A stretch of 64,000 bases of DNA from Spirochaetales bacterium (GCA_016930085.1 JAFGHO010000008.1:32146-96145), one strand, 5' to 3'. Positions 1 through 64,000 are shown, counted from the first letter of the stretch. Notes: generated from the sequence alone by a model not told the origin. Made by a program: numbers and translations.

Positions 1-1
1 A

Positions 2-418
2 AAATGGCGGTGGATCCTTTTCGATACCGACTGGACATTTTACGTGTATGAACGGGATTCGTTTTCCCGGAACTTCGATCCGGCCGGAAGGGGATATAAA
101 AATTTTTTTCCGACTCTTTTTATTACGACCCTGTTAACAAACGACGGCTTCACACAGCGGTTCAAGAAGAGATTCAACCGTCTCATGAAAACCACGTTCT
201 CCCGGGACCATGTTTGTTCGGTCATCGAGGCAAAGGCGGGTGCGATCGAGAGTGAAATGCCCGCGCATTGCAGGAGGTGGAACATGTCGATCGATGAATG
301 GAGAAAACATGTCGAATACCTGAAAAAATTCGCCGCAGAGCGTCCGTCTTATGTGTATGAACATTTCAGGGATTATTTCAACATGACGCAAAAAGAGTTC
401 GATGATCTGTCCGGCTGA
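2..418 (+). CDS. CotH-like protein, C-terminal fragment (gene runs off the 5' edge)
   Basis: The frame is open from nt 2 (KWRWILFDTDWTFYVYERDSF...). The ORF-track start at 44 is an internal GTG. 'DTDW' and 'EMPAHCRRWNMSIDEWRKHVEYLKKF' resemble the C-terminal part of CotH-family proteins as I remember them. A hairpin atgcgggaaa/tttcccgcat lies at 462-484 downstream. Confidence 0.45.
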   Translation, partial: KWRWILFDTDWTFYVYERDSFSRNFDPAGRGYKNFFPTLFITTLLTNDGFTQRFKKRFNRLMKTTFSRDHVCSVIEAKAGAIESEMPAHCRRWNMSIDEWRKHVEYLKKFAAERPSYVYEHFRDYFNMTQKEFDDLSG

Positions 419-741
419 CGTGGAAAAATATTTTTCATAAAGCGGAATAGTATTTCCTATAATGCGGGAAAATATTTCCCGCATTTCCGGTACGGGAAAT
501 AATCTCACATCTATAAAGCACTGAGAGCCCGTCCGTTCTCGATGTATGCGATATAATCTGGCATGATTTTTGCTTAAATAACAAGAGGACGTTCTACATA
601 TAACGGGAGAGGTGTGCCCGGTCTTGCCCGACAGGGTGGAAAGTTAGTATTATCGTTATCATAGCGCCGGATACGGGATGGAATTTCAACGGCTGTTGTT
701 ATCATGAATGTCGTACTCATGAACATGAAAAGAGAGTGGCA

Positions 742-3700
742 ATGAAAAAGGTAATCGAATATTTCGCGAATAAACCAATCTTCACGAATTTTTTAGTGAT
801 CGCCGTCTTTGTCGGGGCGGTTATATTCTGGTTTCAGACAGGGAAAGAGGAAATGCCGAATATCACGTTCGATTTTATGATGGTGTCGGCGAATTATACC
901 GGGGCGTCGCCCGAGGATATCGAATATTATGTGACCGCTGAAATCGAGGACGCGCTTACGGGAATCAATGGGATCAGGACGATCCGGAGCACGACGACGA
1001 CGGGAAACTGCAGGATTTTCGTCGAACTCGAACCGAATAATCCCGACAGACAGGAGACGATCGATGAAATCAAGGAAGCGGTCGACAAGCTTCAGTTTCC
1101 CGAAGAAGTGGAAGACACGGTACGGGTGAACGAGTTCAAGTCGAGCAACAGGTCAGTTCTGGATGTCATCCTCTACAACGATGAGGCGGAAATTCTTTCG
1201 GAGAAGCAACGGCGGGAACTCCAGGCAATGGCTGACCTTTTTTCAGAACGCCTCATCAGGCTTTCGATGGTGAGTGAGGTGAGTGTGTCGGCGGATCTCG
1301 AAGATAAAATCGATATTAATGTCATACCGGAAAAATTAAGTGAATATGAAATATCGCTTTCGGAAATACTTGCCCAGCTGAAAAGCTACAATATACGTCA
1401 GCCGGTCGGCACACTCGACAACATCGATGAAACGAGAGTCACCTATCTTGCCGAAATCAATGATCTCGATGATATCAGAAATATCATCATCCGTTCGGGA
1501 TTCGAAGGCCAGCGGCTTTATCTGAAAGATGTCGCTGTCGTCAGCCGCATTTTCACCGAGCAATCTTCGATCTACAAGGTAAACGGTCATGAAGCGGTGA
1601 GGTTGAATGTCGTCAAAACGACGAACGCCGGTATTATCGAAGCGGTGGATCAGATCAAGGAAGTTGTGACCGAGTTCACATCGACGACGTTGAAGGACAG
1701 CCTCATCAAGGTTGTACTTATGGATGATGAATCATCCAGTGTGAGGGACCGGCTTACCCTCATTGTCAGCAATGGTCTTCTGGGGTTTCTCCTCCTCATC
1801 ACACTTCTATTTATTTTTCTCAACTTTAAAAGCGGATTATGGGTCGCCATGGGTATTCCGTTTACCTTCAGCGTGACCATGATCTTTGCATCGCTTTTAG
1901 GTCACACGATCAACAACATGACCCTCGCAGCCGTCATTATCGTCATGGGGATGGTCGTCGATGATGCGATCGTTGTCGCGGAAAATGTTTCGCGTTTGAA
2001 AAGCCTCGGGGTTTCGACCGGGAAAGCGGTTGTGGAAGGGACGAGTCTTGTCCTGGTTCCGATTGTAGCGAGTATTACCACCACCTGTGCGGCGTTTATT
2101 CCCCTTTTCTTTTTCGAAGGCCGGTTCGGGATGATGACGAAATACCTGCCACCGATCATTTTCCTCATGCTGGGTGCGAGTCTCTTTGAAGCAGTCATTA
2201 TCCTTCCGTCGCACCTCAAGCATAATTTCCCCCGGTGGGTGAGAATACTCTTTTCACTCGGAACGATATGTATTATCGAGCGAATTCGAAAAAAAAGGGG
2301 AACCGGCCCAGAGAAGAAGGTTACCCAGGCAGACAACAACAGTAATAAAGCGCACTGGTTTTTTGCCGTTGAAGATGTTTACGGCAGGTTTCTGGCCTGG
2401 ATATTGAGAAAAAAAACGATCGTTCTGATTCTCTTTATCGGGCTGCTTGTCCTTTCCATTTTTCTCGTTAAGCAGATGAAATATGTCCTTTTCCCCGACG
2501 AAGAAACGACGGAGGTCATGCTGATTGGTTCAACGAAAGAAGGCATGAAAAAATACGAAACGGAAAAAAAGGTGAGGGAAATCGAGGCGATGCTTTTGCC
2601 CTATGTGGGGAAAGAGGTGGTGGGGATTACCACATCGATCGCGCGTGGAAGACGCGACGGTTCTGAAAACGAACACCGTTTTGTCGTTTTTCTCGATATC
2701 GTCTCAAAAGAAAAAAGAAAAAAAAGCGCGAACGAACTTATCGCCGATTGGGAGGCGCAGTTGGATGAGCTCGAGGGTTTCGATGAACTTTCCTTCGCAA
2801 AAAGCAGATTCGGCCAGTCGAGCGGAAGCCCGATCGATATCATCATTCAGGAGCGAAATCCGGAGAGGCAAAAGGATATCGCATCGGAAATTCTCGAGGT
2901 GATGGAAAGGGTTCCCGCGCTTATAAACGCAGAAATCGAGCGGAGTCCCTCCGAATCTGAAATAAAAATTTATACCGATCCGGAACTGCTGGGCAAACTC
3001 GATGTAAAACCCGAAACAATCGCCTCGACCTTGAAAATCATTCTCATCGGCGCGCGTGTGTATATCTTTCAGGAAGAGAACAAGGATATCGATGTCACTC
3101 TCACCATCGAGCAGGAAGTCAAACAAAACATCGAACGGGTATTGCAGATACCGGTGCAAAACGCAAGCCGTTACCTTATCCCCCTGAAAGACCTGACCTG
3201 GCTGCAGCGGATCGAAAGCCCGAATGCCATCAACAGACTCGACGGGTTGCGGGTTCTGCATGTGTATGCCGATTTGAAAGAGAAAACAGACGCAATGGAA
3301 AAGAATACCGCGACTTCGGGAACGCCTTCCCCCGAAGAATTGAAGACCCTGATGCAAAAGGCGCGGGAAGGAGATGAAGACGCCAGAAAGGAACTCGAGC
3401 GCCTTCGGCGGGAAGGGGTCATCGAGATGCCGATGAGGCCGGACGGTACGGCCCGGCAGGCGGGAGAGAGTGAAACAGGCGCGCCGGAACGGGAAATGCT
3501 CGATCTTCCTGAAATCATGACACCCCTCGAAGTTGCGGACTATTTCGAAAAGAATGTATTTCCCGAATTGCACCGCAAATATCCGGGCGCGCAGATCAGT
3601 TTCAGCGGCGAGGTAGAAGAAACTCGTGAATCCGGTAATCAGTTTTTAATCGCGATTATCCTTATCGTTGTCCTCATTTATGTCATTCTGGCGTTATCGC

Positions 3701-4194
3701 TCAATTCACTGGCAAAGCCTGTCATTATCATGCTTTCGATTCCCTTTGGATTTATCGGGATTATTCTGGCTTTTCAGGCGCACGGCATTGTCGTGTACGG
3801 ATTCTTTTCGATTGTCGGGGCGCTGGGACTGGCCGGCGTCGTCGTCAATGATTCGATCGTGATGCTCGACAAACTCGTACGGGAATACGGCAAGGACACC
3901 ACGAACGACAGACCCTCGCTCAAGGTCGCCAGGATCGCGAAGACGCGGCTCAGGGCTGTCCTGCTGACAACGGCCACAACCGTCGCGGGCGTCATGCCGA
4001 CCGCCTATGGTATCTTCGGTTACGATTCAATGTTGAGTGAAATGATGCTCGCCCTCTCATGGGGGCTTATTTTCGGGACAATGATAACATTGCTTCTTGT
4101 TCCTTCGCTGTATTGTTTTACAAAAGAGGCTGCCCTGTTTTTTAATCAATTACGGATCCCGCTTACGGCGGTGAAAGGAGACGCGCACTCATGA
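742..4194 (+). CDS. RND efflux transporter permease (AcrB/AcrD/AcrF family)
   Basis: The ORF is about 1150 aa. The N-terminus (KPIFTNFLVIAVFVGAVIFWF...NITFDFMMVSANYTGASPEDIEYYVT.EIEDAL) and the layout of two large loops plus two clusters of TM helices are typical of RND permeases. I prefer the ATG at 742 over the GTG at 736. Confidence 0.9.
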   Translation: MKKVIEYFANKPIFTNFLVIAVFVGAVIFWFQTGKEEMPNITFDFMMVSANYTGASPEDIEYYVTAEIEDALTGINGIRTIRSTTTTGNCRIFVELEPNNPDRQETIDEIKEAVDKLQFPEEVEDTVRVNEFKSSNRSVLDVILYNDEAEILSEKQRRELQAMADLFSERLIRLSMVSEVSVSADLEDKIDINVIPEKLSEYEISLSEILAQLKSYNIRQPVGTLDNIDETRVTYLAEINDLDDIRNIIIRSGFEGQRLYLKDVAVVSRIFTEQSSIYKVNGHEAVRLNVVKTTNAGIIEAVDQIKEVVTEFTSTTLKDSLIKVVLMDDESSSVRDRLTLIVSNGLLGFLLLITLLFIFLNFKSGLWVAMGIPFTFSVTMIFASLLGHTINNMTLAAVIIVMGMVVDDAIVVAENVSRLKSLGVSTGKAVVEGTSLVLVPIVASITTTCAAFIPLFFFEGRFGMMTKYLPPIIFLMLGASLFEAVIILPSHLKHNFPRWVRILFSLGTICIIERIRKKRGTGPEKKVTQADNNSNKAHWFFAVEDVYGRFLAWILRKKTIVLILFIGLLVLSIFLVKQMKYVLFPDEETTEVMLIGSTKEGMKKYETEKKVREIEAMLLPYVGKEVVGITTSIARGRRDGSENEHRFVVFLDIVSKEKRKKSANELIADWEAQLDELEGFDELSFAKSRFGQSSGSPIDIIIQERNPERQKDIASEILEVMERVPALINAEIERSPSESEIKIYTDPELLGKLDVKPETIASTLKIILIGARVYIFQEENKDIDVTLTIEQEVKQNIERVLQIPVQNASRYLIPLKDLTWLQRIESPNAINRLDGLRVLHVYADLKEKTDAMEKNTATSGTPSPEELKTLMQKAREGDEDARKELERLRREGVIEMPMRPDGTARQAGESETGAPEREMLDLPEIMTPLEVADYFEKNVFPELHRKYPGAQISFSGEVEETRESGNQFLIAIILIVVLIYVILALSLNSLAKPVIIMLSIPFGFIGIILAFQAHGIVVYGFFSIVGALGLAGVVVNDSIVMLDKLVREYGKDTTNDRPSLKVARIAKTRLRAVLLTTATTVAGVMPTAYGIFGYDSMLSEMMLALSWGLIFGTMITLLLVPSLYCFTKEAALFFNQLRIPLTAVKGDAHS

Positions 4195-5624
4195 CGGGTC
4201 ACTATCTTCGCATACTGTTTCTTTTTACAAGTTTATTCTGCACCGGGACATTGTCGGCACAGGAAGCCTCATCCGGAGAAACGGCGTCGACCGTCGTCAC
4301 ACTGGACGCATTTATCGAAGCGGTAAGGGGCAATTCCCATTTTGAAGAAATCCTTATCGACGAGTTGTCGCTTGTCTACAATGAGATACTCAACATACCG
4401 TACAGCGACTGGATCGTCGCGTTGAAGGGCGGTTACTCACTTCAATACGAGGAGGATATGACGCACGGGTTTATCATCGATTCCTCCCTTTCGAAACTTT
4501 TTCCAGAATCGGCCACCGGTCTGTCTCTCTCATATAAACTCTCGCCGTCGGTCTCACCCATGGCTCAATACTCGTCGAATGTAACGCTCGGCGTCGAACA
4601 GGCGATCGTCAAAAACGCGTTCGGAAAGACGAATACCATGAAAAAGGAAATCGCCGGTATCGAACGGGAAATCGCCCGGTATCAGATTGTCGAAGCCTAT
4701 GAAGATTATTGCGCCGCGCTGCTCGCACTCTATTACCAGTGGTATTCGGGGTACGGGAATGTCCTGAACGCCCGGCAGTCGCTTGACGACAGCAGGACAT
4801 TATTGAAGAATGTCGAGGAAAAGTTTTCTTTCAAGGTAGCGAGCACGAACGACGTCAACAAAAGCCGGCTGCAGGTTCTCTCAAAACGGGAAGCGCTTAT
4901 GAAAGCGGAACAGGACTATGAAGAGAAGACCATTCGTGTCGCCGAAGCGATGGGAAAGATGCGGGGGCCTGCCGGATTTCGTCCCGAGTGGAGGACGCTC
5001 GACATCGACATATCGGAATACGATAAAAAAACGGAGACGTTCATCGAAGAAAGCAGAACGTCCGGTATCCTGGACCGGCTTGCCGCCGTCAACCGGATCA
5101 ACAAAGCCATCGCCATGGACGATCTTCTTCCGTCCGCCACCCTTTACGCGACCTGTTCGGTAAGCGGCAATGACCGGCTTTTTTACCCGAATACACAGCA
5201 TGACATAAGGGCGGGTATCGACATCAAACTGCCCTTTCCCCGAACTCAGGGGGCCGCGTCATATAAAATAAAGGAGTTGAATCTCGAAAAAAATATCGTA
5301 AGCAGCGGGAACAAACTGCTGCTGCTCGAACGGGATCTCAGGATTCTGCTGCGTGAGATGGCGTTTCAGAAGGAGATGATCGGGCTTGCCGGTGAGAAAA
5401 TAAAGCTCGCAGAAGCGATCGTGAAAGAGGAAGAAAAGAATTACCGGAACGGAAAAACGGATCTCAACAATCTCATCTCCGCCGTTAACACGCTCGAATC
5501 GAACAGGTATGCTCAAAACAATTACGCGGTGCTCCTCCATCTTTCGTATATCGAATGGCTGCGGTTGACGGACAGCCTCGTGAATGAAAAGACCGATATC
5601 GAACTGGAAAAAACAAACGAATAA
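4191..5624 (+). CDS. TolC-like outer membrane efflux protein (OMF)
   Basis: 477 aa with a signal peptide (LFCTGTLSAQE) and long heptad-rich repeats typical of the OEP/TolC family. The start overlaps the RND stop (ATGA at 4191-4194), indicating translational coupling. Confidence 0.75.
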   Translation: MTGHYLRILFLFTSLFCTGTLSAQEASSGETASTVVTLDAFIEAVRGNSHFEEILIDELSLVYNEILNIPYSDWIVALKGGYSLQYEEDMTHGFIIDSSLSKLFPESATGLSLSYKLSPSVSPMAQYSSNVTLGVEQAIVKNAFGKTNTMKKEIAGIEREIARYQIVEAYEDYCAALLALYYQWYSGYGNVLNARQSLDDSRTLLKNVEEKFSFKVASTNDVNKSRLQVLSKREALMKAEQDYEEKTIRVAEAMGKMRGPAGFRPEWRTLDIDISEYDKKTETFIEESRTSGILDRLAAVNRINKAIAMDDLLPSATLYATCSVSGNDRLFYPNTQHDIRAGIDIKLPFPRTQGAASYKIKELNLEKNIVSSGNKLLLLERDLRILLREMAFQKEMIGLAGEKIKLAEAIVKEEEKNYRNGKTDLNNLISAVNTLESNRYAQNNYAVLLHLSYIEWLRLTDSLVNEKTDIELEKTNE

Positions 5625-5872
5625 CACCGCAAAGCGAAACCGGCGGGGAGACGAGTGTGCGACACGGGGGGATGCTTTGGTGAATGACGTTATTTTGATG
5701 ACGACAGATTGAAGACCTGAGTGAAGGTCTGGATATGGCGAGTGCTGCAGAAGGGGACATGGAGGGGGATAAGAAATATGGACGGAATGAAAAAAAATTC
5801 AGGATAAATTTTAATGGATACAAAAATCAATAGAAATAGAAGTAAATTTATTTTCAGGTATGTTTTTGAATT

Positions 5873-6238
5873 ATGTACATAAGATATGTCGTCGGATATG
5901 ATGATGAAAAATTACACCATTTAAATGGCGTTTTTTCATCAGCAAGAATTTTAAAAGATAAAGGAAAACTCTACCCCTATGAAGAAGCGTTTGTCGAAGA
6001 ACTATTTGAATGGTTCAACAGGAAATTGCCTTGTCCGCCTTTTTCATCGACAAATTGGCCTGATAATGCCGTAAGCTGGTTTAAAGATACAGCACTTGAG
6101 TATATTTCAAAATTAAGAGAAATAATTGCACTTATTGAAGAAAAAGGCGTATCGGTAAGAACAATTAAAACAAGTGACCCGGGGAAAATCGTTTATGAAG
6201 ATGATTTTCAGATAGTGGCGGTTAATAGAAAATATTAA
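5873..6238 (+). CDS. hypothetical protein (121 aa) in AT-rich island
   Basis: Clean ORF with an ATG start in AT-rich DNA. No motif recognised. A hairpin cgttc-gga-gaacg at about 6281-6293 follows the stop. Confidence 0.5.
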   Translation: MYIRYVVGYDDEKLHHLNGVFSSARILKDKGKLYPYEEAFVEELFEWFNRKLPCPPFSSTNWPDNAVSWFKDTALEYISKLREIIALIEEKGVSVRTIKTSDPGKIVYEDDFQIVAVNRKY

Positions 6239-6494
6239 ATAATTGATAAAATGACAGTTGATTAACAATGCCACCGCCGTTCGGAGAACGTCCTTTGCAG
6301 GTGGATTTTTACTTGTAAAAGTTTTTATTTCGCGGTCGTCTCCAGACTTTGTAACATTTTTGCCTTGTTATTTTGATATAAGTAAATTAATATAATCATG
6401 AAAAGTGCAACTGCTTACCAATTGTTTTCCTATATTAAAAAATTGCATCGGAAAATTGTCACAATGGACAATATTAGTGGTAAATTAATAATTT

Positions 6495-6932
6495 ATGAGT
6501 GAAAATATAATTTACAGACCTTCCATCTTATATAAAATCTTTTCCTTAAGTCTTTCTATTTTTCTTTTGGCAATTAGTATCCTGTATTTAGCCATTTTAC
6601 ATGAAACATACGGTATAAGGGCTATTTTTAACGGAATAATCTTTTTTGTTATTTCTTCATTTATAATAATTTCTACATTAACATGTAAAGTTATTTTAAC
6701 AAAAAAGCTTTTGTTATATAAAGTTATCGGCTTTATTCTTTATCGGATCCCAGTACATCAAATTACTTCAATTCACAAAGCGACAATTCTAGGTATTTAT
6801 TTTATTCATTATAAAAAGAAAAATAAAGTAAAGTATATTGGTCTCTTGTTTTATAGAAAAGCAAGAGATCTAATATTAAATCTGAAAAGAAATAATCCAG
6901 ATATTGAGGTTGTAGTTGAAATGAAGATGTAG
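6495..6932 (+). CDS. hypothetical membrane protein (two TM helices plus a small soluble domain)
   Basis: 145 aa with two hydrophobic segments (ILYKIFSLSLSIFLLAISILYLAIL and IIFFVISSFIIISTL) followed by a Lys-rich soluble tail. The coding region is very AT-rich. Confidence 0.5.
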   Translation: MSENIIYRPSILYKIFSLSLSIFLLAISILYLAILHETYGIRAIFNGIIFFVISSFIIISTLTCKVILTKKLLLYKVIGFILYRIPVHQITSIHKATILGIYFIHYKKKNKVKYIGLLFYRKARDLILNLKRNNPDIEVVVEMKM

Positions 6933-7423
6933 TAGATTGGTCCGACAATTTCATCTCATTTAGAATAGCTGGTTCATACCCGATGGAGTCAAAATCTTCG
7001 ATTCTCTCTTGCTAACTTCAGACTTTTAAACTATAATTTCGGCAGAGTTTAAATATAGTAATTTTTTCTCATACAGAATATACATTTACTTTAATTATTT
7101 GTGCCACTTAGAGGCACTTTGTAGATAAAATGAGAATAATCCTTCTTTTTTTTCAAAGAAATAAGTATATTAAAATCTTTTGAAAAAGCATATGCTGGGA
7201 TGAGTGAAGAACTTGGTGTTTAGGTATTCAAATTTCCTGATTCTCCAAGACCCTCCGTATTACTTCCTATCCCATAGGCACGTTAAAGAAAAAACGGGGA
7301 CATAGGCACTCAAGACTCCCGGCTGTAACATTTGGCAGGTAACTGCCCGATTCTACCTGACAGCAATAAAAGACAATTTCTCTGTGTTCTCCGAAAGCTT
7401 TGTGAGAAACCTTGGAGAAATGG

Positions 7424-7451
7424 ATATTGTTTCACACAGGGTGCTCAAAGG
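7424..7451. repeat. left arm of a 28-nt imperfect inverted repeat bracketing purN
   Basis: atattgtttcacacagggtgctcaaagg matches the reverse complement of 8183-8210 (atattgtttcacacaaagcgcacaaagg) at 24 of 28 positions. The first 15 nt are identical. Confidence 0.75.
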
Positions 7452-7554
7452 ACTGACAACTCTTATTGACAATTTATTTTCTCCATCATAGTCTGTTGAA
7501 GATGTGAACTCAAGACAATTGAAGTAATGTGAAGGAGAGGCGATTTACGGAATT

Positions 7555-8157
7555 ATGGTATCTTTAAGATTGGGATTTTTATCATCGCACGGCGGAACCA
7601 ATATGCAGGCAATAATCGATGCATGCAAAAACAACACATTGAACATGACTCCTGCCGTTGTCATAAGTAATAATTCAAGATCGATGGCTTCGCAAAAAGC
7701 CAAGAATGAAAAAATTCCTTTTTATCATATCAGTTCGAAAACGCATCCGGACGAAAATGAACTGGATGTTGCAATCATGAATGCATTAAACAGGCATGAC
7801 GTCGATATTGTCATTTTGGCGGGATATATGAAGAAAATCGGTAAACGAACAATTGATACGTTCAGTAATAAAATATTGAACATCCATCCCGCCTTGCTTC
7901 CGAAATATGGCGGAAACGGCATGTATGATATTTACGTTCATGAAGCGGTTTTGAGGAATAAAGAAAAGGAAACCGGTATTACAATTCATATAATTGACGC
8001 CGAGTATGATCATGGAAGGATCATCAACCAGGTGAGAATCAAGATAAACGAAAATGAAACAGCATATGATTTACAGAAACGGATATTGGAAAAGGAACAT
8101 ATTTTTTATGTGGAAACACTCGGGAAAATAGCAAATGGAGAACTATTGCTTGATTGA
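7555..8157 (+). CDS. purN: phosphoribosylglycinamide formyltransferase
   Basis: 200 aa with SSHGGTNMQAIIDA, DIVILAGYMKKIG, ILNIHPALLPKYGG and ETGITIHIIDAEYDHGRII, all classic PurN/formyl-transferase motifs. A gaaggagagg RBS sits at 7531-7540. Confidence 0.85.
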   Translation: MVSLRLGFLSSHGGTNMQAIIDACKNNTLNMTPAVVISNNSRSMASQKAKNEKIPFYHISSKTHPDENELDVAIMNALNRHDVDIVILAGYMKKIGKRTIDTFSNKILNIHPALLPKYGGNGMYDIYVHEAVLRNKEKETGITIHIIDAEYDHGRIINQVRIKINENETAYDLQKRILEKEHIFYVETLGKIANGELLLD

Positions 8158-8182
8158 AAATTCCTATTCTCTTCCTCCGTGG

Positions 8183-8210
8183 CCTTTGTGCGCTTTGTGT
8201 GAAACAATAT
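8183..8210. repeat. right arm of the inverted repeat bracketing purN
   Basis: Reverse complement of 7424-7451 (24/28). It is embedded in short repeated words: cctccgtggcc at 8174-8184 and 8240-8250, and cctccgtat at 7252-7260 and 8225-8233. Confidence 0.75.
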
Positions 8211-8282
8211 TCAATTCTTTATAGCCTCCGTATGCACCCCCTCCGTGGCCCTCTGAGTCACTCTCTCTTCCACCGTCACGTC

Positions 8283-8318
8283 AAAAAAAACCGGGAACAC
8301 GGACGCTCCGTGCTCCCG
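8283..8318 (-). terminator. intrinsic terminator of the ABC solute-binding protein operon
   Basis: On the minus strand the stem cgggagcacgga/tccgtgttcccg has one mismatch and a 3-nt loop. It is followed by eight T (plus-strand A8 at 8283-8290) and lies just past the stop at 8338. Confidence 0.7.
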
Positions 8319-8337
8319 TAATAGAGGTTTTACCCGG

Positions 8338-9858
8338 CTAACGAATCGACGCGAGGTACGCGTCGACCTGTTTCTGCAGTGCTTCTTTCACCTTCATGAC
8401 GCCCGCGGCTTTCAATTTTTCATCGAGCAGCCCGAACGCCTCTTCGATATCCTTTACCATTCCCGCCTGGATCGGTTGCTCGTACTGCACCATGACCTGG
8501 TTGAGGGTGGCGAGCTCGGTTTTGATCGTTTCCGTGTCGACCGGCATGGTCTGGAAGATCGTCGGCACGAGGTATCCCTTGTTTTTTATATCGTTTTTCA
8601 TTTTGATATAGAGATCCGTCCAGCCCGCGAACGGAAGGAGCTGGTCCTTGTTCGTGAACCAGAACCCGGCAGCGTCGGGGGGATACGTGTTGGCATCCGC
8701 TGAAAGACCTTCGGGAAGATCGATTTTGCCGTCTTTGATAACGTAGTTCGTTCCTTCGATCCCGAGGTAGACGAGGTAGTTGTAGGTCTTTTCTTCCATG
8801 ATCATATCGAGCGCCTTCATTGTCACTTCCGCGTTTTTCGTTCCCGCGGCAAGCGCGACGCCGTTGTTGATGTGCGGGTCGGCGTAATAATGGCCTTTGG
8901 CGTCCAGTTCCGGAACGATCTCGATTTCCCATCCCTTCGCGATCGCGTCTGAGATATTCGCCTGGACATCCTGTGAATTCCCGATGCCCACCGCGGACTT
9001 GCCGAGGCTGAACGAATCCTTGCTCCGTACCGTATTCGCGAACACGTCCCGGTTGATGTATCCTTTATCGTACCACCGCTTCATAATGGCGGCGGCCGTT
9101 TTGTGATTTTCCAGATTCTTTCCCTCGCAATGATAGACGAGCTTATGGCCGGGGTCATTGAGGTTGTAGTCGACACCTGAGCCGGAACCTGTCGCAAAAA
9201 GAATATCGAAATAATAATCACCCAGTTCCGCCGCAAGGGCGGCGTACGGCCTGCCGATATCGTAGGATTTGTCGAGGGCCATGGGAATCATCTCGGGTTC
9301 GTTTTTCCTGATCGCCTCGAGGTACGCTTCGAGATCGGAATATTTCCTTATTTCCGGCACATTGTACTTTTTTCTCAAATCGGCCCGGATCAGGGTGACA
9401 GGAATCTTTCTGTCCGGCGTCGAAGTGGGGATCATATACATTTTGCCGTTGACCTTCATTTCGTTGTATGCATTTTTCGGGAGCGCCGCGTAATGCCGCG
9501 GCATGTACTTTTCAAGCATATCCTCCGTAATTTCCATGAATGCCCCTTTTGCCGCCTGCTGGAAATAGAACGCCCAGTTCGCCGTATATATCCAGTCGAA
9601 ATCCTGTCCTGAAGCGAGTATCAGCGGATACTTTGACTGAAAATCGCCCCATCCGATATAGTTGATCTCCATTTCCGCGTTGATGTCTTTTAATAACCGC
9701 CTGTTGAGTTCTTCCATTACGGCAGGCATACCGGGGGGTGCGGCGCCGAGCAGGTATCCCCTGATTTCTACCGGTTTGTTCTCACCGCACATCATGCAGA
9801 GTATCGCCATACCGATCATGGCGATCATGATAATTCCTTTTTTTGTCAATGCTCTCAT
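8338..9858 (-). CDS. ABC transporter extracellular solute-binding lipoprotein (sugar/oligosaccharide, LplA-like)
   Basis: 506 aa with a lipoprotein signal (MAILCMMCGENK). Size and sequence style match family-1 large sugar-binding proteins. An aaggagg RBS is present, and the gene lies downstream of two CUT1 permease genes. Confidence 0.85.
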   Translation of the reverse strand: MRALTKKGIIMIAMIGMAILCMMCGENKPVEIRGYLLGAAPPGMPAVMEELNRRLLKDINAEMEINYIGWGDFQSKYPLILASGQDFDWIYTANWAFYFQQAAKGAFMEITEDMLEKYMPRHYAALPKNAYNEMKVNGKMYMIPTSTPDRKIPVTLIRADLRKKYNVPEIRKYSDLEAYLEAIRKNEPEMIPMALDKSYDIGRPYAALAAELGDYYFDILFATGSGSGVDYNLNDPGHKLVYHCEGKNLENHKTAAAIMKRWYDKGYINRDVFANTVRSKDSFSLGKSAVGIGNSQDVQANISDAIAKGWEIEIVPELDAKGHYYADPHINNGVALAAGTKNAEVTMKALDMIMEEKTYNYLVYLGIEGTNYVIKDGKIDLPEGLSADANTYPPDAAGFWFTNKDQLLPFAGWTDLYIKMKNDIKNKGYLVPTIFQTMPVDTETIKTELATLNQVMVQYEQPIQAGMVKDIEEAFGLLDEKLKAAGVMKVKEALQKQVDAYLASIR

Positions 9859-9986
9859 GAAAAAATTCCTCCTTTATGGTTTTTGTGTTTCTCGCGAATG
9901 AAACGATTCGTTTACAATGACCTTTTTTCTCTATGACACCTCCTTATTATTGAATATGATTGGACCGTTCTTTTCTTCACGGCAAA

Positions 9987-10871
9987 TTATCCTTTCACCG
10001 CGCCGAGGGTCACGCCTTTGACAAAGTATTTTTGCGCGAAAACATAGAGAAAGATGACCGGGCCCGTTGAAACGACCGTCATGGCAAGTTTCAATGTTTC
10101 TTTCGGCATATTGAACGACGGAATGTTGTTGACCATATACGCGGCGACATTCACACTCGAGAGAATCTGATAGAGTACATATTGAAGGGGGTATATCGCT
10201 TCCGTATCGACGAACATCATAGCGGTCCACCAGTCATTCCAGTAGAAGAGTGCGGTAAAAAGACCGATCGACGCGAGGGCCGGTTTTGTCAATGGAAGGA
10301 TGATCCTTATAAAGATATAAAAATCTCCCGCCCCTTCGATTTGCGCCGATTCGACGAGCGATTCCGGAATAGCGCGGATAAAATTTCTCAGGATTAAGAT
10401 ATAAAAGACGTTGAACATCGGTACGAGTAGCAGAACGAGCAGGGAATTCCGCAGATGGTAGACATTCGAGACAACGATATAGTAGGGGGCGAGTCCGCCG
10501 TTGAAAAGGGTGGTGAAATAAAGAAAAAATGCCAGTACGTTTCTGTATTTTACCGTTTTTCGTGAAATCACATAGGCGGTCATCGCGGAAATAAAGAGGG
10601 CGGCTATCGTTCCGGCGCCTGTAATAAAGATCGTCACCCCGTACGCCCGTATAATTTTCTGGGGATTTCTCAAAATCATCCCGTACGCCTCACACGCCGG
10701 TCGCCGCGGTAATACGGTATATCCCTGTGTGATTATCTCTTTTTCCGAGGCGAATGAACTTCCGATCAGAACGAGAAAGGGGAAAATCGTGATAAACCCG
10801 ATTACCCCCAGGATAATGTATCCGAAAAACTGAAAAACAAGTTCGTCTTTTGCCGCTTTTAACCGTCTCAA
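9987..10871 (-). CDS. carbohydrate ABC transporter permease
   Basis: 294 aa with six TM helices and the EAA loop ESAQIEGAGDFYIFIRIILPLTKPALA. Confidence 0.9.
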   Translation of the reverse strand: MRRLKAAKDELVFQFFGYIILGVIGFITIFPFLVLIGSSFASEKEIITQGYTVLPRRPACEAYGMILRNPQKIIRAYGVTIFITGAGTIAALFISAMTAYVISRKTVKYRNVLAFFLYFTTLFNGGLAPYYIVVSNVYHLRNSLLVLLLVPMFNVFYILILRNFIRAIPESLVESAQIEGAGDFYIFIRIILPLTKPALASIGLFTALFYWNDWWTAMMFVDTEAIYPLQYVLYQILSSVNVAAYMVNNIPSFNMPKETLKLAMTVVSTGPVIFLYVFAQKYFVKGVTLGAVKG

Positions 10872-10905
10872 TGTTACCGTATCCTCCCTGTGTGTTGCCG
10901 CGTTT

Positions 10906-11835
10906 TCAGAATAACGCGTAATCCGGATTTATTTTTTTCACGATCGAGTTCACCGTGACGATGATGAGAAAACAAAGTATCGATTGATACAATCCGGCCG
11001 CCGACGCCATCCCGAAATCCTGTGTACCCAGAATGGATCTGAAAACAAGGGTATCGATGATGTCGGTTTTGTCGATAAGGATGCCGTTGTTTCCGATCAG
11101 GTTGTAAAACATGTCGAACTCGCCGCGCATGATTTTGCCGATCCCGATAAGAATGAGGATGATCATGGTGGGTTTGAGCGACGGGAGTGTAACATAGCGG
11201 ACGCGCTGGAGAATACCGGCACCGTCGATACGCGCCGCTTCATAGATTTCCTGGTCGATACCCATAATCGCGGCGAGATACAGAACACTTCCGAAACCGA
11301 CCCATTTCCATGTATACATAAACGGAAGAATCCACATCCAGATATCCGGTGTCGTATAGATATTGACCGGTTTTCCACCAAGGCTTTTCAGTAGATTGTT
11401 GAAAATACCATGATCGAAATGAAAAAAATTGTTTAGCATCGAAGAAATTACCACCCATGAAATAAAATACGGCAGGAACATAAACGACTGGGTTATCTTT
11501 CTGTAGTATTTTCCCCTCATGTCGGCGACCAGCACCGCCACCAGGATCGAGAAAAAGGTGTAACAGACGAGAAAAAGTCCGTTGTATATGGCGGTATTGA
11601 CCGTTACCTGGAGGGCCTTGCCCGATTTGAAGAAGAACTCGAAGTTTTTCAATCCGATCCACGGACTCATCCACAGCCCGTCACGGTAATTGAACTCCTT
11701 GAATGCCATCACAATGCCTGTCATGGGAATGTAGGCAAGAAGAAGGTAATAGAGAAATATCGGGATGAACATCAGATAGAGTATTTTGTTTTTTGTCATC
11801 TCATGGATGAAACCGTTTTTATCATGTTTCTTCAT
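10906..11835 (-). CDS. carbohydrate ABC transporter permease
   Basis: 309 aa with the EAA loop EAARIDGAGILQRVRYVTLPSLKPTM. It is the first gene of the permease-permease-SBP operon. No ATPase gene lies in the operon. Confidence 0.9.
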   Translation of the reverse strand: MKKHDKNGFIHEMTKNKILYLMFIPIFLYYLLLAYIPMTGIVMAFKEFNYRDGLWMSPWIGLKNFEFFFKSGKALQVTVNTAIYNGLFLVCYTFFSILVAVLVADMRGKYYRKITQSFMFLPYFISWVVISSMLNNFFHFDHGIFNNLLKSLGGKPVNIYTTPDIWMWILPFMYTWKWVGFGSVLYLAAIMGIDQEIYEAARIDGAGILQRVRYVTLPSLKPTMIILILIGIGKIMRGEFDMFYNLIGNNGILIDKTDIIDTLVFRSILGTQDFGMASAAGLYQSILCFLIIVTVNSIVKKINPDYALF

Positions 11836-12140
11836 TTTATCCTTCGAGATCCTTTTTCCCTCAGGGGTATGCTTTTTCGTATCATGTTACTCTATGGATG
11901 CACGGACTCCACTGTCAAGGAAACATTCTAGTGAAAAGTAATCTTCTTGTATCTTCGCTTAACGAAACTCAAACATCGCTTCAGGACTTGAAATAAACGG
12001 CTACGACGGATCCGGCCGGGAAGCGGGAGACCGCCGTTCCGGCTGCTTCCACTTGACCTTGAGTCCCCGGATGGTATAGGGTGGGGAAGGTACGCGGTAT
12101 TTCATGCCGGGAAACTACGTGTGAATGAAAAAGGAGCCCT

Positions 12141-13571
12141 ATGAAAACCGATTTTTTTTCCGGACTCACAACACGAATAGCAAAGACAGAAAGCATACTC
12201 TGCATCGGGATCGATCCCCAGCACGAACTCGATCCTGCCGATATCTATACAGGTCTCCTCGAATGGTGTAAAAAACTCATCGATAGGACCCACCGTTATG
12301 CGGCATGTTATAAACCGAATATCGCCTTTTTTGAAGCGTGGGGACACGAAGGCCTGCGCGCGCTTAAGGATGTAATCGCTTCGATCCCTGATGATATTCC
12401 CGTGATTGTCGATGCGAAACGGTCGGATATCGGGAATACGGCAAAAGCGTACGCGGCTTCACTGTTCAAGCATTTCGGGGCGGATGCGGTCACCCTCAAT
12501 CCCTATCTGGGAAGGGAATCGGTGCAGCCGTTTCTCGAATACTCAGGCAGGGGGCTTTTTCTCCTCTGCAGGACCTCGAATCCGGGCGCCGGCGCCATTC
12601 AGGAACTTTCCGTTTCGGCAGCAGGGGATGAGCCCCTTCCGCTTTATCTGCGGATTGCCGGCGAGGCAGCATCATGGAGTGAACATATCGGGCTTGTGGT
12701 TGCCGGAAACGACCCCGGTTCGCTTGAAGCGGTCCGCTCCATGTTTCCACATATCTGGATACTCTCACCGGGGATCGGGGCGCAGGGAGGTGACGCCGAA
12801 GCGGCGGTACGCGCGGGAATCAGAAATGACGGGGGCGGGCTCATCATCAATGTGTCGCGAAGTATCGCCTGTGCCGATGATCCGGCGAAAAAGGCGGAAG
12901 CATACCATGGGCAATTTCGCGCGATCCTGTCAAAGCACAAGACCGATAGCGGTAAAAAGGGATCGACGATGCGGGACGAAAAGCGGATGCGCCTCGTAAA
13001 ACGGATTATCGATAACGGCTGCTTCAGGACCGGCTCCTTTACCCTGAAATCCGGACTCGTCTCACCGTTTTATATCGATCTCAGACTCCTTATAGCTGAT
13101 GCGGCATTGCTTTCGGATACCGCTTCCGCCTACATCGAGATTATACGGACCCTGCGGTTCAGCCGGATCGCCGGTATCCCCTTCGCAGGAATACCGATCG
13201 CGACGGTGATCGCACAGAAACTCAACGCACCGATGATTTTCCCGCGTCTACAGAAAAAGGAACATGGAAGCGGTAATATGATCGAAGGGGCTTATGAAAA
13301 AGGAGAAGAGGTTGTCCTTGTCGATGATCTGATTACCACGGGGAAAAGCAAATTCGAAGCCCTCGATATCCTCGAAGAAGCGGGTCTTGTTGTCAGGGAT
13401 CTGGTGGTCCTTATCGAACGGGGAAGTTCCGGAAGAAAGGAACTGGATGAACGGGGAGTGAGGCTTCACTCGTGTTTTCGGGCGGCTCAATTTGTCAGGC
13501 TTTGTCACGAGGGCGGATGTATCCGGGATGAAGTCTATAAGGCCGTCATCGAGTTTCTGGAAAAGACATGA
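12141..13571 (+). CDS. pyrFE: bifunctional orotidine-5'-phosphate decarboxylase (type 2) / orotate phosphoribosyltransferase fusion
   Basis: Single uninterrupted 476-aa frame. The N-terminal half has LCIGIDPQ, YKPNIAFFEAWG and VIVDAKRSDIGNTAKAYA (OMP decarboxylase). The C-terminal half has GSFTLKSGLVSPFYIDLR, IAGIPFAGIPIA and EVVLVDDLITTGKSK (PRPP-binding OPRTase). Confidence 0.85.
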   Translation: MKTDFFSGLTTRIAKTESILCIGIDPQHELDPADIYTGLLEWCKKLIDRTHRYAACYKPNIAFFEAWGHEGLRALKDVIASIPDDIPVIVDAKRSDIGNTAKAYAASLFKHFGADAVTLNPYLGRESVQPFLEYSGRGLFLLCRTSNPGAGAIQELSVSAAGDEPLPLYLRIAGEAASWSEHIGLVVAGNDPGSLEAVRSMFPHIWILSPGIGAQGGDAEAAVRAGIRNDGGGLIINVSRSIACADDPAKKAEAYHGQFRAILSKHKTDSGKKGSTMRDEKRMRLVKRIIDNGCFRTGSFTLKSGLVSPFYIDLRLLIADAALLSDTASAYIEIIRTLRFSRIAGIPFAGIPIATVIAQKLNAPMIFPRLQKKEHGSGNMIEGAYEKGEEVVLVDDLITTGKSKFEALDILEEAGLVVRDLVVLIERGSSGRKELDERGVRLHSCFRAAQFVRLCHEGGCIRDEVYKAVIEFLEKT

Positions 13572-13584
13572 ACGTTGAGAGTGT

Positions 13585-14880
13585 ATGGAAATTATCGTAC
13601 AGGCGCCCGCCATCCTGAAAATAGCGGTTTCTCTTCTTTTTATTCTTGTCGTTAACAGGCTGACGAAAAACCTTCTCATTGCGGTATCCGCGGCCACGGT
13701 GATGCTGGCATTCTGGGCCGGGCATTCGGTTACCGGCGCGGCCGGGATCGTCCGGACGAGGATGTCTCAGCCGGATACCGTCGCCCTTTTGATCGTCATA
13801 TTCGGTGTGATATGGTTTACGACCCAGATGGCTGAAACCGGAGTGATGAAAGAGATGGTCGGCATTATCAAGAACGGCGTATCGCAGCGGTGCGCGATGG
13901 CCGTGCTTCCCGCACTTATCGGTCTTCTACCAATGCCGGGTGGTGCGCTTTTTTCCGCACCGCTTCTCGACGACTGCGATACCCGCAAATCGGTCTCACC
14001 CGGGCTGAAAGCGAGAATCAATTACTGGTTCCGCCATATCTGGGAATACTGGTGGCCGCTTTATCCCGGGGTGATCCTCGCGATCACCCTTTCGGGCCTT
14101 CCACTCTGGCAGTTCGTCCTGCTTCAACTGCCGCTCAGTGTGCTTTCCGTTCTCGCGGGAAGCCTGTTTTTATTGCGAAATATAAAACGCCCGCCTGAGA
14201 TGAATGAACATGGTGAAAAAATGGATTTCCGTCAATTGTTTATCATCATCCTCCCCGTGATCGTCGTGATCGGAGTATACGCGGCGATCAGGCTGGCGAT
14301 TCCCGCGCTTGCCGAATTGAATCAGTATCTTCCGATGTATATCGGCATCATTACCGCTATGATCGTTTTGCAGGTGCAGCGGCCGCTTGCGGGAAAACGG
14401 TGGATAAGGATCTTTCTTTCAAAAAAAACATTTTCCCTCGCGCTGCTTGTCGCCGTGATTCGCATTTACGGGGCGTTTATCGAGGCCCCCCTTCCGGACG
14501 GAAGGCTTATAATGGATATTATGAAAGCGGAACTGGGTACCGCCGGAATACCGCTTATTGCCGTCATCGTCATCGTCCCGTTTATAAGCGGTCTCTCCAC
14601 GGGAATCGCGTTCGGTTTTGTCGGTGCGAGTTTTCCCATTGTCGTCAATATCATCGGGACGAATCCCGGGACCGGAGTTTTTCTGTCATCGATACTTCTG
14701 GCATATGCATCGGGGTATATGGGGATGATCCTGTCACCGGTTCATGTATGCTTTATCGTCACAAACGAGTATTTCAAGACGGAGCTTCTCAGGAATCTGA
14801 TCAAACTCATTATGCCCGTTCTCTTTGTCCTTGCCGGTGCCTTTCTTCTCTTTTTTATGATCCGGATTGTCATTCCGTAA
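13585..14880 (+). CDS. polytopic membrane protein, putative transporter (DUF401-like)
   Basis: 431 aa with at least 10 hydrophobic helices. The resemblance to the DUF401 / ion-transporter superfamily rests on memory only. It starts 14 nt after pyrFE. Confidence 0.6.
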   Translation: MEIIVQAPAILKIAVSLLFILVVNRLTKNLLIAVSAATVMLAFWAGHSVTGAAGIVRTRMSQPDTVALLIVIFGVIWFTTQMAETGVMKEMVGIIKNGVSQRCAMAVLPALIGLLPMPGGALFSAPLLDDCDTRKSVSPGLKARINYWFRHIWEYWWPLYPGVILAITLSGLPLWQFVLLQLPLSVLSVLAGSLFLLRNIKRPPEMNEHGEKMDFRQLFIIILPVIVVIGVYAAIRLAIPALAELNQYLPMYIGIITAMIVLQVQRPLAGKRWIRIFLSKKTFSLALLVAVIRIYGAFIEAPLPDGRLIMDIMKAELGTAGIPLIAVIVIVPFISGLSTGIAFGFVGASFPIVVNIIGTNPGTGVFLSSILLAYASGYMGMILSPVHVCFIVTNEYFKTELLRNLIKLIMPVLFVLAGAFLLFFMIRIVIP

Positions 14881-14966
14881 GAATGCGATAGTTGCTTTTC
14901 AGCGGGATAACCGTGGTGCAGGAGGTACGGCGGTAATGGTGCACGGTTTTTCGAACCCGTCAATCC

Positions 14967-15704
14967 CTACCGCGTCAGGAACACCGCCGGAATCCTGAAT
15001 CCCGCTTTCAGAACGAACTCCTCGTCATAATAGGCGAGATCGAAAACGAACAGGTACCAGCGGAGGCCGCACATGATCCCGAATCCGAGTCTGTCCTGAT
15101 CGTAATATTCATCGCCCCTCTCGTAACGGTACCTGCCTACGAGCCCGAGGAGTCCGTACACATGAATATTGACTTCCTCCAGTGCGCCGAACTCTTCATA
15201 GAACGACGAAAACCGGTAACCCGCGTAGAAGATGGTGTCCCATATCTCTGTTTCATACCCGGCCCATTCGTCCGAAAGCAGATAGGCAAAGGCGCCCGCT
15301 TCGATCATATGAAGGTCGAGGGCGTAACATGTGCCCTTCCGTATCCAGTAGATATCGACCGGTTGTCCGAACTCGTTGTACCCCGACCCGATAAACGTCA
15401 TGGTCGTGTACTGCTTTTTCCCGAATGTCTCGTCCAGGACGATCCCGATACCCGCCTCGGGAATAAAGCCCGTGTAGCCGACGTCATAGCAGTACTGGAC
15501 GCCGAGGTGAAAGAGAACGCTGAATCCGAAGTAGAGATCGACGAAGGCCCCGGAAGAGATCGCTCCGAGGTCGCCGAAAAGCTGGGCACTGAATACCTCG
15601 AGATCAAGATTGACTAGAGAATAATCTTCAGCATAAAGAAACGATGCTAAAAAAAGGATAATGAGAAGTGTCATGATTATTTTTTTCATAATTATGTATA
15701 TCAT
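14967..15704 (-). CDS. hypothetical secreted protein, possible beta-barrel
   Basis: Signal peptide MKKIIMTLLIILFLASFLYAED, Gly/Tyr/Phe-rich alternating pattern, and an aromatic-rich C-terminus. The start may be the ATG at 15689 rather than 15704. Confidence 0.55.
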   Translation of the reverse strand: MIYIIMKKIIMTLLIILFLASFLYAEDYSLVNLDLEVFSAQLFGDLGAISSGAFVDLYFGFSVLFHLGVQYCYDVGYTGFIPEAGIGIVLDETFGKKQYTTMTFIGSGYNEFGQPVDIYWIRKGTCYALDLHMIEAGAFAYLLSDEWAGYETEIWDTIFYAGYRFSSFYEEFGALEEVNIHVYGLLGLVGRYRYERGDEYYDQDRLGFGIMCGLRWYLFVFDLAYYDEEFVLKAGFRIPAVFLTR

Positions 15705-15866
15705 TGGTGCGGGAAAAATGCAACCGGAAATATATGGAAGGACCCTGAGGGTATAACGGAGAATGCCCTGAATGTGAGTAACGGAGGTACCTTATTCGAT
15801 TGACAATGACAGGGTCATTTTGCATAATAATATAGGAAGCGTTATTATATCCGGAAGGAGTTATTC

Positions 15867-17990
15867 ATGAGAAAACGGTTGTTTCTGTGTCCGATATTGA
15901 TCCTCCTTGTAACTGGCGCGGGATTTGCACAGGAAGAGGAAACCAGGATTTTCGAGTTATACAAGGACGGAATCGTTTATATCGATCAGGCCCTGTATTT
16001 CAAGTCGGAAACGGTAGAAAGAAAGGATCTTTTCCGGAAACTTGAAGAGAAATATTCAACGCCGCTGCTCGACGCCCATTTTCCGATCAGCTGCGGTTCC
16101 GGTTTTATGATAACCGAAACGGGGGCGATAGTCACGAATTATCATGTCATGGACTCCGAAGATATCGAGAAAAGGCGGGAAGGCACATACTGGTATTTGA
16201 TGGAGATGTTCGCAAAGGATCTTCCCGAGGGTTTTTTTTCATCAAACGAGTTCGATATTCTCATGAAAAGCTTTAAAAGACTTTTTGACACATCGGAATT
16301 TTCATACCGGGTCCGGGTGGCGAACGAGACATATTACAAGCCGGAAATTCTCGCATACGACGAAAAACTCGATCTGGCGCTTCTCAAGATCGAGGAGAAA
16401 GAGAAATTTACCTCCCTGCCGATCGGCGATTCCGATGAATTGAAGGTGGGAAACAGGGTGATCGCGATCGGATATCCTTTTCAAATCACCATGGACTGGT
16501 TTTTAAAGGATTTCAAATCCACACTCACTACCGGTACCGTTTCATCTCTCAGAAAAGACCTTCAGGGAATTCAGCATACCGCCACCGTCAATCCGGGCAA
16601 CTCGGGCGGACCACTCATCACGACGAGCGGAAGGGTTGTCGGCGTCAATGTTTCGATTCTGAAGGATGCCCAGAACATCTGCTTCGCCATACCATCGAAA
16701 AAACTCACCCAATGGCTGGAAAAAAAAGGGTATAAAAATCTGCTTGCCATGAATCGGAAGATCGACACAACCATATTTTCTTCCGGGTTTATCGATGCCG
16801 GAGGTGTTCTTGAAATCGGGACGAGTCTATTTATCAAACTGGAAGAAAAATGCAATGTATACATCGATGGAGAATCGAAAGGAACGACCCCACTGCTTCT
16901 GAGCGATCTGAAAGAAGGAGAGTCATACCTCGAAATAGAATCCGATACCCTGTATCACGGCAGGAGAATCGGGGTCAATCCGGCGCGAAAGGACATCGTC
17001 ACTTATTCCCCGAAAATGGGAAAATTCGTGGGAAATCTCTATATCGAATCCTCTCCATCGGGTGCCGATATATTCATCGACGGCCGGGCAAGGGGTACCA
17101 CCCCCGCAGCACTCTCGGACTTGACTGCCGAAAAACACACGGTAGAAATCGTAAAAAACGGGTATGCGGTCTATCAAAAGGAGATCGAGGTTGTTCGGAA
17201 GAAGACAATCGATATAAAGACAACCCTCGAACCGGCATACAGGGTAACATTCAAAAATCCCCTCCCCAAAGGGACGACGATGAAGGTAAAAGGAAAAAAT
17301 CTTGATAAAACATTTTCGAGTAATGAATCAATCGAACTTCCCTCCGGAAAATGGACGATTGTCATCTCGAACGACAAGTTTTTTCCTGATAACACAATGG
17401 AGTTTGAAATCAAAAACGACAGCATTACCCTGGCGTTCGACCCAGCCTATTTCCGTTCCTCGATCGTCTTTGCCAACCTGCTGCCCGGGAGCGCCGTGTT
17501 TTTAAACAATACCGATATTTCCGACCGGATCGAAAACGACAGCTTTGAAACGGTTGTGGGTGAATATACGGTGACGGTGATGAAAAAAGATTACTTCGAT
17601 TACCGGGAGAAGGTGATCCTCGAAAAGGTAAAGAACGCGGTTGTGACAATCAATTATATCAAAGATCCGGCCATCGATAGTGTCAGGTACGCATGGATCG
17701 GCTACCCGACGCTCGGTGCGGGACTCCTGGCCGTCGGATTGGGTTTTATCCTGAATATGGACGATATCGCCATTGACATTACTCCGGGCTATGACGAATA
17801 CGTTTTTATCAAGTGGACCTCCTTCTCTTTTGCCTGTGCGGGCGTTGTGGCGGTGATTGTGGGAGGGGCATATGTCTATTTGTCGATCCGGAATTCGGAT
17901 GAATCGGCCAGACTCAGAAAATCCATGGCACTATCCGTCGATGTTACCGAAACAGGACCATGTGTCGTCGTGCGATACAGGTTGAGATAA
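15867..17990 (+). CDS. trypsin-like (S1C/HtrA-type) serine protease fused to PEGA domains with a C-terminal membrane anchor
   Basis: The catalytic triad context is VTNYHV, LDLALLKIE and NPGNSGGPLI. PEGA repeats are VYIDGESKGTTPLLLSDL and IFIDGRARGTTPAALSDL...VEIVKNGY, plus degenerate copies. Two C-terminal TM helices are present. Confidence 0.85.
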   Translation: MRKRLFLCPILILLVTGAGFAQEEETRIFELYKDGIVYIDQALYFKSETVERKDLFRKLEEKYSTPLLDAHFPISCGSGFMITETGAIVTNYHVMDSEDIEKRREGTYWYLMEMFAKDLPEGFFSSNEFDILMKSFKRLFDTSEFSYRVRVANETYYKPEILAYDEKLDLALLKIEEKEKFTSLPIGDSDELKVGNRVIAIGYPFQITMDWFLKDFKSTLTTGTVSSLRKDLQGIQHTATVNPGNSGGPLITTSGRVVGVNVSILKDAQNICFAIPSKKLTQWLEKKGYKNLLAMNRKIDTTIFSSGFIDAGGVLEIGTSLFIKLEEKCNVYIDGESKGTTPLLLSDLKEGESYLEIESDTLYHGRRIGVNPARKDIVTYSPKMGKFVGNLYIESSPSGADIFIDGRARGTTPAALSDLTAEKHTVEIVKNGYAVYQKEIEVVRKKTIDIKTTLEPAYRVTFKNPLPKGTTMKVKGKNLDKTFSSNESIELPSGKWTIVISNDKFFPDNTMEFEIKNDSITLAFDPAYFRSSIVFANLLPGSAVFLNNTDISDRIENDSFETVVGEYTVTVMKKDYFDYREKVILEKVKNAVVTINYIKDPAIDSVRYAWIGYPTLGAGLLAVGLGFILNMDDIAIDITPGYDEYVFIKWTSFSFACAGVVAVIVGGAYVYLSIRNSDESARLRKSMALSVDVTETGPCVVVRYRLR

Positions 17991-18058
17991 ACGCAGGGAT
18001 ACCGTTAAATGTGAAATATATTTTCGATAGCTGTAAAACGGCGTCTATTGCTGTCGAT

Positions 18059-19723
18059 TCAAAAAATAACACCGAGCCCCAATCCGCCCATGACATAAAA
18101 GTTATCAATTGAAACGAACTCGGTTGCGGCTGCCAGACTCACGTATATACTCGTGTCCGGGATCATGAAGTGGCATTCCGCCGCGCCGAGCGCCGGGTAA
18201 TCGAATCCGAATCCTTCGGAAAAGGGAAGGGTACGGACCGCGCATGAAAGACCGGCGATCACCGTTCCCATGTCGAGAAGAAGGCCGCCGCGCACATATC
18301 CCCAGGAATAGAATCCGGATTCTTCGTCATAATCCGATGTATAGGTGACACGGTAGACGGAGAGGACGATTTCCGGGCTCAACACAAAGCTGAACGGACC
18401 TGCGTGAAACTGTAAAGGAACCCCACCGGATATACCGAGAAAGTTCGAGAGGGTATCCGAACCCGTTCCGTCGTGGTAGCTTGCCTTTGCGTAAATGCCG
18501 CCCGAAAAACCAACACTGTCCTTTGTCGTAAAAAGCAGTTTTTTCACACCGATACTGGCGAAACCGATGCTGCGCTCGCCGCTTCCCAGAATCATCGCGG
18601 CAAGATAATCGACTTCAAGCGATTCGCCGCACCCGAATCTGCCGGAAAGGACGACGGGCGCTCGCATGAGTATTTCGTCGTCGCCTTCCTCGAGGTGGGC
18701 GAGAATCACGGTCGAAAGTTGAAATCCCCCGGATGGTAACGTTTCCGCGGTCGGGGTGTAGAGAAGCCCCGACATTCCATTGAATATACTCAGATAGGAT
18801 ATCGTGATCGATCTGTCGATGACGACCGCCATCGACAACACCACATCATTACCGTCATCTCCCCGTGCGGAAATCCTGACCGTATATTCGCCGTCAGGGA
18901 GGGATTTTCCGCCGCCTGTCTTCCCGTTCCATTCGAACTCCTGTTCCCATGTGGCAAAGGGAGGAAAAGGGTAGTCGAGGACCTCATTTCCGTTTCCGTC
19001 AATTATCAGGAGTCCGGCGGTACCACGGTTTGTGACATGAAATGAAATAATAGTCGTTCCGAGTGAGCCGGGATTCGACGGATTGAATCTGATTCTATTT
19101 GCGGAAAGTCCGGTTGCGGAAAAGGCCGCTTTCTCGAGTGCGATATCGCGGGATGTCGTCTTTCCCTCTTCGATTACAACGGTGCCTGTATACTCGGTAT
19201 AGCCGAAATATCTTACCCGAAGAAGATATTCCCCGATAGGGATTTCCGCATGCGGACCGGTGATATACTCGCCGCCGACGACGATGAGGGCGTCAGGAGG
19301 TTCGACATGAATATCGAGATATCCGATGATCGGGACGAGTTCCGTTTCATATGTCATGTTGCTGCCGTTGTAGTACAGCCAGTCGGTTTGTATTCGATAG
19401 CCTTCGAGTCTGATTTCGAGTCTATAATCCCCTGCCGTGAGGTATTCGATGACAAGCGGGGTTTTCCCGTAATAGACGTCGTCGATATAGACTGAAGCGT
19501 GATGAGGCCGGCTTTTGATGGTCAGTCTGTTTTCCTCCTCTTCCTCCTCCGCATCTTCTTCCTGGAGATTGAATTTTTCATCGTCGTCTTCCGTGTATGT
19601 CGTCGAATCTTTGTCGGATGCGAGTGTCCTTTTAAAAAGGTTGCCGCGGGATGTCGTGCAGGAGAAAAGAAAAATAATCCCGGATAATAATAAAAAAAGA
19701 AATACGAAACGGCGCGTGCCCAT
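18059..19723 (-). CDS. PEGA-domain lipoprotein with FlgD-Ig-like domain and C-terminal beta-rich region
   Basis: Lipobox LFSC. The PEGA motif is VYIDDVYYGKTPLVIEYLTAGDYRLEIRLEGY. An FlgD_ig-like segment reads FEWNGKTGGGKSLPDGEYTVRISARGDDGN. The C-terminal third is Gly/aromatic-rich and ends in F. Confidence 0.75.
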   Translation of the reverse strand: MGTRRFVFLFLLLSGIIFLFSCTTSRGNLFKRTLASDKDSTTYTEDDDEKFNLQEEDAEEEEEENRLTIKSRPHHASVYIDDVYYGKTPLVIEYLTAGDYRLEIRLEGYRIQTDWLYYNGSNMTYETELVPIIGYLDIHVEPPDALIVVGGEYITGPHAEIPIGEYLLRVRYFGYTEYTGTVVIEEGKTTSRDIALEKAAFSATGLSANRIRFNPSNPGSLGTTIISFHVTNRGTAGLLIIDGNGNEVLDYPFPPFATWEQEFEWNGKTGGGKSLPDGEYTVRISARGDDGNDVVLSMAVVIDRSITISYLSIFNGMSGLLYTPTAETLPSGGFQLSTVILAHLEEGDDEILMRAPVVLSGRFGCGESLEVDYLAAMILGSGERSIGFASIGVKKLLFTTKDSVGFSGGIYAKASYHDGTGSDTLSNFLGISGGVPLQFHAGPFSFVLSPEIVLSVYRVTYTSDYDEESGFYSWGYVRGGLLLDMGTVIAGLSCAVRTLPFSEGFGFDYPALGAAECHFMIPDTSIYVSLAAATEFVSIDNFYVMGGLGLGVIF

Positions 19724-19823
19724 ATCGTATATAATAGCACACGCCCCCCCCTTAAATCCAGATGAATATTTTTATTGGAAAAATATTCCTTTTACGCCGA
19801 TAAACAAAGAGAGAGCGTATACC

Positions 19824-21062
19824 ATGGCTTCAGGAAGAAAAGAAGGAATTAAAACGCCAAAAAAACAGATAAAAAACTCGACGTCGCTTATTCGAAAAAT
19901 TAAAAACAGCTATAATTCACTGAGAAAGGAAAATCTTCCCAAACTCATTTTTTTCGTGATAATCATCGTCTTTCTCGGAGGATTTTTTATATATTTTGTT
20001 GAAAAAGGAAAAACCGTCGGCGGAAGCGAACAGATGTTCGGTCGTTTCTTCGACGGATTATGGTGGACGGTGGTGACCATCACCAGTGTCGGATACGGGG
20101 ATAAATATCCGCAGACGGAAATCGGAAAGATATTTGCCATTTTTCTCATGCTTGTCGGTGTCATCGTGACATCGATTCTCTCGGGTACGGTTGCCAGTAT
20201 ATTTGTCGATAAAAAGATCAAGGAGGACAGGGGCTTGCAAAATATCACGACGAAAAATCACATCGCCATCTGCGGCTGGAACAATAATGCGGAAAACATC
20301 CTCAATGGATTGTCTGCAATAGCAAAAAACGACCTCGAGGTGGTCCTTATATCGGAAATCGATTCGGAACAATTCCAGGCTTTGAAAATCAAGTTTCCCG
20401 ATATGAATCTCAATTTTGTCAGGGGTGATTTTACGAACGAAAAGGTACTGAGGAGGGGATCGCTTCAGAATGCCCGGGCGGCAATCGTTCTTTCCGATAA
20501 TTCGGGGAGTCACACAATCGCCAATGCGGACGAACGGACGATTCTCGCGACCCTCGCGATCAAATCGATTTCAGCGGATATCATAACGAGTGCGGAATTG
20601 ATCAATCCGGAAAACCGGCAACACCTTATCAGGGCGAAGGTCGATGAAATACTCGTCAATGGCGAGTTCAATGGTTTCCTCCTTTCATCATCCGCTTTCA
20701 GTTCGGGCATTCCGCTTTTGGTAAAGTCGATACTCAGTTTTGAAAGCAAGAACATTATCAAACAGGTTCAAGTACCCTCATCGTTTGTCGGAAAGCCTTT
20801 CAAGGAACTGCTTGAACATTTTTTTTCGACCGGAAAGGGAATCATTATAGGATTTCTCTGCGCTGAAAAGAAGATTCAGCTGGATGACCTGCTTTCGGAA
20901 GAGTCGGATGCGATCGACGAGTTTATCAAACGTAAATTCATGGAAGCGGAAGTCGATCTGCTCGAAGAGGAAAAGGAAGAGGGCAGGATTTTGCTTAATC
21001 CGGATCCGGGTTACCTTATCAGGGAAACGGATACGGCATTCGTGATCGGAACATCGGAATAA
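19824..21062 (+). CDS. potassium channel with RCK/TrkA-N domain
   Basis: The selectivity filter is TITSVGYGD, flanked by two TM helices. An RCK-like region HIAICGWNNNAENIL follows. I chose the ATG at 19824 because the upstream part of the ORF-track frame is antisense to the PEGA gene. Confidence 0.85.
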   Translation: MASGRKEGIKTPKKQIKNSTSLIRKIKNSYNSLRKENLPKLIFFVIIIVFLGGFFIYFVEKGKTVGGSEQMFGRFFDGLWWTVVTITSVGYGDKYPQTEIGKIFAIFLMLVGVIVTSILSGTVASIFVDKKIKEDRGLQNITTKNHIAICGWNNNAENILNGLSAIAKNDLEVVLISEIDSEQFQALKIKFPDMNLNFVRGDFTNEKVLRRGSLQNARAAIVLSDNSGSHTIANADERTILATLAIKSISADIITSAELINPENRQHLIRAKVDEILVNGEFNGFLLSSSAFSSGIPLLVKSILSFESKNIIKQVQVPSSFVGKPFKELLEHFFSTGKGIIIGFLCAEKKIQLDDLLSEESDAIDEFIKRKFMEAEVDLLEEEKEEGRILLNPDPGYLIRETDTAFVIGTSE

Positions 21063-21142
21063 TATATGGATATATGAATGAAACTTATGTGGATGAGAAT
21101 TACCACATCAGTCGTGCGGCTTGAAATGTCAGGAGCAAGGTG

Positions 21143-21664
21143 ATGAAATTACAATCAAAAAAAAGAGGAAAAGAGTTTCTCAAGGAAGTCGGAATTCTTT
21201 CTCCCCTCACCGAAGAAGAACTCGATCTCGTATGGAATATAGCCAAACCGGTCGAGATACCCTCCGGCCGGATAATCGTAAAAGAGGGGGATATCGGCGA
21301 CACGATGTATCTCTTTTCTGACGGTCATGTCGTGGTCTCCAATAATCTGACACTCAAACTTGGCAAGAAAGGATTCAGCAAGGCCGAAAAATCGATGGTA
21401 AAGCTTGATTCGTCACAGGTGTCGTTTTTTGGTGAAATGGCAATGTTCGAAGACGAACCGCGGAGTGCCACCATCACCGCCCTTTCCGATTGCTACTTGT
21501 ATGAGATAAAACGAAAAGATTTCGAAACTCTCTGCCAGTTGCATCCGATACTCGGTTACAAAATATTGAGGGAAATCGCCGTTGTGCTGTGTAAACGGAT
21601 CAGAAAGGGAAACAAGGACATTTTAAAATTATCAACCGCGCTGAGTATCGCGCTTTCAAAATAA
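21143..21664 (+). CDS. stand-alone cyclic nucleotide-binding domain protein
   Basis: About 173 aa with FFGEMAMFEDEPRSATITAL (FGE...RSA phosphate-binding cassette). No DNA-binding or other output domain is present. An aggagcaagg RBS precedes it. Confidence 0.8.
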   Translation: MKLQSKKRGKEFLKEVGILSPLTEEELDLVWNIAKPVEIPSGRIIVKEGDIGDTMYLFSDGHVVVSNNLTLKLGKKGFSKAEKSMVKLDSSQVSFFGEMAMFEDEPRSATITALSDCYLYEIKRKDFETLCQLHPILGYKILREIAVVLCKRIRKGNKDILKLSTALSIALSK

Positions 21665-21678
21665 TCGGGGAAAATGGT

Positions 21679-22236
21679 ATGAGCAAAACGAAGATGGTTG
21701 TTTTTCCCGCCGTGATTTTTTTTTGCGCTGCCTATATTTTTCCGCAATCGGGTATCGATACCGCAGCGGCAAAGACAGGCCCCTCAGGGTTCAGGGGCAT
21801 CACCCTCGGCATGCATATTGATGAGGTAAAAACCCTTCTTTTTGAAGATCCGTATTTCGATTACCGGGGCGATCCCGATGTCACCTTCCTGCCCGTTACC
21901 GAAGAACGGCTTATCGAATGCGGAGGAAACTCGTTTGTCAAACGGGCGTACTTCCAGTTCAACAATGAAAAGCTTTATATCATCATCATAGTCCTTGATA
22001 CGGAAAAACTCGACTACTACACCCTCTATACGACCCTGACCGGCAAATACGGTGAATCGACATTACTCGACCCTTCACATGTCGTGTGGCATTTCAGTGA
22101 TGTCAGGCTGTCGCTCGAGAAACCCCTCAGCGTCAAATATATCGATATCAAGGTGTTCGAAGAACTGAAAAGCGAAGGAAAAATGGAAGACGACCTCAGG
22201 TCCGTATCGCGTGAGAGGTTTCTGGAAGAGTTTTGA
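21679..22236 (+). CDS. hypothetical secreted protein
   Basis: 185 aa with signal peptide MVVFPAVIFFCAAYIFPQ. It begins 15 nt after the cNMP-binding gene. Confidence 0.6.
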   Translation: MSKTKMVVFPAVIFFCAAYIFPQSGIDTAAAKTGPSGFRGITLGMHIDEVKTLLFEDPYFDYRGDPDVTFLPVTEERLIECGGNSFVKRAYFQFNNEKLYIIIIVLDTEKLDYYTLYTTLTGKYGESTLLDPSHVVWHFSDVRLSLEKPLSVKYIDIKVFEELKSEGKMEDDLRSVSRERFLEEF

Positions 22237-22289
22237 GCCATTTTTATCCCTTTACCAGCCGGCCGTTTCCGTGATATGTTCCCTTCTGT

Positions 22290-23450
22290 ATGATCACGGT
22301 TAAAAAGGAAAAACAATCGCTGCTTTCTCTTCGTCATCCATGGCTTTTCAGACAGACGATCGCCGTAAAGGACGATCCGCCCGAAAACGGTGAGATGGTG
22401 CCGGTATACAATCAGGAGGGAGAGATCTGCTGCTGGGGATTCTATTCGGCGGAAAGCTATATCGCCGTTCGTATTATATCGTTCGGCCGGGACATGCCTT
22501 CCGGCGGCTGGCTTGAACGACGAATACACAATGCGGCGGCATTGCGGCAACGGCTTTTCATCAACTCAAACTCATACCGGCTTGTCAATGCAGAAGGCGA
22601 CGGAATACCGGGTCTTATTATCGATGTCTATCATACCACCATCGTTTTAAAACCGCTTGTCTACGGGATTGAAAAGGAAATTGAAACGATTACCGCCGTC
22701 CTCTCCTCCCTCTTCCCCGAAAAAGCGGTCTATCTGCGGCGGGACGAGTTTGCGGCGAGAAAAGAGAACCTTACCCTTCAAAACGGCTATATCAAAGGGG
22801 AGGGTGACGGGATCGAGCGGATCGAAGAAAACGGGATCGGATTTCTTGTCGATATCAAACAGGGACAAAAAACGGGTTTTTATCTCGATCAGCGTGATAA
22901 CCGGTCCATACTTTCACGTTACTGCAAGGGGAAAACGGTACTCAATTGCTTTTCCTATACCGGAGCGTTCGCGCTCGCGGCGGCCAAAGGCGGTGCATTA
23001 CGTATTGTTTCCGTTGAAAGTTCCGCGCACGCGGTCGAACTTTCGCATAAACAGTTGTCCCTCAATCCGGAAATGGATGAATCGGTTTTTACCTGGATAT
23101 GCGGAGATGCCTTCGAGTTTCTCGAAGGCTGCGAATCATTCGATATCATCGTCCTGGACCCGCCGCCGTTCGCACGGAGAAAGGCGGAAGTGGAAGGCGC
23201 ACTCAAGGGGTACCGCCGTCTTGCAGAAAAGGCGATAAGAAAATGTCATCCGGACGGCATTATCGCCGCCTTTTCGTGTTCTTCTTCAATAAATAAAACG
23301 CTTTTCAGGGAAACAGTCAGAGAGGCGGCGGTGAGAACGGGCAGAGAGCTGCGGATAATCGGTGAACTTGCCGCTTCACAAGATCATCCCGTTTCCCTCT
23401 TTCATCCTGAAGGCGAGTATCTGAAAGGACTTATGTTGTATGCGGAATAA
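22290..23450 (+). CDS. rlmI: SAM-dependent 23S rRNA m5C methyltransferase (RlmI-like, PUA plus class I MTase)
   Basis: Motifs are HPWLF, LVNAEGDGIPGLIIDVY, GFYLDQRDNR, VLNCFSYTGAFA and IVLDPPPFA. Confidence 0.8.
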   Translation: MITVKKEKQSLLSLRHPWLFRQTIAVKDDPPENGEMVPVYNQEGEICCWGFYSAESYIAVRIISFGRDMPSGGWLERRIHNAAALRQRLFINSNSYRLVNAEGDGIPGLIIDVYHTTIVLKPLVYGIEKEIETITAVLSSLFPEKAVYLRRDEFAARKENLTLQNGYIKGEGDGIERIEENGIGFLVDIKQGQKTGFYLDQRDNRSILSRYCKGKTVLNCFSYTGAFALAAAKGGALRIVSVESSAHAVELSHKQLSLNPEMDESVFTWICGDAFEFLEGCESFDIIVLDPPPFARRKAEVEGALKGYRRLAEKAIRKCHPDGIIAAFSCSSSINKTLFRETVREAAVRTGRELRIIGELAASQDHPVSLFHPEGEYLKGLMLYAE

Positions 23451-23871
23451 AATCATTGCGATCGTTATTCTTCTTTTTCTATGCATAACATCGTGTGATG
23501 AAAAAAAAGAGACTATCGTGATCAGAATCAAGGAAATCCCCTTCACCGTGGAATGCGCCCGGACCCAGGCGGCACAGGAAGTAGGACTCATGTTCCGAAA
23601 GAAACTGGGAAAGCGGGAGGGGATGCTTTTCATTTATAAACAATATGTCACCGGCGCTTTCTGGATGAAAAACACATCAATACCCCTCTCGATCGCCTTT
23701 CTCTCGCATGAAGGCCAGATCAGGGATATCAAGCACATGATTCCATTTTCGACCACACCGGTCAAACCGCAGCTATCCTACATGTATGCCCTTGAAGTCA
23801 ACCGGGGAACATTTGAAGAGATCGGTGTCGAAATAGGAGATTATGTCATTTTTCCCGAAGATTTTCCCTGA
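23440..23871 (+). CDS. DUF192 domain protein
   Basis: Motifs are GLMFRKKLGKREGMLFIY, FWMKNTSIPLSIAFL and YALEVNRGTF, with an N-terminal signal. The gene overlaps the rlmI end by 11 nt. Confidence 0.8.
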   Translation: MRNKIIAIVILLFLCITSCDEKKETIVIRIKEIPFTVECARTQAAQEVGLMFRKKLGKREGMLFIYKQYVTGAFWMKNTSIPLSIAFLSHEGQIRDIKHMIPFSTTPVKPQLSYMYALEVNRGTFEEIGVEIGDYVIFPEDFP

Positions 23872-24102
23872 GTGGTTAATCGCCCGCGATATAAATGATT
23901 CTATCTGACTGATTGTGTATAATTGTTATGTTCGATGCCGCTTTGTGTATAATATAACGCTCGAAAAAATCGTGCTGCATTGAAAACCTGATTGATGACG
24001 ACAAATAAAAACATTTTTCGACTCCTCGACCGCTTTTATCAAGTCAGGGATAAATAATTTTCTTTCCGGTATAGATAGTTTACCTTTTTAAAAAAGTTTT
24101 AA

Positions 24103-24132
24103 TTTACGGCAGCCGATTTGTCATGCTATAAT
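24103..24132 (+). promoter_or_regulatory. sigma70-like promoter with extended -10 for the GH53 gene
   Basis: tttacg (24103-24108), an 18-nt spacer, then tgc-tataat (-10 at 24127-24132). It lies about 45 nt upstream of the ATG, and a gaaaggag RBS is present. Confidence 0.5.
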
Positions 24133-24177
24133 GGCGTAAAAGAAAAAAGTCTGGATTGAAAGGAGAACAAAAATAAA

Positions 24178-25443
24178 ATGAACATGAATCATGCAATAAA
24201 AACTATTATGTGTGTGTGTTTATTATGTCTGGTGCCCTGTTTCTACCTCGGCGCCCAGGGACCCGGCGATGTCAATAACGACAACAGCATTACGATTGTC
24301 GACGCACTTCTCGTCGCCCAATACACCGTCGGACTCAATCCGTCCAACTTCGACCAGAGCAGGGCTGATATAAATGCAGACGGACAGATCAATATCGTCG
24401 ATGCACTCGTCATTGCACAGATTTCTGTGGGATTGCAGACGCCGCCGCCTTCCCAGACGAATCCGCCGGCAACCGAGCCGCCCCAGGTAACACCGACACC
24501 GGATGCAGGCACCGGAGGTTTTGCCCGAGGAGTCGATATTTCAGAAGGAAATTTTGCGACCGAAAGGGGAGTCGTTTATAAAGATAGAAACGGAACTTCC
24601 GGTCATTATCTTGATATATTGAAAAATCATGGTTTTGATTGGATAAGGATCAGGGTACTGGTCAGTCCTCCGGGCGACCACGGGCTTTACCAGACCACCA
24701 GTTATGTCAGGGACGTTGTCCGGACGGCAAAAAGCAAGGGATTCAAGGTCCTTCTTGTCTTTTTCTATTCGGACTGGTGGTGCGATCCCGGACAGAATGC
24801 GCGTCCCGCGGGCTGGCCGGGTGACATCAGCCAGTTGGAACAGAAACTCTACGATTATACCCGGGAGACCCTCAACGCGATCGGGGTCGGCAATCTCGAT
24901 ATGGTCGCAGTGGGAAACGAGATCGATAATATGATGTGCGGAGCGACAGGATCGAATAAAAGGAGACTGGTCGACAAGGGATATGATGCGGTGAAATCGG
25001 TCTCATCGTTGCCGGTAATGGTTCAAAGTGCCGAGGGAAGTTATTCATGGTTCAGCAGTCTCGGCGCGAAGGTCGATGTCTATGGAATATCCCACTACAT
25101 CATGTGGCATGGCGGTCTCGGTACCATGGCCGGCAGAATAAGCAGTTTCGGCGACAGGGACATGTGGGTCTGTGAAACGGCAATGTACTGGAAACATAGT
25201 GAAGCGAATCATTCGACAAGCGGATATTCACAGGATCAGGACGGACAATACCAGTATATGCGGGATTTTCTATCAACGGCACGGAATTATTCAAACTGCA
25301 AGGGTGTGGCCTATTGGGGGGCCTGCTGGGCTCAAACCGGAACATGGCTTTACGCCCCGCAATGGAGTAATGACGATGCGGGCTGCAGGGGATTATTCGA
25401 TGATAATGCCCGGGCCACTCGCGGAATAGAAGGCTGGCAATAG
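24178..25443 (+). CDS. dockerin-containing arabinogalactan endo-beta-1,4-galactanase (GH53)
   Basis: Signal peptide, then a type-I dockerin duplication (GDVNNDNSITIVDALLVAQY / ADINADGQINIVDALVIAQ) and a Pro/Thr linker. The GH53 core has GVDISE, GFDWIRIRV, FFYSDWWCDPGQ, VAVGNEI and WVCETA. Confidence 0.85.
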   Translation: MNMNHAIKTIMCVCLLCLVPCFYLGAQGPGDVNNDNSITIVDALLVAQYTVGLNPSNFDQSRADINADGQINIVDALVIAQISVGLQTPPPSQTNPPATEPPQVTPTPDAGTGGFARGVDISEGNFATERGVVYKDRNGTSGHYLDILKNHGFDWIRIRVLVSPPGDHGLYQTTSYVRDVVRTAKSKGFKVLLVFFYSDWWCDPGQNARPAGWPGDISQLEQKLYDYTRETLNAIGVGNLDMVAVGNEIDNMMCGATGSNKRRLVDKGYDAVKSVSSLPVMVQSAEGSYSWFSSLGAKVDVYGISHYIMWHGGLGTMAGRISSFGDRDMWVCETAMYWKHSEANHSTSGYSQDQDGQYQYMRDFLSTARNYSNCKGVAYWGACWAQTGTWLYAPQWSNDDAGCRGLFDDNARATRGIEGWQ

Positions 25444-25616
25444 ATGCGGATTTGTCATCTTCTTCTTTTCCCGGCCTGAGGCGATCATCGAAAGAAAGAA
25501 AGTGTTTTTTAGAGAAACGTGGTGTTTTTATCATGACAATGCACCACGTTTTTTTATATGGTTGTGTTATATGAGTTATTAAATCGGCCTTGAGCCCGAT
25601 GGAGATGAAAATCATC

Positions 25617-26912
25617 ATGAAAAGAATACTGCCGATAATCCTGTTTATATTGTTGACGGCATGGCAATGCGATAAATCGAGGGTAATCGCCCGAGAGGCT
25701 TCCGCTTGCGGCGGCGGGGAGTCCTCGATGAAAACGGATACGGAAAAGTTCGGATTGAAAGAGGAGGTCGCAGAATGGATGAGGGAATGTTACGGGATTA
25801 ACGACGGCAAAAGGACACAGGAAAAGGTCCTTTTGAACAGGGAAATATACCGCTTCAATCGGGCGGGAATGATTCTCGAGATGAAAGGTTATGAGGAGGA
25901 AAACACATTCGTCTCTTGCGGTTACAAGGAATACGATGAAGAGGGTAATATAACTGAAGAACGATATTATGATGCTTCAGGAACACTCCTCGCCAGGCAC
26001 CGTTATTACTATAATGAAGCCGGTCGATTGACCAGGGAAACAAAGGATGACAGAACCGGAAAGCTTTTCTATTCTTCCTGCCGGCATTACGACTGTAACG
26101 GGAATGTTACCGGATTTATAAAAACGATGACTGAAAACGACAGGGAGATTATTTTGACGGAAGGCAAGACGACCTATTTTTCGACCGGCTGCAAAAAAAA
26201 AGAAGAGCGAACCGAGTATGCAATGAACGGTGCCGTTCATTTTCGTAATATCACTCATTATGATACCGCCGGCCGTCAGGTAAAAGTCGAAGAGTATAAC
26301 GGTGAGGGGAACCTCAACTTCAGGGAAGAGTATACCTATAACGGGAACGGAAACCTTACCCGTTCCCGTGAATATGCCTGGAATTTTGTGACCAAACAAT
26401 ATACGACAAAAGAAGATATTTATACCTATGATGCCGGCGGGAAACTTCTTCAAAGCAAAGAAAACGGAATCAGCAGGGTTTTTCACTATGATGAAGCGGG
26501 ATCGGAGACCGATATCGTCGAATATTCGGAATCGGGAACACTGTTAACAAAAAAAACATACCGCTATCATACCGGTACCGCCGCAAAGGAAGAGTCGGTC
26601 GTCATATACGGTGATGAAAATACTGCCGTTTCCACATTGGTGAACTCATATAACGCCGAAGGGAATCTGATCGAATGGGCGCGTTTCAAACCGGATGGGA
26701 GTCTCCTTTACCGGCACAGGACATACTATGACGATGAGGGAAACACGATCGAAGAGGTGCATGATGCGACAAAGGAACTTCCCAGAATAAAATACAGATA
26801 TTCCTATGACGAACAGGGCAATCATATTGAAACACGGTGTTACCGGCTCGATGATTCTAAAAAAGAAGAACTCGCCCTCATCTATCATTACGAAATCACC
26901 TATCGTGAGTGA
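25617..26912 (+). CDS. YD/RHS-like repeat lipoprotein
   Basis: Lipobox LLTAWQC. At least 10 degenerate repeats of the type Y(Y/T)YDxxGNlxxe are present (EYDEEGNITEERYYDASG, YYYNEAGRLTRE, YTYNGNGNLTRS, YYDDEGNTIEE). Confidence 0.6.
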   Translation: MKRILPIILFILLTAWQCDKSRVIAREASACGGGESSMKTDTEKFGLKEEVAEWMRECYGINDGKRTQEKVLLNREIYRFNRAGMILEMKGYEEENTFVSCGYKEYDEEGNITEERYYDASGTLLARHRYYYNEAGRLTRETKDDRTGKLFYSSCRHYDCNGNVTGFIKTMTENDREIILTEGKTTYFSTGCKKKEERTEYAMNGAVHFRNITHYDTAGRQVKVEEYNGEGNLNFREEYTYNGNGNLTRSREYAWNFVTKQYTTKEDIYTYDAGGKLLQSKENGISRVFHYDEAGSETDIVEYSESGTLLTKKTYRYHTGTAAKEESVVIYGDENTAVSTLVNSYNAEGNLIEWARFKPDGSLLYRHRTYYDDEGNTIEEVHDATKELPRIKYRYSYDEQGNHIETRCYRLDDSKKEELALIYHYEITYRE

Positions 26913-26917
26913 TACAA

Positions 26918-29704
26918 TCACTGAAAATACCACTGAGGGAACAAATCCCAATCCAGCCAATCTCTTATATATGCCCTGTCCGTGATCGTTCCGGCGATAA
27001 TCGGATAAAACATGATAAAGAGAAAGAGGACGATTACAAGATAGCCGTAAATGACCGCGTAGTTCGCGATGATAAAGGCCTTTGCCCGTTCCCCGAGTGT
27101 TTCCCGCATATAGGGGATCAGGCGTTTTTTTGCAAGGCTGATCAGATATACGGTACTGAATATGATAAAGGGGACACTCGCGAAAAAATGGTAGATGAAG
27201 GTAAGCCTCCGGGGAACGATGATCCACGGGAGATAGTTCGAGGCAAGCGCGATGAGGATAATGAAGCGTTCATCATCACCGTATTCCCTGTTATTCGCAA
27301 ACTCATAAAGAAGGGTTCCTGTTTTTATATTTTTAGGTGCTTTCTTGCCGGTCGTTCTTGTTCTCCGTACGATTCCGGATATCATCATTCCCAGCAACAC
27401 GAGGGCTGATATGCTTCCGATCCACCAGACGGCCGGATTACCAAAAGAGAAAAGCCGCTGGTCCTTCTCGGGCGGAAGGTTTGTTCCGAAGTAAAACGCC
27501 ATCGGTTTGGTAATGAACGGCCATTGCCACCATTTGGAAGAATAGGAATGAGAATCTTTGATGGCATTATGATAATTATACATATCGATGCTGTTGTCGA
27601 TGATCCATTGCGGTCCGGGAATGTCCTTTGAAAAAAGAATGGGCGTATAGGCGAGTGCATAAATCAATGGTGAGAGTATGAGAAATACCAGGATACAGAA
27701 GCATAAAGTGGCGATGACATGTCCGCCGAATCGTGAGGTGATCAGCCTGATTCTGTTCCATTCGTCCCTGTCTTTTTTCAGGGATTTCGATTTCAACCTG
27801 GTTTTCATTCGCCTGTTTTCCGTTATTCGTTTAAAAAGCGATGCTGCTAAAATGATAAATATTCCCGGCCCGATGTAAAGTGCGATCCATTTGCTCGCGA
27901 TCCCCAGTCCCCAGGCGATACCGGCCAGAAGAAGGGGAACAAGTGTCTTTTTAAAGGGGAAGGAGAAGAAACTCATTTTGTAATATCGATAAATAAAGTA
28001 AAAGGTGAGGAGGATGAAAAAGACACCGTATGAGTCGATGGTCGCTATACGTGTTTGTGAAAAATGCATGAAGTCGAATGCCATAAGAAAGGATGCGATA
28101 AAGGCGAACTCGGTTTTCTTAAAAAGCTGTTTGCCGAATGCATACATAAGCGGTACCATGAGCACCCCGAAAAAGGTTCCCATGAAACGCCACCCGAACG
28201 GCGTCATCCCGAAGATGAGAATTCCGAGTGCCATGAGGAGTTTTCCGAGGGGCGGATGCGTGTCTTCGTACGGAACGCGGAAAACAATGTGTTCCATCGC
28301 CGTCCGGGCGTGATATTGTTCGTCAAACCCCGGCGACATTCCGGACATAATGGAAGGACGGTAGGTATAGGTGTTCTGCTCGTCAAAGAGATTTTTAACA
28401 TCCCCTTTGCTGAAAAGACTCTGATATCCGGGGATAATTTTATCGATATGAATGGGATCCCTGCTTTCGGGACCCACAAAGACGACTTCCATAAGCCATG
28501 AACCGGGCACATCGACTGTGATTTTAACATACCGGGCGTTGAAACTCGTTTCCTTGTAATACCACCAGTAAATGGTCTTTGGATCGATCGTTGCCGCGTG
28601 TGTCCATGTCCGGTTGTCGTGGGAATATTCGACTTCGTATCTGTTTTTATCCGGTTCGTGCTGTCCGGGAAGCCCGGACATATAATAGATGCGATTCACG
28701 GTTCTGGTTCTCCCAAAGTCGACAACGACAAACTCCCCCCGTGTCGACGGCTGCCAGTATGTCTGCGGCGCCTTGCAATACCCGAGATTGGTAAATGCGA
28801 TGATCGCATAAATGACGGTAAGGCTTCCGGCAAGAATAATATCCTTGTAGGTCATCCGCGCTTTTTCTTCACTTCTGAGTGCCGTTTCAATCGATATCTC
28901 GGAATCGTCTGTTTTATCTGAAAAATCGGATGCGATGTCCTTTTCTTTTTTTTGTTTCGGTTTGAAGATACAAAGATAGATGAGAAATACGCCGATCAGG
29001 CACAGGATAATAGCGGCAGCAATGATAAGGACCACGAGCACCGGTGACGATACGGCTTTCGATGCCTGCTTTGGCTGCTGTATTGCACCGATGTCATGGA
29101 TATACAGGCCCGAAATATTCCTTTCTTCCACCAGCCGAAAATCGTCGAAAAAGGCTTTTCCGACCGTATCACCCGCGTATCCGCCGAGTCGTATCGCAAC
29201 GTTGAGAATCGTCTGATTGGGAGCGGTTTTAACCGTATACGAAAGGTATTCCCAATCTCCCATCGTATCGTGGATCGTCGTTCCATTGTCCCAGAATCCC
29301 CGTTCGTATTCGATAACGGAGATACCCGCACCTACCCTGTCTGCGGGAAGGTTTACCGCTTTCGCGAAACAGGAGAGGGTATAGACGGTTTCAGGTTTTA
29401 CAATGACCTTCTGGATCAACCGGGCGTCGTTTGATTTTAAATTCTCGATGACGGCCGCATACTTTCCCGATTTTGGATTTTCGGGCGTCACGTAGAAATT
29501 CGTGTACTCATCTTCCATCTTCCATGCATTTTTGTCCCAGTAAGAGGGAAGATTGAATGCCACTTCTTCAAAATCCCCGTTGACAACAAGATTTCCATCC
29601 GCGCCAAGACCTGTCTGTAAACCGATCAATATACAGAGCATCAACAAACCTGTTTTGAATCCGTTCATCATCACCTGTCTCCCATTCGTTTTTTGTAACG
29701 ACAT
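26918..29704 (-). CDS. GT39/PMT-type polyprenyl-phosphate-sugar protein glycosyltransferase with N-terminal CBM-like and discoidin (F5/8 type C)-like modules
   Basis: The PMT signature is YEDTHPPLGKLLMALG. Many TM helices are present, and a C-terminal PMT_4TMC-like segment reads HSYSSKWWQWPF. The N-terminus has NLVVNGDFEE...FDDFRLVE (CBM4/9-like). A periplasmic VVVDFGRTRTVNRIYYMSG...YEVEYSHDNRTWTH (discoidin-like) lies between TM helices. Confidence 0.8.
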   Translation of the reverse strand: MSLQKTNGRQVMMNGFKTGLLMLCILIGLQTGLGADGNLVVNGDFEEVAFNLPSYWDKNAWKMEDEYTNFYVTPENPKSGKYAAVIENLKSNDARLIQKVIVKPETVYTLSCFAKAVNLPADRVGAGISVIEYERGFWDNGTTIHDTMGDWEYLSYTVKTAPNQTILNVAIRLGGYAGDTVGKAFFDDFRLVEERNISGLYIHDIGAIQQPKQASKAVSSPVLVVLIIAAAIILCLIGVFLIYLCIFKPKQKKEKDIASDFSDKTDDSEISIETALRSEEKARMTYKDIILAGSLTVIYAIIAFTNLGYCKAPQTYWQPSTRGEFVVVDFGRTRTVNRIYYMSGLPGQHEPDKNRYEVEYSHDNRTWTHAATIDPKTIYWWYYKETSFNARYVKITVDVPGSWLMEVVFVGPESRDPIHIDKIIPGYQSLFSKGDVKNLFDEQNTYTYRPSIMSGMSPGFDEQYHARTAMEHIVFRVPYEDTHPPLGKLLMALGILIFGMTPFGWRFMGTFFGVLMVPLMYAFGKQLFKKTEFAFIASFLMAFDFMHFSQTRIATIDSYGVFFILLTFYFIYRYYKMSFFSFPFKKTLVPLLLAGIAWGLGIASKWIALYIGPGIFIILAASLFKRITENRRMKTRLKSKSLKKDRDEWNRIRLITSRFGGHVIATLCFCILVFLILSPLIYALAYTPILFSKDIPGPQWIIDNSIDMYNYHNAIKDSHSYSSKWWQWPFITKPMAFYFGTNLPPEKDQRLFSFGNPAVWWIGSISALVLLGMMISGIVRRTRTTGKKAPKNIKTGTLLYEFANNREYGDDERFIILIALASNYLPWIIVPRRLTFIYHFFASVPFIIFSTVYLISLAKKRLIPYMRETLGERAKAFIIANYAVIYGYLVIVLFLFIMFYPIIAGTITDRAYIRDWLDWDLFPQWYFQ

Positions 29705-29872
29705 CGTTATTTATAACGACATGTGCTTTGCCTCTCCGGTTATTCATTTTAATAGAAATCAGGCAGTTCTTCAAGTGCCTTGAAATAATGGTAAAATGAC
29801 CGCACGGCAATATCGTACTTTTTTTCTGGTAATCATCGTATCCCTCGATTATACTGATATCAAGAAAACAGT

Positions 29873-31009
29873 ATGGACGATATTTTTTTCAGGCAATTTT
29901 ACCGGTCTCCGTCCTCAACGGCGATTCTTCATCTGCCCGAGTTTGAAACAACACAATGGCGTGTGGTAAAAACAAACAACGGCGGGGAAAGCAGAATAAG
30001 CATCATATACAGTGAATCGGATATCGATCAGGGCAATGTCAATCTGATTTTTCTTCCGCGGTTTGAACGCGCGATGACGGCCAAAGAGACGGCGGATATC
30101 TTTGTCGAACGGATACAAAAAGAGGATCCTTCCCTGAGAAAAGTCGGGGCCGGAGAAAACATCGATATAGCCGGCGGCAAGGCATTCAGTTACCAGCTTG
30201 CGGGCAAAGCCTCGAAAGGAACCCTCAGAATTACCTATATTATCGGTATTGCCGACGGGCGATGCGCAATGGGAATTTATGCCGACAGCACTATCGATAG
30301 AATCGACGAGATGAGTGGGGTTGCCTTTATGATATTGGAAACCATTGCCCTAGGGGAAAAAATACCGGTACTCAAAAACAGCGGTTCGGGAATGAAACTG
30401 AAGGGGGTGTACGAAGGACCGCATGAAATACTGTGGGATGGTACATACGAGCAACAATGGTTCATCTTCGATCCGAGGGGATATTGTCATCGAAGCGAAC
30501 CAATGAGCATACTCGAACTGGATGTCGAGGCCCGGTATCAGTGGAATAAGGAAAAGGTGATGAAATACAGGGTGAGAGGAAAAAAAATGATAATTACCTA
30601 TCCTGACGGTGAGCGCTTTATCTATAATTTTCATAAAATCGATGACCGGAAGGTGAGTATCGACGGAGATCTTTTTATCCGCATTGATGGTGTGCTGGAT
30701 AACGACAGTTCACTCTCCGGTCATTACCGATATGCCGCAACGAAAGCGAACATCGAAGGTAATACGAATGATATTGATTCCCGTTATCCGGATTTCTGTT
30801 TTTCACCGGAAAAAGAATTCAGATTACTTGGGGATGAACAAACGGCAGCCTCAGGCACATACCGGATACTGGATAACCTGCTGTACCTTTCGTTCATTGA
30901 CGGAAGAAAGGAAATGCACACCATTTTCCCCCATCTGGAAAATGAACATACTGTTTCTTGTACCGGATTCTATATCGACGGGCGCTATTATGAAAAGGAA
31001 AATCCTTGA
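29873..31009 (+). CDS. hypothetical protein (378 aa)
   Basis: Long clean ORF with no signal peptide and no recognised motif. Confidence 0.6.
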   Translation: MDDIFFRQFYRSPSSTAILHLPEFETTQWRVVKTNNGGESRISIIYSESDIDQGNVNLIFLPRFERAMTAKETADIFVERIQKEDPSLRKVGAGENIDIAGGKAFSYQLAGKASKGTLRITYIIGIADGRCAMGIYADSTIDRIDEMSGVAFMILETIALGEKIPVLKNSGSGMKLKGVYEGPHEILWDGTYEQQWFIFDPRGYCHRSEPMSILELDVEARYQWNKEKVMKYRVRGKKMIITYPDGERFIYNFHKIDDRKVSIDGDLFIRIDGVLDNDSSLSGHYRYAATKANIEGNTNDIDSRYPDFCFSPEKEFRLLGDEQTAASGTYRILDNLLYLSFIDGRKEMHTIFPHLENEHTVSCTGFYIDGRYYEKENP

Positions 31010-31070
31010 ATCACACTGACGGCAGGTGCATTTTACTCCCCTCTATTACCGAATTAGAGAGAAATCCGTA

Positions 31071-31733
31071 TTAAAATAATGTATCCAGTAAATCCCTGAA
31101 GCTAGAAAAGATATGTTTTTCGCCGGGATAATAGATTCTCCAGTTCGTTGTGGATGCCCCGACTATACTGCTGAGTGTGGGGATCTGCTTTGAAAGTGAT
31201 TTAAAATACGGATAATCCTGTGAGAACGCGACAAACGTGAATATTTTTTTTATATCGGTAGAATTCATCACTTTCGCGAGTCTGAGCCGTTGAGACGTCC
31301 GCTCTTTCGGAGAAAGGTTTTTATTTATAAGACTGATCATGATAAACGCGCGGAGATTTCTCTGGTCTTTCAGTAATTCGAGCTCTTTTTTATCGGGTTC
31401 GACGATTATATATATCCAGACGTTCTTGTCGGGATACAGCAGGACAAAATCAAACTCGATATTTTTATAGATATTTTCGACAATAGAGGGAACGGGTTCG
31501 TGCTGCTCCATATACCACCACCACGGAATAATCGGCTTTTTGGGCGTTGCTTCGACAACCTTGCAGCGTTTGAGATTCGGCTTGAATTTGGCTGCGGAAG
31601 GCAGTTTACCGTTCCATTCCGAAAGGGGCATGGTATAGATTTGTTCCAGCTTGGTTAAATATCCCCCACGGTCCTCTCCTATCTGATGAGCCAATAAAAA
31701 GGCTTTAATCTGATTTAAATACTTGCTTTTCAT
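31071..31733 (-). CDS. hypothetical protein (about 220 aa), AT-rich
   Basis: ATG at 31733 preceded by gcgggtgg. No recognised motif. It lies about 80 nt downstream of the terminator at 31814-31858. Confidence 0.6.
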   Translation of the reverse strand: MKSKYLNQIKAFLLAHQIGEDRGGYLTKLEQIYTMPLSEWNGKLPSAAKFKPNLKRCKVVEATPKKPIIPWWWYMEQHEPVPSIVENIYKNIEFDFVLLYPDKNVWIYIIVEPDKKELELLKDQRNLRAFIMISLINKNLSPKERTSQRLRLAKVMNSTDIKKIFTFVAFSQDYPYFKSLSKQIPTLSSIVGASTTNWRIYYPGEKHIFSSFRDLLDTLF

Positions 31734-31813
31734 AACCACCCGCTTTTTTCAAGGGATTGTATACTATACACTTAATTAAATCCATGATAAAAAAAGCTTT
31801 TAATAAAGTCAAG

Positions 31814-31858
31814 GAAAAAAAGAGGCGTAGAGAAAAAAAATGCATTTTTCTCCACGCC
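31814..31858 (-). terminator. intrinsic terminator (or attenuator) on the minus strand
   Basis: On the minus strand ggcgtggagaaaaa-tgcattt-tttttctctacgcc forms a 14-bp stem with one mismatch, followed by ctcttttttt. Confidence 0.6.
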
Positions 31859-31916
31859 CTTTACCCGGAAAAAGCGAGTCGTATGTCGTCCTCTTTTCCC
31901 CCCGAAGCTTGCGCCC

Positions 31917-32054
31917 TTATTCGGCTTTCAGTTTTACTTGGGAGCCGTCGGTGCTTCCGTGACCGGGGCAGCCGTAAATATCGGTTGATTCCGAATAACC
32001 GGTTAAAACGGGCGCTCCATCCGAAGCTATGACCAGGGAAGGGGCGTGATCCAT
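31917..32054 (-). CDS. possible 45-aa micro-ORF inside a GC-rich leader (may instead be non-coding)
   Basis: MDHAPSLVIASDGAPVLTGYSESTDIYGCPGHGSTDGSQVKLKAE. It lies between the promoter at 32137-32166 and the terminator at 31814-31858. The only SD-like element is weak (ggcgg). Confidence 0.25.
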   Translation of the reverse strand: MDHAPSLVIASDGAPVLTGYSESTDIYGCPGHGSTDGSQVKLKAE

Positions 32055-32136
32055 ACCGCCGCCGGGTTGAAATTGGAGGGAAAGGTACCGACGTAATATT
32101 GTGCGACAAGGAGCGCGTCGACGATATCGTAAAAAC

Positions 32137-32166
32137 AATATATTGTGAAACGAAAAAAATTGACAA
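32137..32166 (-). promoter_or_regulatory. sigma70-like promoter driving the minus-strand GC-rich unit
   Basis: On the minus strand: ttgtca (32166-32161), an 18-nt spacer, then tatatt (32142-32137). The -35 overlaps the -35 of the divergent plus-strand promoter. Confidence 0.45.
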
Positions 32167-32188
32167 CGATAATACGTCGGTGTATACT
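32160..32188 (+). promoter_or_regulatory. near-consensus sigma70 promoter for the dockerin protein gene
   Basis: ttgaca (32160-32165), a 17-nt spacer, then tatact (32183-32188). The leader contains a ggatacc...ggtatcc hairpin (32189-32224) and an aaggaaaaaaa-ATG RBS. Confidence 0.6.
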
Positions 32189-32273
32189 GGATACCGGAAG
32201 TCGGTAAGAATTCAGAGGTATCCGGCAATACCATGACTTATGGTAAAAATGTTATATACGAAAAGGAAAAAAA

Positions 32274-33368
32274 ATGAAAAAAACATCACCATGGATAAAA
32301 AAAACGACGTTATTGTTTCTGTTTTTATTCTGTACGGCCGTCCTCGCACCCTCACAGACCGTTATCGGCGATACAAACTCGGACGGTAATATCGATATTA
32401 CAGACAGTCTTCGTGTCGCCCAATACTATGTCGGGTTGATTCCCGCCAATTTCGATACGCAAGCGGCGGACGCCAATTGTGATGGCGCGATCGATATCGT
32501 CGATGCCCTTCTCATCGCTCGATATTACGTGGGACTGATCGGTGAATTTGCCGACTGTCTTACCCCGACACCGGTTCCACAGGGGGCGGAGGATGAGGAG
32601 TTGATTCAGAACTGGGCAAAAGAAAATCGTATCGACCTGACCGGTTACCGCCGGGAGCGTATTTCAGATGAATCGGTTGACTATATTCTTCCCGGTTTTG
32701 TATTTTACAGCGTTTATCTCAATCAGTGGCCCGTGGCGTACGGTCCTCCGGACGAACAGCTTGGAGAAAACAGCATCGTGGCCATCGATGCCGGTCGAAC
32801 CGTGATACTCATTCGGGATGAATCTTACCTCCAAAGCTTTTTTATCGACAACCAGATCACACTATCGACACCCGAAGACCGAATCGAAATGATAAAAGCC
32901 TGGCTGGGACTGAGTCAGGAAATGAAAAACGACGGTTACTATTCGTTTTTAATTTCGGAAGACGATATCGTCGTTACGCATCTGATAGGAGACGCGGTCG
33001 AATGGGAGGTGACGGGAACGAGCACGGTATCCGGCGGCGGAGAAGGGTATATCACGGCACGGGCGGTCATTGACGTCCTCGGTTCCCTTATGTATGTCGA
33101 TGAAGAATATGAATTGATTGCGGGGATAAGACCGATTTGCCAGTCGACACTTCTTCTCAATCCCAATACCGTGATCAGGACCATGGCCGAACAGGACCTC
33201 CTGGTCATGGGAACGTGCGCACAGCATTACCTGTTTTCCTGGCGGCAACGACTCGAACCCGAATTGCAGTTGGCTGTCGAACGTATCTGGCAACGGATAT
33301 TGCTTCGTGAGGAAAGCAGAAAACGTCTGCAAAGCAGAATGCGTCTGCGGCAGAAGATGGACAGATGA
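32274..33368 (+). CDS. dockerin-containing secreted protein with uncharacterised C-terminal domain
   Basis: Signal peptide, then a dockerin duplication (GDTNSDGNIDITDSLRVAQYYVG / ADANCDGAIDIVDALLIARYYVG). About 260 further aa carry no recognised motif. Confidence 0.75.
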   Translation: MKKTSPWIKKTTLLFLFLFCTAVLAPSQTVIGDTNSDGNIDITDSLRVAQYYVGLIPANFDTQAADANCDGAIDIVDALLIARYYVGLIGEFADCLTPTPVPQGAEDEELIQNWAKENRIDLTGYRRERISDESVDYILPGFVFYSVYLNQWPVAYGPPDEQLGENSIVAIDAGRTVILIRDESYLQSFFIDNQITLSTPEDRIEMIKAWLGLSQEMKNDGYYSFLISEDDIVVTHLIGDAVEWEVTGTSTVSGGGEGYITARAVIDVLGSLMYVDEEYELIAGIRPICQSTLLLNPNTVIRTMAEQDLLVMGTCAQHYLFSWRQRLEPELQLAVERIWQRILLREESRKRLQSRMRLRQKMDR

Positions 33369-33490
33369 CCGTCAGATACCGGTCATCCGACGGGGCAGAG
33401 TAAATAACCACACAGATCACTTGGAATACTACCTGAAAAAAAAGAAAACAGTGGGTTAATCTCATGTAATATGTTGCCATGTATGTTATT

Positions 33491-33736
33491 TTATACGTTT
33501 TCTTTATCATCAAGCTCGGGAAACAGTTCGAGTTCCGGTTTGATATCGGGCTTGTCGGGTTTGTTAATGAGGATTTCAACTTTTCTTTCTATTTTTGCAA
33601 GTTCTTTTTCAAGACCTTTTGACAGTGCGATTCCTTCTTCAAAAAGGGCAACCGCCTTTTCAAGGGGAATGTCTCCACTCTGGATTTCTTCATTGATTTT
33701 TTCAAGGCGTACCAATCGTTCTTCGAATGTTTTCAT
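33491..33736 (-). CDS. xseB: exodeoxyribonuclease VII small subunit
   Basis: 81 aa with FEERLVRLEKINEEIQSGDIPLEKAVALFEEGIALSK. The start overlaps the xseA stop by 1 nt. Confidence 0.85.
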   Translation of the reverse strand: MKTFEERLVRLEKINEEIQSGDIPLEKAVALFEEGIALSKGLEKELAKIERKVEILINKPDKPDIKPELELFPELDDKENV

Positions 33737-34977
33737 TATGTTGTTTTTTCTCCTTTCACGGCTGTGGCGTCCAGAATCCCTTCCGATAATCGGATGTGAA
33801 GCCTTTCTCCGTTTGCTACAGGTTCGGGCGAGGTAAGCGCCTTTCCCGTTTTGACTTGGGTGACGACCGCGTATCCACGTTTCAGGATTGAAAGGGGAGA
33901 TCCGGCGATCAATGCGTTATGCACGAGGTCCAGTCTGTGTTTTTTTTCTCTGATATGGAAATCAAAAGAAAGGATCAATGATTCTTTTGCATCGTCGAAA
34001 CGAAGAAGCAGCGGTTGAATATACATCCTGAAGGTTCGTTCGAGATTGTCGGGTAAAAAGTGTTGAAGCAAAAGGTGGATTTTTTCAAGACGCTGATTGA
34101 TATTTGAAAGGATTGCCCCCGCCGCTTTTTCAACCCGCACTGAAAGATCCTCCCTCGAAGCCGAAACCATTTCAGCGGCAGCGGATGGTGTCGGGGCGCG
34201 GACATCCGCTGCAAGGTCGGAGAGGGTAATGTCTGTTTCATGACCCACGGCTGAAATCACGGGGATATCGGAAGCTGCGATCGCCCGTACGACATTCTCC
34301 TCATAAAACGGCAGAAGATCCTCGAGAGAACCGCCGCCGCGTCCCACAATCAACACTTCCGCAAGATTGTGAAGGTTCGCGATCCTGATTTGTTCAGAAA
34401 TACACGCAGCCGCTTCATCGCCCTGAACCGGCGAAGGAAGGATCACCAGGTTGATACCCGAATGGCGCCGTCGTAAAACCCTGAGAATATCGCGCAACGC
34501 TGCGCCTGTCGGAGAAGAGACTACCGCGACCTTTGACGGGAAAAGGGGGAGGGGTTTTTTCCTCGACGAATCGAACAATCCTTGGGCGGCAAGGGCCTGT
34601 TTTCTCTTTTCAAGCATAGCGAGAATCGCGCCCGCACCCGCCTGAATCATGCTTTCACAAATCAACTGGTAATTGCCGCGTTTCGGATAAACGGAAATGC
34701 TTCCCATCGCCCGTACGAGCATTCCGTCTGCCGGAGTAAACGAGAGGAAGGCAAGCCGCGATTTGAACATGACCACTGAAATAACGGCTTCATTGTCTTT
34801 CAGGCTGAAGTAATAATGGCCCGTACTCGAGGGTCTGAAGTTTGATATTTCACCTTCGATGGTAATATCCTGAAACTCGCCCTCGAGCATCGTGCGTATA
34901 AGATGTGTAATTTCGGAAATCCGGTAACATTTTTTTAATGTTTCTCCGGTTCCTTTGGCAAAAGCGTCATCCGCCAT
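33736..34977 (-). CDS. xseA: exodeoxyribonuclease VII large subunit
   Basis: 413 aa with an N-terminal OB fold (ITIEGEISNFRPSSTGHYYFSLKD) and catalytic region (VIVGRGGGSLEDLLPF, VISAVGHETDITL). Confidence 0.9.
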   Translation of the reverse strand: MADDAFAKGTGETLKKCYRISEITHLIRTMLEGEFQDITIEGEISNFRPSSTGHYYFSLKDNEAVISVVMFKSRLAFLSFTPADGMLVRAMGSISVYPKRGNYQLICESMIQAGAGAILAMLEKRKQALAAQGLFDSSRKKPLPLFPSKVAVVSSPTGAALRDILRVLRRRHSGINLVILPSPVQGDEAAACISEQIRIANLHNLAEVLIVGRGGGSLEDLLPFYEENVVRAIAASDIPVISAVGHETDITLSDLAADVRAPTPSAAAEMVSASREDLSVRVEKAAGAILSNINQRLEKIHLLLQHFLPDNLERTFRMYIQPLLLRFDDAKESLILSFDFHIREKKHRLDLVHNALIAGSPLSILKRGYAVVTQVKTGKALTSPEPVANGERLHIRLSEGILDATAVKGEKTT

Positions 34978-35000
34978 AATTGTCTACATTATCTTACTAC

Positions 35001-36356
35001 TTAATGTTGATCTATAGAATACATTACAAGTCCGGATACGGGCTTCGGGTAAAAAAAAGTCGATTTTCTGGGCATAACTTCCTTGTTATCGGAAATAGCG
35101 ATGACGTCACTCAGTTTTGTGGCATTGAGTATAACGGCCGCCTGATTGCGGCCCTCAGCAACCGATTCGACCGCTTCGTTCGGATCGACGATATACCGGA
35201 CATTTGTATTTGCGGCAAGCTGTTCCTCGGAAATGCCGAGTAGCTGCTTGAACAGGAGGTAATTGACGATGTTTACGTCAAGGCGTTTCCACGCGGACGA
35301 CTGATCGAGGTCGACCAGTTCCTCGTATGCTTCCGAATCCTTGAGTGTGAGGAGATAGTAGCACTCCCGGCCCCCGAGATACAATCCGAACTGGTGTTCC
35401 TCCTCATTTTCCGTTTTAATCCTGTCAAGCCAAGTTTTTCTCACTTCTTTTTCATTCCGGTTTTCCCATCGATATTCCCGTACGTGAAAATGATGCGACA
35501 CATCACTCATGACCGTATCCCAGTTACCGATCGAAAGATGATGAACCGCCCTGTGAGTGGGGAGAATAGTGAGTCCTTCATGGGAGGTATTGACCAGAAA
35601 CATCATGATGAACTCCCATGGGGCATCCGGTCCTGCATCGGGATATTTTCTCCGGAATTCATTCCGGATATGAAGCATCGTCTGATAACGGTGATGTCCG
35701 TCTGCGATATATATCCTGCACCCGGATAGTGTTGCTTGTATTCGTTCGCACATACCGGGATCGACCAGGCGCCATAATCGGTGCCGGACCGATGTATCGG
35801 GTTCAATGTAATCGATAATCCCGGATTCCTTTGAACATTCATCCAGAATATTATCAACCACAAATCCTTTATCCTGATACATACCCCAGATATATTCGAA
35901 TTGCGTATTTGTCGTTTCAGTGAGTCTGATTCTGTCCAGGAGGGCGTCACGAAGTACTTTTTCGTGCGGAAGAATCCTCATCTCCTCATAATCGTAAAGG
36001 CGTACTTTTCCGATAAATCCCTTTACTTTCCTGGGTCCGCCGTCATTGATTCTAAACTCCTGTTCGTACACCCAGAAGGAATCCCTTGCCGTTTTATGCA
36101 GGATATTCTGATCGCACCACGTTTTCAAATAATCGCGGGCCCGCGTATATTGATTGCTCAGGGCATTGTCTGCTGTTTCCGATTTTCCAAGAATAAGGCG
36201 AATGATATTGTTTTCATGCCGCCGGTAGTATTTCTCCTGTTGTGCAGGGGAAATAACATCATATGGTTGCGAGAGACACGCACCGATGTCTCCGATCTTC
36301 ATGGGATTATAGTGATAGGCGCAGAACGGGCGCACGTCATTGATATTATTATCCAT
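35001..36356 (-). CDS. DUF1015 domain protein
   Basis: RIYIADGHHRYQT motif with family-typical length. I prefer the ATG at 36356 because of a good ggagagaagga RBS; the ORF-track start is at 36464. Confidence 0.8.
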   Translation of the reverse strand: MDNNINDVRPFCAYHYNPMKIGDIGACLSQPYDVISPAQQEKYYRRHENNIIRLILGKSETADNALSNQYTRARDYLKTWCDQNILHKTARDSFWVYEQEFRINDGGPRKVKGFIGKVRLYDYEEMRILPHEKVLRDALLDRIRLTETTNTQFEYIWGMYQDKGFVVDNILDECSKESGIIDYIEPDTSVRHRLWRLVDPGMCERIQATLSGCRIYIADGHHRYQTMLHIRNEFRRKYPDAGPDAPWEFIMMFLVNTSHEGLTILPTHRAVHHLSIGNWDTVMSDVSHHFHVREYRWENRNEKEVRKTWLDRIKTENEEEHQFGLYLGGRECYYLLTLKDSEAYEELVDLDQSSAWKRLDVNIVNYLLFKQLLGISEEQLAANTNVRYIVDPNEAVESVAEGRNQAAVILNATKLSDVIAISDNKEVMPRKSTFFYPKPVSGLVMYSIDQH

Positions 36357-36643
36357 AAATGTTCCTTCTCTCCATATGTGGGTATATTTGCGGTGGTTGA
36401 CGACGCCGACCGGTCCGCCTTTCGTTTTAAACCGTTGCCTCTCTTTAAAAATACTGGTATACAATGAATGATATTACTATGATGTATCGTTCATCCAGTT
36501 ATGGAATACTTCTACAAGGAGCGTCTATTGTAGACTTCATATGATAAAGGGTCAAGAGATTCTCTGTAAAAGGTCGCTGATTGTGTCGATACTATAAGCA
36601 AACAAGATCATTGTATGTTTGCATGTCGGGAGTTCTTTTGCTT

Positions 36644-38134
36644 ATGAAAAATGTCGCCGTCATTAATGGGATATCCTGCACGCGTTTTACTTATGAAACG
36701 CTGATAGACGGGAAAAATGCTTTTGATGCCGTACTCGCATACGCCGGGGCGCTGCCCCATGTCGAAAAAGTGGTTCTGCTTGGTAACATGGATACCATTG
36801 CACAACCTTCCTGTGAAGCTATAACGAAAGCGTCCTGGAATGTCGGAGAACTTCTCCATTCACTCAAAGAGGTTTCAAAGGGATGTGACGTTATTTTTTA
36901 TTGTTATGCCGATTGTCCGTATCTCGATGCCGGCCTTGCCGGAAAAATGTATCGTCACCATAAACAGTCACTCGCAGATTATACCTGTTCAGACGGCTAT
37001 CCATACGGACTCACACCCGAACTTATCTCTCATGATATTATTTCCAGACTGATAACCCTTTCCGGTGAGGGAAAAGATACCATCACAAGAGAAAGCATCT
37101 TTAACCTGATAAAAACCGACATTAATGCCTTTGATATTGAAACTGAACTCGCCCCGAAAGATTTACGTCTTCTCAGAGTCTCTCTTACCGCCGATACAAA
37201 ACGAAACTTCATGCTGCTCGAGCGACTTGCATCCGAAAAGGCAACATCCGAACCTTCTATCATACGCCTCCTCGATGAAAATCCCATGATATTGCGGACA
37301 TTACCCGCATATTATTCAATCCAGATTTCAGAACCATGTCCACAGACGTGTACCTATTGTCCCTATCCCCTGATCGCGGGGGAGGTCAGGAAAAAAACCG
37401 GATATATGTCGTATAAGCATTTCAAGTCTATACTCGACGATATCGAAACTTTTTCTGATGATGCGGTGATCGGACTTTCACTCTGGGGCGAACCCGCGCT
37501 GCATCCCGAAATTGCTTCGCTCGCCGGAGAAGTGCTGAAAAGGAAGTCCCTCTCGCTTGTGATCGAAACCTCGGGTATCGGATGGAACGAATCCGTATTA
37601 AAAGAGATCGCGCGGTACGGTAAAAAACAATGTTCCTGGATCGTGAGTCTCGATGCATGGTCAAAGGAAATATACAGGATGCTGCGGGGAGAAGGTTATG
37701 AGGAGGCATACAGGACGGTATCGATATTGCGTGAAATAAATCCAAAACAGGTCTATGTCCAGGCTGTTAGGATGAAAGATAACGAGGATGATCTCGAACA
37801 ATTCTATAAAAACTGGCATAAAGAGACGGAGAATGTGATAGTCCAAAAATATGACGCGTTTTCCGAATTCCTGCCCGATAAAAAGGTTACCGATCTTTCT
37901 CCGCTTAATCGTTTCCCATGTTGGCATGTAAAACGGGAGATGGCTGTATTGATTGACGGTACCGTTCCTCTGTGCCGAGAGGATATCAGGCGGGAACATA
38001 TCCTGGGAAACGTGTTTGAGGATTCCATTGATTCGATATGGAATACCGGCGAAAGTTTTTACCGGCTTCATACCGGAAAGGATTATCCCGATATATGCAA
38101 ACGATGCGATGAGTACTATACCTATAACTTCTGA
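36644..38134 (+). CDS. radical SAM / SPASM-domain enzyme with N-terminal nucleotidyltransferase-like domain ('spiro-SPASM'-type)
   Basis: CPQTCTYCP is a CX3CX2C motif. The C-terminal Cys cluster reads CWHV...PLCREDI...DICKRCDEYY. The N-terminal ~200 aa (VAVINGIS...VVLLGN...YADCPYLD) look like a MobA/IspD-type fold. I prefer the ATG at 36644. Confidence 0.8.
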   Translation: MKNVAVINGISCTRFTYETLIDGKNAFDAVLAYAGALPHVEKVVLLGNMDTIAQPSCEAITKASWNVGELLHSLKEVSKGCDVIFYCYADCPYLDAGLAGKMYRHHKQSLADYTCSDGYPYGLTPELISHDIISRLITLSGEGKDTITRESIFNLIKTDINAFDIETELAPKDLRLLRVSLTADTKRNFMLLERLASEKATSEPSIIRLLDENPMILRTLPAYYSIQISEPCPQTCTYCPYPLIAGEVRKKTGYMSYKHFKSILDDIETFSDDAVIGLSLWGEPALHPEIASLAGEVLKRKSLSLVIETSGIGWNESVLKEIARYGKKQCSWIVSLDAWSKEIYRMLRGEGYEEAYRTVSILREINPKQVYVQAVRMKDNEDDLEQFYKNWHKETENVIVQKYDAFSEFLPDKKVTDLSPLNRFPCWHVKREMAVLIDGTVPLCREDIRREHILGNVFEDSIDSIWNTGESFYRLHTGKDYPDICKRCDEYYTYNF

Positions 38135-39074
38135 ATATAATTCGATTCAATACACGATCGTGGGCGACAGTGCCTATGATCCGGGATCCGGGGAGTCCCC
38201 CCGCCTGACGATCCTCTTATTAAACAGGGGGGGGAAGTTTCATCGGGAGGATCTCATTGCGGGGCTGCGGTCCGTTCCTTTTACCGAGGTTCTCTTTTTT
38301 GAAGGTCCCGAACTCACCTACGATATCGAGCCGCTTTCAAAAAAATATCCTGAAGTTCGTTTTCTCCTTCTCAGGGAAAAAATTAGCGCAGGAGAAAAGA
38401 TAAATCTCGGCATTTCCGAATCACGATCCAATCTTGTCTATGTACTGTGGAGCAATATGGCGATAAACCGCGCGTCCCTTTCCGATGAGTGCATAAAACG
38501 AATGAATGAAAAAAGCGTTCTATGCAGCGTCCCGATTTTAAAAAACGTCAAGCATGAGATAATTCCCTCAATCCAGGTGCCGGGCATATCGAAAAAGGAT
38601 ATCAAGGTTGTCCCATGGGTGCCGTCCACGAAAAAAATCAGGAGTATTTTCCCGTTTGATTTCTGCGGTATTTACGATAAAAAGAAATTCAAGGCTATCG
38701 GCGGGTATGATTCGCGGATTGAAAGTCCATACTGGCAGAAAATGGATTTCGGATTCAGGGCTTTTTTATGGGGTGAAACAATCAGGCTGAATCCCGATTT
38801 GACACTCTCCTATACTCATGATATCTCAGCCGATGACACAACACCCAAGAACGGATATACATTGTTTTATCTGAAAAATATCTTCATTACCTGTAAAAAG
38901 GGGAGCGGGGTACTCCCTGTCCGGAAACTTCTATCCTATATCCTTCACTCGGACACCGGACCATTCGATTCTTTCAGGGAGTTTCAAACCATAAGGAGGT
39001 GGGTAAAAAAGAACAGGGAGCGATTCAGGCTCGATGCGTTTACCCTTCTCAAAACATGGGAGGTGCCAGAATAG
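38109..39074 (+). CDS. glycosyltransferase family 2-like protein (possibly degenerate DXD)
   Basis: LTILLLNRGG...VRFLLL...GEKINLGISESRSNLVYVLWSNM...GGYDSRIESPYWQKMDFGFRAFLWGETI resembles the GT2 fold. The start was chosen at the in-frame ATG at 38109, which overlaps the upstream gene. Confidence 0.55.
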   Translation: MSTIPITSEYNSIQYTIVGDSAYDPGSGESPRLTILLLNRGGKFHREDLIAGLRSVPFTEVLFFEGPELTYDIEPLSKKYPEVRFLLLREKISAGEKINLGISESRSNLVYVLWSNMAINRASLSDECIKRMNEKSVLCSVPILKNVKHEIIPSIQVPGISKKDIKVVPWVPSTKKIRSIFPFDFCGIYDKKKFKAIGGYDSRIESPYWQKMDFGFRAFLWGETIRLNPDLTLSYTHDISADDTTPKNGYTLFYLKNIFITCKKGSGVLPVRKLLSYILHSDTGPFDSFREFQTIRRWVKKNRERFRLDAFTLLKTWEVPE

Positions 39075-41533
39075 TCACCGGTATTTTTTTACAGGTCCGG
39101 CTTAATTCGACACGTCTTCCACGAAAAGCCCTGCTTCCGCTCAAGTCGGGAAATGTGATTGCCTTTGCGATGAGGGCTCTCCGGAAGGTTTCCGCGGATC
39201 ATTATGTTCTCCTCACCGACGCGGAAAGCGCACCCGAGCTTTCACACTATGCGGAAACCGAAGGTTTCGGACTTTTTATAGGTCCGCAAGACGATGTCCT
39301 GCTTCGATTTTGTATGGCCGCACGCCGCTATGGAGTAACGAGGGTGGTGAGGGCAACAGGCGATAACCCCCTTGTTTCACCGCTGCTTGCCAGACGGATC
39401 TTGGATATTCATACCGAAGCCGGTGCCGACCTGAGTCATTATATCGGTATTCCAATAGGAACCGGGGTCGAAGTCGTCGAAGCGGCGGCCCTTTTTCGTT
39501 CGGAAAAAGATACAAGGGATCCGTTCGAACGCGAACATATGACCACGCATATTTATCGAAACAGAAACAGGTATCGTGTTCTCGAAAAGCAGGCACCTCC
39601 GGAATATGTGATGCCGTCCGCGAGGGTCACTCTTGATACCGAAGAAGACTACAGATGGATCGTGAGGCTCGTCGATGAATTATACCGTTCGAGACCGATG
39701 GAGCCTGATGAGGTGATTCGCTGGCTGCGGGAACACGATAAGAAGGCCGGAAATAAAAAAGCGGCCTTTTCCGGAAAGCGGGTGCTGCTTGTTCCCTCGA
39801 TGATTTCCGGAGGGGGTATCGGACATTTCAAGCGGTGCGCGGCGCTTCTTCACAACGGAGATATCAATGCCTTTCTCTATATTCCAGAAAAAAATACCGA
39901 TGCGGCCGCTGTCACCGGAATGGGCCGGGAGAGGCTCGTTTTTTCACTGAAAGAAACGCCGTCATGGGATCTCATTGTTATCGACGGGCGCGCTACGACA
40001 AAAGAACAATATGAAACGATGTCGGCGTACGGTATAACAGCCGCCGTCGATGAGGGAGGTTCCGCACGCCCGTTCATTCCATATCTTGTCGACACGTTGT
40101 TGACGGTACGGTCAGGCGGAAAAAGAAATGGCCCGAATATCACGGCTCAAACGGTTCCCGCGGCCGAGAGAAGAAAAAAAAGCTTTGTTTTTCCGTTTCA
40201 AACGATACTTATATCATTCGGCGGAGACGATCCGGGTTCTCTCAGCAAAAAAATAGCCGATACCCTGATCGGAGACGGATTCTACAAACCGGAAGCAGTC
40301 ACGATTGTCAGGGGTCCCCGCTTTTCAAGCCAAAAGTGGCCGGCAGGGGTACGAATTATCGATAATCCTGAATCGATGGAACACCTTTACCCGGAACATG
40401 ATTGCCTCATCACCCACTTCGGACTTACCTGTTTCGAAGCACTTGCAGCCGGAGTCCCCGTTATCCTTTTTAATCCGTCGAACTACCATAAACGGCTTAC
40501 CGGTCATTACCGGCTTCCCCATATCGGTGTACATAAACCGGATATCGGGAAATTACGGCGGCTTCTTGCTTCAGGGAATACCTTCCAACGCGTGCTGGAT
40601 GATTATCGCATCAACTCAGAAAACGATTTCCCGTCACTGCTTTCGATTATAAATGACATGTATCCGACGGGAAACGCCTCGTGTCCGCTATGCGGCAGGG
40701 TGGGCAATAAGGTCATCGCCCGGTTTCCGGAAAAATCGTATTTTCTCTGTTCGGGCTGCCGTATTATCCATGCCGTTTTTTTCCGTAAAGAGGAACAGCG
40801 GTACGACAGGGACTATTTTTTTTCCGGGTACAGAAAACAGTACGGAAAGACATACCTCGAGGATTTCAGGGCGATAAAGGAATCGGGAGCAAGACGAATA
40901 CGGATTATCAAAAAGCTTCTTCGGGCCGTCACGAACCCTTTTCTTCTGGATATCGGCTGTGCGTACGGGCCGTTTCTGGATGCTGCGGCTGGTGAAGGTT
41001 TCCGATGCAGGGGAATCGACATATGTGAGGATGCGGTAGTTCATGTAAGAGAGACCCTCGGGATCGACTGCGATGTCTGTGATTTTACCGAAAAGGACGA
41101 CCGCCTGTTTCCCAACGGCGAAACATACGATACCGTGTCAATGTGGTTTGTGATCGAGCATTTTCAAAACACCTCGGAGATACTCATCAAGGTGAACCGT
41201 CTGTTAAAACCTGGAGGATTTTTTGCGTTTTCGACCCCCAGTGCTTCGGGAATTTCGGCAAGAAAAGACTTACGATCGTTTTTATGCCGGAATCCGTCCG
41301 ATCACTTTACCCTCTGGAAACCGCGCATGGTAAAAAGCGTACTGAAACGTTTCGGCTTTACGGTCAGAAAAATCGTCATTACCGGCCACCACCCCGAACG
41401 GTTCCCAGGGATGAAGGATATTGATAAAAACCCGAAAAAGATGCTTAATAGATGTTTGATACTTGGAAGCAGGGCGGCAGGACTGGGTGATACGTTCGAA
41501 GTATATGCGGAAAAGGTAAGGGGCGTGTTATGA
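39056..41533 (+). CDS. three-domain fusion: SpsF/PseF-type cytidylyltransferase, PseG-like (GT28-type) UDP-sugar hydrolase/transferase, and Zn-ribbon class I SAM methyltransferase
   Basis: Domain 1 has GIFLQVRLNSTRLPRKALLPL and RATGDNPLVSP. Domain 2 has GGGIGHFKRCAALL, ILISFGGDDPGSL and ITHFGLTCFEALAAGVPVILF. The Zn ribbon is CPLCG...CSGC. Domain 3 has LLDIGCAYGPFLDAA and LLKPGGFFAFSTP. The ATG at 39056 overlaps the upstream stop. Confidence 0.8.
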   Translation: MGGARIVTGIFLQVRLNSTRLPRKALLPLKSGNVIAFAMRALRKVSADHYVLLTDAESAPELSHYAETEGFGLFIGPQDDVLLRFCMAARRYGVTRVVRATGDNPLVSPLLARRILDIHTEAGADLSHYIGIPIGTGVEVVEAAALFRSEKDTRDPFEREHMTTHIYRNRNRYRVLEKQAPPEYVMPSARVTLDTEEDYRWIVRLVDELYRSRPMEPDEVIRWLREHDKKAGNKKAAFSGKRVLLVPSMISGGGIGHFKRCAALLHNGDINAFLYIPEKNTDAAAVTGMGRERLVFSLKETPSWDLIVIDGRATTKEQYETMSAYGITAAVDEGGSARPFIPYLVDTLLTVRSGGKRNGPNITAQTVPAAERRKKSFVFPFQTILISFGGDDPGSLSKKIADTLIGDGFYKPEAVTIVRGPRFSSQKWPAGVRIIDNPESMEHLYPEHDCLITHFGLTCFEALAAGVPVILFNPSNYHKRLTGHYRLPHIGVHKPDIGKLRRLLASGNTFQRVLDDYRINSENDFPSLLSIINDMYPTGNASCPLCGRVGNKVIARFPEKSYFLCSGCRIIHAVFFRKEEQRYDRDYFFSGYRKQYGKTYLEDFRAIKESGARRIRIIKKLLRAVTNPFLLDIGCAYGPFLDAAAGEGFRCRGIDICEDAVVHVRETLGIDCDVCDFTEKDDRLFPNGETYDTVSMWFVIEHFQNTSEILIKVNRLLKPGGFFAFSTPSASGISARKDLRSFLCRNPSDHFTLWKPRMVKSVLKRFGFTVRKIVITGHHPERFPGMKDIDKNPKKMLNRCLILGSRAAGLGDTFEVYAEKVRGVL

Positions 41534-43155
41534 GAAAAACGGTTTTTATTCTCGGCGGTTCGACCATGCAGCTTCCGTCGATCAGAATCGCAAAAGAAAA
41601 GGGGTGGCGGGTCATCGTCGCCGACGGAAATCCCCGGGCGGAGGGGAGAGCCCTTGCCGATCATTTTGCCCATATCGATCTGAAAGACTTGGCGGCAATG
41701 GAAAAAACAGCCCGGTATTACAATGAACTCTTCGGGCTTAACGGAATCTTTACGGCCGGGACCGATTTCTCGACGACCGTTGCTTATGTCGCTCAGAAAC
41801 TCAACCTTCCCGGTATTCCCTACGAAGCCGCCTGTAATGCGACGGACAAAGCACAGATGCGGTCCGTGCTGAAAGCCGGCGGCGTCCCGTGCCCCGACTT
41901 TTTCATCGCGGATAAAACCGCCGATCCGCATTCGATACTGAGGTCACTCCGGCTTCCGCTTGTAGTAAAACCGGTCGATAACATGGGCGCCAGGGGTGTC
42001 AGGCGCGTTGATTCGGCGGAAGAGCTCGGGTCTGCAATCGGCAACGCGGTTTTTCATTCCCGTTCGGGCAGAGCGATAGTCGAGGAGTTCATCGACGGCC
42101 GGGAATTGAGTCTGGATGCGATCATTTACGACAATACCATCACCGTCTGCGGGATTGCGGACCGGCATATCTGTTTTCCTCCGTATTTTGTTGAGATGGG
42201 TCATACCATGCCCACGTCACTTCCCGAAACAGAAATCGCCAGGGTGGAAGACGTGTTTAAACGGGGAATACGGGCACTCGGGATCGTCAATGGCGCAGCC
42301 AAAGGGGATATCAAGGTGACGGCCGGCGGACCGGTCATTGTGGAAATTGCGGCGCGGCTTTCGGGCGGTTATATGTCCGGCTGGACGTTTCCCTATTCTT
42401 CCGGTATTGAAGTGACGGAAGCGGCACTCCACATCGCCATGGGCCTTCCGCCCGGACGACTGGCCACTATGGAAAGGAATGTGTCTGCGGAAAGGGCCTT
42501 TATCTCGATCCCCGGAATGATCAATTCGATATCGGGTTATGATGAAGCGGGGAAATCTCCTCATATCATGACGACGTTCTGCAGGGTAGGCCCGGGCGAT
42601 ACGGTCGTGTTTCCCAGAAACAATGTCGAAAAATGCGGTAACGTCATCTCAAAAGCCCCCTTGCGCGAAGAGGCTATCGTATGCGCCGAGGAAGCGGTAC
42701 GGAAGATCATTATCAGGCTCGAGCCGGACAACAGGATAACGGAAGACTTCCTTTTCTCCCGCTCGGGTGAACCGTGGGTGAATACGATTTCCGCATTCAC
42801 CCTTGATGATCCGGAAAACAGAAACGCATTCGAAATGATGATCCCGTTTATATGTGACGATAAAATCGGAAAACAGGAATCGATCACAGTACTTCCACTC
42901 CCTTCGATCGGGGACGAAACCGTGAGGAACTGGCACGGTGAACTCATGAAAGATGCGATAACGACATTGGTTCGGATTGCGGGCATTGAATTCGAAGGGG
43001 AAGGCCGTCACGGTTCATGCATCCTGGGAAAAAGTTTCTGGCGGGCATTTTTAAAAGGAGGAATTCAGGGCGGCCTTTATATCATCGATTCACTGAAACG
43101 CGCTTTTGAGCGAAATCTTTCCTGTAAACAAAGGTTGATATCGTGGGAAGATTAA
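41530..43155 (+). CDS. ATP-grasp domain ligase
   Basis: Motifs are FILGGSTMQLPSIRIAKEKGWRVIVAD, PLVVKPVDNMGARGVRRV, IVEEFIDGRELSLDAI and VVEIAARLSGG. The start overlaps the upstream stop (ATGA-type). Confidence 0.8.
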   Translation: MRKTVFILGGSTMQLPSIRIAKEKGWRVIVADGNPRAEGRALADHFAHIDLKDLAAMEKTARYYNELFGLNGIFTAGTDFSTTVAYVAQKLNLPGIPYEAACNATDKAQMRSVLKAGGVPCPDFFIADKTADPHSILRSLRLPLVVKPVDNMGARGVRRVDSAEELGSAIGNAVFHSRSGRAIVEEFIDGRELSLDAIIYDNTITVCGIADRHICFPPYFVEMGHTMPTSLPETEIARVEDVFKRGIRALGIVNGAAKGDIKVTAGGPVIVEIAARLSGGYMSGWTFPYSSGIEVTEAALHIAMGLPPGRLATMERNVSAERAFISIPGMINSISGYDEAGKSPHIMTTFCRVGPGDTVVFPRNNVEKCGNVISKAPLREEAIVCAEEAVRKIIIRLEPDNRITEDFLFSRSGEPWVNTISAFTLDDPENRNAFEMMIPFICDDKIGKQESITVLPLPSIGDETVRNWHGELMKDAITTLVRIAGIEFEGEGRHGSCILGKSFWRAFLKGGIQGGLYIIDSLKRAFERNLSCKQRLISWED

Positions 43156-44198
43156 AACCTCACATACTTTTTTCACTCGGCGTCATTGTGACGATAACCA
43201 CATCCTTCCTTTATGCCGGGGAAGAGGATCTGATTGAAATGGAAACGTTTCTGAAGGAACAGAATGCGCGGCTATTATGGAATCCAGTCACCGATTCGGG
43301 GATGATCACGAAAAAAGGGAGTACCGTTTCATTCAAACCCGGCGCTTCCTGGATTCTCTTCGATTACCGGGAGTTGAAGTCGATTAAAAAAATATCAAGA
43401 GAAAACGGCAGGATTGTAATACCCGCTTCAACCGCCGCGGCAATCACCTCGTATTTCACCCGCGTGGAAAAAGAACGCTTATCATCGCCGCATGTCGAGG
43501 TGATCCTCATCGACCCCGGTCACGGCGGCAAGGATCCCGGCGCCCTTTATACTCACAAGACAAAGAATGGTACCTTTACCCTGTACGAAAAAGATTTGAC
43601 ACTCAAAGTCGCTTTGACGCTTGATTCCCTTTTCAGAAACAGGTACCCTGAAAAGAAAATTATCCTCACCCGCCGGACGGATATGTATCTGAAACTCGAA
43701 GAACGTGTTGAAATAGCCAATGACCTTGAAGTGGAGGATTATGAGGCGGTCGTCTATATATCAATTCATTTCAATGCGTCGTTTAATAAAAATGCAAAAG
43801 GTTATGAAGTCTGGTATCTCCCTTCGGATTACAGGCGGAATCTTATCGATGAAAAAGATGCAGAAACCGAAGAAAAGGATATTATTCCCATCCTCAACAC
43901 GATGCTGGAAGAAGAATATACACTTGAAAGTATCACCCTTGCCACAGACATTCTCGGCGGTCTCGATGCCGTGTTGGGCAATGTCACGATCAACAGGGGG
44001 ATGAAAGAGGAATCGTGGTTCGTCGTTCGAAACGCACGAATGCCCTCCGTTCTTCTTGAACTTGGATTTATCACCAACAGTGACGAAGCCGTGCTGTTAA
44101 GTGATCCCGGCTACTTGAATAAATGCTCCACCGGCATATATAATGGCATCTGTACATTTATAAATCGGTTTGAACAGACAAAAGGATTTACCCAATGA
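43143..44198 (+). CDS. N-acetylmuramoyl-L-alanine amidase (Amidase_3 family)
   Basis: Motifs are ILIDPGHGGKDPGA, YISIHFNAS, GYEVWYL and PSVLLELGFITN. The N-terminal signal/TM segment and the GTG start overlap the ATP-grasp gene. Confidence 0.85.
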   Translation: MGRLKPHILFSLGVIVTITTSFLYAGEEDLIEMETFLKEQNARLLWNPVTDSGMITKKGSTVSFKPGASWILFDYRELKSIKKISRENGRIVIPASTAAAITSYFTRVEKERLSSPHVEVILIDPGHGGKDPGALYTHKTKNGTFTLYEKDLTLKVALTLDSLFRNRYPEKKIILTRRTDMYLKLEERVEIANDLEVEDYEAVVYISIHFNASFNKNAKGYEVWYLPSDYRRNLIDEKDAETEEKDIIPILNTMLEEEYTLESITLATDILGGLDAVLGNVTINRGMKEESWFVVRNARMPSVLLELGFITNSDEAVLLSDPGYLNKCSTGIYNGICTFINRFEQTKGFTQ

Positions 44199-44731
44199 AA
44201 ATGAAATTAACCATCGAACACTATCTATACATAACGGCGGGCTTCCTCCTTCTGATTCTTGTCATTTCACTTATCGCGTTCGGTGTACAGAAGGGGGACA
44301 GGACGCGAAGGGTACTTTTTTTCCCGGAGATATTTTCGGGAAAATTGAACGGCGAAGTGCGTTATATAAAACAGCAGAAGGATCTCGAACATAATATCAG
44401 CGCCTTTATCGATGAACTCTGTCTCGGGCCTTCTCTGCCGAATCTTTCGCGGCTGTTTCCCAAAGAAACCCGTCTTCTCTCCCTGCTTATCGATGACACC
44501 CACATATACCTCAATTTTTCACGTGAAATGATATTCCCTGACTCGACAATAAAACTCGATACGAACAGCATACTGAAAGCACTTATCGGAAATATCGATT
44601 ATAATTTCTCACGCGTGAAGACTGTTTCAATCTATATGAACGGCGAACCGGTTGTGCCTGATTCCGGAATAGCGTATGAGGGGGATGAATTCGAAACAAA
44701 AGTCGAATTCTATTCGGGGCTGCTGAAATAA
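44195..44731 (+). CDS. GerMN-like domain membrane-anchored protein
   Basis: 178 aa with an N-terminal TM helix. The pattern LCLGPS...LLSLLIDDTHIYLNFS...VKTVSIYMNGEP is typical of GerMN domains that follow amidase genes. It overlaps the amidase stop. Confidence 0.5.
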   Translation: MKMKLTIEHYLYITAGFLLLILVISLIAFGVQKGDRTRRVLFFPEIFSGKLNGEVRYIKQQKDLEHNISAFIDELCLGPSLPNLSRLFPKETRLLSLLIDDTHIYLNFSREMIFPDSTIKLDTNSILKALIGNIDYNFSRVKTVSIYMNGEPVVPDSGIAYEGDEFETKVEFYSGLLK

Positions 44732-44770
44732 GGCACCAATGTTGATTGAATGAAAAAAAAAATAAAATCG

Positions 44771-44798
44771 TTGACAAAGGATTTTACTTTCATATAAT
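44771..44798 (+). promoter_or_regulatory. sigma70-like promoter of flaA
   Basis: ttgaca (44771-44776), a 16-nt spacer, then tataat (44793-44798). A gaaaggagag RBS precedes the ATG at 44840. Confidence 0.55.
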
Positions 44799-44839
44799 TT
44801 TAACCAATAAAAGTAATTTGACTTTGAAAGGAGAGCAAA

Positions 44840-45859
44840 ATGAGACGGTTACTTATTCTAGTTACCATCATGGGGCTATTAATCTGTAACATGGTTTTTT
44901 CTCAAAGTGATGTGGGCGAGACGTTCATCGATTTTAACGAATTGGTCGCCAATAAATCGATGGATGACGGAAGGGAAGAGAATCTCGAAACACTCGTTTA
45001 TTTTGGCGAACAGGCAATCGGATCGACGGAACATTTGAAAGATAAAATGTGGACGTCGCTTGCCGTGGACAACTGGCGAGTTACCCTCGCTTCGTCTTCC
45101 AGGATTGTCGATCGACAGCGGTATTGTATCGCAAAAGCCGTACAGACACGGGACGGGACTAATGTCATGGGTATCCGGATAAAGTTTCCCGAATCGGCTT
45201 TCAACTCGTACGCGGTTATCAAACCGCCGTTTGAAATCCAGGCCTACCAGAGAAAATACAAAATGTCGGGCGGGAACGTCGAGATGGGCGAAGAGGGTGT
45301 CGTCGAGGATGAAACCGATGTCGAAGGCAGCAAATTCGACAACAAAGGCGTATTAAAGAATGTCGGCGTCATAAAGACGATATCCGTCGATATTTACGGC
45401 GCCAATTATCCCCACGGGCTTGGTCTCATTCTGATGGACCAGAATTACGAAGAGAAAACCATTCATATCGGATATCTCAATTTCGAAGACTGGCGGACCC
45501 TTCAATGGGAAAATCCCAACTATATCGAGGATGTGAGAAACAGGCCGCTGCAAAAATATCCGCTCTATCCGCGGTCCGTTCCCTATATCAAACTGATCGG
45601 TTTTGTCATTTACCGTGACGCGAATGCGTGGGGCGGGGACTTCATCACCTACATCAAAAACATCAAAGTCACCTATGACGATGCGGTTATCGAGGGTGCC
45701 GAAACCGATATTGACCACGAAGCCACATGGGGTATTATCCGCGACAAGAACGAAAGAAGAAGAAAAGCGGAATACAGACGTCTCGGCGAACGGTTGCTGC
45801 TCGAGGTGATCGAACGACAGAAAACGGCCGAAATCAAGGAAGAGACGGGCGAGAAATAA
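44840..45859 (+). CDS. flaA: flagellar filament outer layer (sheath) protein FlaA
   Basis: Signal peptide, plus blocks that I recall from Treponema FlaA: IKPPFEIQAY, GVLKNVGVIKTISVDIYGANYPHGL, W.TLQWENPNYIEDVRNRPL..YPLYP, GGDFITYIKNIKVTYDDAV and WGII. Confidence 0.85.
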   Translation: MRRLLILVTIMGLLICNMVFSQSDVGETFIDFNELVANKSMDDGREENLETLVYFGEQAIGSTEHLKDKMWTSLAVDNWRVTLASSSRIVDRQRYCIAKAVQTRDGTNVMGIRIKFPESAFNSYAVIKPPFEIQAYQRKYKMSGGNVEMGEEGVVEDETDVEGSKFDNKGVLKNVGVIKTISVDIYGANYPHGLGLILMDQNYEEKTIHIGYLNFEDWRTLQWENPNYIEDVRNRPLQKYPLYPRSVPYIKLIGFVIYRDANAWGGDFITYIKNIKVTYDDAVIEGAETDIDHEATWGIIRDKNERRRKAEYRRLGERLLLEVIERQKTAEIKEETGEK

Positions 45860-45910
45860 GTATGTACTGTTTACATTAGAAACAGCGAATCATTTCAAAT
45901 GATAAAAAAA

Positions 45911-45946
45911 GGCTGTCCCGGATACACTCCGGACAGCCTTTTTTAT
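45911..45946 (+). terminator. intrinsic terminator after flaA (A-run upstream makes it potentially bidirectional)
   Basis: ggctgtcc(c)gg-atacact-ccggacagcc is followed by ttttttat and preceded by aaaaaaa. Confidence 0.7.
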
Positions 45947-45962
45947 ATATAAAACGTATTAA

Positions 45963-46035
45963 TAGCGGCGAAGGGATTTGAACCCCTGACCCAGCGGATA
46001 TGAGCCGCTTGCTCTACCACCTGAGCTACACCGCC
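45963..46035 (-). tRNA. tRNA with CAU anticodon (elongator Met, or Ile2 if lysidinylated)
   Basis: The minus strand folds by hand into a 73-nt cloverleaf: ggcggtg-ta-gctc-aggtggta-gagc-a-agcgg-ctCATat-ccgct-gggtc-agggg-ttcaaat-ccctt-cgccgct-a. No CCA is encoded. Confidence 0.9.
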
Positions 46036-46054
46036 ACAGTATAAATAACGGCCT

Positions 46055-46083
46055 ACTATACCAACATGAACCGGAATTGTCAA
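46055..46083 (-). promoter_or_regulatory. sigma70-like promoter of the tRNA gene
   Basis: On the minus strand: ttgaca (46083-46078), a 17-nt spacer, then tatagt (46060-46055). It lies about 20 nt upstream of the tRNA 5' end. Confidence 0.5.
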
Positions 46084-46276
46084 GAGAATCGGGTTATTTT
46101 AACGGTATACCCCGGATATCTTTTTTAATGTATATCCCGCAGGAAAACATCATAGAGATGACAGCGACAGGAGAACATGTTTGGCTTTTTATATGAATAC
46201 TTGACTATCGGATATAATCGACTATGATTAATGATGATAAACTCAATCGATTCCATAAACGAATCAAGGAGGCCAT

Positions 46277-46513
46277 ATGGAAAAGTATTTTTTTTCTCTC
46301 CTTTTGGTAATCCTGCTCGTGACAATATTCCCCGCTTACGCGGACGATGAAGATGAAGGTGAGGCGCGTTACACGGATGTTGAAATGGCGACGAAAAGGA
46401 TCGATTCGCTTAAGAAAGATAATGAGGATTATCGCAAAAAAATCGACGAAATCGAAGGCCAGATTGACAACACATCGAATCTTGAAGCGGAAGCGGATCG
46501 CCTTCTAGAATAA
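46277..46513 (+). CDS. small secreted acidic coiled-coil protein (78 aa)
   Basis: Signal peptide LLLVILLVTIFPAYA, then a charged heptad-like sequence. An aaggaggcc RBS is present. It ends 16 nt before the sensor kinase ORF. Confidence 0.45.
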   Translation: MEKYFFSLLLVILLVTIFPAYADDEDEGEARYTDVEMATKRIDSLKKDNEDYRKKIDEIEGQIDNTSNLEAEADRLLE

Positions 46514-46529
46514 GGCAAAAACATCGCAC

Positions 46530-48668
46530 GTGTTTCATCCGTTCCGTTTTCGTAAATGCAAACCATATGTTCACACCGCCGACAAGCAGCCTGTACGCCC
46601 GATATTGCGCATGTTTCTTTTCGGTTTATTTTCCGTCTGTACACTCACTTCGGTCTATTATTGTTTCAGATTTCTCCAGACACCATACACGGGGTTTCAT
46701 CTGAAACACCCCCCATTCACGGTGAAAGACGATGCTGTGTATTTCCGGACGGAATTTCCCTTTTCTCCGGCAGTCACTTCAGGCCTAATCAGCGGGAGAG
46801 ACCGTATAAAGTCGATCGACATGATGGAAATCCACACGGTTGGAGACGCATTAAAGATTCTTTATAGCAAAACCGATTTTTCTCCCATCACCATCCTGGC
46901 TTTGCGCGACGATTCCATGCCGTACCGGATAACGATTTCACCGTACTTCAACCTCTTCCGCGTGGAATGGATGCTGATCGTTCTGTCGTCGTGTGTAGCG
47001 GGATACATCGGTTTTTACCTTTGCTTCGCATTTTATGATCGTCTCGAACACAGCGTCATGGCCTCCGCCGCGATCCTCGCAATGATGGGCGGTTGTGTCG
47101 TTCCTTTTTCTTACACGTCGGTTTTTTCGTTCATACTGTCCCACACGGAATTGTTCGTTTTCTGGGCGGTTTACTTCTGCCTCAGGTTGACGACGCAAAA
47201 AGACAGGGTTAAAAAAACAACCTCGGATGCGATTATCCTCCTTTTTCTTTTTATCATCTATCTTTTTTTTCGGGTATATGTTTTTCATGTATGGTCAGTC
47301 ACCGGTGAGGATCGGTGGTTTGTGATCCTGGCCGAAGCGGAAAAAATCAACTATATCGTTTTGGGCTTGTTATCCGCGTTAGTCATACTACTGCTGATGC
47401 GTGCACGCGCCGCAGCGCGTATAAAAAAACAAACCGACTGGATCCTTTCAGGATTTATTCTCTGGATGGGTCCTCTGTTCTTTTTTGAACAGCTGCCCCG
47501 GATTTTGGAATATACGGGCATACGGAATATGAGTCTTGATTATTATTCATCCGTTTTCTTTATCATATTTGCCGTATTTTACCTGATCGGGATCATTCGA
47601 CAATCTTCGGAGGACGGACGCGCCGTAATGCCTAAATCACTTGCGTATATTCTGGTGGTCGCGGGATCCCTGTTCATGTATTCGACGTGCCTGGTACCCC
47701 TGACTACACTGATGGCTTCAGCATCCGTTATGCCCCCGCGATATACATTGATGGTAAGTGCCTTTCTTCTTTTTTTGTTTCTTCTTCCCCTCGCATTATC
47801 GATTAGCGTTATTGTGAAAAAAAAATACGACAGGAAAACAACGAATTCGATTCAGGCAACGTTTCCGGAATTATCGCTTTCCGAATTACAAAAAAGTTAT
47901 TCGGATATCACTGCGGCATTCGGGGAATTAAAAGAAAATTTCACCGCGGCCCTCCAGACGGAAAAATTACACGATATTGCAGGCGTGGTCAGGGGAATGA
48001 CGCGGGTGATAAAAAACACCATCCTTCGGGTGGAAAAGGGATGTATGCTTATGAAAGGCAGACTCGGTTCTCTGGTCCAACTCAAATCAAAAGACAGCGG
48101 ATACGATGCGTTGAAGTATAAAAAAAGAATCAGGGATATGGAACATACGATTATCGTCATACACAAAGGGTGTTTGGATTGTCTTTTATTGTGCGACCGG
48201 TTTTCCGGTACGGTCCGCGAAACCCCGTCGATCGTAACATCGATCGATTGCCGCACCCTGGTAAAACAGGCGGTTTGTGAAATAAAAAAATTATTTCCCG
48301 ATACAAAAATCCCGATTACCGTTGAAAAAGGTGTCAGGATTCAATGCCGGCCGGCTGAAATAATCAATGCACTCACCGCCATTCTTCAAAACGCGCAGGA
48401 AGCATGTACGTCGACATCCGCGTGCATAACGGTCGATGTATGCAGGCAAGCGGGTAGTGTAACGATTAAAATAGCCGACAGGGGTTCCGGTCTCGCCGGC
48501 TCAAACCGAAAACGTCTTTTTGAACCGTTTTATTCGACAAAAGAACATCATTTTGGCCTCGGACTCTTTATGAGTAAAATTTTCATTGAAAAAAACTCGG
48601 GAAGCATTGAAATCAGCGGAAACGAAAGGAAAACATACGTCATCCTCACATTCAAATCCGCGCGGTAG
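46530..48668 (+). CDS. polytopic sensor histidine kinase-like protein
   Basis: The C-terminal HATPase_c has N-box ILQNAQEA, G1 IADRGSGL and G2 HFGLGLFMSK. A candidate H-box is EKLHDIAGVVRGM. The N-terminal region has a PDZ-like segment and about 10 TM helices. The start is uncertain (GTG at 46530 or ATG at 46611). Confidence 0.75.
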   Translation: MFHPFRFRKCKPYVHTADKQPVRPILRMFLFGLFSVCTLTSVYYCFRFLQTPYTGFHLKHPPFTVKDDAVYFRTEFPFSPAVTSGLISGRDRIKSIDMMEIHTVGDALKILYSKTDFSPITILALRDDSMPYRITISPYFNLFRVEWMLIVLSSCVAGYIGFYLCFAFYDRLEHSVMASAAILAMMGGCVVPFSYTSVFSFILSHTELFVFWAVYFCLRLTTQKDRVKKTTSDAIILLFLFIIYLFFRVYVFHVWSVTGEDRWFVILAEAEKINYIVLGLLSALVILLLMRARAAARIKKQTDWILSGFILWMGPLFFFEQLPRILEYTGIRNMSLDYYSSVFFIIFAVFYLIGIIRQSSEDGRAVMPKSLAYILVVAGSLFMYSTCLVPLTTLMASASVMPPRYTLMVSAFLLFLFLLPLALSISVIVKKKYDRKTTNSIQATFPELSLSELQKSYSDITAAFGELKENFTAALQTEKLHDIAGVVRGMTRVIKNTILRVEKGCMLMKGRLGSLVQLKSKDSGYDALKYKKRIRDMEHTIIVIHKGCLDCLLLCDRFSGTVRETPSIVTSIDCRTLVKQAVCEIKKLFPDTKIPITVEKGVRIQCRPAEIINALTAILQNAQEACTSTSACITVDVCRQAGSVTIKIADRGSGLAGSNRKRLFEPFYSTKEHHFGLGLFMSKIFIEKNSGSIEISGNERKTYVILTFKSAR

Positions 48669-48844
48669 CCTCGGTATCGGGGTTAAAAAAAGAAAATAAT
48701 TGAAATTGGAAGCGGAATCAATATAATAATAGGTATCATGCTGTCATTTTCTCGTATATTACAATTAACGGAAAGGGATTGGCAATTGATTCAACATGAA
48801 AGACAATTGCCGCAAACGATAAAAGTATGTGGTTTGGGGGTATC

Positions 48845-50464
48845 ATGGAAAAAGAAATAACGACTTTACTTTCTGCAGTCACGATGGGTAAAGTGGAAAT
48901 CGGATTTGTCCTTTTTGATGAAAACAAAAAGGTCATCTATGTGAATGATTTTGTCGAGACCGTTACCGGATATACAAAAAGCGAATTGATCGGTACGCAA
49001 TTGTTCGACAGTATTGTCAAGGATGAAAAATATCGCGAGCTTTCGCTTGCGAAACTGAGTAATTGTTACGATCGTCCGTTTAATGATTTTGATGTCACGA
49101 TCGTTCAAAAGGACGGCAAGGCCGCCGTTTTTCATCTCCAGGGATCTTCCTTCACGGAAGAAGGAACACATTACGCGGTTATCGTGATACAGGACATTAC
49201 AAAGAAAAAGGAGTTCGAGAAGGTCATTGAATCGACGTATGACAATATCATGCAGTCGACGATCGATCTCGATGCGGCGCTGAAAAAAATAAAGGAACAG
49301 CGAAGGGTACTCGAAGAATACAAGACAAAAATGGAACGGGAACTCAATGTCGCAAAGACGGTCCAGAAAGCGATTATTCCCAAAGAATTTCTTCGCAACG
49401 AGTATGTGGAAATATGGGGTGTCTCGATACCGAATGATGAATTGGGCGGGGACTATTTCGATCTTTTCAGACCCGATGCTTCCAAACTCGGAATACTGAT
49501 CGCCGATGTTTCCGGTCACGGTGTTCCGTCCGCACTTATCACGACAATGATCAAGGTATATTTCGAACGTTACGCAAAGGAGTTTGCGGTACCGGAGAAC
49601 GTTTTTATTCAAGTGAATAATGAAGTGACGAAAACATTACAGGAAACGGGTTTGTACCTGACCGCCTTCTACAGTATCGTCGACCTCGATACGATGATTA
49701 TTACCAGTACCTGTGCGGGCCATGATTTCGCAATCTGCTACGATCCAAAAAAGGACGAAATATCACAACTGGGGAAAACGGAAAAGGGTACGATTATCGG
49801 AACATTTGAAGAAGCGGAATATGATTCATCTTTGTTCCAGCTTGAAAATGGAAACAAGGTGTTGTTTTTTACCGATGGAATAACCGAAGCCCGTAATAAA
49901 AACGGAGATTTTTTCGGCATTGAACGACTGATCAAGCTGCTGAAAAAACACAAGAACAAAAGGCCGAAAGAGTTTATCGATTTACTGATCGATGAGCTCA
50001 ATGCATTTTCCGTCGACGCCCCCGCCCAGGATGACCGGACAATAATCATGCTCGATGTGTTGAAAATACCGGATCCGGAGGATGTTTCCGAAGAAAAATT
50101 GAAAACAATTATCGATACCGCATTTAGAAACGGAAGGAAATATGTCAAGGAAAAACAATACAGTGCCGCCGTCAACGAATTTCTGAAGATCATCAAGTTC
50201 GACAGCAATTCTTCCGGTGCGTACTCATATCTGGGACAGGTATTCGGAATATTCGGAGATTTCGAGAAAGCGGAAGAATGCCTGAATAAGGCGATCGAGT
50301 TGAATCGATCTTATGTTCAGGGATACTATTTTCTCGGCATCATTCTCTATAAAGAAAAAAAATATGAGGAAGCAAAAGCCTGCTGGTTGAAATTAAAAGA
50401 GATCGCCGGAGATTTCAAAAACGTCGACGATTATATCAAAAAACTCGAAAAAATGGGGATTTGA
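48845..50464 (+). CDS. PAS - PP2C/SpoIIE-type serine phosphatase - TPR protein
   Basis: A PAS-like N-terminus is followed by GGDYFDLF, ILIADVSGHGVPSALITTMIK and FFTDGITEARN (SpoIIE/RsbU-type). C-terminal TPR repeats include YSYLGQVFGIFGDFEKAEECLNKAIELN. Confidence 0.85.
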   Translation: MEKEITTLLSAVTMGKVEIGFVLFDENKKVIYVNDFVETVTGYTKSELIGTQLFDSIVKDEKYRELSLAKLSNCYDRPFNDFDVTIVQKDGKAAVFHLQGSSFTEEGTHYAVIVIQDITKKKEFEKVIESTYDNIMQSTIDLDAALKKIKEQRRVLEEYKTKMERELNVAKTVQKAIIPKEFLRNEYVEIWGVSIPNDELGGDYFDLFRPDASKLGILIADVSGHGVPSALITTMIKVYFERYAKEFAVPENVFIQVNNEVTKTLQETGLYLTAFYSIVDLDTMIITSTCAGHDFAICYDPKKDEISQLGKTEKGTIIGTFEEAEYDSSLFQLENGNKVLFFTDGITEARNKNGDFFGIERLIKLLKKHKNKRPKEFIDLLIDELNAFSVDAPAQDDRTIIMLDVLKIPDPEDVSEEKLKTIIDTAFRNGRKYVKEKQYSAAVNEFLKIIKFDSNSSGAYSYLGQVFGIFGDFEKAEECLNKAIELNRSYVQGYYFLGIILYKEKKYEEAKACWLKLKEIAGDFKNVDDYIKKLEKMGI

Positions 50465-50656
50465 TTGATAAACAGCTCATTGACGGTTTCTTTTTTATTT
50501 TTCACGTTGTTTTGGTCACGATGGCTTTTTACGTAACGATGAAAAGGTGTCTATTTTTGGAATCTTCCTCTTGAAATTCCCTGTAATTGCCTTTATTATG
50601 AATCGCCTGTCATTGAAAATTATTCATGCAAGAGGTTAAAAAAGGAAACGAGGGAG

Positions 50657-52753
50657 ATGGCTGTAAAAAAGAAAAAGATGAGTATCGTATCGACACTCAC
50701 CCCATACAAAAAATATCTCATACCCGGACTGGTTGTTCTTTTCGCTGTCATATTCTTTTCCGTTGTGATGGCAATGGTAGGCGGTGTTAACGCACGGCTT
50801 TCGGATATCATCAGGAATTTGGCTAAAACAAGGGATGATATCGATGTGATCAATCAGAGTCTACTCCTTTCCATCGCCCATACCAACGAAATGAGAACCC
50901 ATTTGGGATTATCGGTAAAAACATATCCCATTAATGAAAAAACCGATCCGGAAGAAGCGGATGAAGCCGAAGGCAGGGAGAATCTCGCTTTTTTCAAGGC
51001 GATCGAAACGATGTTTTCATCCTATGCCGATGAAACGTATACCAGGAAATTCGATTCGATTGCAGAAGACGAGAGGTTGATCGATATCGTCAACCGATAC
51101 GGATTTCAGACGGAAAAAGTTGAACCGTATACGTTACGGCTCATGAAAAACAAAACGGAATGGTTCTCCCTGCAATACATGCCGGAAGGGGATACCCTTA
51201 CGATTAGCACTCTCTCGGGCGATTATCTCGAGGGGGTGAGTCCCGGAAAGGATGCGGCCGTAAAAATCGAAGGCCTCATCCCGCGGGTCGACTTATATAA
51301 TTCGAAACTCAACGTCGCTTTAGGGCAATTGAAGAACATCGAGAGCGTCACCGCAGTCGGACAGGCACTCAGGAACAAGGAACTGACAGTCGCATTATCT
51401 TCCGAAGATACTGATAAATATTCATATAATGTCAATAAAGGCAGCAAGAACTTCGGGAATATCGGTTTATATAAAAAAGGCTGCCTGTTTTTTATTAATG
51501 ATCACATCTATGATTCGTTCGAGCTTTTTTATGAAGATTTTCTTTCCTATGTCGTCGATCTCGACACAAGGGATGAGCGGGCGAGACGGTTTTCGGATGC
51601 TTTGGAAACCCTTCAGAATATATTTACCGATAAAGCATTTTTAACACTTCTTGAATCGAAAGGCCTTCATATCGTCCAGACATCGAGGAAGGATGAATAT
51701 TTTACCTATTATGACGTGGTTGACAAAAGCGGGGCGCATATCGGGAGTTTTGCCGTCGATATGATGCATTTTGAAATTTATATCATGGACTCAGACGATA
51801 TTCAGATCGGTTCGATCAAATCCCTCATGGAACGCGGTGGTGAAGAGACAAAAAAAAAAATAAGCCTGCCGGAGACAATACCGCAAATTGAGGGTTTATA
51901 TCATTCGGAAGATACACTCAATCTTCTTCTTTGCGGCTCCAATGTAAACAATACCGATACGATCATGATCCTTCACATCGACCGGAAGGAGAAAAAGATA
52001 ACGATCGTCAGCGTTCCACGCGATCTCTACTATAAAGGCCGGAGAATCAATACGGTCTACTGGGCGTGGGGGCCGAATCAGCTGCTTCGGGAACTCGAAG
52101 AGATAACGGGATTGAAAATTGAAAAATTCATGCATATCGATATGTTCGCCTTTATCGACGTGGTGGATATTCTCGGGGGTATCGACATTTACCTCTATCA
52201 TGATCTTATCGATCCGACCTATAAAATAAAGGAAAACGGGAAATGGGAGACCCTGTGTTATAAAAAGGGGACCTATCACCTCAATGGCGTGCAAACCCTG
52301 CGCGTCGCGCGATCACGGCATTACTCGACCGATTTCGACAGATCACGTCGACAGCAGACGATTATTATGGCGATCCGCGACCGGCTGAAGGAAATGAGTA
52401 TCTTCAATCTCGATAAAATATATCAAATCATTTCGACACTTCTGAAATACGTCAGAACAAACATTACCCCCCTCGAAATGGCGTATTATTTCAATACCTT
52501 CAAGGATTATCGCATCAACGCGCAAAACACCCTCGATACCACCAATGTTCTTTATGCGACCTATTCCAATATCTATCTGCTCGGAAGCGATTTCGATGAA
52601 AGCCGGCTTGACGAGAATTTCAACAAGGGTGCCTGGATACTCCTCCCCATAAACAATGACTTCAATCTCGTCAAATGGTATGTCCGAGAACTCATTACCA
52701 ATGGTAAAATCAAACCGGAAACGATGGAAGAAAAAAGAGTCGCCATGGAATAG
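50657..52753 (+). CDS. LytR-CpsA-Psr (LCP) family protein with about 400-aa N-terminal extension
   Basis: N-terminal TM helix. The C-terminal LCP core has NLLLCGSNVNNTDTIMILHIDRKEKKITIVSVPRDLYY, FMHIDMFAFIDVVDILGGIDI and LRVARSRH. Confidence 0.8.
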   Translation: MAVKKKKMSIVSTLTPYKKYLIPGLVVLFAVIFFSVVMAMVGGVNARLSDIIRNLAKTRDDIDVINQSLLLSIAHTNEMRTHLGLSVKTYPINEKTDPEEADEAEGRENLAFFKAIETMFSSYADETYTRKFDSIAEDERLIDIVNRYGFQTEKVEPYTLRLMKNKTEWFSLQYMPEGDTLTISTLSGDYLEGVSPGKDAAVKIEGLIPRVDLYNSKLNVALGQLKNIESVTAVGQALRNKELTVALSSEDTDKYSYNVNKGSKNFGNIGLYKKGCLFFINDHIYDSFELFYEDFLSYVVDLDTRDERARRFSDALETLQNIFTDKAFLTLLESKGLHIVQTSRKDEYFTYYDVVDKSGAHIGSFAVDMMHFEIYIMDSDDIQIGSIKSLMERGGEETKKKISLPETIPQIEGLYHSEDTLNLLLCGSNVNNTDTIMILHIDRKEKKITIVSVPRDLYYKGRRINTVYWAWGPNQLLRELEEITGLKIEKFMHIDMFAFIDVVDILGGIDIYLYHDLIDPTYKIKENGKWETLCYKKGTYHLNGVQTLRVARSRHYSTDFDRSRRQQTIIMAIRDRLKEMSIFNLDKIYQIISTLLKYVRTNITPLEMAYYFNTFKDYRINAQNTLDTTNVLYATYSNIYLLGSDFDESRLDENFNKGAWILLPINNDFNLVKWYVRELITNGKIKPETMEEKRVAME

Positions 52754-52877
52754 CCGTTGGAAACATGCGGAGATACCGGGCTGTAGACATAATGAGGAGA
52801 TTGGTTTACATTAATGCTATAGCCGGATTATCAATCCTTTGCTATAAAATTTTTACCTTTTTATAAGGAGGTCTTGT

Positions 52878-53222
52878 ATGGGAGAACTGGTTCCAAGACA
52901 GCAACTCGTTAAACAGGCAATGGTCGGAGTCGGAGGTATAGGGGGCGGCATCATACTGCTCGCGCTCGGCGGAGTGGGATTCTGGCCGGGAATCATTATC
53001 GGCGGGCTTATCGGCATCGTCGGACTGGCTATGGCCGCTTCAAAAAAAGACAAAGGCGCCGGTCTTATCGTCGCGGGCGGTGGTATCGTGTATGCGTTAT
53101 CCCGGCTTCCTTTTTTGAAACCCATCGCCGGCTTTCTGCTCGGTGCGGGCGGTATCGCCTTGATTGCCGTCGGCGCTTATTCGGCCTATAAATTCATAAA
53201 AAACCTGAATGCCAGACGATAA
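52878..53222 (+). CDS. small glycine-zipper membrane protein
   Basis: 114 aa with three Gly-rich TM helices (GVGGIGGGIILLALGGVGF, GIIIGGLIGIVGLAMA, FLLGAGGIALIAVGAY). An aaggaggtc RBS is present. Confidence 0.55.
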   Translation: MGELVPRQQLVKQAMVGVGGIGGGIILLALGGVGFWPGIIIGGLIGIVGLAMAASKKDKGAGLIVAGGGIVYALSRLPFLKPIAGFLLGAGGIALIAVGAYSAYKFIKNLNARR

Positions 53223-53234
53223 CAGCCATTCGGT

Positions 53235-54548
53235 ATGAACGTGAATACCTACTGGATCGAGACCTACGGCTGTCAGATGAACAAAGCCGAAAGCGGGTCC
53301 ATGGAAGACCAGCTCGATACGCGGGGATGGGTCCGCGCCGAACGCGATACCGATGCCGATGTCGTTATTCTCAACACCTGTTCCGTGAGAAAAACGGCCG
53401 AGACACGGATATGGGGGCGGATCGGTCATTTTAAACATATCAAGGAGACGCGTCCCCAGACACTCATTGTCACCGGATGTATGGCGGAAAGGCTGAAGGA
53501 CAAATTCTTCAAAAAGACTCCTGAAGTGGATATTGTGATAGGAAATTTCAACAAGCATACGCTCGGTGATATTTGCGACTCACTCTCCGCAAACGGGAGC
53601 AAACATCTCCATGCGGATCATGATTCATACCGTTTTCTCAAGACACACGGGATGACCGGGGCAAAGGCATTTGTCCCGGTCATGCACGGATGCAATAATT
53701 ACTGTTCATACTGTATCGTCCCTTATGTACGCGGTCCCGAGGTGTCCCGCGATCCGGATGAAATACTCGGGGAGATCCGGCGGCTCGATGGCGAAGGGGT
53801 AAAGGAAATAACCCTCCTCGGACAGAATGTCAATTCATATCGCTATAGCGATAACGGCTCCTTCATCGATTTTCCGGCGCTCCTCGAGTGGGTTCTATCC
53901 GCCGTGAAGCATATCGAATGGATCAGGTTCCTCACATCGCATCCAAAGGATATATCGAAAGGATTGATCCGCCTGATCGCAGAACAGCCATCTCTCTGCC
54001 GCCATATTCATCTGCCGGTACAGCACGGTTCGGACAGGATCCTTTCGCTGATGAACAGGGGGTATACCGCATCCGATTACAGGGAACTCGTTCGGGAGAT
54101 CAAAAAAAACGTCAGCGGCATCACGCTTTCAACCGATATTCTGATTGGGTTCCCCGGCGAAACGGAGGACGATTTCAGGGCGACAATCGGGTTCATGAAA
54201 GAAATCGAATTCGAGGACGCCTTTATGTACCGATACAACAGAAGGGAAGGAACAGCTGCCGCGACAATGGATGACAATGTCGACGAAAGCATAAAGTTGA
54301 AGCGTCTCGATGAGATTATACGATTACAAAGGGACATCTCCCTGAAAAAAAAGAAGCTGAAATGCGGAACAACCGCGAAGGTCCTTGTTGAAACCGTATC
54401 GAAAAAAAACAGAGGCGAACTGCTGGGAAGAACCGAACAGGATGAAATGGTCGTTTTTGCCGGAAGCCCTCACCGTATCGGTACGTTCCTGAATGTCGAA
54501 TTATTATCACTGAAAGGGAACACCTTTTGGGGAAAGGAGAATATTTGA
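53235..54548 (+). CDS. miaB: tRNA-i6A37 methylthiotransferase
   Basis: Motifs are YWIETYGCQMNKAES, DVVILNTCSVR, the radical SAM motif HGCNNYCSYCIVPYVRG, and a C-terminal TRAM domain. Confidence 0.9.
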   Translation: MNVNTYWIETYGCQMNKAESGSMEDQLDTRGWVRAERDTDADVVILNTCSVRKTAETRIWGRIGHFKHIKETRPQTLIVTGCMAERLKDKFFKKTPEVDIVIGNFNKHTLGDICDSLSANGSKHLHADHDSYRFLKTHGMTGAKAFVPVMHGCNNYCSYCIVPYVRGPEVSRDPDEILGEIRRLDGEGVKEITLLGQNVNSYRYSDNGSFIDFPALLEWVLSAVKHIEWIRFLTSHPKDISKGLIRLIAEQPSLCRHIHLPVQHGSDRILSLMNRGYTASDYRELVREIKKNVSGITLSTDILIGFPGETEDDFRATIGFMKEIEFEDAFMYRYNRREGTAAATMDDNVDESIKLKRLDEIIRLQRDISLKKKKLKCGTTAKVLVETVSKKNRGELLGRTEQDEMVVFAGSPHRIGTFLNVELLSLKGNTFWGKENI

Positions 54549-54549
54549 A

Positions 54550-54936
54550 ATGCCCTGGAAACTCATTGGTATACTCTCCATCCTGACACTGTTTCTTGTC
54601 TTTGCCTGGTTCAATACCCATCTCGTCACCATTTATTTCGGCCCCGTAAAAGTCGAGAATATTCCGATGTTCGTATCGCTTTTTTTCTCGTTTCTTTCAG
54701 GGGCGATTATCGCCCTTCCGTTTTCACTCATCAGCTCGATCAAGAAGAAAAAGAAAATCAAGCAGCAGCTAAAAGAGAAAAACGAACTTCTCAAGGAGGA
54801 AATAAAAGAAGGCAGGGATCGTAATGCATACATCGAAAGCAATCACGGGAAAGAAAACGGCGGGACTTACGATGGTCCCCTCGACGACAAGGAAGAAGAG
54901 AAAACCGTAAAAAAATCAAAAAAGAAACGAAAATGA
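54550..54936 (+). CDS. LapA/DUF1049-like membrane protein with Lys/Glu-rich tail
   Basis: Two TM helices (ILSILTLFLVFAWFN and MFVSLFFSFLSGAIIALPF) are followed by a charged tail. It begins 2 nt after miaB. Confidence 0.55.
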   Translation: MPWKLIGILSILTLFLVFAWFNTHLVTIYFGPVKVENIPMFVSLFFSFLSGAIIALPFSLISSIKKKKKIKQQLKEKNELLKEEIKEGRDRNAYIESNHGKENGGTYDGPLDDKEEEKTVKKSKKKRK

Positions 54937-56042
54937 AAAGGTTTTCCGTAATATGCATATTCATCATGTTTTTTTCCCTGTTTGCGTCAGGCGAAGAATC
55001 GCTTCTCGAAAAGGCACGACGATTAGCGGGCGAAAACAAAATAGAGGAGGCCGTTCCGCTCTACAGGCAATGGTTTGAAAAATGGCTTGAGGAACACCGG
55101 GATGATGAGCCCGTCGTCGATGTCGTTGCCGAATATATACGCATTGAAAACGAACCTGCTTTCTTCGTTTCGACACTGGTTCCGGTTATCCCGCATATAC
55201 AAAAGGCTTCATTACGTTCCGGGTTGACCGCCGTCTGTGCGCTGGTCATGGAACTGGGCGGAAATACCGAAGAAGCGGTTCGCTACTATATCAAAGCCGC
55301 AAACTCAGCAAACGACGATAAAAAATCGGACTACCTCCTGAATGCGGCAGAACTTATTTTTGAACAGGGGGACTTCGAGAGAACGAAGGAACTCCTTACT
55401 CCCGTGATGGCTCAAAAGGGAAAGTCCGATGTTCGGGGCCGCGCGGCATGTCTTTATGCGAGAAGCCTTTTTGCGGCCGGAAACACAGAGGAAGCCGAAC
55501 GCTATTACAGAATCATCATGGTCGAAAATAAGGATTCGGAAGCGTATCCGCAGATACTGCTGGGGTATTGCGAACTCTGTTTCGTAACGGGGAAAAAAGA
55601 AAAAGCACTGGAAATATATGAACTGTTACGTCGATCATACTCCGGATCTCCCGAATATTACTGCGCCGGACAATTAATCGAAAGGACGGAATCCTTGATT
55701 GAAAGCTTTCCGGGACCCTCGAGTTATTTTCTCCCATATACCTCGATAGAGCAGGAAGTTAAAAAGACGGGCAGTGAAGACGATCATTCGGAAAATCCGC
55801 CTTCATTCGATGAAAACGCTCCGCTTTTTATCCAGACCGGTTCGTATGTCATGAAGGATAACGCGTTGGAAATGGTTAAGGAACTCGAATCACATTCATT
55901 CAAAGCCGTCATTATAGAAAAATTAATCGGAGAGACACGATATTACCGTGTTGTCATCGAAGTAAAAAAAGGCGAGATCTCAAACGATATTGTTCTCCGT
56001 TTGAAAGAGGCGGGGTACGAAGGATTCCTTGTTTCACAATAA
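54933..56042 (+). CDS. TPR-like repeat protein with C-terminal SPOR domain
   Basis: Signal peptide, helical repeat region, and a C-terminal FIQTGSYVMKDNALEMVKELESHSFKAVIIEK..ETRYYRVVI typical of SPOR peptidoglycan-binding domains. Confidence 0.65.
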   Translation: MKRFSVICIFIMFFSLFASGEESLLEKARRLAGENKIEEAVPLYRQWFEKWLEEHRDDEPVVDVVAEYIRIENEPAFFVSTLVPVIPHIQKASLRSGLTAVCALVMELGGNTEEAVRYYIKAANSANDDKKSDYLLNAAELIFEQGDFERTKELLTPVMAQKGKSDVRGRAACLYARSLFAAGNTEEAERYYRIIMVENKDSEAYPQILLGYCELCFVTGKKEKALEIYELLRRSYSGSPEYYCAGQLIERTESLIESFPGPSSYFLPYTSIEQEVKKTGSEDDHSENPPSFDENAPLFIQTGSYVMKDNALEMVKELESHSFKAVIIEKLIGETRYYRVVIEVKKGEISNDIVLRLKEAGYEGFLVSQ

Positions 56043-56068
56043 CAGTCGTTATTGTAAAAAAACGGCTG

Positions 56069-57832
56069 TTATTCCTTTTCAATATGCTGTACGAGCCTGA
56101 ATGAATCCTGGGAAACCGCTTCAATGCCATTCACCAATAATCGAGCCGGGGTAAAAACGATTACTTTCTTGATACTATTTCCGTCTATCCCCTCCTGTAC
56201 TACGTATTCGAGAAGATAATTTTCGACCCTGTCGATCAGTCCGTTTTCTTTCAATATCTTGAAGGAAATGACGCTTATCGCGTATTCCCGAAAACCTTTA
56301 TAGCCGGTTGAAACAAACAACTTCCATAATTCGGTTTTATCGGTACTGTCAATATTCGGCTTTACGAGATAATTTTTCGAGGCTTTATCAAAGAGATATG
56401 ATTGTTTAAAAAGTAATCTTCCCGTCTGTGACGATATCTTTTTTATCAAATCATCATAAGCCTGCTCGTCAAGTTCATCCGGTATATTCTGAAAATGTTT
56501 CTGGTAATAAAAATCATTGATGACGGGGACATTGTTCAAAACGGCGAATCCGCCGGAATAATCCGTCATTGAATCATTCGATTCGTCAGTCCAGGTAAAA
56601 TAAGGGGGCTCGAATATAATCTGAATACTTTTATCCTCGCCGGGAAACTCCTCTTCAAAAATACCGGAAAGCTGAACTTCGGACGGCTTCACAACGACTG
56701 ATTCCTTGCTGTAAAGGCTTTCCTGTAATTCTTCCTTGACCTTGACATAATCTCCGGCCCAGAAATCATCGGACATTGAAATGTTTATGGAACTGAGCGA
56801 TTTACAGGTGATATTCAGCGTCAATTTAATCGAGCGGACCAGGATGTTTCTGATCATGAGAAGCATGAGGTAACTGCTTCGCCGTGAAGAATAATCCCAG
56901 CTGTAAACTTCCTGTGCGTTATCCGAATAAAAAACGATTTGTTGTTCATCGGGGAAAAAGAGAATCATTTGCGAAATATCTTTCTTATTATACCACGCCC
57001 CTTCGAGATATTCTTCAAATACAGCCGTCCCGCTGCTTGATAAAAGCTCCCTGAATTTCTTGTCTTCGATAATATCTCCGGGAATTCTTTCCGAGGGGGG
57101 GATGAACTCGTACTTGTTACTCGCATATACCCATTGATATGTTTCCCTGATAAGGTCGTTCGCGTTTCCGGAATCCTTGTCCGTCCGTTCGATGACGATC
57201 GGAAAACTTTCACCTGTTTTTTGCCCGAGTTCATACGATGCCGACCGCTTTTTTCGTTGAATGGTGATTGTCCCGTTTGAAACAAGCCGGCAGATCGGTA
57301 CAAAATAGAGCCCCGGATGTGAGGGCGATGGGGTTCGCCGGAAAACATCCAGTGTGACATCCTTGTTGTTCATGCCGCTGAAAACGATTTCCTTGCTGTA
57401 ATCCCCTACAATATCGATACATTCGAGGTCAAAAACACGATGGTTGGTGGCATTGGTAAAGGATTCCCATGAACGGACGTATGTGTTTCGAACTTCGTCA
57501 AACTCCACAACGACCAGTTTTATGAACAGTTCCGGATCATCGACTATCTTGATGATAAGTATCTGTTCATCGATGATATCGAGGTCAAGATTCACATTGA
57601 TTGTCTGAAGAAGGAATTCGTTTTTTGCAAGCGGTACTTTTGACTGAAGGTCAGCGGAAAGGGAATCGTCCCCTTCGGAAAAAAGAGAATCCGCATAGAG
57701 CGTGTCTCCGGTTTCCCGTGTCGAAACACCGGGAATATCCGCCTCCGTCGAATCGATATCGGGAATCCTCGGTGCACATGCCGGTCCCAGGAGTACACAC
57801 AAGAGAATGACAAAAGGAATTTTATTTTTCAT
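56069..57832 (-). CDS. hypothetical lipoprotein (587 aa)
   Basis: Signal peptide with a Cys lipobox-like LLGPAC. No recognised catalytic motif. It is the last gene of a three-gene overlapping operon. Confidence 0.6.
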   Translation of the reverse strand: MKNKIPFVILLCVLLGPACAPRIPDIDSTEADIPGVSTRETGDTLYADSLFSEGDDSLSADLQSKVPLAKNEFLLQTINVNLDLDIIDEQILIIKIVDDPELFIKLVVVEFDEVRNTYVRSWESFTNATNHRVFDLECIDIVGDYSKEIVFSGMNNKDVTLDVFRRTPSPSHPGLYFVPICRLVSNGTITIQRKKRSASYELGQKTGESFPIVIERTDKDSGNANDLIRETYQWVYASNKYEFIPPSERIPGDIIEDKKFRELLSSSGTAVFEEYLEGAWYNKKDISQMILFFPDEQQIVFYSDNAQEVYSWDYSSRRSSYLMLLMIRNILVRSIKLTLNITCKSLSSINISMSDDFWAGDYVKVKEELQESLYSKESVVVKPSEVQLSGIFEEEFPGEDKSIQIIFEPPYFTWTDESNDSMTDYSGGFAVLNNVPVINDFYYQKHFQNIPDELDEQAYDDLIKKISSQTGRLLFKQSYLFDKASKNYLVKPNIDSTDKTELWKLFVSTGYKGFREYAISVISFKILKENGLIDRVENYLLEYVVQEGIDGNSIKKVIVFTPARLLVNGIEAVSQDSFRLVQHIEKE

Positions 57833-58818
57833 GATTCGTCTTTCTTAAAATATACGGTTAGCATGGAAAGAACTTCCCGGCGAATATCGGCAATCGGACG
57901 GGTGAATTTGAATCCGGCCGCGTTTTTGTGCCCGCCGCCCCCGAAGTGCTGCGCTATTTTACACACGTCGATATCGCCTTTTGAGCGGAGTGAACATCGT
58001 GTCACCCCTTTCAGGTCCTGTTTGATAAACATGGATACCTTGACGTCCTTTGCCTTGAGGGGGATATTGATAATCGCCCGGGATTCCTCAAAGGAAGCTC
58101 CGGTATTGATTATCGTATCCTTGAGCATGGTCTGAATGGCGACATGGTTATTTATTTTCAGTTCAAGCGAACTGAGTACCTTCGACTGGAGAATGATCGA
58201 GGGGATTGAATCGGTTTCATAGACCTGGGTATAGATTTCATTCGGATTGACGCCGATTTTCACGAGTTCATGGGCGATTTTAAAAGTGAGTGATGACGTT
58301 TTCGGATAGATAAAGGAGCCCGTATCATAGACGATTGCCATGTAAAGTGCGTTTGCCATCGGCAGGTCGATCGGTATTTTACTTTTTTTGATGAACTGAT
58401 AAATGATTTCCGCCGTCGAAGAGGCATTTTTTGCGATGACAAAATTACATTGGCTATCATCGTCGCTGTCATGATGGTCGATGATAAAAAACTCTTTCAC
58501 ATGCGGGAGAATGTATGTCGAAATATCGCCGATATTGTTCGTGTCGTTTGTGTCGAGGATAAAAAGGGTGAAATCCTCGAGACCCCGTGGAAGATTTTTT
58601 TCTCCGCTGAAGTAGCCGATTTCATTTGTCACATCGACGAATTTGAAATTGAACGGGGTAGGGTCATTATTAATAATATATGCCTGTTTACCCAATTTTT
58701 TTAATACAAGAAGAAAGGCGTATTCACTGCCGATTGCATCTCCGTCAGGACTTTCATGCGCGCAAATAATAAACTTGTCATTTTTTTCGATACATTCGAT
58801 CAACGTTTTGAAATTCAT
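57829..58818 (-). CDS. nrnA: DHH/DHHA1 phosphoesterase (NrnA-like oligoribonuclease / pAp phosphatase)
   Basis: Motifs are ICAHESPDGDAIGS, FIIDHHDSD and FGGGGHKNAAGF. Confidence 0.8.
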   Translation of the reverse strand: MNFKTLIECIEKNDKFIICAHESPDGDAIGSEYAFLLVLKKLGKQAYIINNDPTPFNFKFVDVTNEIGYFSGEKNLPRGLEDFTLFILDTNDTNNIGDISTYILPHVKEFFIIDHHDSDDDSQCNFVIAKNASSTAEIIYQFIKKSKIPIDLPMANALYMAIVYDTGSFIYPKTSSLTFKIAHELVKIGVNPNEIYTQVYETDSIPSIILQSKVLSSLELKINNHVAIQTMLKDTIINTGASFEESRAIINIPLKAKDVKVSMFIKQDLKGVTRCSLRSKGDIDVCKIAQHFGGGGHKNAAGFKFTRPIADIRREVLSMLTVYFKKDES

Positions 58819-59972
58819 GATTGGCTGTTCTCCATATCTCTCCCAATATATATACTTGAACCTTTTTTTAGAATTTGCAAATTTTTTAATTCCTTTAACG
58901 GGTATTCCGGCCCAAGAAACACTCCCGGCTCGATGGTAAATCCACGGGGAAGCCTTCCGTTAGTTCCGATTAACGTCAGCCCCCTGCGGATATGTTCTGG
59001 AAATGAGGAGTTTTTTATCGATGAGGGACATCCGCCGATAGTACAACATTCGGGTATATTGAAGGCGGCGGTTTTGAAATCGTCCTGGAACGGAAATATA
59101 ATGGCATTGCGAATCTGTGTATTTTTACCGATTCTGTTGTTATTCATAATTACGGAGTTGATGACTTTAGCATTCTTTTGAACGACGACATTGGAAAAAA
59201 CAATTGAGTTTTCAATATATCCGTCTATCTCGACCCCCTGGGAAATATAGGAGTTTTTGATACAGCCGGACTCTCCGACATACATCCCTTTCCCGTCATG
59301 GTTCAGATTCGACTGCCTTAGTAAAAACTCCGTCACATCTGTCTGTCTCATGTTGTTTAAAAGCCAGAGATTCCCCTCATACATCTCCATTATGCGATTA
59401 TGAAACAAAACCTGGCCGGAAACATTTTCCATCCGTTCGAATTGCTGTTCCAGTATCGCGTCAAAAAGACGGGAAAGTGGGGTGAGGGATCTTTTTTTTG
59501 TTCCTCCGAATGACCGGACAAGACGCAGCAGGTCTTTACGCTTTACGAGAAACAGGTTGAGGGGCACATTGTCGATCGTCACTTTGGTGATATTGTCATC
59601 CGATTCATCGAGTAAACGGAGGATCTCCCTGCCGTTGAACAGTGCTATATAAGTAGGGGATGTGACGATGATATGAGAGGATGTATCGGTTGAGAGAAGC
59701 CTTATAAAATCTTCTGTTTCGTCGGCGAGTACCTCGATATAATCGATCTGGTGTTTCCATTTTGCCGAAACGGCCGTTACAATCGTTTTGAAGTTCCCGG
59801 GGATTAACAGATAAACGGTTATTGTCGATTTCAGGGCGAGATAAGAGCAGATGAAATCAAGAAAAAAGTAATTCCCCCAGAAAGGAAATATTGAGGAGGC
59901 GGTATCTTTTCTGAATCCCGGTAAATCTTGTGAAAATCCTGTCTCTATTATATAAAGTGAATAAGAACCCAT
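58815..59972 (-). CDS. degenerate sugar-phosphate nucleotidyltransferase-like protein with C-terminal left-handed beta-helix (GlgC/GlgD-like)
   Basis: The N-terminus FPFWGNYFFLDFICSYL resembles the GlgC 'fgG.yriIDF.lsn' block, but the Gly-rich NTP loop is missing. C-terminal hexapeptide repeats include SYISQGVEIDGYIENSIVFSNVVVQKNAKVINSVIMNNNRIG. Confidence 0.55.
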   Translation of the reverse strand: MGSYSLYIIETGFSQDLPGFRKDTASSIFPFWGNYFFLDFICSYLALKSTITVYLLIPGNFKTIVTAVSAKWKHQIDYIEVLADETEDFIRLLSTDTSSHIIVTSPTYIALFNGREILRLLDESDDNITKVTIDNVPLNLFLVKRKDLLRLVRSFGGTKKRSLTPLSRLFDAILEQQFERMENVSGQVLFHNRIMEMYEGNLWLLNNMRQTDVTEFLLRQSNLNHDGKGMYVGESGCIKNSYISQGVEIDGYIENSIVFSNVVVQKNAKVINSVIMNNNRIGKNTQIRNAIIFPFQDDFKTAAFNIPECCTIGGCPSSIKNSSFPEHIRRGLTLIGTNGRLPRGFTIEPGVFLGPEYPLKELKNLQILKKGSSIYIGRDMENSQS

Positions 59973-59998
59973 CGAATATTCCCCTTTTTATCAGGAAT

Positions 59999-60027
59999 AA
60001 TATACCATTGCAAAGGAATTGTCTCAA
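59999..60027 (-). promoter_or_regulatory. sigma70-like promoter of the nucleotidyltransferase-nrnA-lipoprotein operon
   Basis: On the minus strand: ttgaga (60027-60022), a 17-nt spacer, then tatatt (60004-59999). An aaaagggg RBS precedes the ATG at 59972. Confidence 0.4.
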
Positions 60028-60386
60028 TATTATCTTCGTTTTATTGCGTATACGACCACAATACCGATATCCACCGGCAAAAGACCAGTTCATACGATTG
60101 TGATGACATAGGCTTAACCCTGATTTCTTATCGTATATGTTTTCGCTTTTACGGCCTTATTCACAATAGATACGTGTCCTTCAGGAAGCGACATCCCGAA
60201 AGCCGAACGTTTACCAAAGCATTCGTCCAGGCTTTTAAAGAAAGCTTATACATTACACGACAGATATCTGTTTCTTCGTTCGACGTGTCTGTTGCCTGTG
60301 TGAGTATCCTTTTACGTATCTCACATTACCTCTGAAACGTTACCTGTTTGAGAGAAAACAGCATCATCAGTTAAAACAAGGATACC

Positions 60387-61823
60387 TCATGTAATTTCAA
60401 TAAACTTTACATGGTACTTTTTACCGCTTTCGGTAATGATTCTGATTGTATTTTCAAGGACATTTTCCGGAATATCCTTTGGCTCCACGAAATAAGTCTC
60501 TTTGATGACAAACAGTTTTAGATCCTCAGCGGCCACCGATAATTTAGCAAAACTTTTCGGGGTTTTCACATCCGTAACCCGTATAAAATCAAGGCTTTCA
60601 GACATATAAAGCTGTTTATTTTTCGTTATCTTGAAGACATCTTTTCCCTTTGGAATCGGCATTTCTTCAACAAGTACCCTGAACTTAATCGGATGGCCCT
60701 GCGCAATTTTGTAGATACCGAAAATCGCAAGGATGATAATAATAAGTGCCGCTAAAATAATAAGGGGAATAAGCCATGGATTGTCTTCAAAAGCATTATT
60801 GACATGGAGTGTAACCCCGAGCGGTGTTTTAAAAGTATCTTTACCGGAAAATGTAAACTCGAGCGTACCCGAATAGGTGCCGGGTTCAATTTTCTTTTTT
60901 CCGTTAATATCATTTTTTGCGTCCACCTTGATCGAGAGAAGGTCTTCACCTTCCTTTACAAGGTTTTGTGCAAAAGTACCCGGCAGTATATTGTCAAAGG
61001 TTTCGGCCGATGTCAAAAGCGAAATCTTTTCAATAACGATGTTCGGCGGTTCAGGATATTTGACGGCCAATGGTAGGGTAAGTGTTCCCTTTCCTTTGGA
61101 ACTCAATACCAGCGGTTTCATTTTTTCCTGAATCACTTCGATAAAACCGAATAATTCTGCGGACTGATCGATTTCATCCGGTGTCGCCCCTTCCTTTATC
61201 GATTTTATCTGGATGTTTTCGTCATCTTCGAAAATATCGAAGCCGGTATCACCGCCGATTACAAGAACCAGGACCTTCCAGTTCGGGAATACCTCGAGTT
61301 CGGTGATATCATCCGTAAACTCGTGAACGAGTTTGCCGTCCGGCCGGAAGTATTGACTCGACGGGGGGGGTTCGTTTATGCCGTCCGTGATAACGAGAAA
61401 GCTTTTCCTTCTGTTATTATAGTAGCGTTCGTTCAATTCATCACTCAACCGGTCGAAGGCATTTCCGATGTCAGTCCACGACCCATTCGCATTGATACCG
61501 TCGATAACCCGCTTGACCGCCGCCTTGTCTTCTTCCGAATGAATTGTCCGCGCTATCGCAACTTCAGATTTTTGATAAAACGGTATCAACAAAAAATAAT
61601 CATCCACTTTCAGGTAAGTATCGACGATTTTGTCCTTCAGGTATGTTTTTACTGCCTCAATTTCCTCTTCCATTGAGAGGGACTTATCAAGGGCTATAAT
61701 AAGGTCGATAGGATAATCCCTTTCGTCGGAACGGTCATCCTGGGCATACAACTGCATTAAAGAACCCGCGGTTATGAGGAAAAATCCTAGTGTTATAATG
61801 AAAAAACACGCTTTTCGTATCAT
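60387..61823 (-). CDS. von Willebrand factor A (VWA) domain membrane protein
   Basis: Signal/TM segment, then the MIDAS motif DLIIALDKSLSM and FLVITDGINEPP. A mid-protein TM helix (LIPLIILAALIIIILAIFGIY) and a cytoplasmic tail follow. The ATG at 61823 has a gagggagg RBS. Confidence 0.75.
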   Translation of the reverse strand: MIRKACFFIITLGFFLITAGSLMQLYAQDDRSDERDYPIDLIIALDKSLSMEEEIEAVKTYLKDKIVDTYLKVDDYFLLIPFYQKSEVAIARTIHSEEDKAAVKRVIDGINANGSWTDIGNAFDRLSDELNERYYNNRRKSFLVITDGINEPPPSSQYFRPDGKLVHEFTDDITELEVFPNWKVLVLVIGGDTGFDIFEDDENIQIKSIKEGATPDEIDQSAELFGFIEVIQEKMKPLVLSSKGKGTLTLPLAVKYPEPPNIVIEKISLLTSAETFDNILPGTFAQNLVKEGEDLLSIKVDAKNDINGKKKIEPGTYSGTLEFTFSGKDTFKTPLGVTLHVNNAFEDNPWLIPLIILAALIIIILAIFGIYKIAQGHPIKFRVLVEEMPIPKGKDVFKITKNKQLYMSESLDFIRVTDVKTPKSFAKLSVAAEDLKLFVIKETYFVEPKDIPENVLENTIRIITESGKKYHVKFIEIT

Positions 61824-61965
61824 TATTCTATACCTCCCTCTATATACTACTAACAATGCACTATATTTAATGAAATTGGAAGTAAAAAAAATAAAAAAAA
61901 TTGCTTTACATTATAAGCATTTTTCTAATAGAATAAAGGAGAATCCAAAATAAAGGAGAGATATT

Positions 61966-63993
61966 ATGGGAGCAGTCGATTTACCCAAAAGTCCTAATGT
62001 TTTTCATCCGGAAAAGCCAAGTGCCGTCGGTTCACGTAATTCTTTGGCCCAGGAGTTTCGTGATCAGCAGGCGGAGGTTGATCTTCTTTTAAGTGAAGAA
62101 GTCGATAAGGTAATGAACCATCTTGCATCAAAACTTCCAAAAGAGGTTTTGGAGCGTGTTGATATCATGGGTGGTATAAAGGAGAAACTTTTCAATTACT
62201 TCAATCAAAATTACCAGAACATGTTCAACAGGTACCTGACGACGTCGGAAGATGAAATGGTCAAAAAGGTGCGTAATTTCGTGGATAAGGAAGAGATGAA
62301 AGCCCTTGCCCGTTATACGCCGAAAGAGATCGCCGCCTTGCTTGATCAGATCGGCGGTATTGACAAATTCAATACCGGTGAGATCGAGAAATCAATAGTC
62401 AACATGTACGGGCACCTTCAGGGCCACCTCCAGCGGGGTGTCAATGATCTCGAAAACCTTACCAATTCAATCCTCAGGCAAAAAACGGATGTCGGTGCGT
62501 TTATCAGAGGTGAAAACGCGTACTCGATCGTCAAGTGCGGTTTCAAGGATAATATTTTCAAGCCGAAAACCGTCACTGACGTCAAACTTTCGGTCAATAT
62601 TTTAGACTCGGAACTGATAAGTCCTATCTTTCACTATCAGGTAACCGTCGAGTTTCTCATCAAAGACCTCATTTCCAAACACATCATGGATGCCATCGAT
62701 AAAGAAATCGAGAAACTCAAGGATCAGCTTGTCGATGAAGGCAAGGAAGAATTGACGGATAGTGAAATCATTTTCCAGAAAATGAAAAAAGTGGACAATT
62801 ATACGGACGACGATATTGAAAATCCAAAATCTAAGCGATACAGTCTCATCGGAAAACATTTAATCGATAGAATTGAAGGATTACGGGCAGAAATAGACCC
62901 TGATGAGTTCGATCCGCTCAATATCAGGGAAAACCTGAAAAAAATTATCGATCTGGAAAACATAAGGAACAGGGGATTCAATACAGCAATCAATTCAATT
63001 ACATCAATTCTCGACACATCAAAGATGGGGTATCAGTATATCGAGAATATGAAGAACTCGAGAGAGCTTATATTGCGCGAATACGAAGATACGGATACGA
63101 AAAATCTGCCGGACGAACGATTCAAGATAAAAATGAAGTATTATGACAATGCGCAGCTTATCGAAGAAAGAAAAGCCTACGATGTCCAGATCAAATCGTT
63201 TGAGATCGAGGTACAGCATTTATGGGACGTTTTGGAAGTGGTGTACGAAGATTCCAAATTCCTCAAGGGAGTCGTCGATTTCAAGGATCTTGCGAAAAAA
63301 TACAAGAACAAGATCAGACGAAGGATAAAAACCAAAACAGGCGATCCACTTTATGAAGACATCGACAAGGTCTGGGATGAAATCAGTTTCATAAAGGCGG
63401 CGGACACGGATGTCGAACGCATGAACAGAACGTACATATTCGAAAAGGACAAAATAAAGGACAGAATGATCATGATGCGCGATAAACTCAAAAATATGTA
63501 TGAATATCGATATCCGAAATACAGGCGTGTTATGGAAGAACGGCTTGCTTTTCTCGAAAGCGAATTCCAGACATTCGACTACCTCATCAATCCCTATCAT
63601 ATCCAGCCCGGACTTCTTCTTGACGTCGACATCACCTCGATCAAGAAAAAGAAAGCCACGCTCGATGGTATGGCAAACGTTTTGAACGAGTTTCTCCATG
63701 GTGTTTCCAAAGGATTTCAGGATGCCGCATTCGCATCATTCTCGAGAAGAAGATCGACGGTAAGAGACGATATTTCACAATCATTTATGTCGGGTGAAGG
63801 GTATGAAGCTGAAACGAGTTCCACGGAAGATACAAGTTATTTCGGAATGATTCAGACCGAAACCTCGGAACACGAGCAGGTCAAAAAATCAACTCCCAGA
63901 AGAAGCACATCAAAAAAAGGACTCGTGGATTCCTCACGACAAAAAAGCAGGAAGCGACGCGGGAGGAATAAATCGGGATTAACAGAGATATAA
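61966..63993 (+). CDS. 675-aa coiled-coil protein, possible cytoplasmic filament protein CfpA homologue
   Basis: Long charged, heptad-rich protein without TM helices. Its size matches the ~78-kDa treponemal CfpA as I remember it, and it is adjacent to a VWA gene as near T. pallidum cfpA. An aaaggagag RBS is present. I did not recognise the sequence itself. Confidence 0.45.
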
Positions 63994-64000
63994 TTCAGTG

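Follow-up and report, generated by a model that had tools for sequence, protein, structure and literature searches.

The six genes upstream of flaA in the 64,000-nt stretch of Spirochaetales DNA analysed here (the window) form a conserved operon that we read, with middling confidence, as two functionally separate modules: a cytoplasmic set for nucleotide-sugar tailoring and glycosylation (Module A, g1-g4) and an amidase pair (Module B, g5-g6). The block proved genuine, and many spirochaetes, free-living ones and those of termite guts, share it. A first-pass annotation had suggested that it may encode a single uncharacterised pathway that could build or attach a modified sugar/amino-acid conjugate onto periplasmic flagella or peptidoglycan; the underlying observation was confirmed, and the interpretation found partial support.

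Organization and conservation of the operon

Re-checking of the ORFs, junctions and domain calls confirmed six + strand ORFs with overlapping junctions ahead of flaA, and all of the annotated gene calls proved right, in Pfam and NCBIfam profile searches or, for g2, by predicted fold. The overlaps are 26 (g1/g2), 19 (g2/g3), 4 (g3/g4), 13 (g4/g5) and 4 nt (g5/g6), and the gap between g6 and flaA is 108 nt, as had been claimed. The upstream neighbour, a DUF1015 gene (35001-36464, - strand), diverges from g1. The operon promoter presumably lies in the intergenic region between the two (36465-36643), where a promoter-site scan returned - strand sites only and no + strand promoter-like site of at least 9/12.

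The gene flaA (44840-45859, + strand; PF04620, E 6.5e-62), encoding the periplasmic flagellar filament sheath protein, does have the sigma70-like promoter of its own that was proposed earlier. TTGACA-16-TATAAT at 44771-44798 (+ strand) matches the consensus at 12/12 positions; of the 13 promoter-like sites in 10.3 kb, no other is perfect. Across related loci the spacer between the GerMN gene (g6) and flaA is always at least 57 nt, and 41 of 54 loci have a perfect consensus promoter in it. TTGACA-17-TATAAT or TATACT occurs in this spacer in Treponema primitia, Breznakiella, a Gracilinema-type genome, locus L083 and the T. denticola-type locus. Transcription of flaA would start mainly from this consensus promoter.

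A gene-neighbourhood comparison found the order, and with it the position next to flaA, kept in many Spirochaetia. The order g1-g2-cytidylyltransferase (CT)-PseG/methyltransferase (MT)-ATP-grasp-amidase-GerMN-flaA recurs complete in about 57 loci with enough flank and likewise in Treponema primitia ZAS-2, Breznakiella homolactica and the Gracilinema-type genome, giving about 60 spirochaete genomes. The description as a six-gene block holds for the window but not as the usual form: in most relatives CT is a stand-alone gene (~230-260 aa) separate from PseG-like/MT, which brings the typical block to seven genes. Fusion of the two occurs in three lineages distant from one another (the window, L052 and L082). 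Of 74 related loci, 96% retain the 26-nt overlap of g1 with g2. In these relatives the median spacing is -4 nt at the PseG-MT/ATP-grasp and ATP-grasp/amidase junctions, the latter being overlapping in 85% of loci, which could point to a functional tie between the modules. One locus (L078) has lost PseG/MT and ATP-grasp together; in another (L079), genes for an Asp/Glu racemase, a dicarboxylate/amino-acid symporter and an amino-acid binding protein lie between g1 and g2 on the opposite strand. Among the loci sampled, Module A was never found apart from Module B.

The T. denticola-type locus runs glyoxalase-pgk-amidase-GerMN-flaA, with the pgk stop 6 nt from the amidase start and g1-g4 absent from that locus. 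In T. denticola, co-RT-PCR showed co-transcription with flaA for the flaA operon TDE1716-TDE1712; the promoter was mapped upstream of TDE1716, and the paper does not discuss the identity of the upstream ORFs (Kurniyati et al. 2022, PMC9481697). This arrangement, in which glyoxalase and pgk replace g1-g4, leaves the six genes as one pathway unsupported, and in view of it neither adjacency nor coupling supports a link of g1-g4 to flagella or peptidoglycan. Because the T. denticola-type locus differs upstream, flaA adjacency does not demonstrate a flagellar role for g1-g4; since the unrelated pgk and glyoxalase genes are co-transcribed with flaA, adjacency is weak evidence. Module B alone is the ancient neighbour of flaA.

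Proteins of Module A

The first gene, g1 (36644-38134, + strand; 496 aa), matches the NCBIfam/TIGRFAMs subfamily model TIGR04321 over its full length (positions 2-510 of 510) and scores 571 bits where the cutoff is 250, which bears out the earlier guess that it would match the 'spiro-SPASM' model. An alternative upstream start, TTG at 36581, is possible; orthologues begin MKNIAV. The protein also matches Pfam Radical_SAM and SPASM (41 bits), and the CPQTCTYC motif pointed out before is present, the radical SAM cysteines being C232-x3-C236-x2-C239. Within the radical SAM core and auxiliary cluster domain (37301-38131, + strand; assigned from Cys conservation and the BtrN alignment), C426, C444, C485 and C488 are kept in 100% of 79 orthologues, across which no other C-terminal cysteine is conserved. 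In profile comparison with the PDB, BtrN ranks first (E 1e-10; runner-up 0.011), and as 4m7t it is also the top Foldseek match of the AF2 model (pLDDT 93; E 1.9e-13, TM 0.71 on BtrN). The alignment spans C444, C485 and C488, and the Cx17C...CxxC single-cluster spacing agrees with that of BtrN. Because only four C-terminal cysteines are conserved, we take g1 for a radical SAM enzyme of the BtrN-like 'twitch' kind, with one auxiliary cluster; of the earlier SPASM assignment, the radical SAM part stands and a two-cluster SPASM domain does not. The four cysteines with their BtrN-like spacing, and BtrN as best match by sequence and fold, make sugar chemistry much more likely than peptide chemistry.

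The N-terminal domain of g1 (residues ~7-214; 36662-37285, + strand) aligned with the operon CT by hhalign over 200 columns (probability 95.8%, E 7.7e-9). Its model matches 6OEW by Foldseek (E 4.7e-11), a PDB entry to which CT also maps, and 16 of 20 CT orthologues cross-match the N-terminal region of TIGR04321. It is without the N-terminal basic CTP-binding loop of CT. By these comparisons the domain and CT, whose coding sequence lies two genes downstream of g1, are paralogues, the g1 copy being degenerate.

For g2 (38109-39074, + strand; 321 aa), Pfam, NCBIfam and PDB sequence searches gave no match. Its AF2 model (pLDDT 87) places it as a predicted GT-A glycosyltransferase fold, with ppGalNAc-transferases as top Foldseek matches (E 6.5e-14, TM ~0.62 on query). 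Across the family (203 representatives at E<=1e-30) the DxD position reads W-[SN]-[DN]-M, the Asp not being invariant; with Asn there in the window (W-S-N-M), g2 may be non-catalytic. Metal-independent CMP-sugar transferases are likewise without DxD. All family matches bearing an organism name are spirochaetes. In each g2 locus examined, the homologue lies inside this same cluster; the label 'spirochaete-specific' is consistent with everything seen.

In the window, g3 (39056-41533, + strand) is a rare fusion with matches to CTP_transf_3, weakly to PseG, and to Methyltransf_23. The profile of its CT domain (39056-39745, + strand; CTP_transf_3, Pfam E 3.2e-16) matches 6OEW at 2.3e-37 and KdsB entries at ~1e-8, and the PseF model is hit by only one CT orthologue out of 20. 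The central PseG-like GT-B domain (39788-40615, + strand) is matched by TIGR03590 in 22/22 orthologues (best E 2.6e-16) and has an invariant G-x-G-H-x-x-R motif in the orthologue alignment. The window copy scores 21 bits, where the cutoff is 153.55. Of the best 60 PDB matches, C. jejuni PseG 3HBM (E 1.7e-4) alone corresponds to the central domain. The C-terminal part (40682-41533, + strand) joins a zinc-ribbon-like CxxC...CxxC motif (Cys 1, 3 and 4 kept in at least 90% of 22 orthologues) to a class I SAM methyltransferase (Methyltransf_23, E 1.5e-22), the profile of which matches 3CC8, UbiG and the sugar 3-C-methyltransferases 5T64 and TcaB9. The description 'PseF/PseG-type' is thus right at the superfamily level and not beyond it. 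The reported absence of PseB, PseC, PseH and PseI was upheld by Pfam in the block and the other ORFs of at least 150 aa in the 64-kb window, and Pfam scans of its large ORFs gave no Maf or FlmG and no ulosonic-acid synthase, dehydratase or aminotransferase, the enzymes that a ulosonic-acid-like pathway would require for its supply.

The product of g4 (41530-43155, + strand; 541 aa; ATP-grasp_4 and LAL_C2) matched the PDB entry 3VOT (BL00235; E 2.2e-25) as well as BacD and Ddl-type ATP-grasp ligases, and by these matches is an L-amino-acid-ligase-type ATP-grasp enzyme. None of g1-g4 has a signal peptide, and every family match is far under equivalog cutoffs. A literature search found no paper describing them.

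Proteins of Module B

The g5 product (43143-44198, + strand) is a periplasmic N-acetylmuramoyl-L-alanine (peptidoglycan) amidase (Amidase_3, E 1.5e-45). Its N-terminus bears a hydrophobic signal or anchor, and the protein has a weakly matching Cu_amine_oxidN1-like domain. Overlapping it, g6 (44195-44731, + strand) encodes a membrane-anchored GerMN protein (Germane PF10646, E 3.7e-10; predicted TM segment in the translation). GERMN domains have been associated with amidases, proposed to bind peptidoglycan and reported from all sequenced spirochaete genomes, B. burgdorferi and T. pallidum included (PMC2732212).

Proposed pathway and alternative readings

In the two-module reading, the CTP_transf_3 cytidylyltransferase would produce a CMP-activated, ulosonic-acid-like intermediate, the PseG-like domain would hydrolyse or transfer the nucleotide sugar, and the fused methyltransferase would methylate that sugar. 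The ATP-grasp enzyme would add an amide-linked amino or carboxylic acid, and the BtrN-like enzyme would oxidise or deoxygenate a sugar carbon, its catalytically degenerate cytidylyltransferase-like domain probably recognising the nucleotide handle. Transfer of the product to an acceptor would fall to g2, the GT-A protein without a conserved DxD; as acceptor, two candidates lead, the O-glycan of the flagellin FlaB and a glycoconjugate of the cell envelope. Module B would act as a periplasmic peptidoglycan amidase with its GerMN partner. Domain identities, paralogy, fusions, synteny and the promoter are observed; we infer the order of steps, the CMP-sugar substrate and the acceptor. Weighing against this reading are the family scores far under equivalog cutoffs, a CT nearer KdsB-like models than PseF, the lack of supplying genes among the window's large ORFs scanned with Pfam, the possibly non-catalytic g2, the frequent ATP-grasp/amidase overlap, and the fact that no sampled locus has Module A apart from Module B.

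A more specific proposal, which we hold to be unlikely but worth weighing, is that Module A builds or tailors the FlaB O-glycan, a nonulosonic acid with an unusual N-acyl group, and that flaA adjacency is functional. The ATP-grasp enzyme would form the amide, the methyltransferase the methoxy group, the radical SAM enzyme would deoxygenate, and g2 would be a new flagellin glycosyltransferase. The activities that this glycan requires (O-methyltransferase, amide-forming enzyme, deoxygenation, CMP activation) are those predicted here; every orthologue has the PseG-like domain, the g2 model, lacking DxD, is nearest protein O-GalNAc transferases, and flaA always adjoins. Against it, g1-g4 are missing at the T. 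denticola-type flaA locus, where unrelated genes are co-transcribed with flaA (PMC9481697), FlaA is a sheath protein and not the glycosylated flagellin, CT does not match PseF, and scanning the large ORFs of the window with Pfam gave none of PseB/C/H/I, Maf and FlmG.

A rather doubtful reading joins all six genes in a single pathway for peptidoglycan or the cell envelope, in which Module A decorates a cytoplasmic wall precursor with a sugar or amino-acid substituent and the amidase and GerMN process the wall. The frequent ATP-grasp/amidase overlap, the invariant module order, the Ddl-type matches of g4 and the proposed peptidoglycan binding of GERMN (PMC2732212) fit such a scheme, yet the T. 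denticola-type locus has the amidase-GerMN pair without Module A, and GERMN is reported from all sequenced spirochaete genomes. The insertion in L079 also favours it and recalls the racemase and D-Asp ligase pairs of Enterococcus, but was seen only once, and with the inserted genes on the opposite strand. In its favour, too, PseG is a GT-B enzyme of the MurG-like class; however, the central domain of g3 matches PseG, MurG is absent among the PDB matches listed, and no Module A member resembles Mur ligases or Fem transferases.

That g1-g4 are unrelated housekeeping genes held together by inherited synteny, with no Module A pathway at all, gains some plausibility from the unrelated genes tightly upstream of amidase-GerMN-flaA in the T. 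denticola-type operon. We regard it as very improbable given the paralogy of the g1 N-domain with CT, the recurrent CT and PseG/MT fusion, the conserved g1/g2 overlap, the joint loss in L078 and the confinement of named g2 matches to spirochaetes and of examined g2 loci to this cluster.

Hardly credible is a RiPP or protein-maturation system with g1 as SPASM peptide maturase: the Pfam SPASM hit, weak NCBIfam matches to ScmE/F, PqqE and MftC, and SuiB, anSME and CteB among the fold matches are countered by BtrN ranking ahead of every peptide maturase by ~8 orders of magnitude in sequence comparison, by the lack of a second auxiliary cluster (only four auxiliary-cluster cysteines being conserved), by an N-domain with a cytidylyltransferase fold and not an RRE peptide-binding domain, by partner genes that are all sugar or nucleotide enzymes, and by the absence of a precursor peptide, as annotated before, since all junctions overlap and leave no room for its gene and the block has no conserved small ORF. 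The best reading remains that g1-g4 are neither a RiPP system nor a pse locus.

Comparison with known systems

The TIGR04321 family is functionally uncharacterised; g1 homologues carry the spiro-SPASM name in JGI and NCBI records, and a full-text literature search for it gave no paper. The name SPASM implies two auxiliary clusters, whereas the four conserved cysteines of g1 fit one. BtrN (PDB 4M7T/4M7S) is a carbohydrate dehydrogenase, acting in butirosin biosynthesis as the radical SAM 2-deoxy-scyllo-inosamine dehydrogenase. At ~20% identity, g1 differs from it in the additional ~215-aa N-terminal cytidylyltransferase-like domain and in context, with no aminoglycoside cluster. Among GT-A glycosyltransferases (GT2/GT27), a few source records label g2 homologues 'GT2 family glycosyltransferase'; the predicted fold resembles polypeptide GalNAc-transferases, but the DxD of g2 is degenerate and profile matches are lacking in Pfam and NCBIfam.

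With the pseudaminic acid pathway of Campylobacter and Helicobacter, CT shares PF02348, the family of PseF, NeuA and KdsB, while being nearer KdsB-like models and 6OEW than PseF; unlike PseG, the PseG-like domain of the cluster is fused to a methyltransferase. The L-amino acid ligases BL00235 (3VOT) and BacD/YwfE share ATP-grasp_4 and LAL_C2 with g4, which has an additional C-terminal ~140 aa without a domain match and sits in a sugar-enzyme operon instead of a dipeptide antibiotic cluster.

The T. denticola flaA operon (TDE1716-TDE1712) has Amidase_3, GerMN and flaA in the order and strand of the window, with TTGACA-17-TATACT directly upstream of flaA. Where the window has g1-g4, a glyoxalase-family gene and pgk precede the amidase. 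The g5 product is 45% identical to that of the T. denticola-type TDE1714, and FlaA 37%.

Layout and junctions of the flaA-linked block

The six plus-strand ORFs placed upstream of flaA by the first-pass annotation were recovered at the same positions: g1 (36644-38134; spiro-SPASM protein), g2 (38109-39074; GT-A-like protein), g3 (39056-41533; a cytidylyltransferase, CT, fused to a PseG-like domain and a methyltransferase, PseG/MT), g4 (41530-43155; ATP-grasp), g5 (43143-44198; Amidase_3) and g6 (44195-44731; GerMN). From g1 to g6, neighbouring genes overlap by 26, 19, 4, 13 and 4 nt, and the start codons of g1, g2 and g3 match the N-termini of their orthologues (MKNIAV, MSTIP and MG..TGVFLQVRL, respectively). 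A divergent DUF1015 gene and then xseA lie 5' of g1. At the other end, 108 nt separate g6 from flaA (44840-45859, +), the flagellar sheath protein gene. A sigma70-type promoter sequence, TTGACA-16-TATAAT (44771-44798), matches the consensus at 12 of 12 positions; it was the sole such site among 13 promoter-like matches in the 10.3 kb scanned, a total not above that in shuffled sequence.

To collect relatives, the g1 alignment was searched against a single genome from each GTDB species; of the first 600 pattern matches, at least 423 were confirmed as relatives. The 80 best loci were retained, and about 21 kb per related genome was read. The gene neighbourhood on which the earlier reading depended held: by tblastn, the order g1-g2-g3-g4-g5-g6-flaA, on one strand, was found in essentially every sufficiently flanked locus of these 80, usually with a divergent xseA upstream. 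T. primitia ZAS-2 (CP001843.1), Breznakiella homolactica (CP067089.2) and a Gracilinema-type genome carry this cluster too, as do two metagenomic contigs in which g2 is very distant (32-37% identity). Its junctions are also kept. g1 and g2 overlap by 26 nt at 96% of the 74 loci compared, and the PseG-MT/ATP-grasp and ATP-grasp/amidase junctions of related loci have a median of -4 nt. Stop codons within the g1-g6 block overlap or adjoin the next start, in relatives as in the window, which we took as the mark of a translationally coupled operon. The spacer between the GerMN gene and flaA was at least 57 nt at every locus compared, and at 41 of 54 loci it contains a promoter identical to the consensus.

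Two related loci depart from this order. In L078 (12260-13018), g1, g2 and CT are kept, both the PseG-like/MT and the ATP-grasp genes are missing, and the amidase gene directly follows CT; this pattern suggests that PseG/MT and ATP-grasp form an optional tailoring sub-module. In L079 (11556-16603), g1 and g2 are separated by a 5.6-kb insertion of four minus-strand genes, which encode an Asp/Glu racemase, a dCache adenylate cyclase, a sodium:dicarboxylate symporter and an amino-acid binding protein. The insertion is possibly a hint to the substrate of the ATP-grasp enzyme, or possibly a mere insertion.

Several other features of the window were recorded. The 670 nt that separate flaA from the histidine-kinase-like gene 3' of it contain a tRNA-Met gene (CAT; 45962-46036, -), which was the only hit in an Rfam scan of the window. 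About 5 kb 3' of flaA, a 698-aa LytR_cpsA_psr (LCP) protein is encoded (50657-52753, +); LCP enzymes join glycopolymers to peptidoglycan. The protein encoded at 56069-57832 (-) has a pallilysin beta-barrel domain. Type I dockerin domains, which are cellulosome-type modules and here stand in a spirochaete, are present in two proteins (24178-25443, +, and 32274-33368, +), one of which is a fusion with a GH53 galactanase. In a 928-aa protein (26918-29704, -), a membrane glycosyltransferase of the PMT family (protein O-mannosyltransferase-like) is joined to carbohydrate-binding domains of the CBM_4_9 and F5/8 type C families. Between efflux-pump genes and a formyltransferase gene, G+C falls sharply to 0.33 at 6001-8000, compared with about 0.46 for the window, and ORFs of at least 150 aa are few.

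g1 fits the twitch class and carries a cytidylyltransferase-like domain

The first protein of the block proved to be a spiro-SPASM family member, a possibility the first-pass annotation had raised: it scores 571.2 bits on TIGR04321 (cutoff 250), with residues 4-496 covering positions 2-510 of the 510-position model. The radical SAM motif CX3CX2C is conserved (C232/C236/C239; PF04055 Radical_SAM, 57 bits versus a cutoff of 29.5). A SPASM domain with two auxiliary 4Fe-4S clusters uses about seven conserved cysteines (CX9-15GX4C ... CX2CX5CX3C ... C). Across 79 orthologues, the sole conserved cysteines after CX3CX2C are the four residues C426, C444, C485 and C488, and the two-cluster assignment therefore fails, even if the Pfam SPASM model still matches g1 at 41 bits. 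Four cysteines spaced Cx17C-x40-CxxC correspond instead to a twitch domain, in which one auxiliary cluster is held by C...C...CxxC behind a partial TIM barrel. Judged from its sequence and model, g1 is a TIGR04321 member that fits the twitch class rather than the two-cluster SPASM class.

The comparison with known structures points in the same direction. When a profile of 22 g1 homologues was compared with the PDB, the sole strong match was BtrN (E 1e-10), the radical SAM 2-deoxy-scyllo-inosamine dehydrogenase of butirosin biosynthesis, followed by anSME at 0.011; the HMM alignment with BtrN spans C444, C485 and C488. BtrN was also the top Foldseek match (E 1.9e-13, TM 0.71 on BtrN) of the AF2 model of g1 (pLDDT 93, pTM 0.90). 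The twitch domain of BtrN has been called a truncated SPASM domain. BtrN is a carbohydrate dehydrogenase, and it is to this enzyme that the radical SAM part of g1 is nearest.

The N-terminal 215 residues of g1 resemble a cytidylyltransferase of Leptospira borgpetersenii, 6OEW (Foldseek E 4.7e-11, TM 0.71), which is also a PDB match of the CT profile. Direct comparison by hhalign found this domain homologous to the CT of g3 (95.8%, E 7.7e-9, 200 columns), and 16 of 20 CT orthologues cross-match the TIGR04321 model. The g1 domain lacks the basic R15/S18/R20/K24 loop that is invariant in CT. Plausibly, by analogy, this dead CT-like domain would bind a nucleotide handle on the substrate; Fom3, which acts on cytidylylated hydroxyethylphosphonate in fosfomycin biosynthesis, is the analogue.

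Predicted activities of g2, g3 and g4

No Pfam or NCBIfam model matches g2, and a sequence profile against the PDB returned a single, spurious 13-bit match, so its fold was resolved by structure prediction only. The model (pLDDT 87) has a GT-A fold nearest to polypeptide GalNAc-transferases (Foldseek E 6.5e-14 to GT27 enzymes). The DxD (or DxH) metal-binding motif is absent, its position being W-S-N-M in the window, and the Asp of this position is Asn in 4 of 22 orthologues. The family holds 203 representatives at E<=1e-30, the named ones mostly as 'hypothetical protein', with a homologue in Spirochaeta (Winmispira) thermophila. Cluster look-ups for g1 and g2 homologues gave this species and 'Spirochaetaceae bacterium' as the sole names, and the g1 and g2 matches listed come from relatives closer than Treponema sensu stricto, Borrelia, Leptospira and Brachyspira.

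The N-terminal domain of g3 is a CTP_transf_3 member (PF02348; 60 bits versus a gathering cutoff of 22.6) with an invariant nucleotide-binding loop (R15, S18, R20, K24), as expected of this family; its profile matches 6OEW (2.3e-37) and, near 1e-8, KdsB entries. In the central domain a G-x-G-H-x-x-R motif is invariant, and among the best 60 PDB matches listed, C. jejuni PseG (3HBM) is the sole one to this domain. A Cys4 ribbon-like motif and a class I methyltransferase make up the C-terminal part, the latter resembling O-methyltransferases of the UbiG type and two C-methyltransferases of sugars, TcaB9 and 5T64. In most genomes CT and PseG-like/MT are two genes. Fused g3 at about 10 loci was suggested by tblastn; when the ORFs were checked, most of these proved to be interrupted by a stop in frame, leaving true fusions only in the window, L052 and L082, which belong to three distant lineages.

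A textbook pse locus, which would make the block a pseudaminic acid pathway, draws on the match of all 22 g3 central-domain orthologues to PseG (TIGR03590, best E 2.6e-16). The window domain, however, reaches 20-21 bits on this model against an equivalog cutoff of 153.55, only 1 of 20 CT orthologues (E 3.9e-4) and not the window CT matches the PseF equivalog TIGR03584, and PseB, PseC, PseH and PseI were found neither in the block nor among the Pfam-scanned ORFs of at least 150 aa in the 64-kb window. We therefore reject it, in agreement with the first-pass annotation.

g4 scores as an L-amino acid ligase (Pfam ATP-grasp_4, 60.9 versus a cutoff of 27; LAL_C2, 54.8 versus 29.4) and is nearest to BL00235 (3VOT, 2.2e-25). 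Its C-terminal extension of about 140 residues (residues ~400-541, window 42730-43152) has no Pfam or PDB sequence match.

The amidase-GerMN pair and the Treponema denticola-type flaA locus

g5 belongs to Amidase_3 (155.8 bits versus a cutoff of 27), reaches no equivalog model (AmiA/B/C, CwlD) and, from an N-terminal hydrophobic segment in its translation, is predicted to be exported. g6 matches Germane (PF10646; 40.9 bits versus a cutoff of 23) and is a predicted membrane-anchored GerMN protein. Rigden and Galperin 2008 (PMC2732212) reported GERMN domains from every sequenced spirochaete genome, B. burgdorferi and T. pallidum among them, and a fusion of GERMN to an amidase in Halothermothrix, and proposed that the domain binds peptidoglycan. 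A literature search for 'BB0666' gave a table entry only, in which BB_0666 bears the name Ami, as the divisome amidase of Borrelia. We take BB0666 to lie two genes from the Borrelia flaA (BB0668).

In T. denticola, flaA (TDE1712) is co-transcribed with the four upstream ORFs TDE1713-1716, as shown by co-RT-PCR (Kurniyati et al. 2022, PMC9481697), and of the block studied here, experimental support for co-transcription covers the amidase-GerMN-flaA part only. The same study mapped the promoter only 5' of TDE1716, four genes from flaA, and described flaA as an orphan among the genes of its cluster, the one flagellar gene there, leaving the neighbours undiscussed. Using one published primer as a DNA pattern, we found a T. 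denticola-type metagenomic contig that matches 9 of the 10 published primers exactly. Its order is glyoxalase, phosphoglycerate kinase, Amidase_3, Germane, FlaA and RelA_SpoT/TPR, with identities to the window of 45% (Amidase_3 to g5), 30% (Germane to g6) and 37% (FlaA). This locus carries no g1-g4, and the glycolytic gene (pgk) ends 6 nt 5' of the amidase start.

On this contig (L084, ODVE01000336.1, 5363-5470), a near-consensus sigma70 promoter, GTGTTGACAAA-N-CGTATACT (TTGACA-17-TATACT), stands directly 5' of flaA. Promoter-like sites of this kind (TTGACA-17-TATAAT/TATACT) hold the same place in T. primitia, Breznakiella, L083 and the Gracilinema-type genome; the loci recorded, besides L084, are L081, L083, L085 and L086. 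In the Treponema-type loci L082, L084, L085 and L086, the gene downstream of flaA differs from that of the window and encodes a RelA_SpoT/TPR small alarmone synthetase.

The T. denticola-type gene order marks amidase-GerMN-flaA as an old, shared unit. Because the same genes are there coupled to pgk, sharing an operon with flaA cannot be taken as evidence of function. The link to flagella or peptidoglycan drawn in the first-pass annotation thus stands as conserved adjacency and is weakened as a link to the function of g1-g4. For genome mining, the case is a caution that tight operon coupling to flaA carries no such weight here.

A candidate sugar-tailoring pathway

Functional statements on the block rest throughout on homology and predicted structure. 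g1-g4 are probably one unit, since the g1 N-domain is paralogous to CT, fusion of CT with PseG/MT has arisen repeatedly, g1 and g2 keep their overlap across relatives, PseG/MT and ATP-grasp were lost together in L078, and g2 homologues stand in the same cluster wherever the locus was examined. Besides the radical SAM core, the unit has five domains, all of nucleotide-sugar or carboxylate-amine ligation chemistry; together with the likeness of g1 to a carbohydrate dehydrogenase, they make a cytoplasmic sugar pathway the best-supported mechanism. To judge by the CT family, its sugar is probably a 2-keto-3-deoxy (ulosonic) acid; this would be activated with CMP, edited by radical oxidation or deoxygenation, methylated and furnished with an amide-linked acid, and g2 would transfer the product. 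We infer the order of these steps, the substrate and the acceptor.

One candidate acceptor is the flagellin FlaB. The T. denticola FlaB O-glycan is a 2-methoxy-4,5,6-trihydroxy-hexanoyl-nonulosonic acid (PMC13439194), a structure that calls for just the activities predicted for g1-g4. The T. denticola-type flaA locus is nevertheless without g1-g4, and no core nonulosonic-acid genes were found among the scanned large ORFs of the 64-kb window. In its fullest form, the flagellin reading would have a CMP-tagged ulosonic-acid-type sugar edited by BtrN-like g1 via its built-in, catalytically dead CT domain, then methylated, amide-acylated by the ATP-grasp enzyme and placed on periplasmic flagellin by the DxD-less GT-A protein g2, as a spirochaete-specific flagellin glycosylation replacing Maf/FlmG; we consider this whole chain improbable. 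Peptidoglycan or the cell envelope is the other candidate acceptor, and the two points that speak for it are the operon linkage to the amidase pair and the single racemase/transporter insertion in L079. A RiPP locus, already disfavoured by the first-pass annotation, is rejected: the junctions all overlap and neither a precursor gene nor a conserved small ORF was found, the g1 N-domain has the fold and homology of a cytidylyltransferase and not of an RRE-type peptide-recognition domain, and g1 has four auxiliary-cluster cysteines only and BtrN as its best match.

A full-text search for 'spiro-SPASM' returned no paper, and we found no publication on the g1-g4 module, in which one protein has a curated name and none a function. 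This named but functionally blank family now has fixed partners: a GT-A protein, CT, PseG-like/MT and ATP-grasp. From sequence and models, it may be recast from a possible peptide maturase to a nucleotide-sugar radical enzyme, of twitch rather than SPASM type, with a CT-like substrate-handle domain. If true, this would add a new case in which a radical SAM enzyme reads a nucleotide tag via a degenerate nucleotidyltransferase domain. For free-living and termite-gut spirochaetes, the product may be a new glycoconjugate of the envelope or the flagella. Compared with known systems, amidase-GerMN-flaA is a known and partly characterised arrangement, and we rate the g1-g4 module, by its predicted domains, as similar to gene clusters for glycan tailoring in which one of the sugar enzymes is of the radical SAM type.
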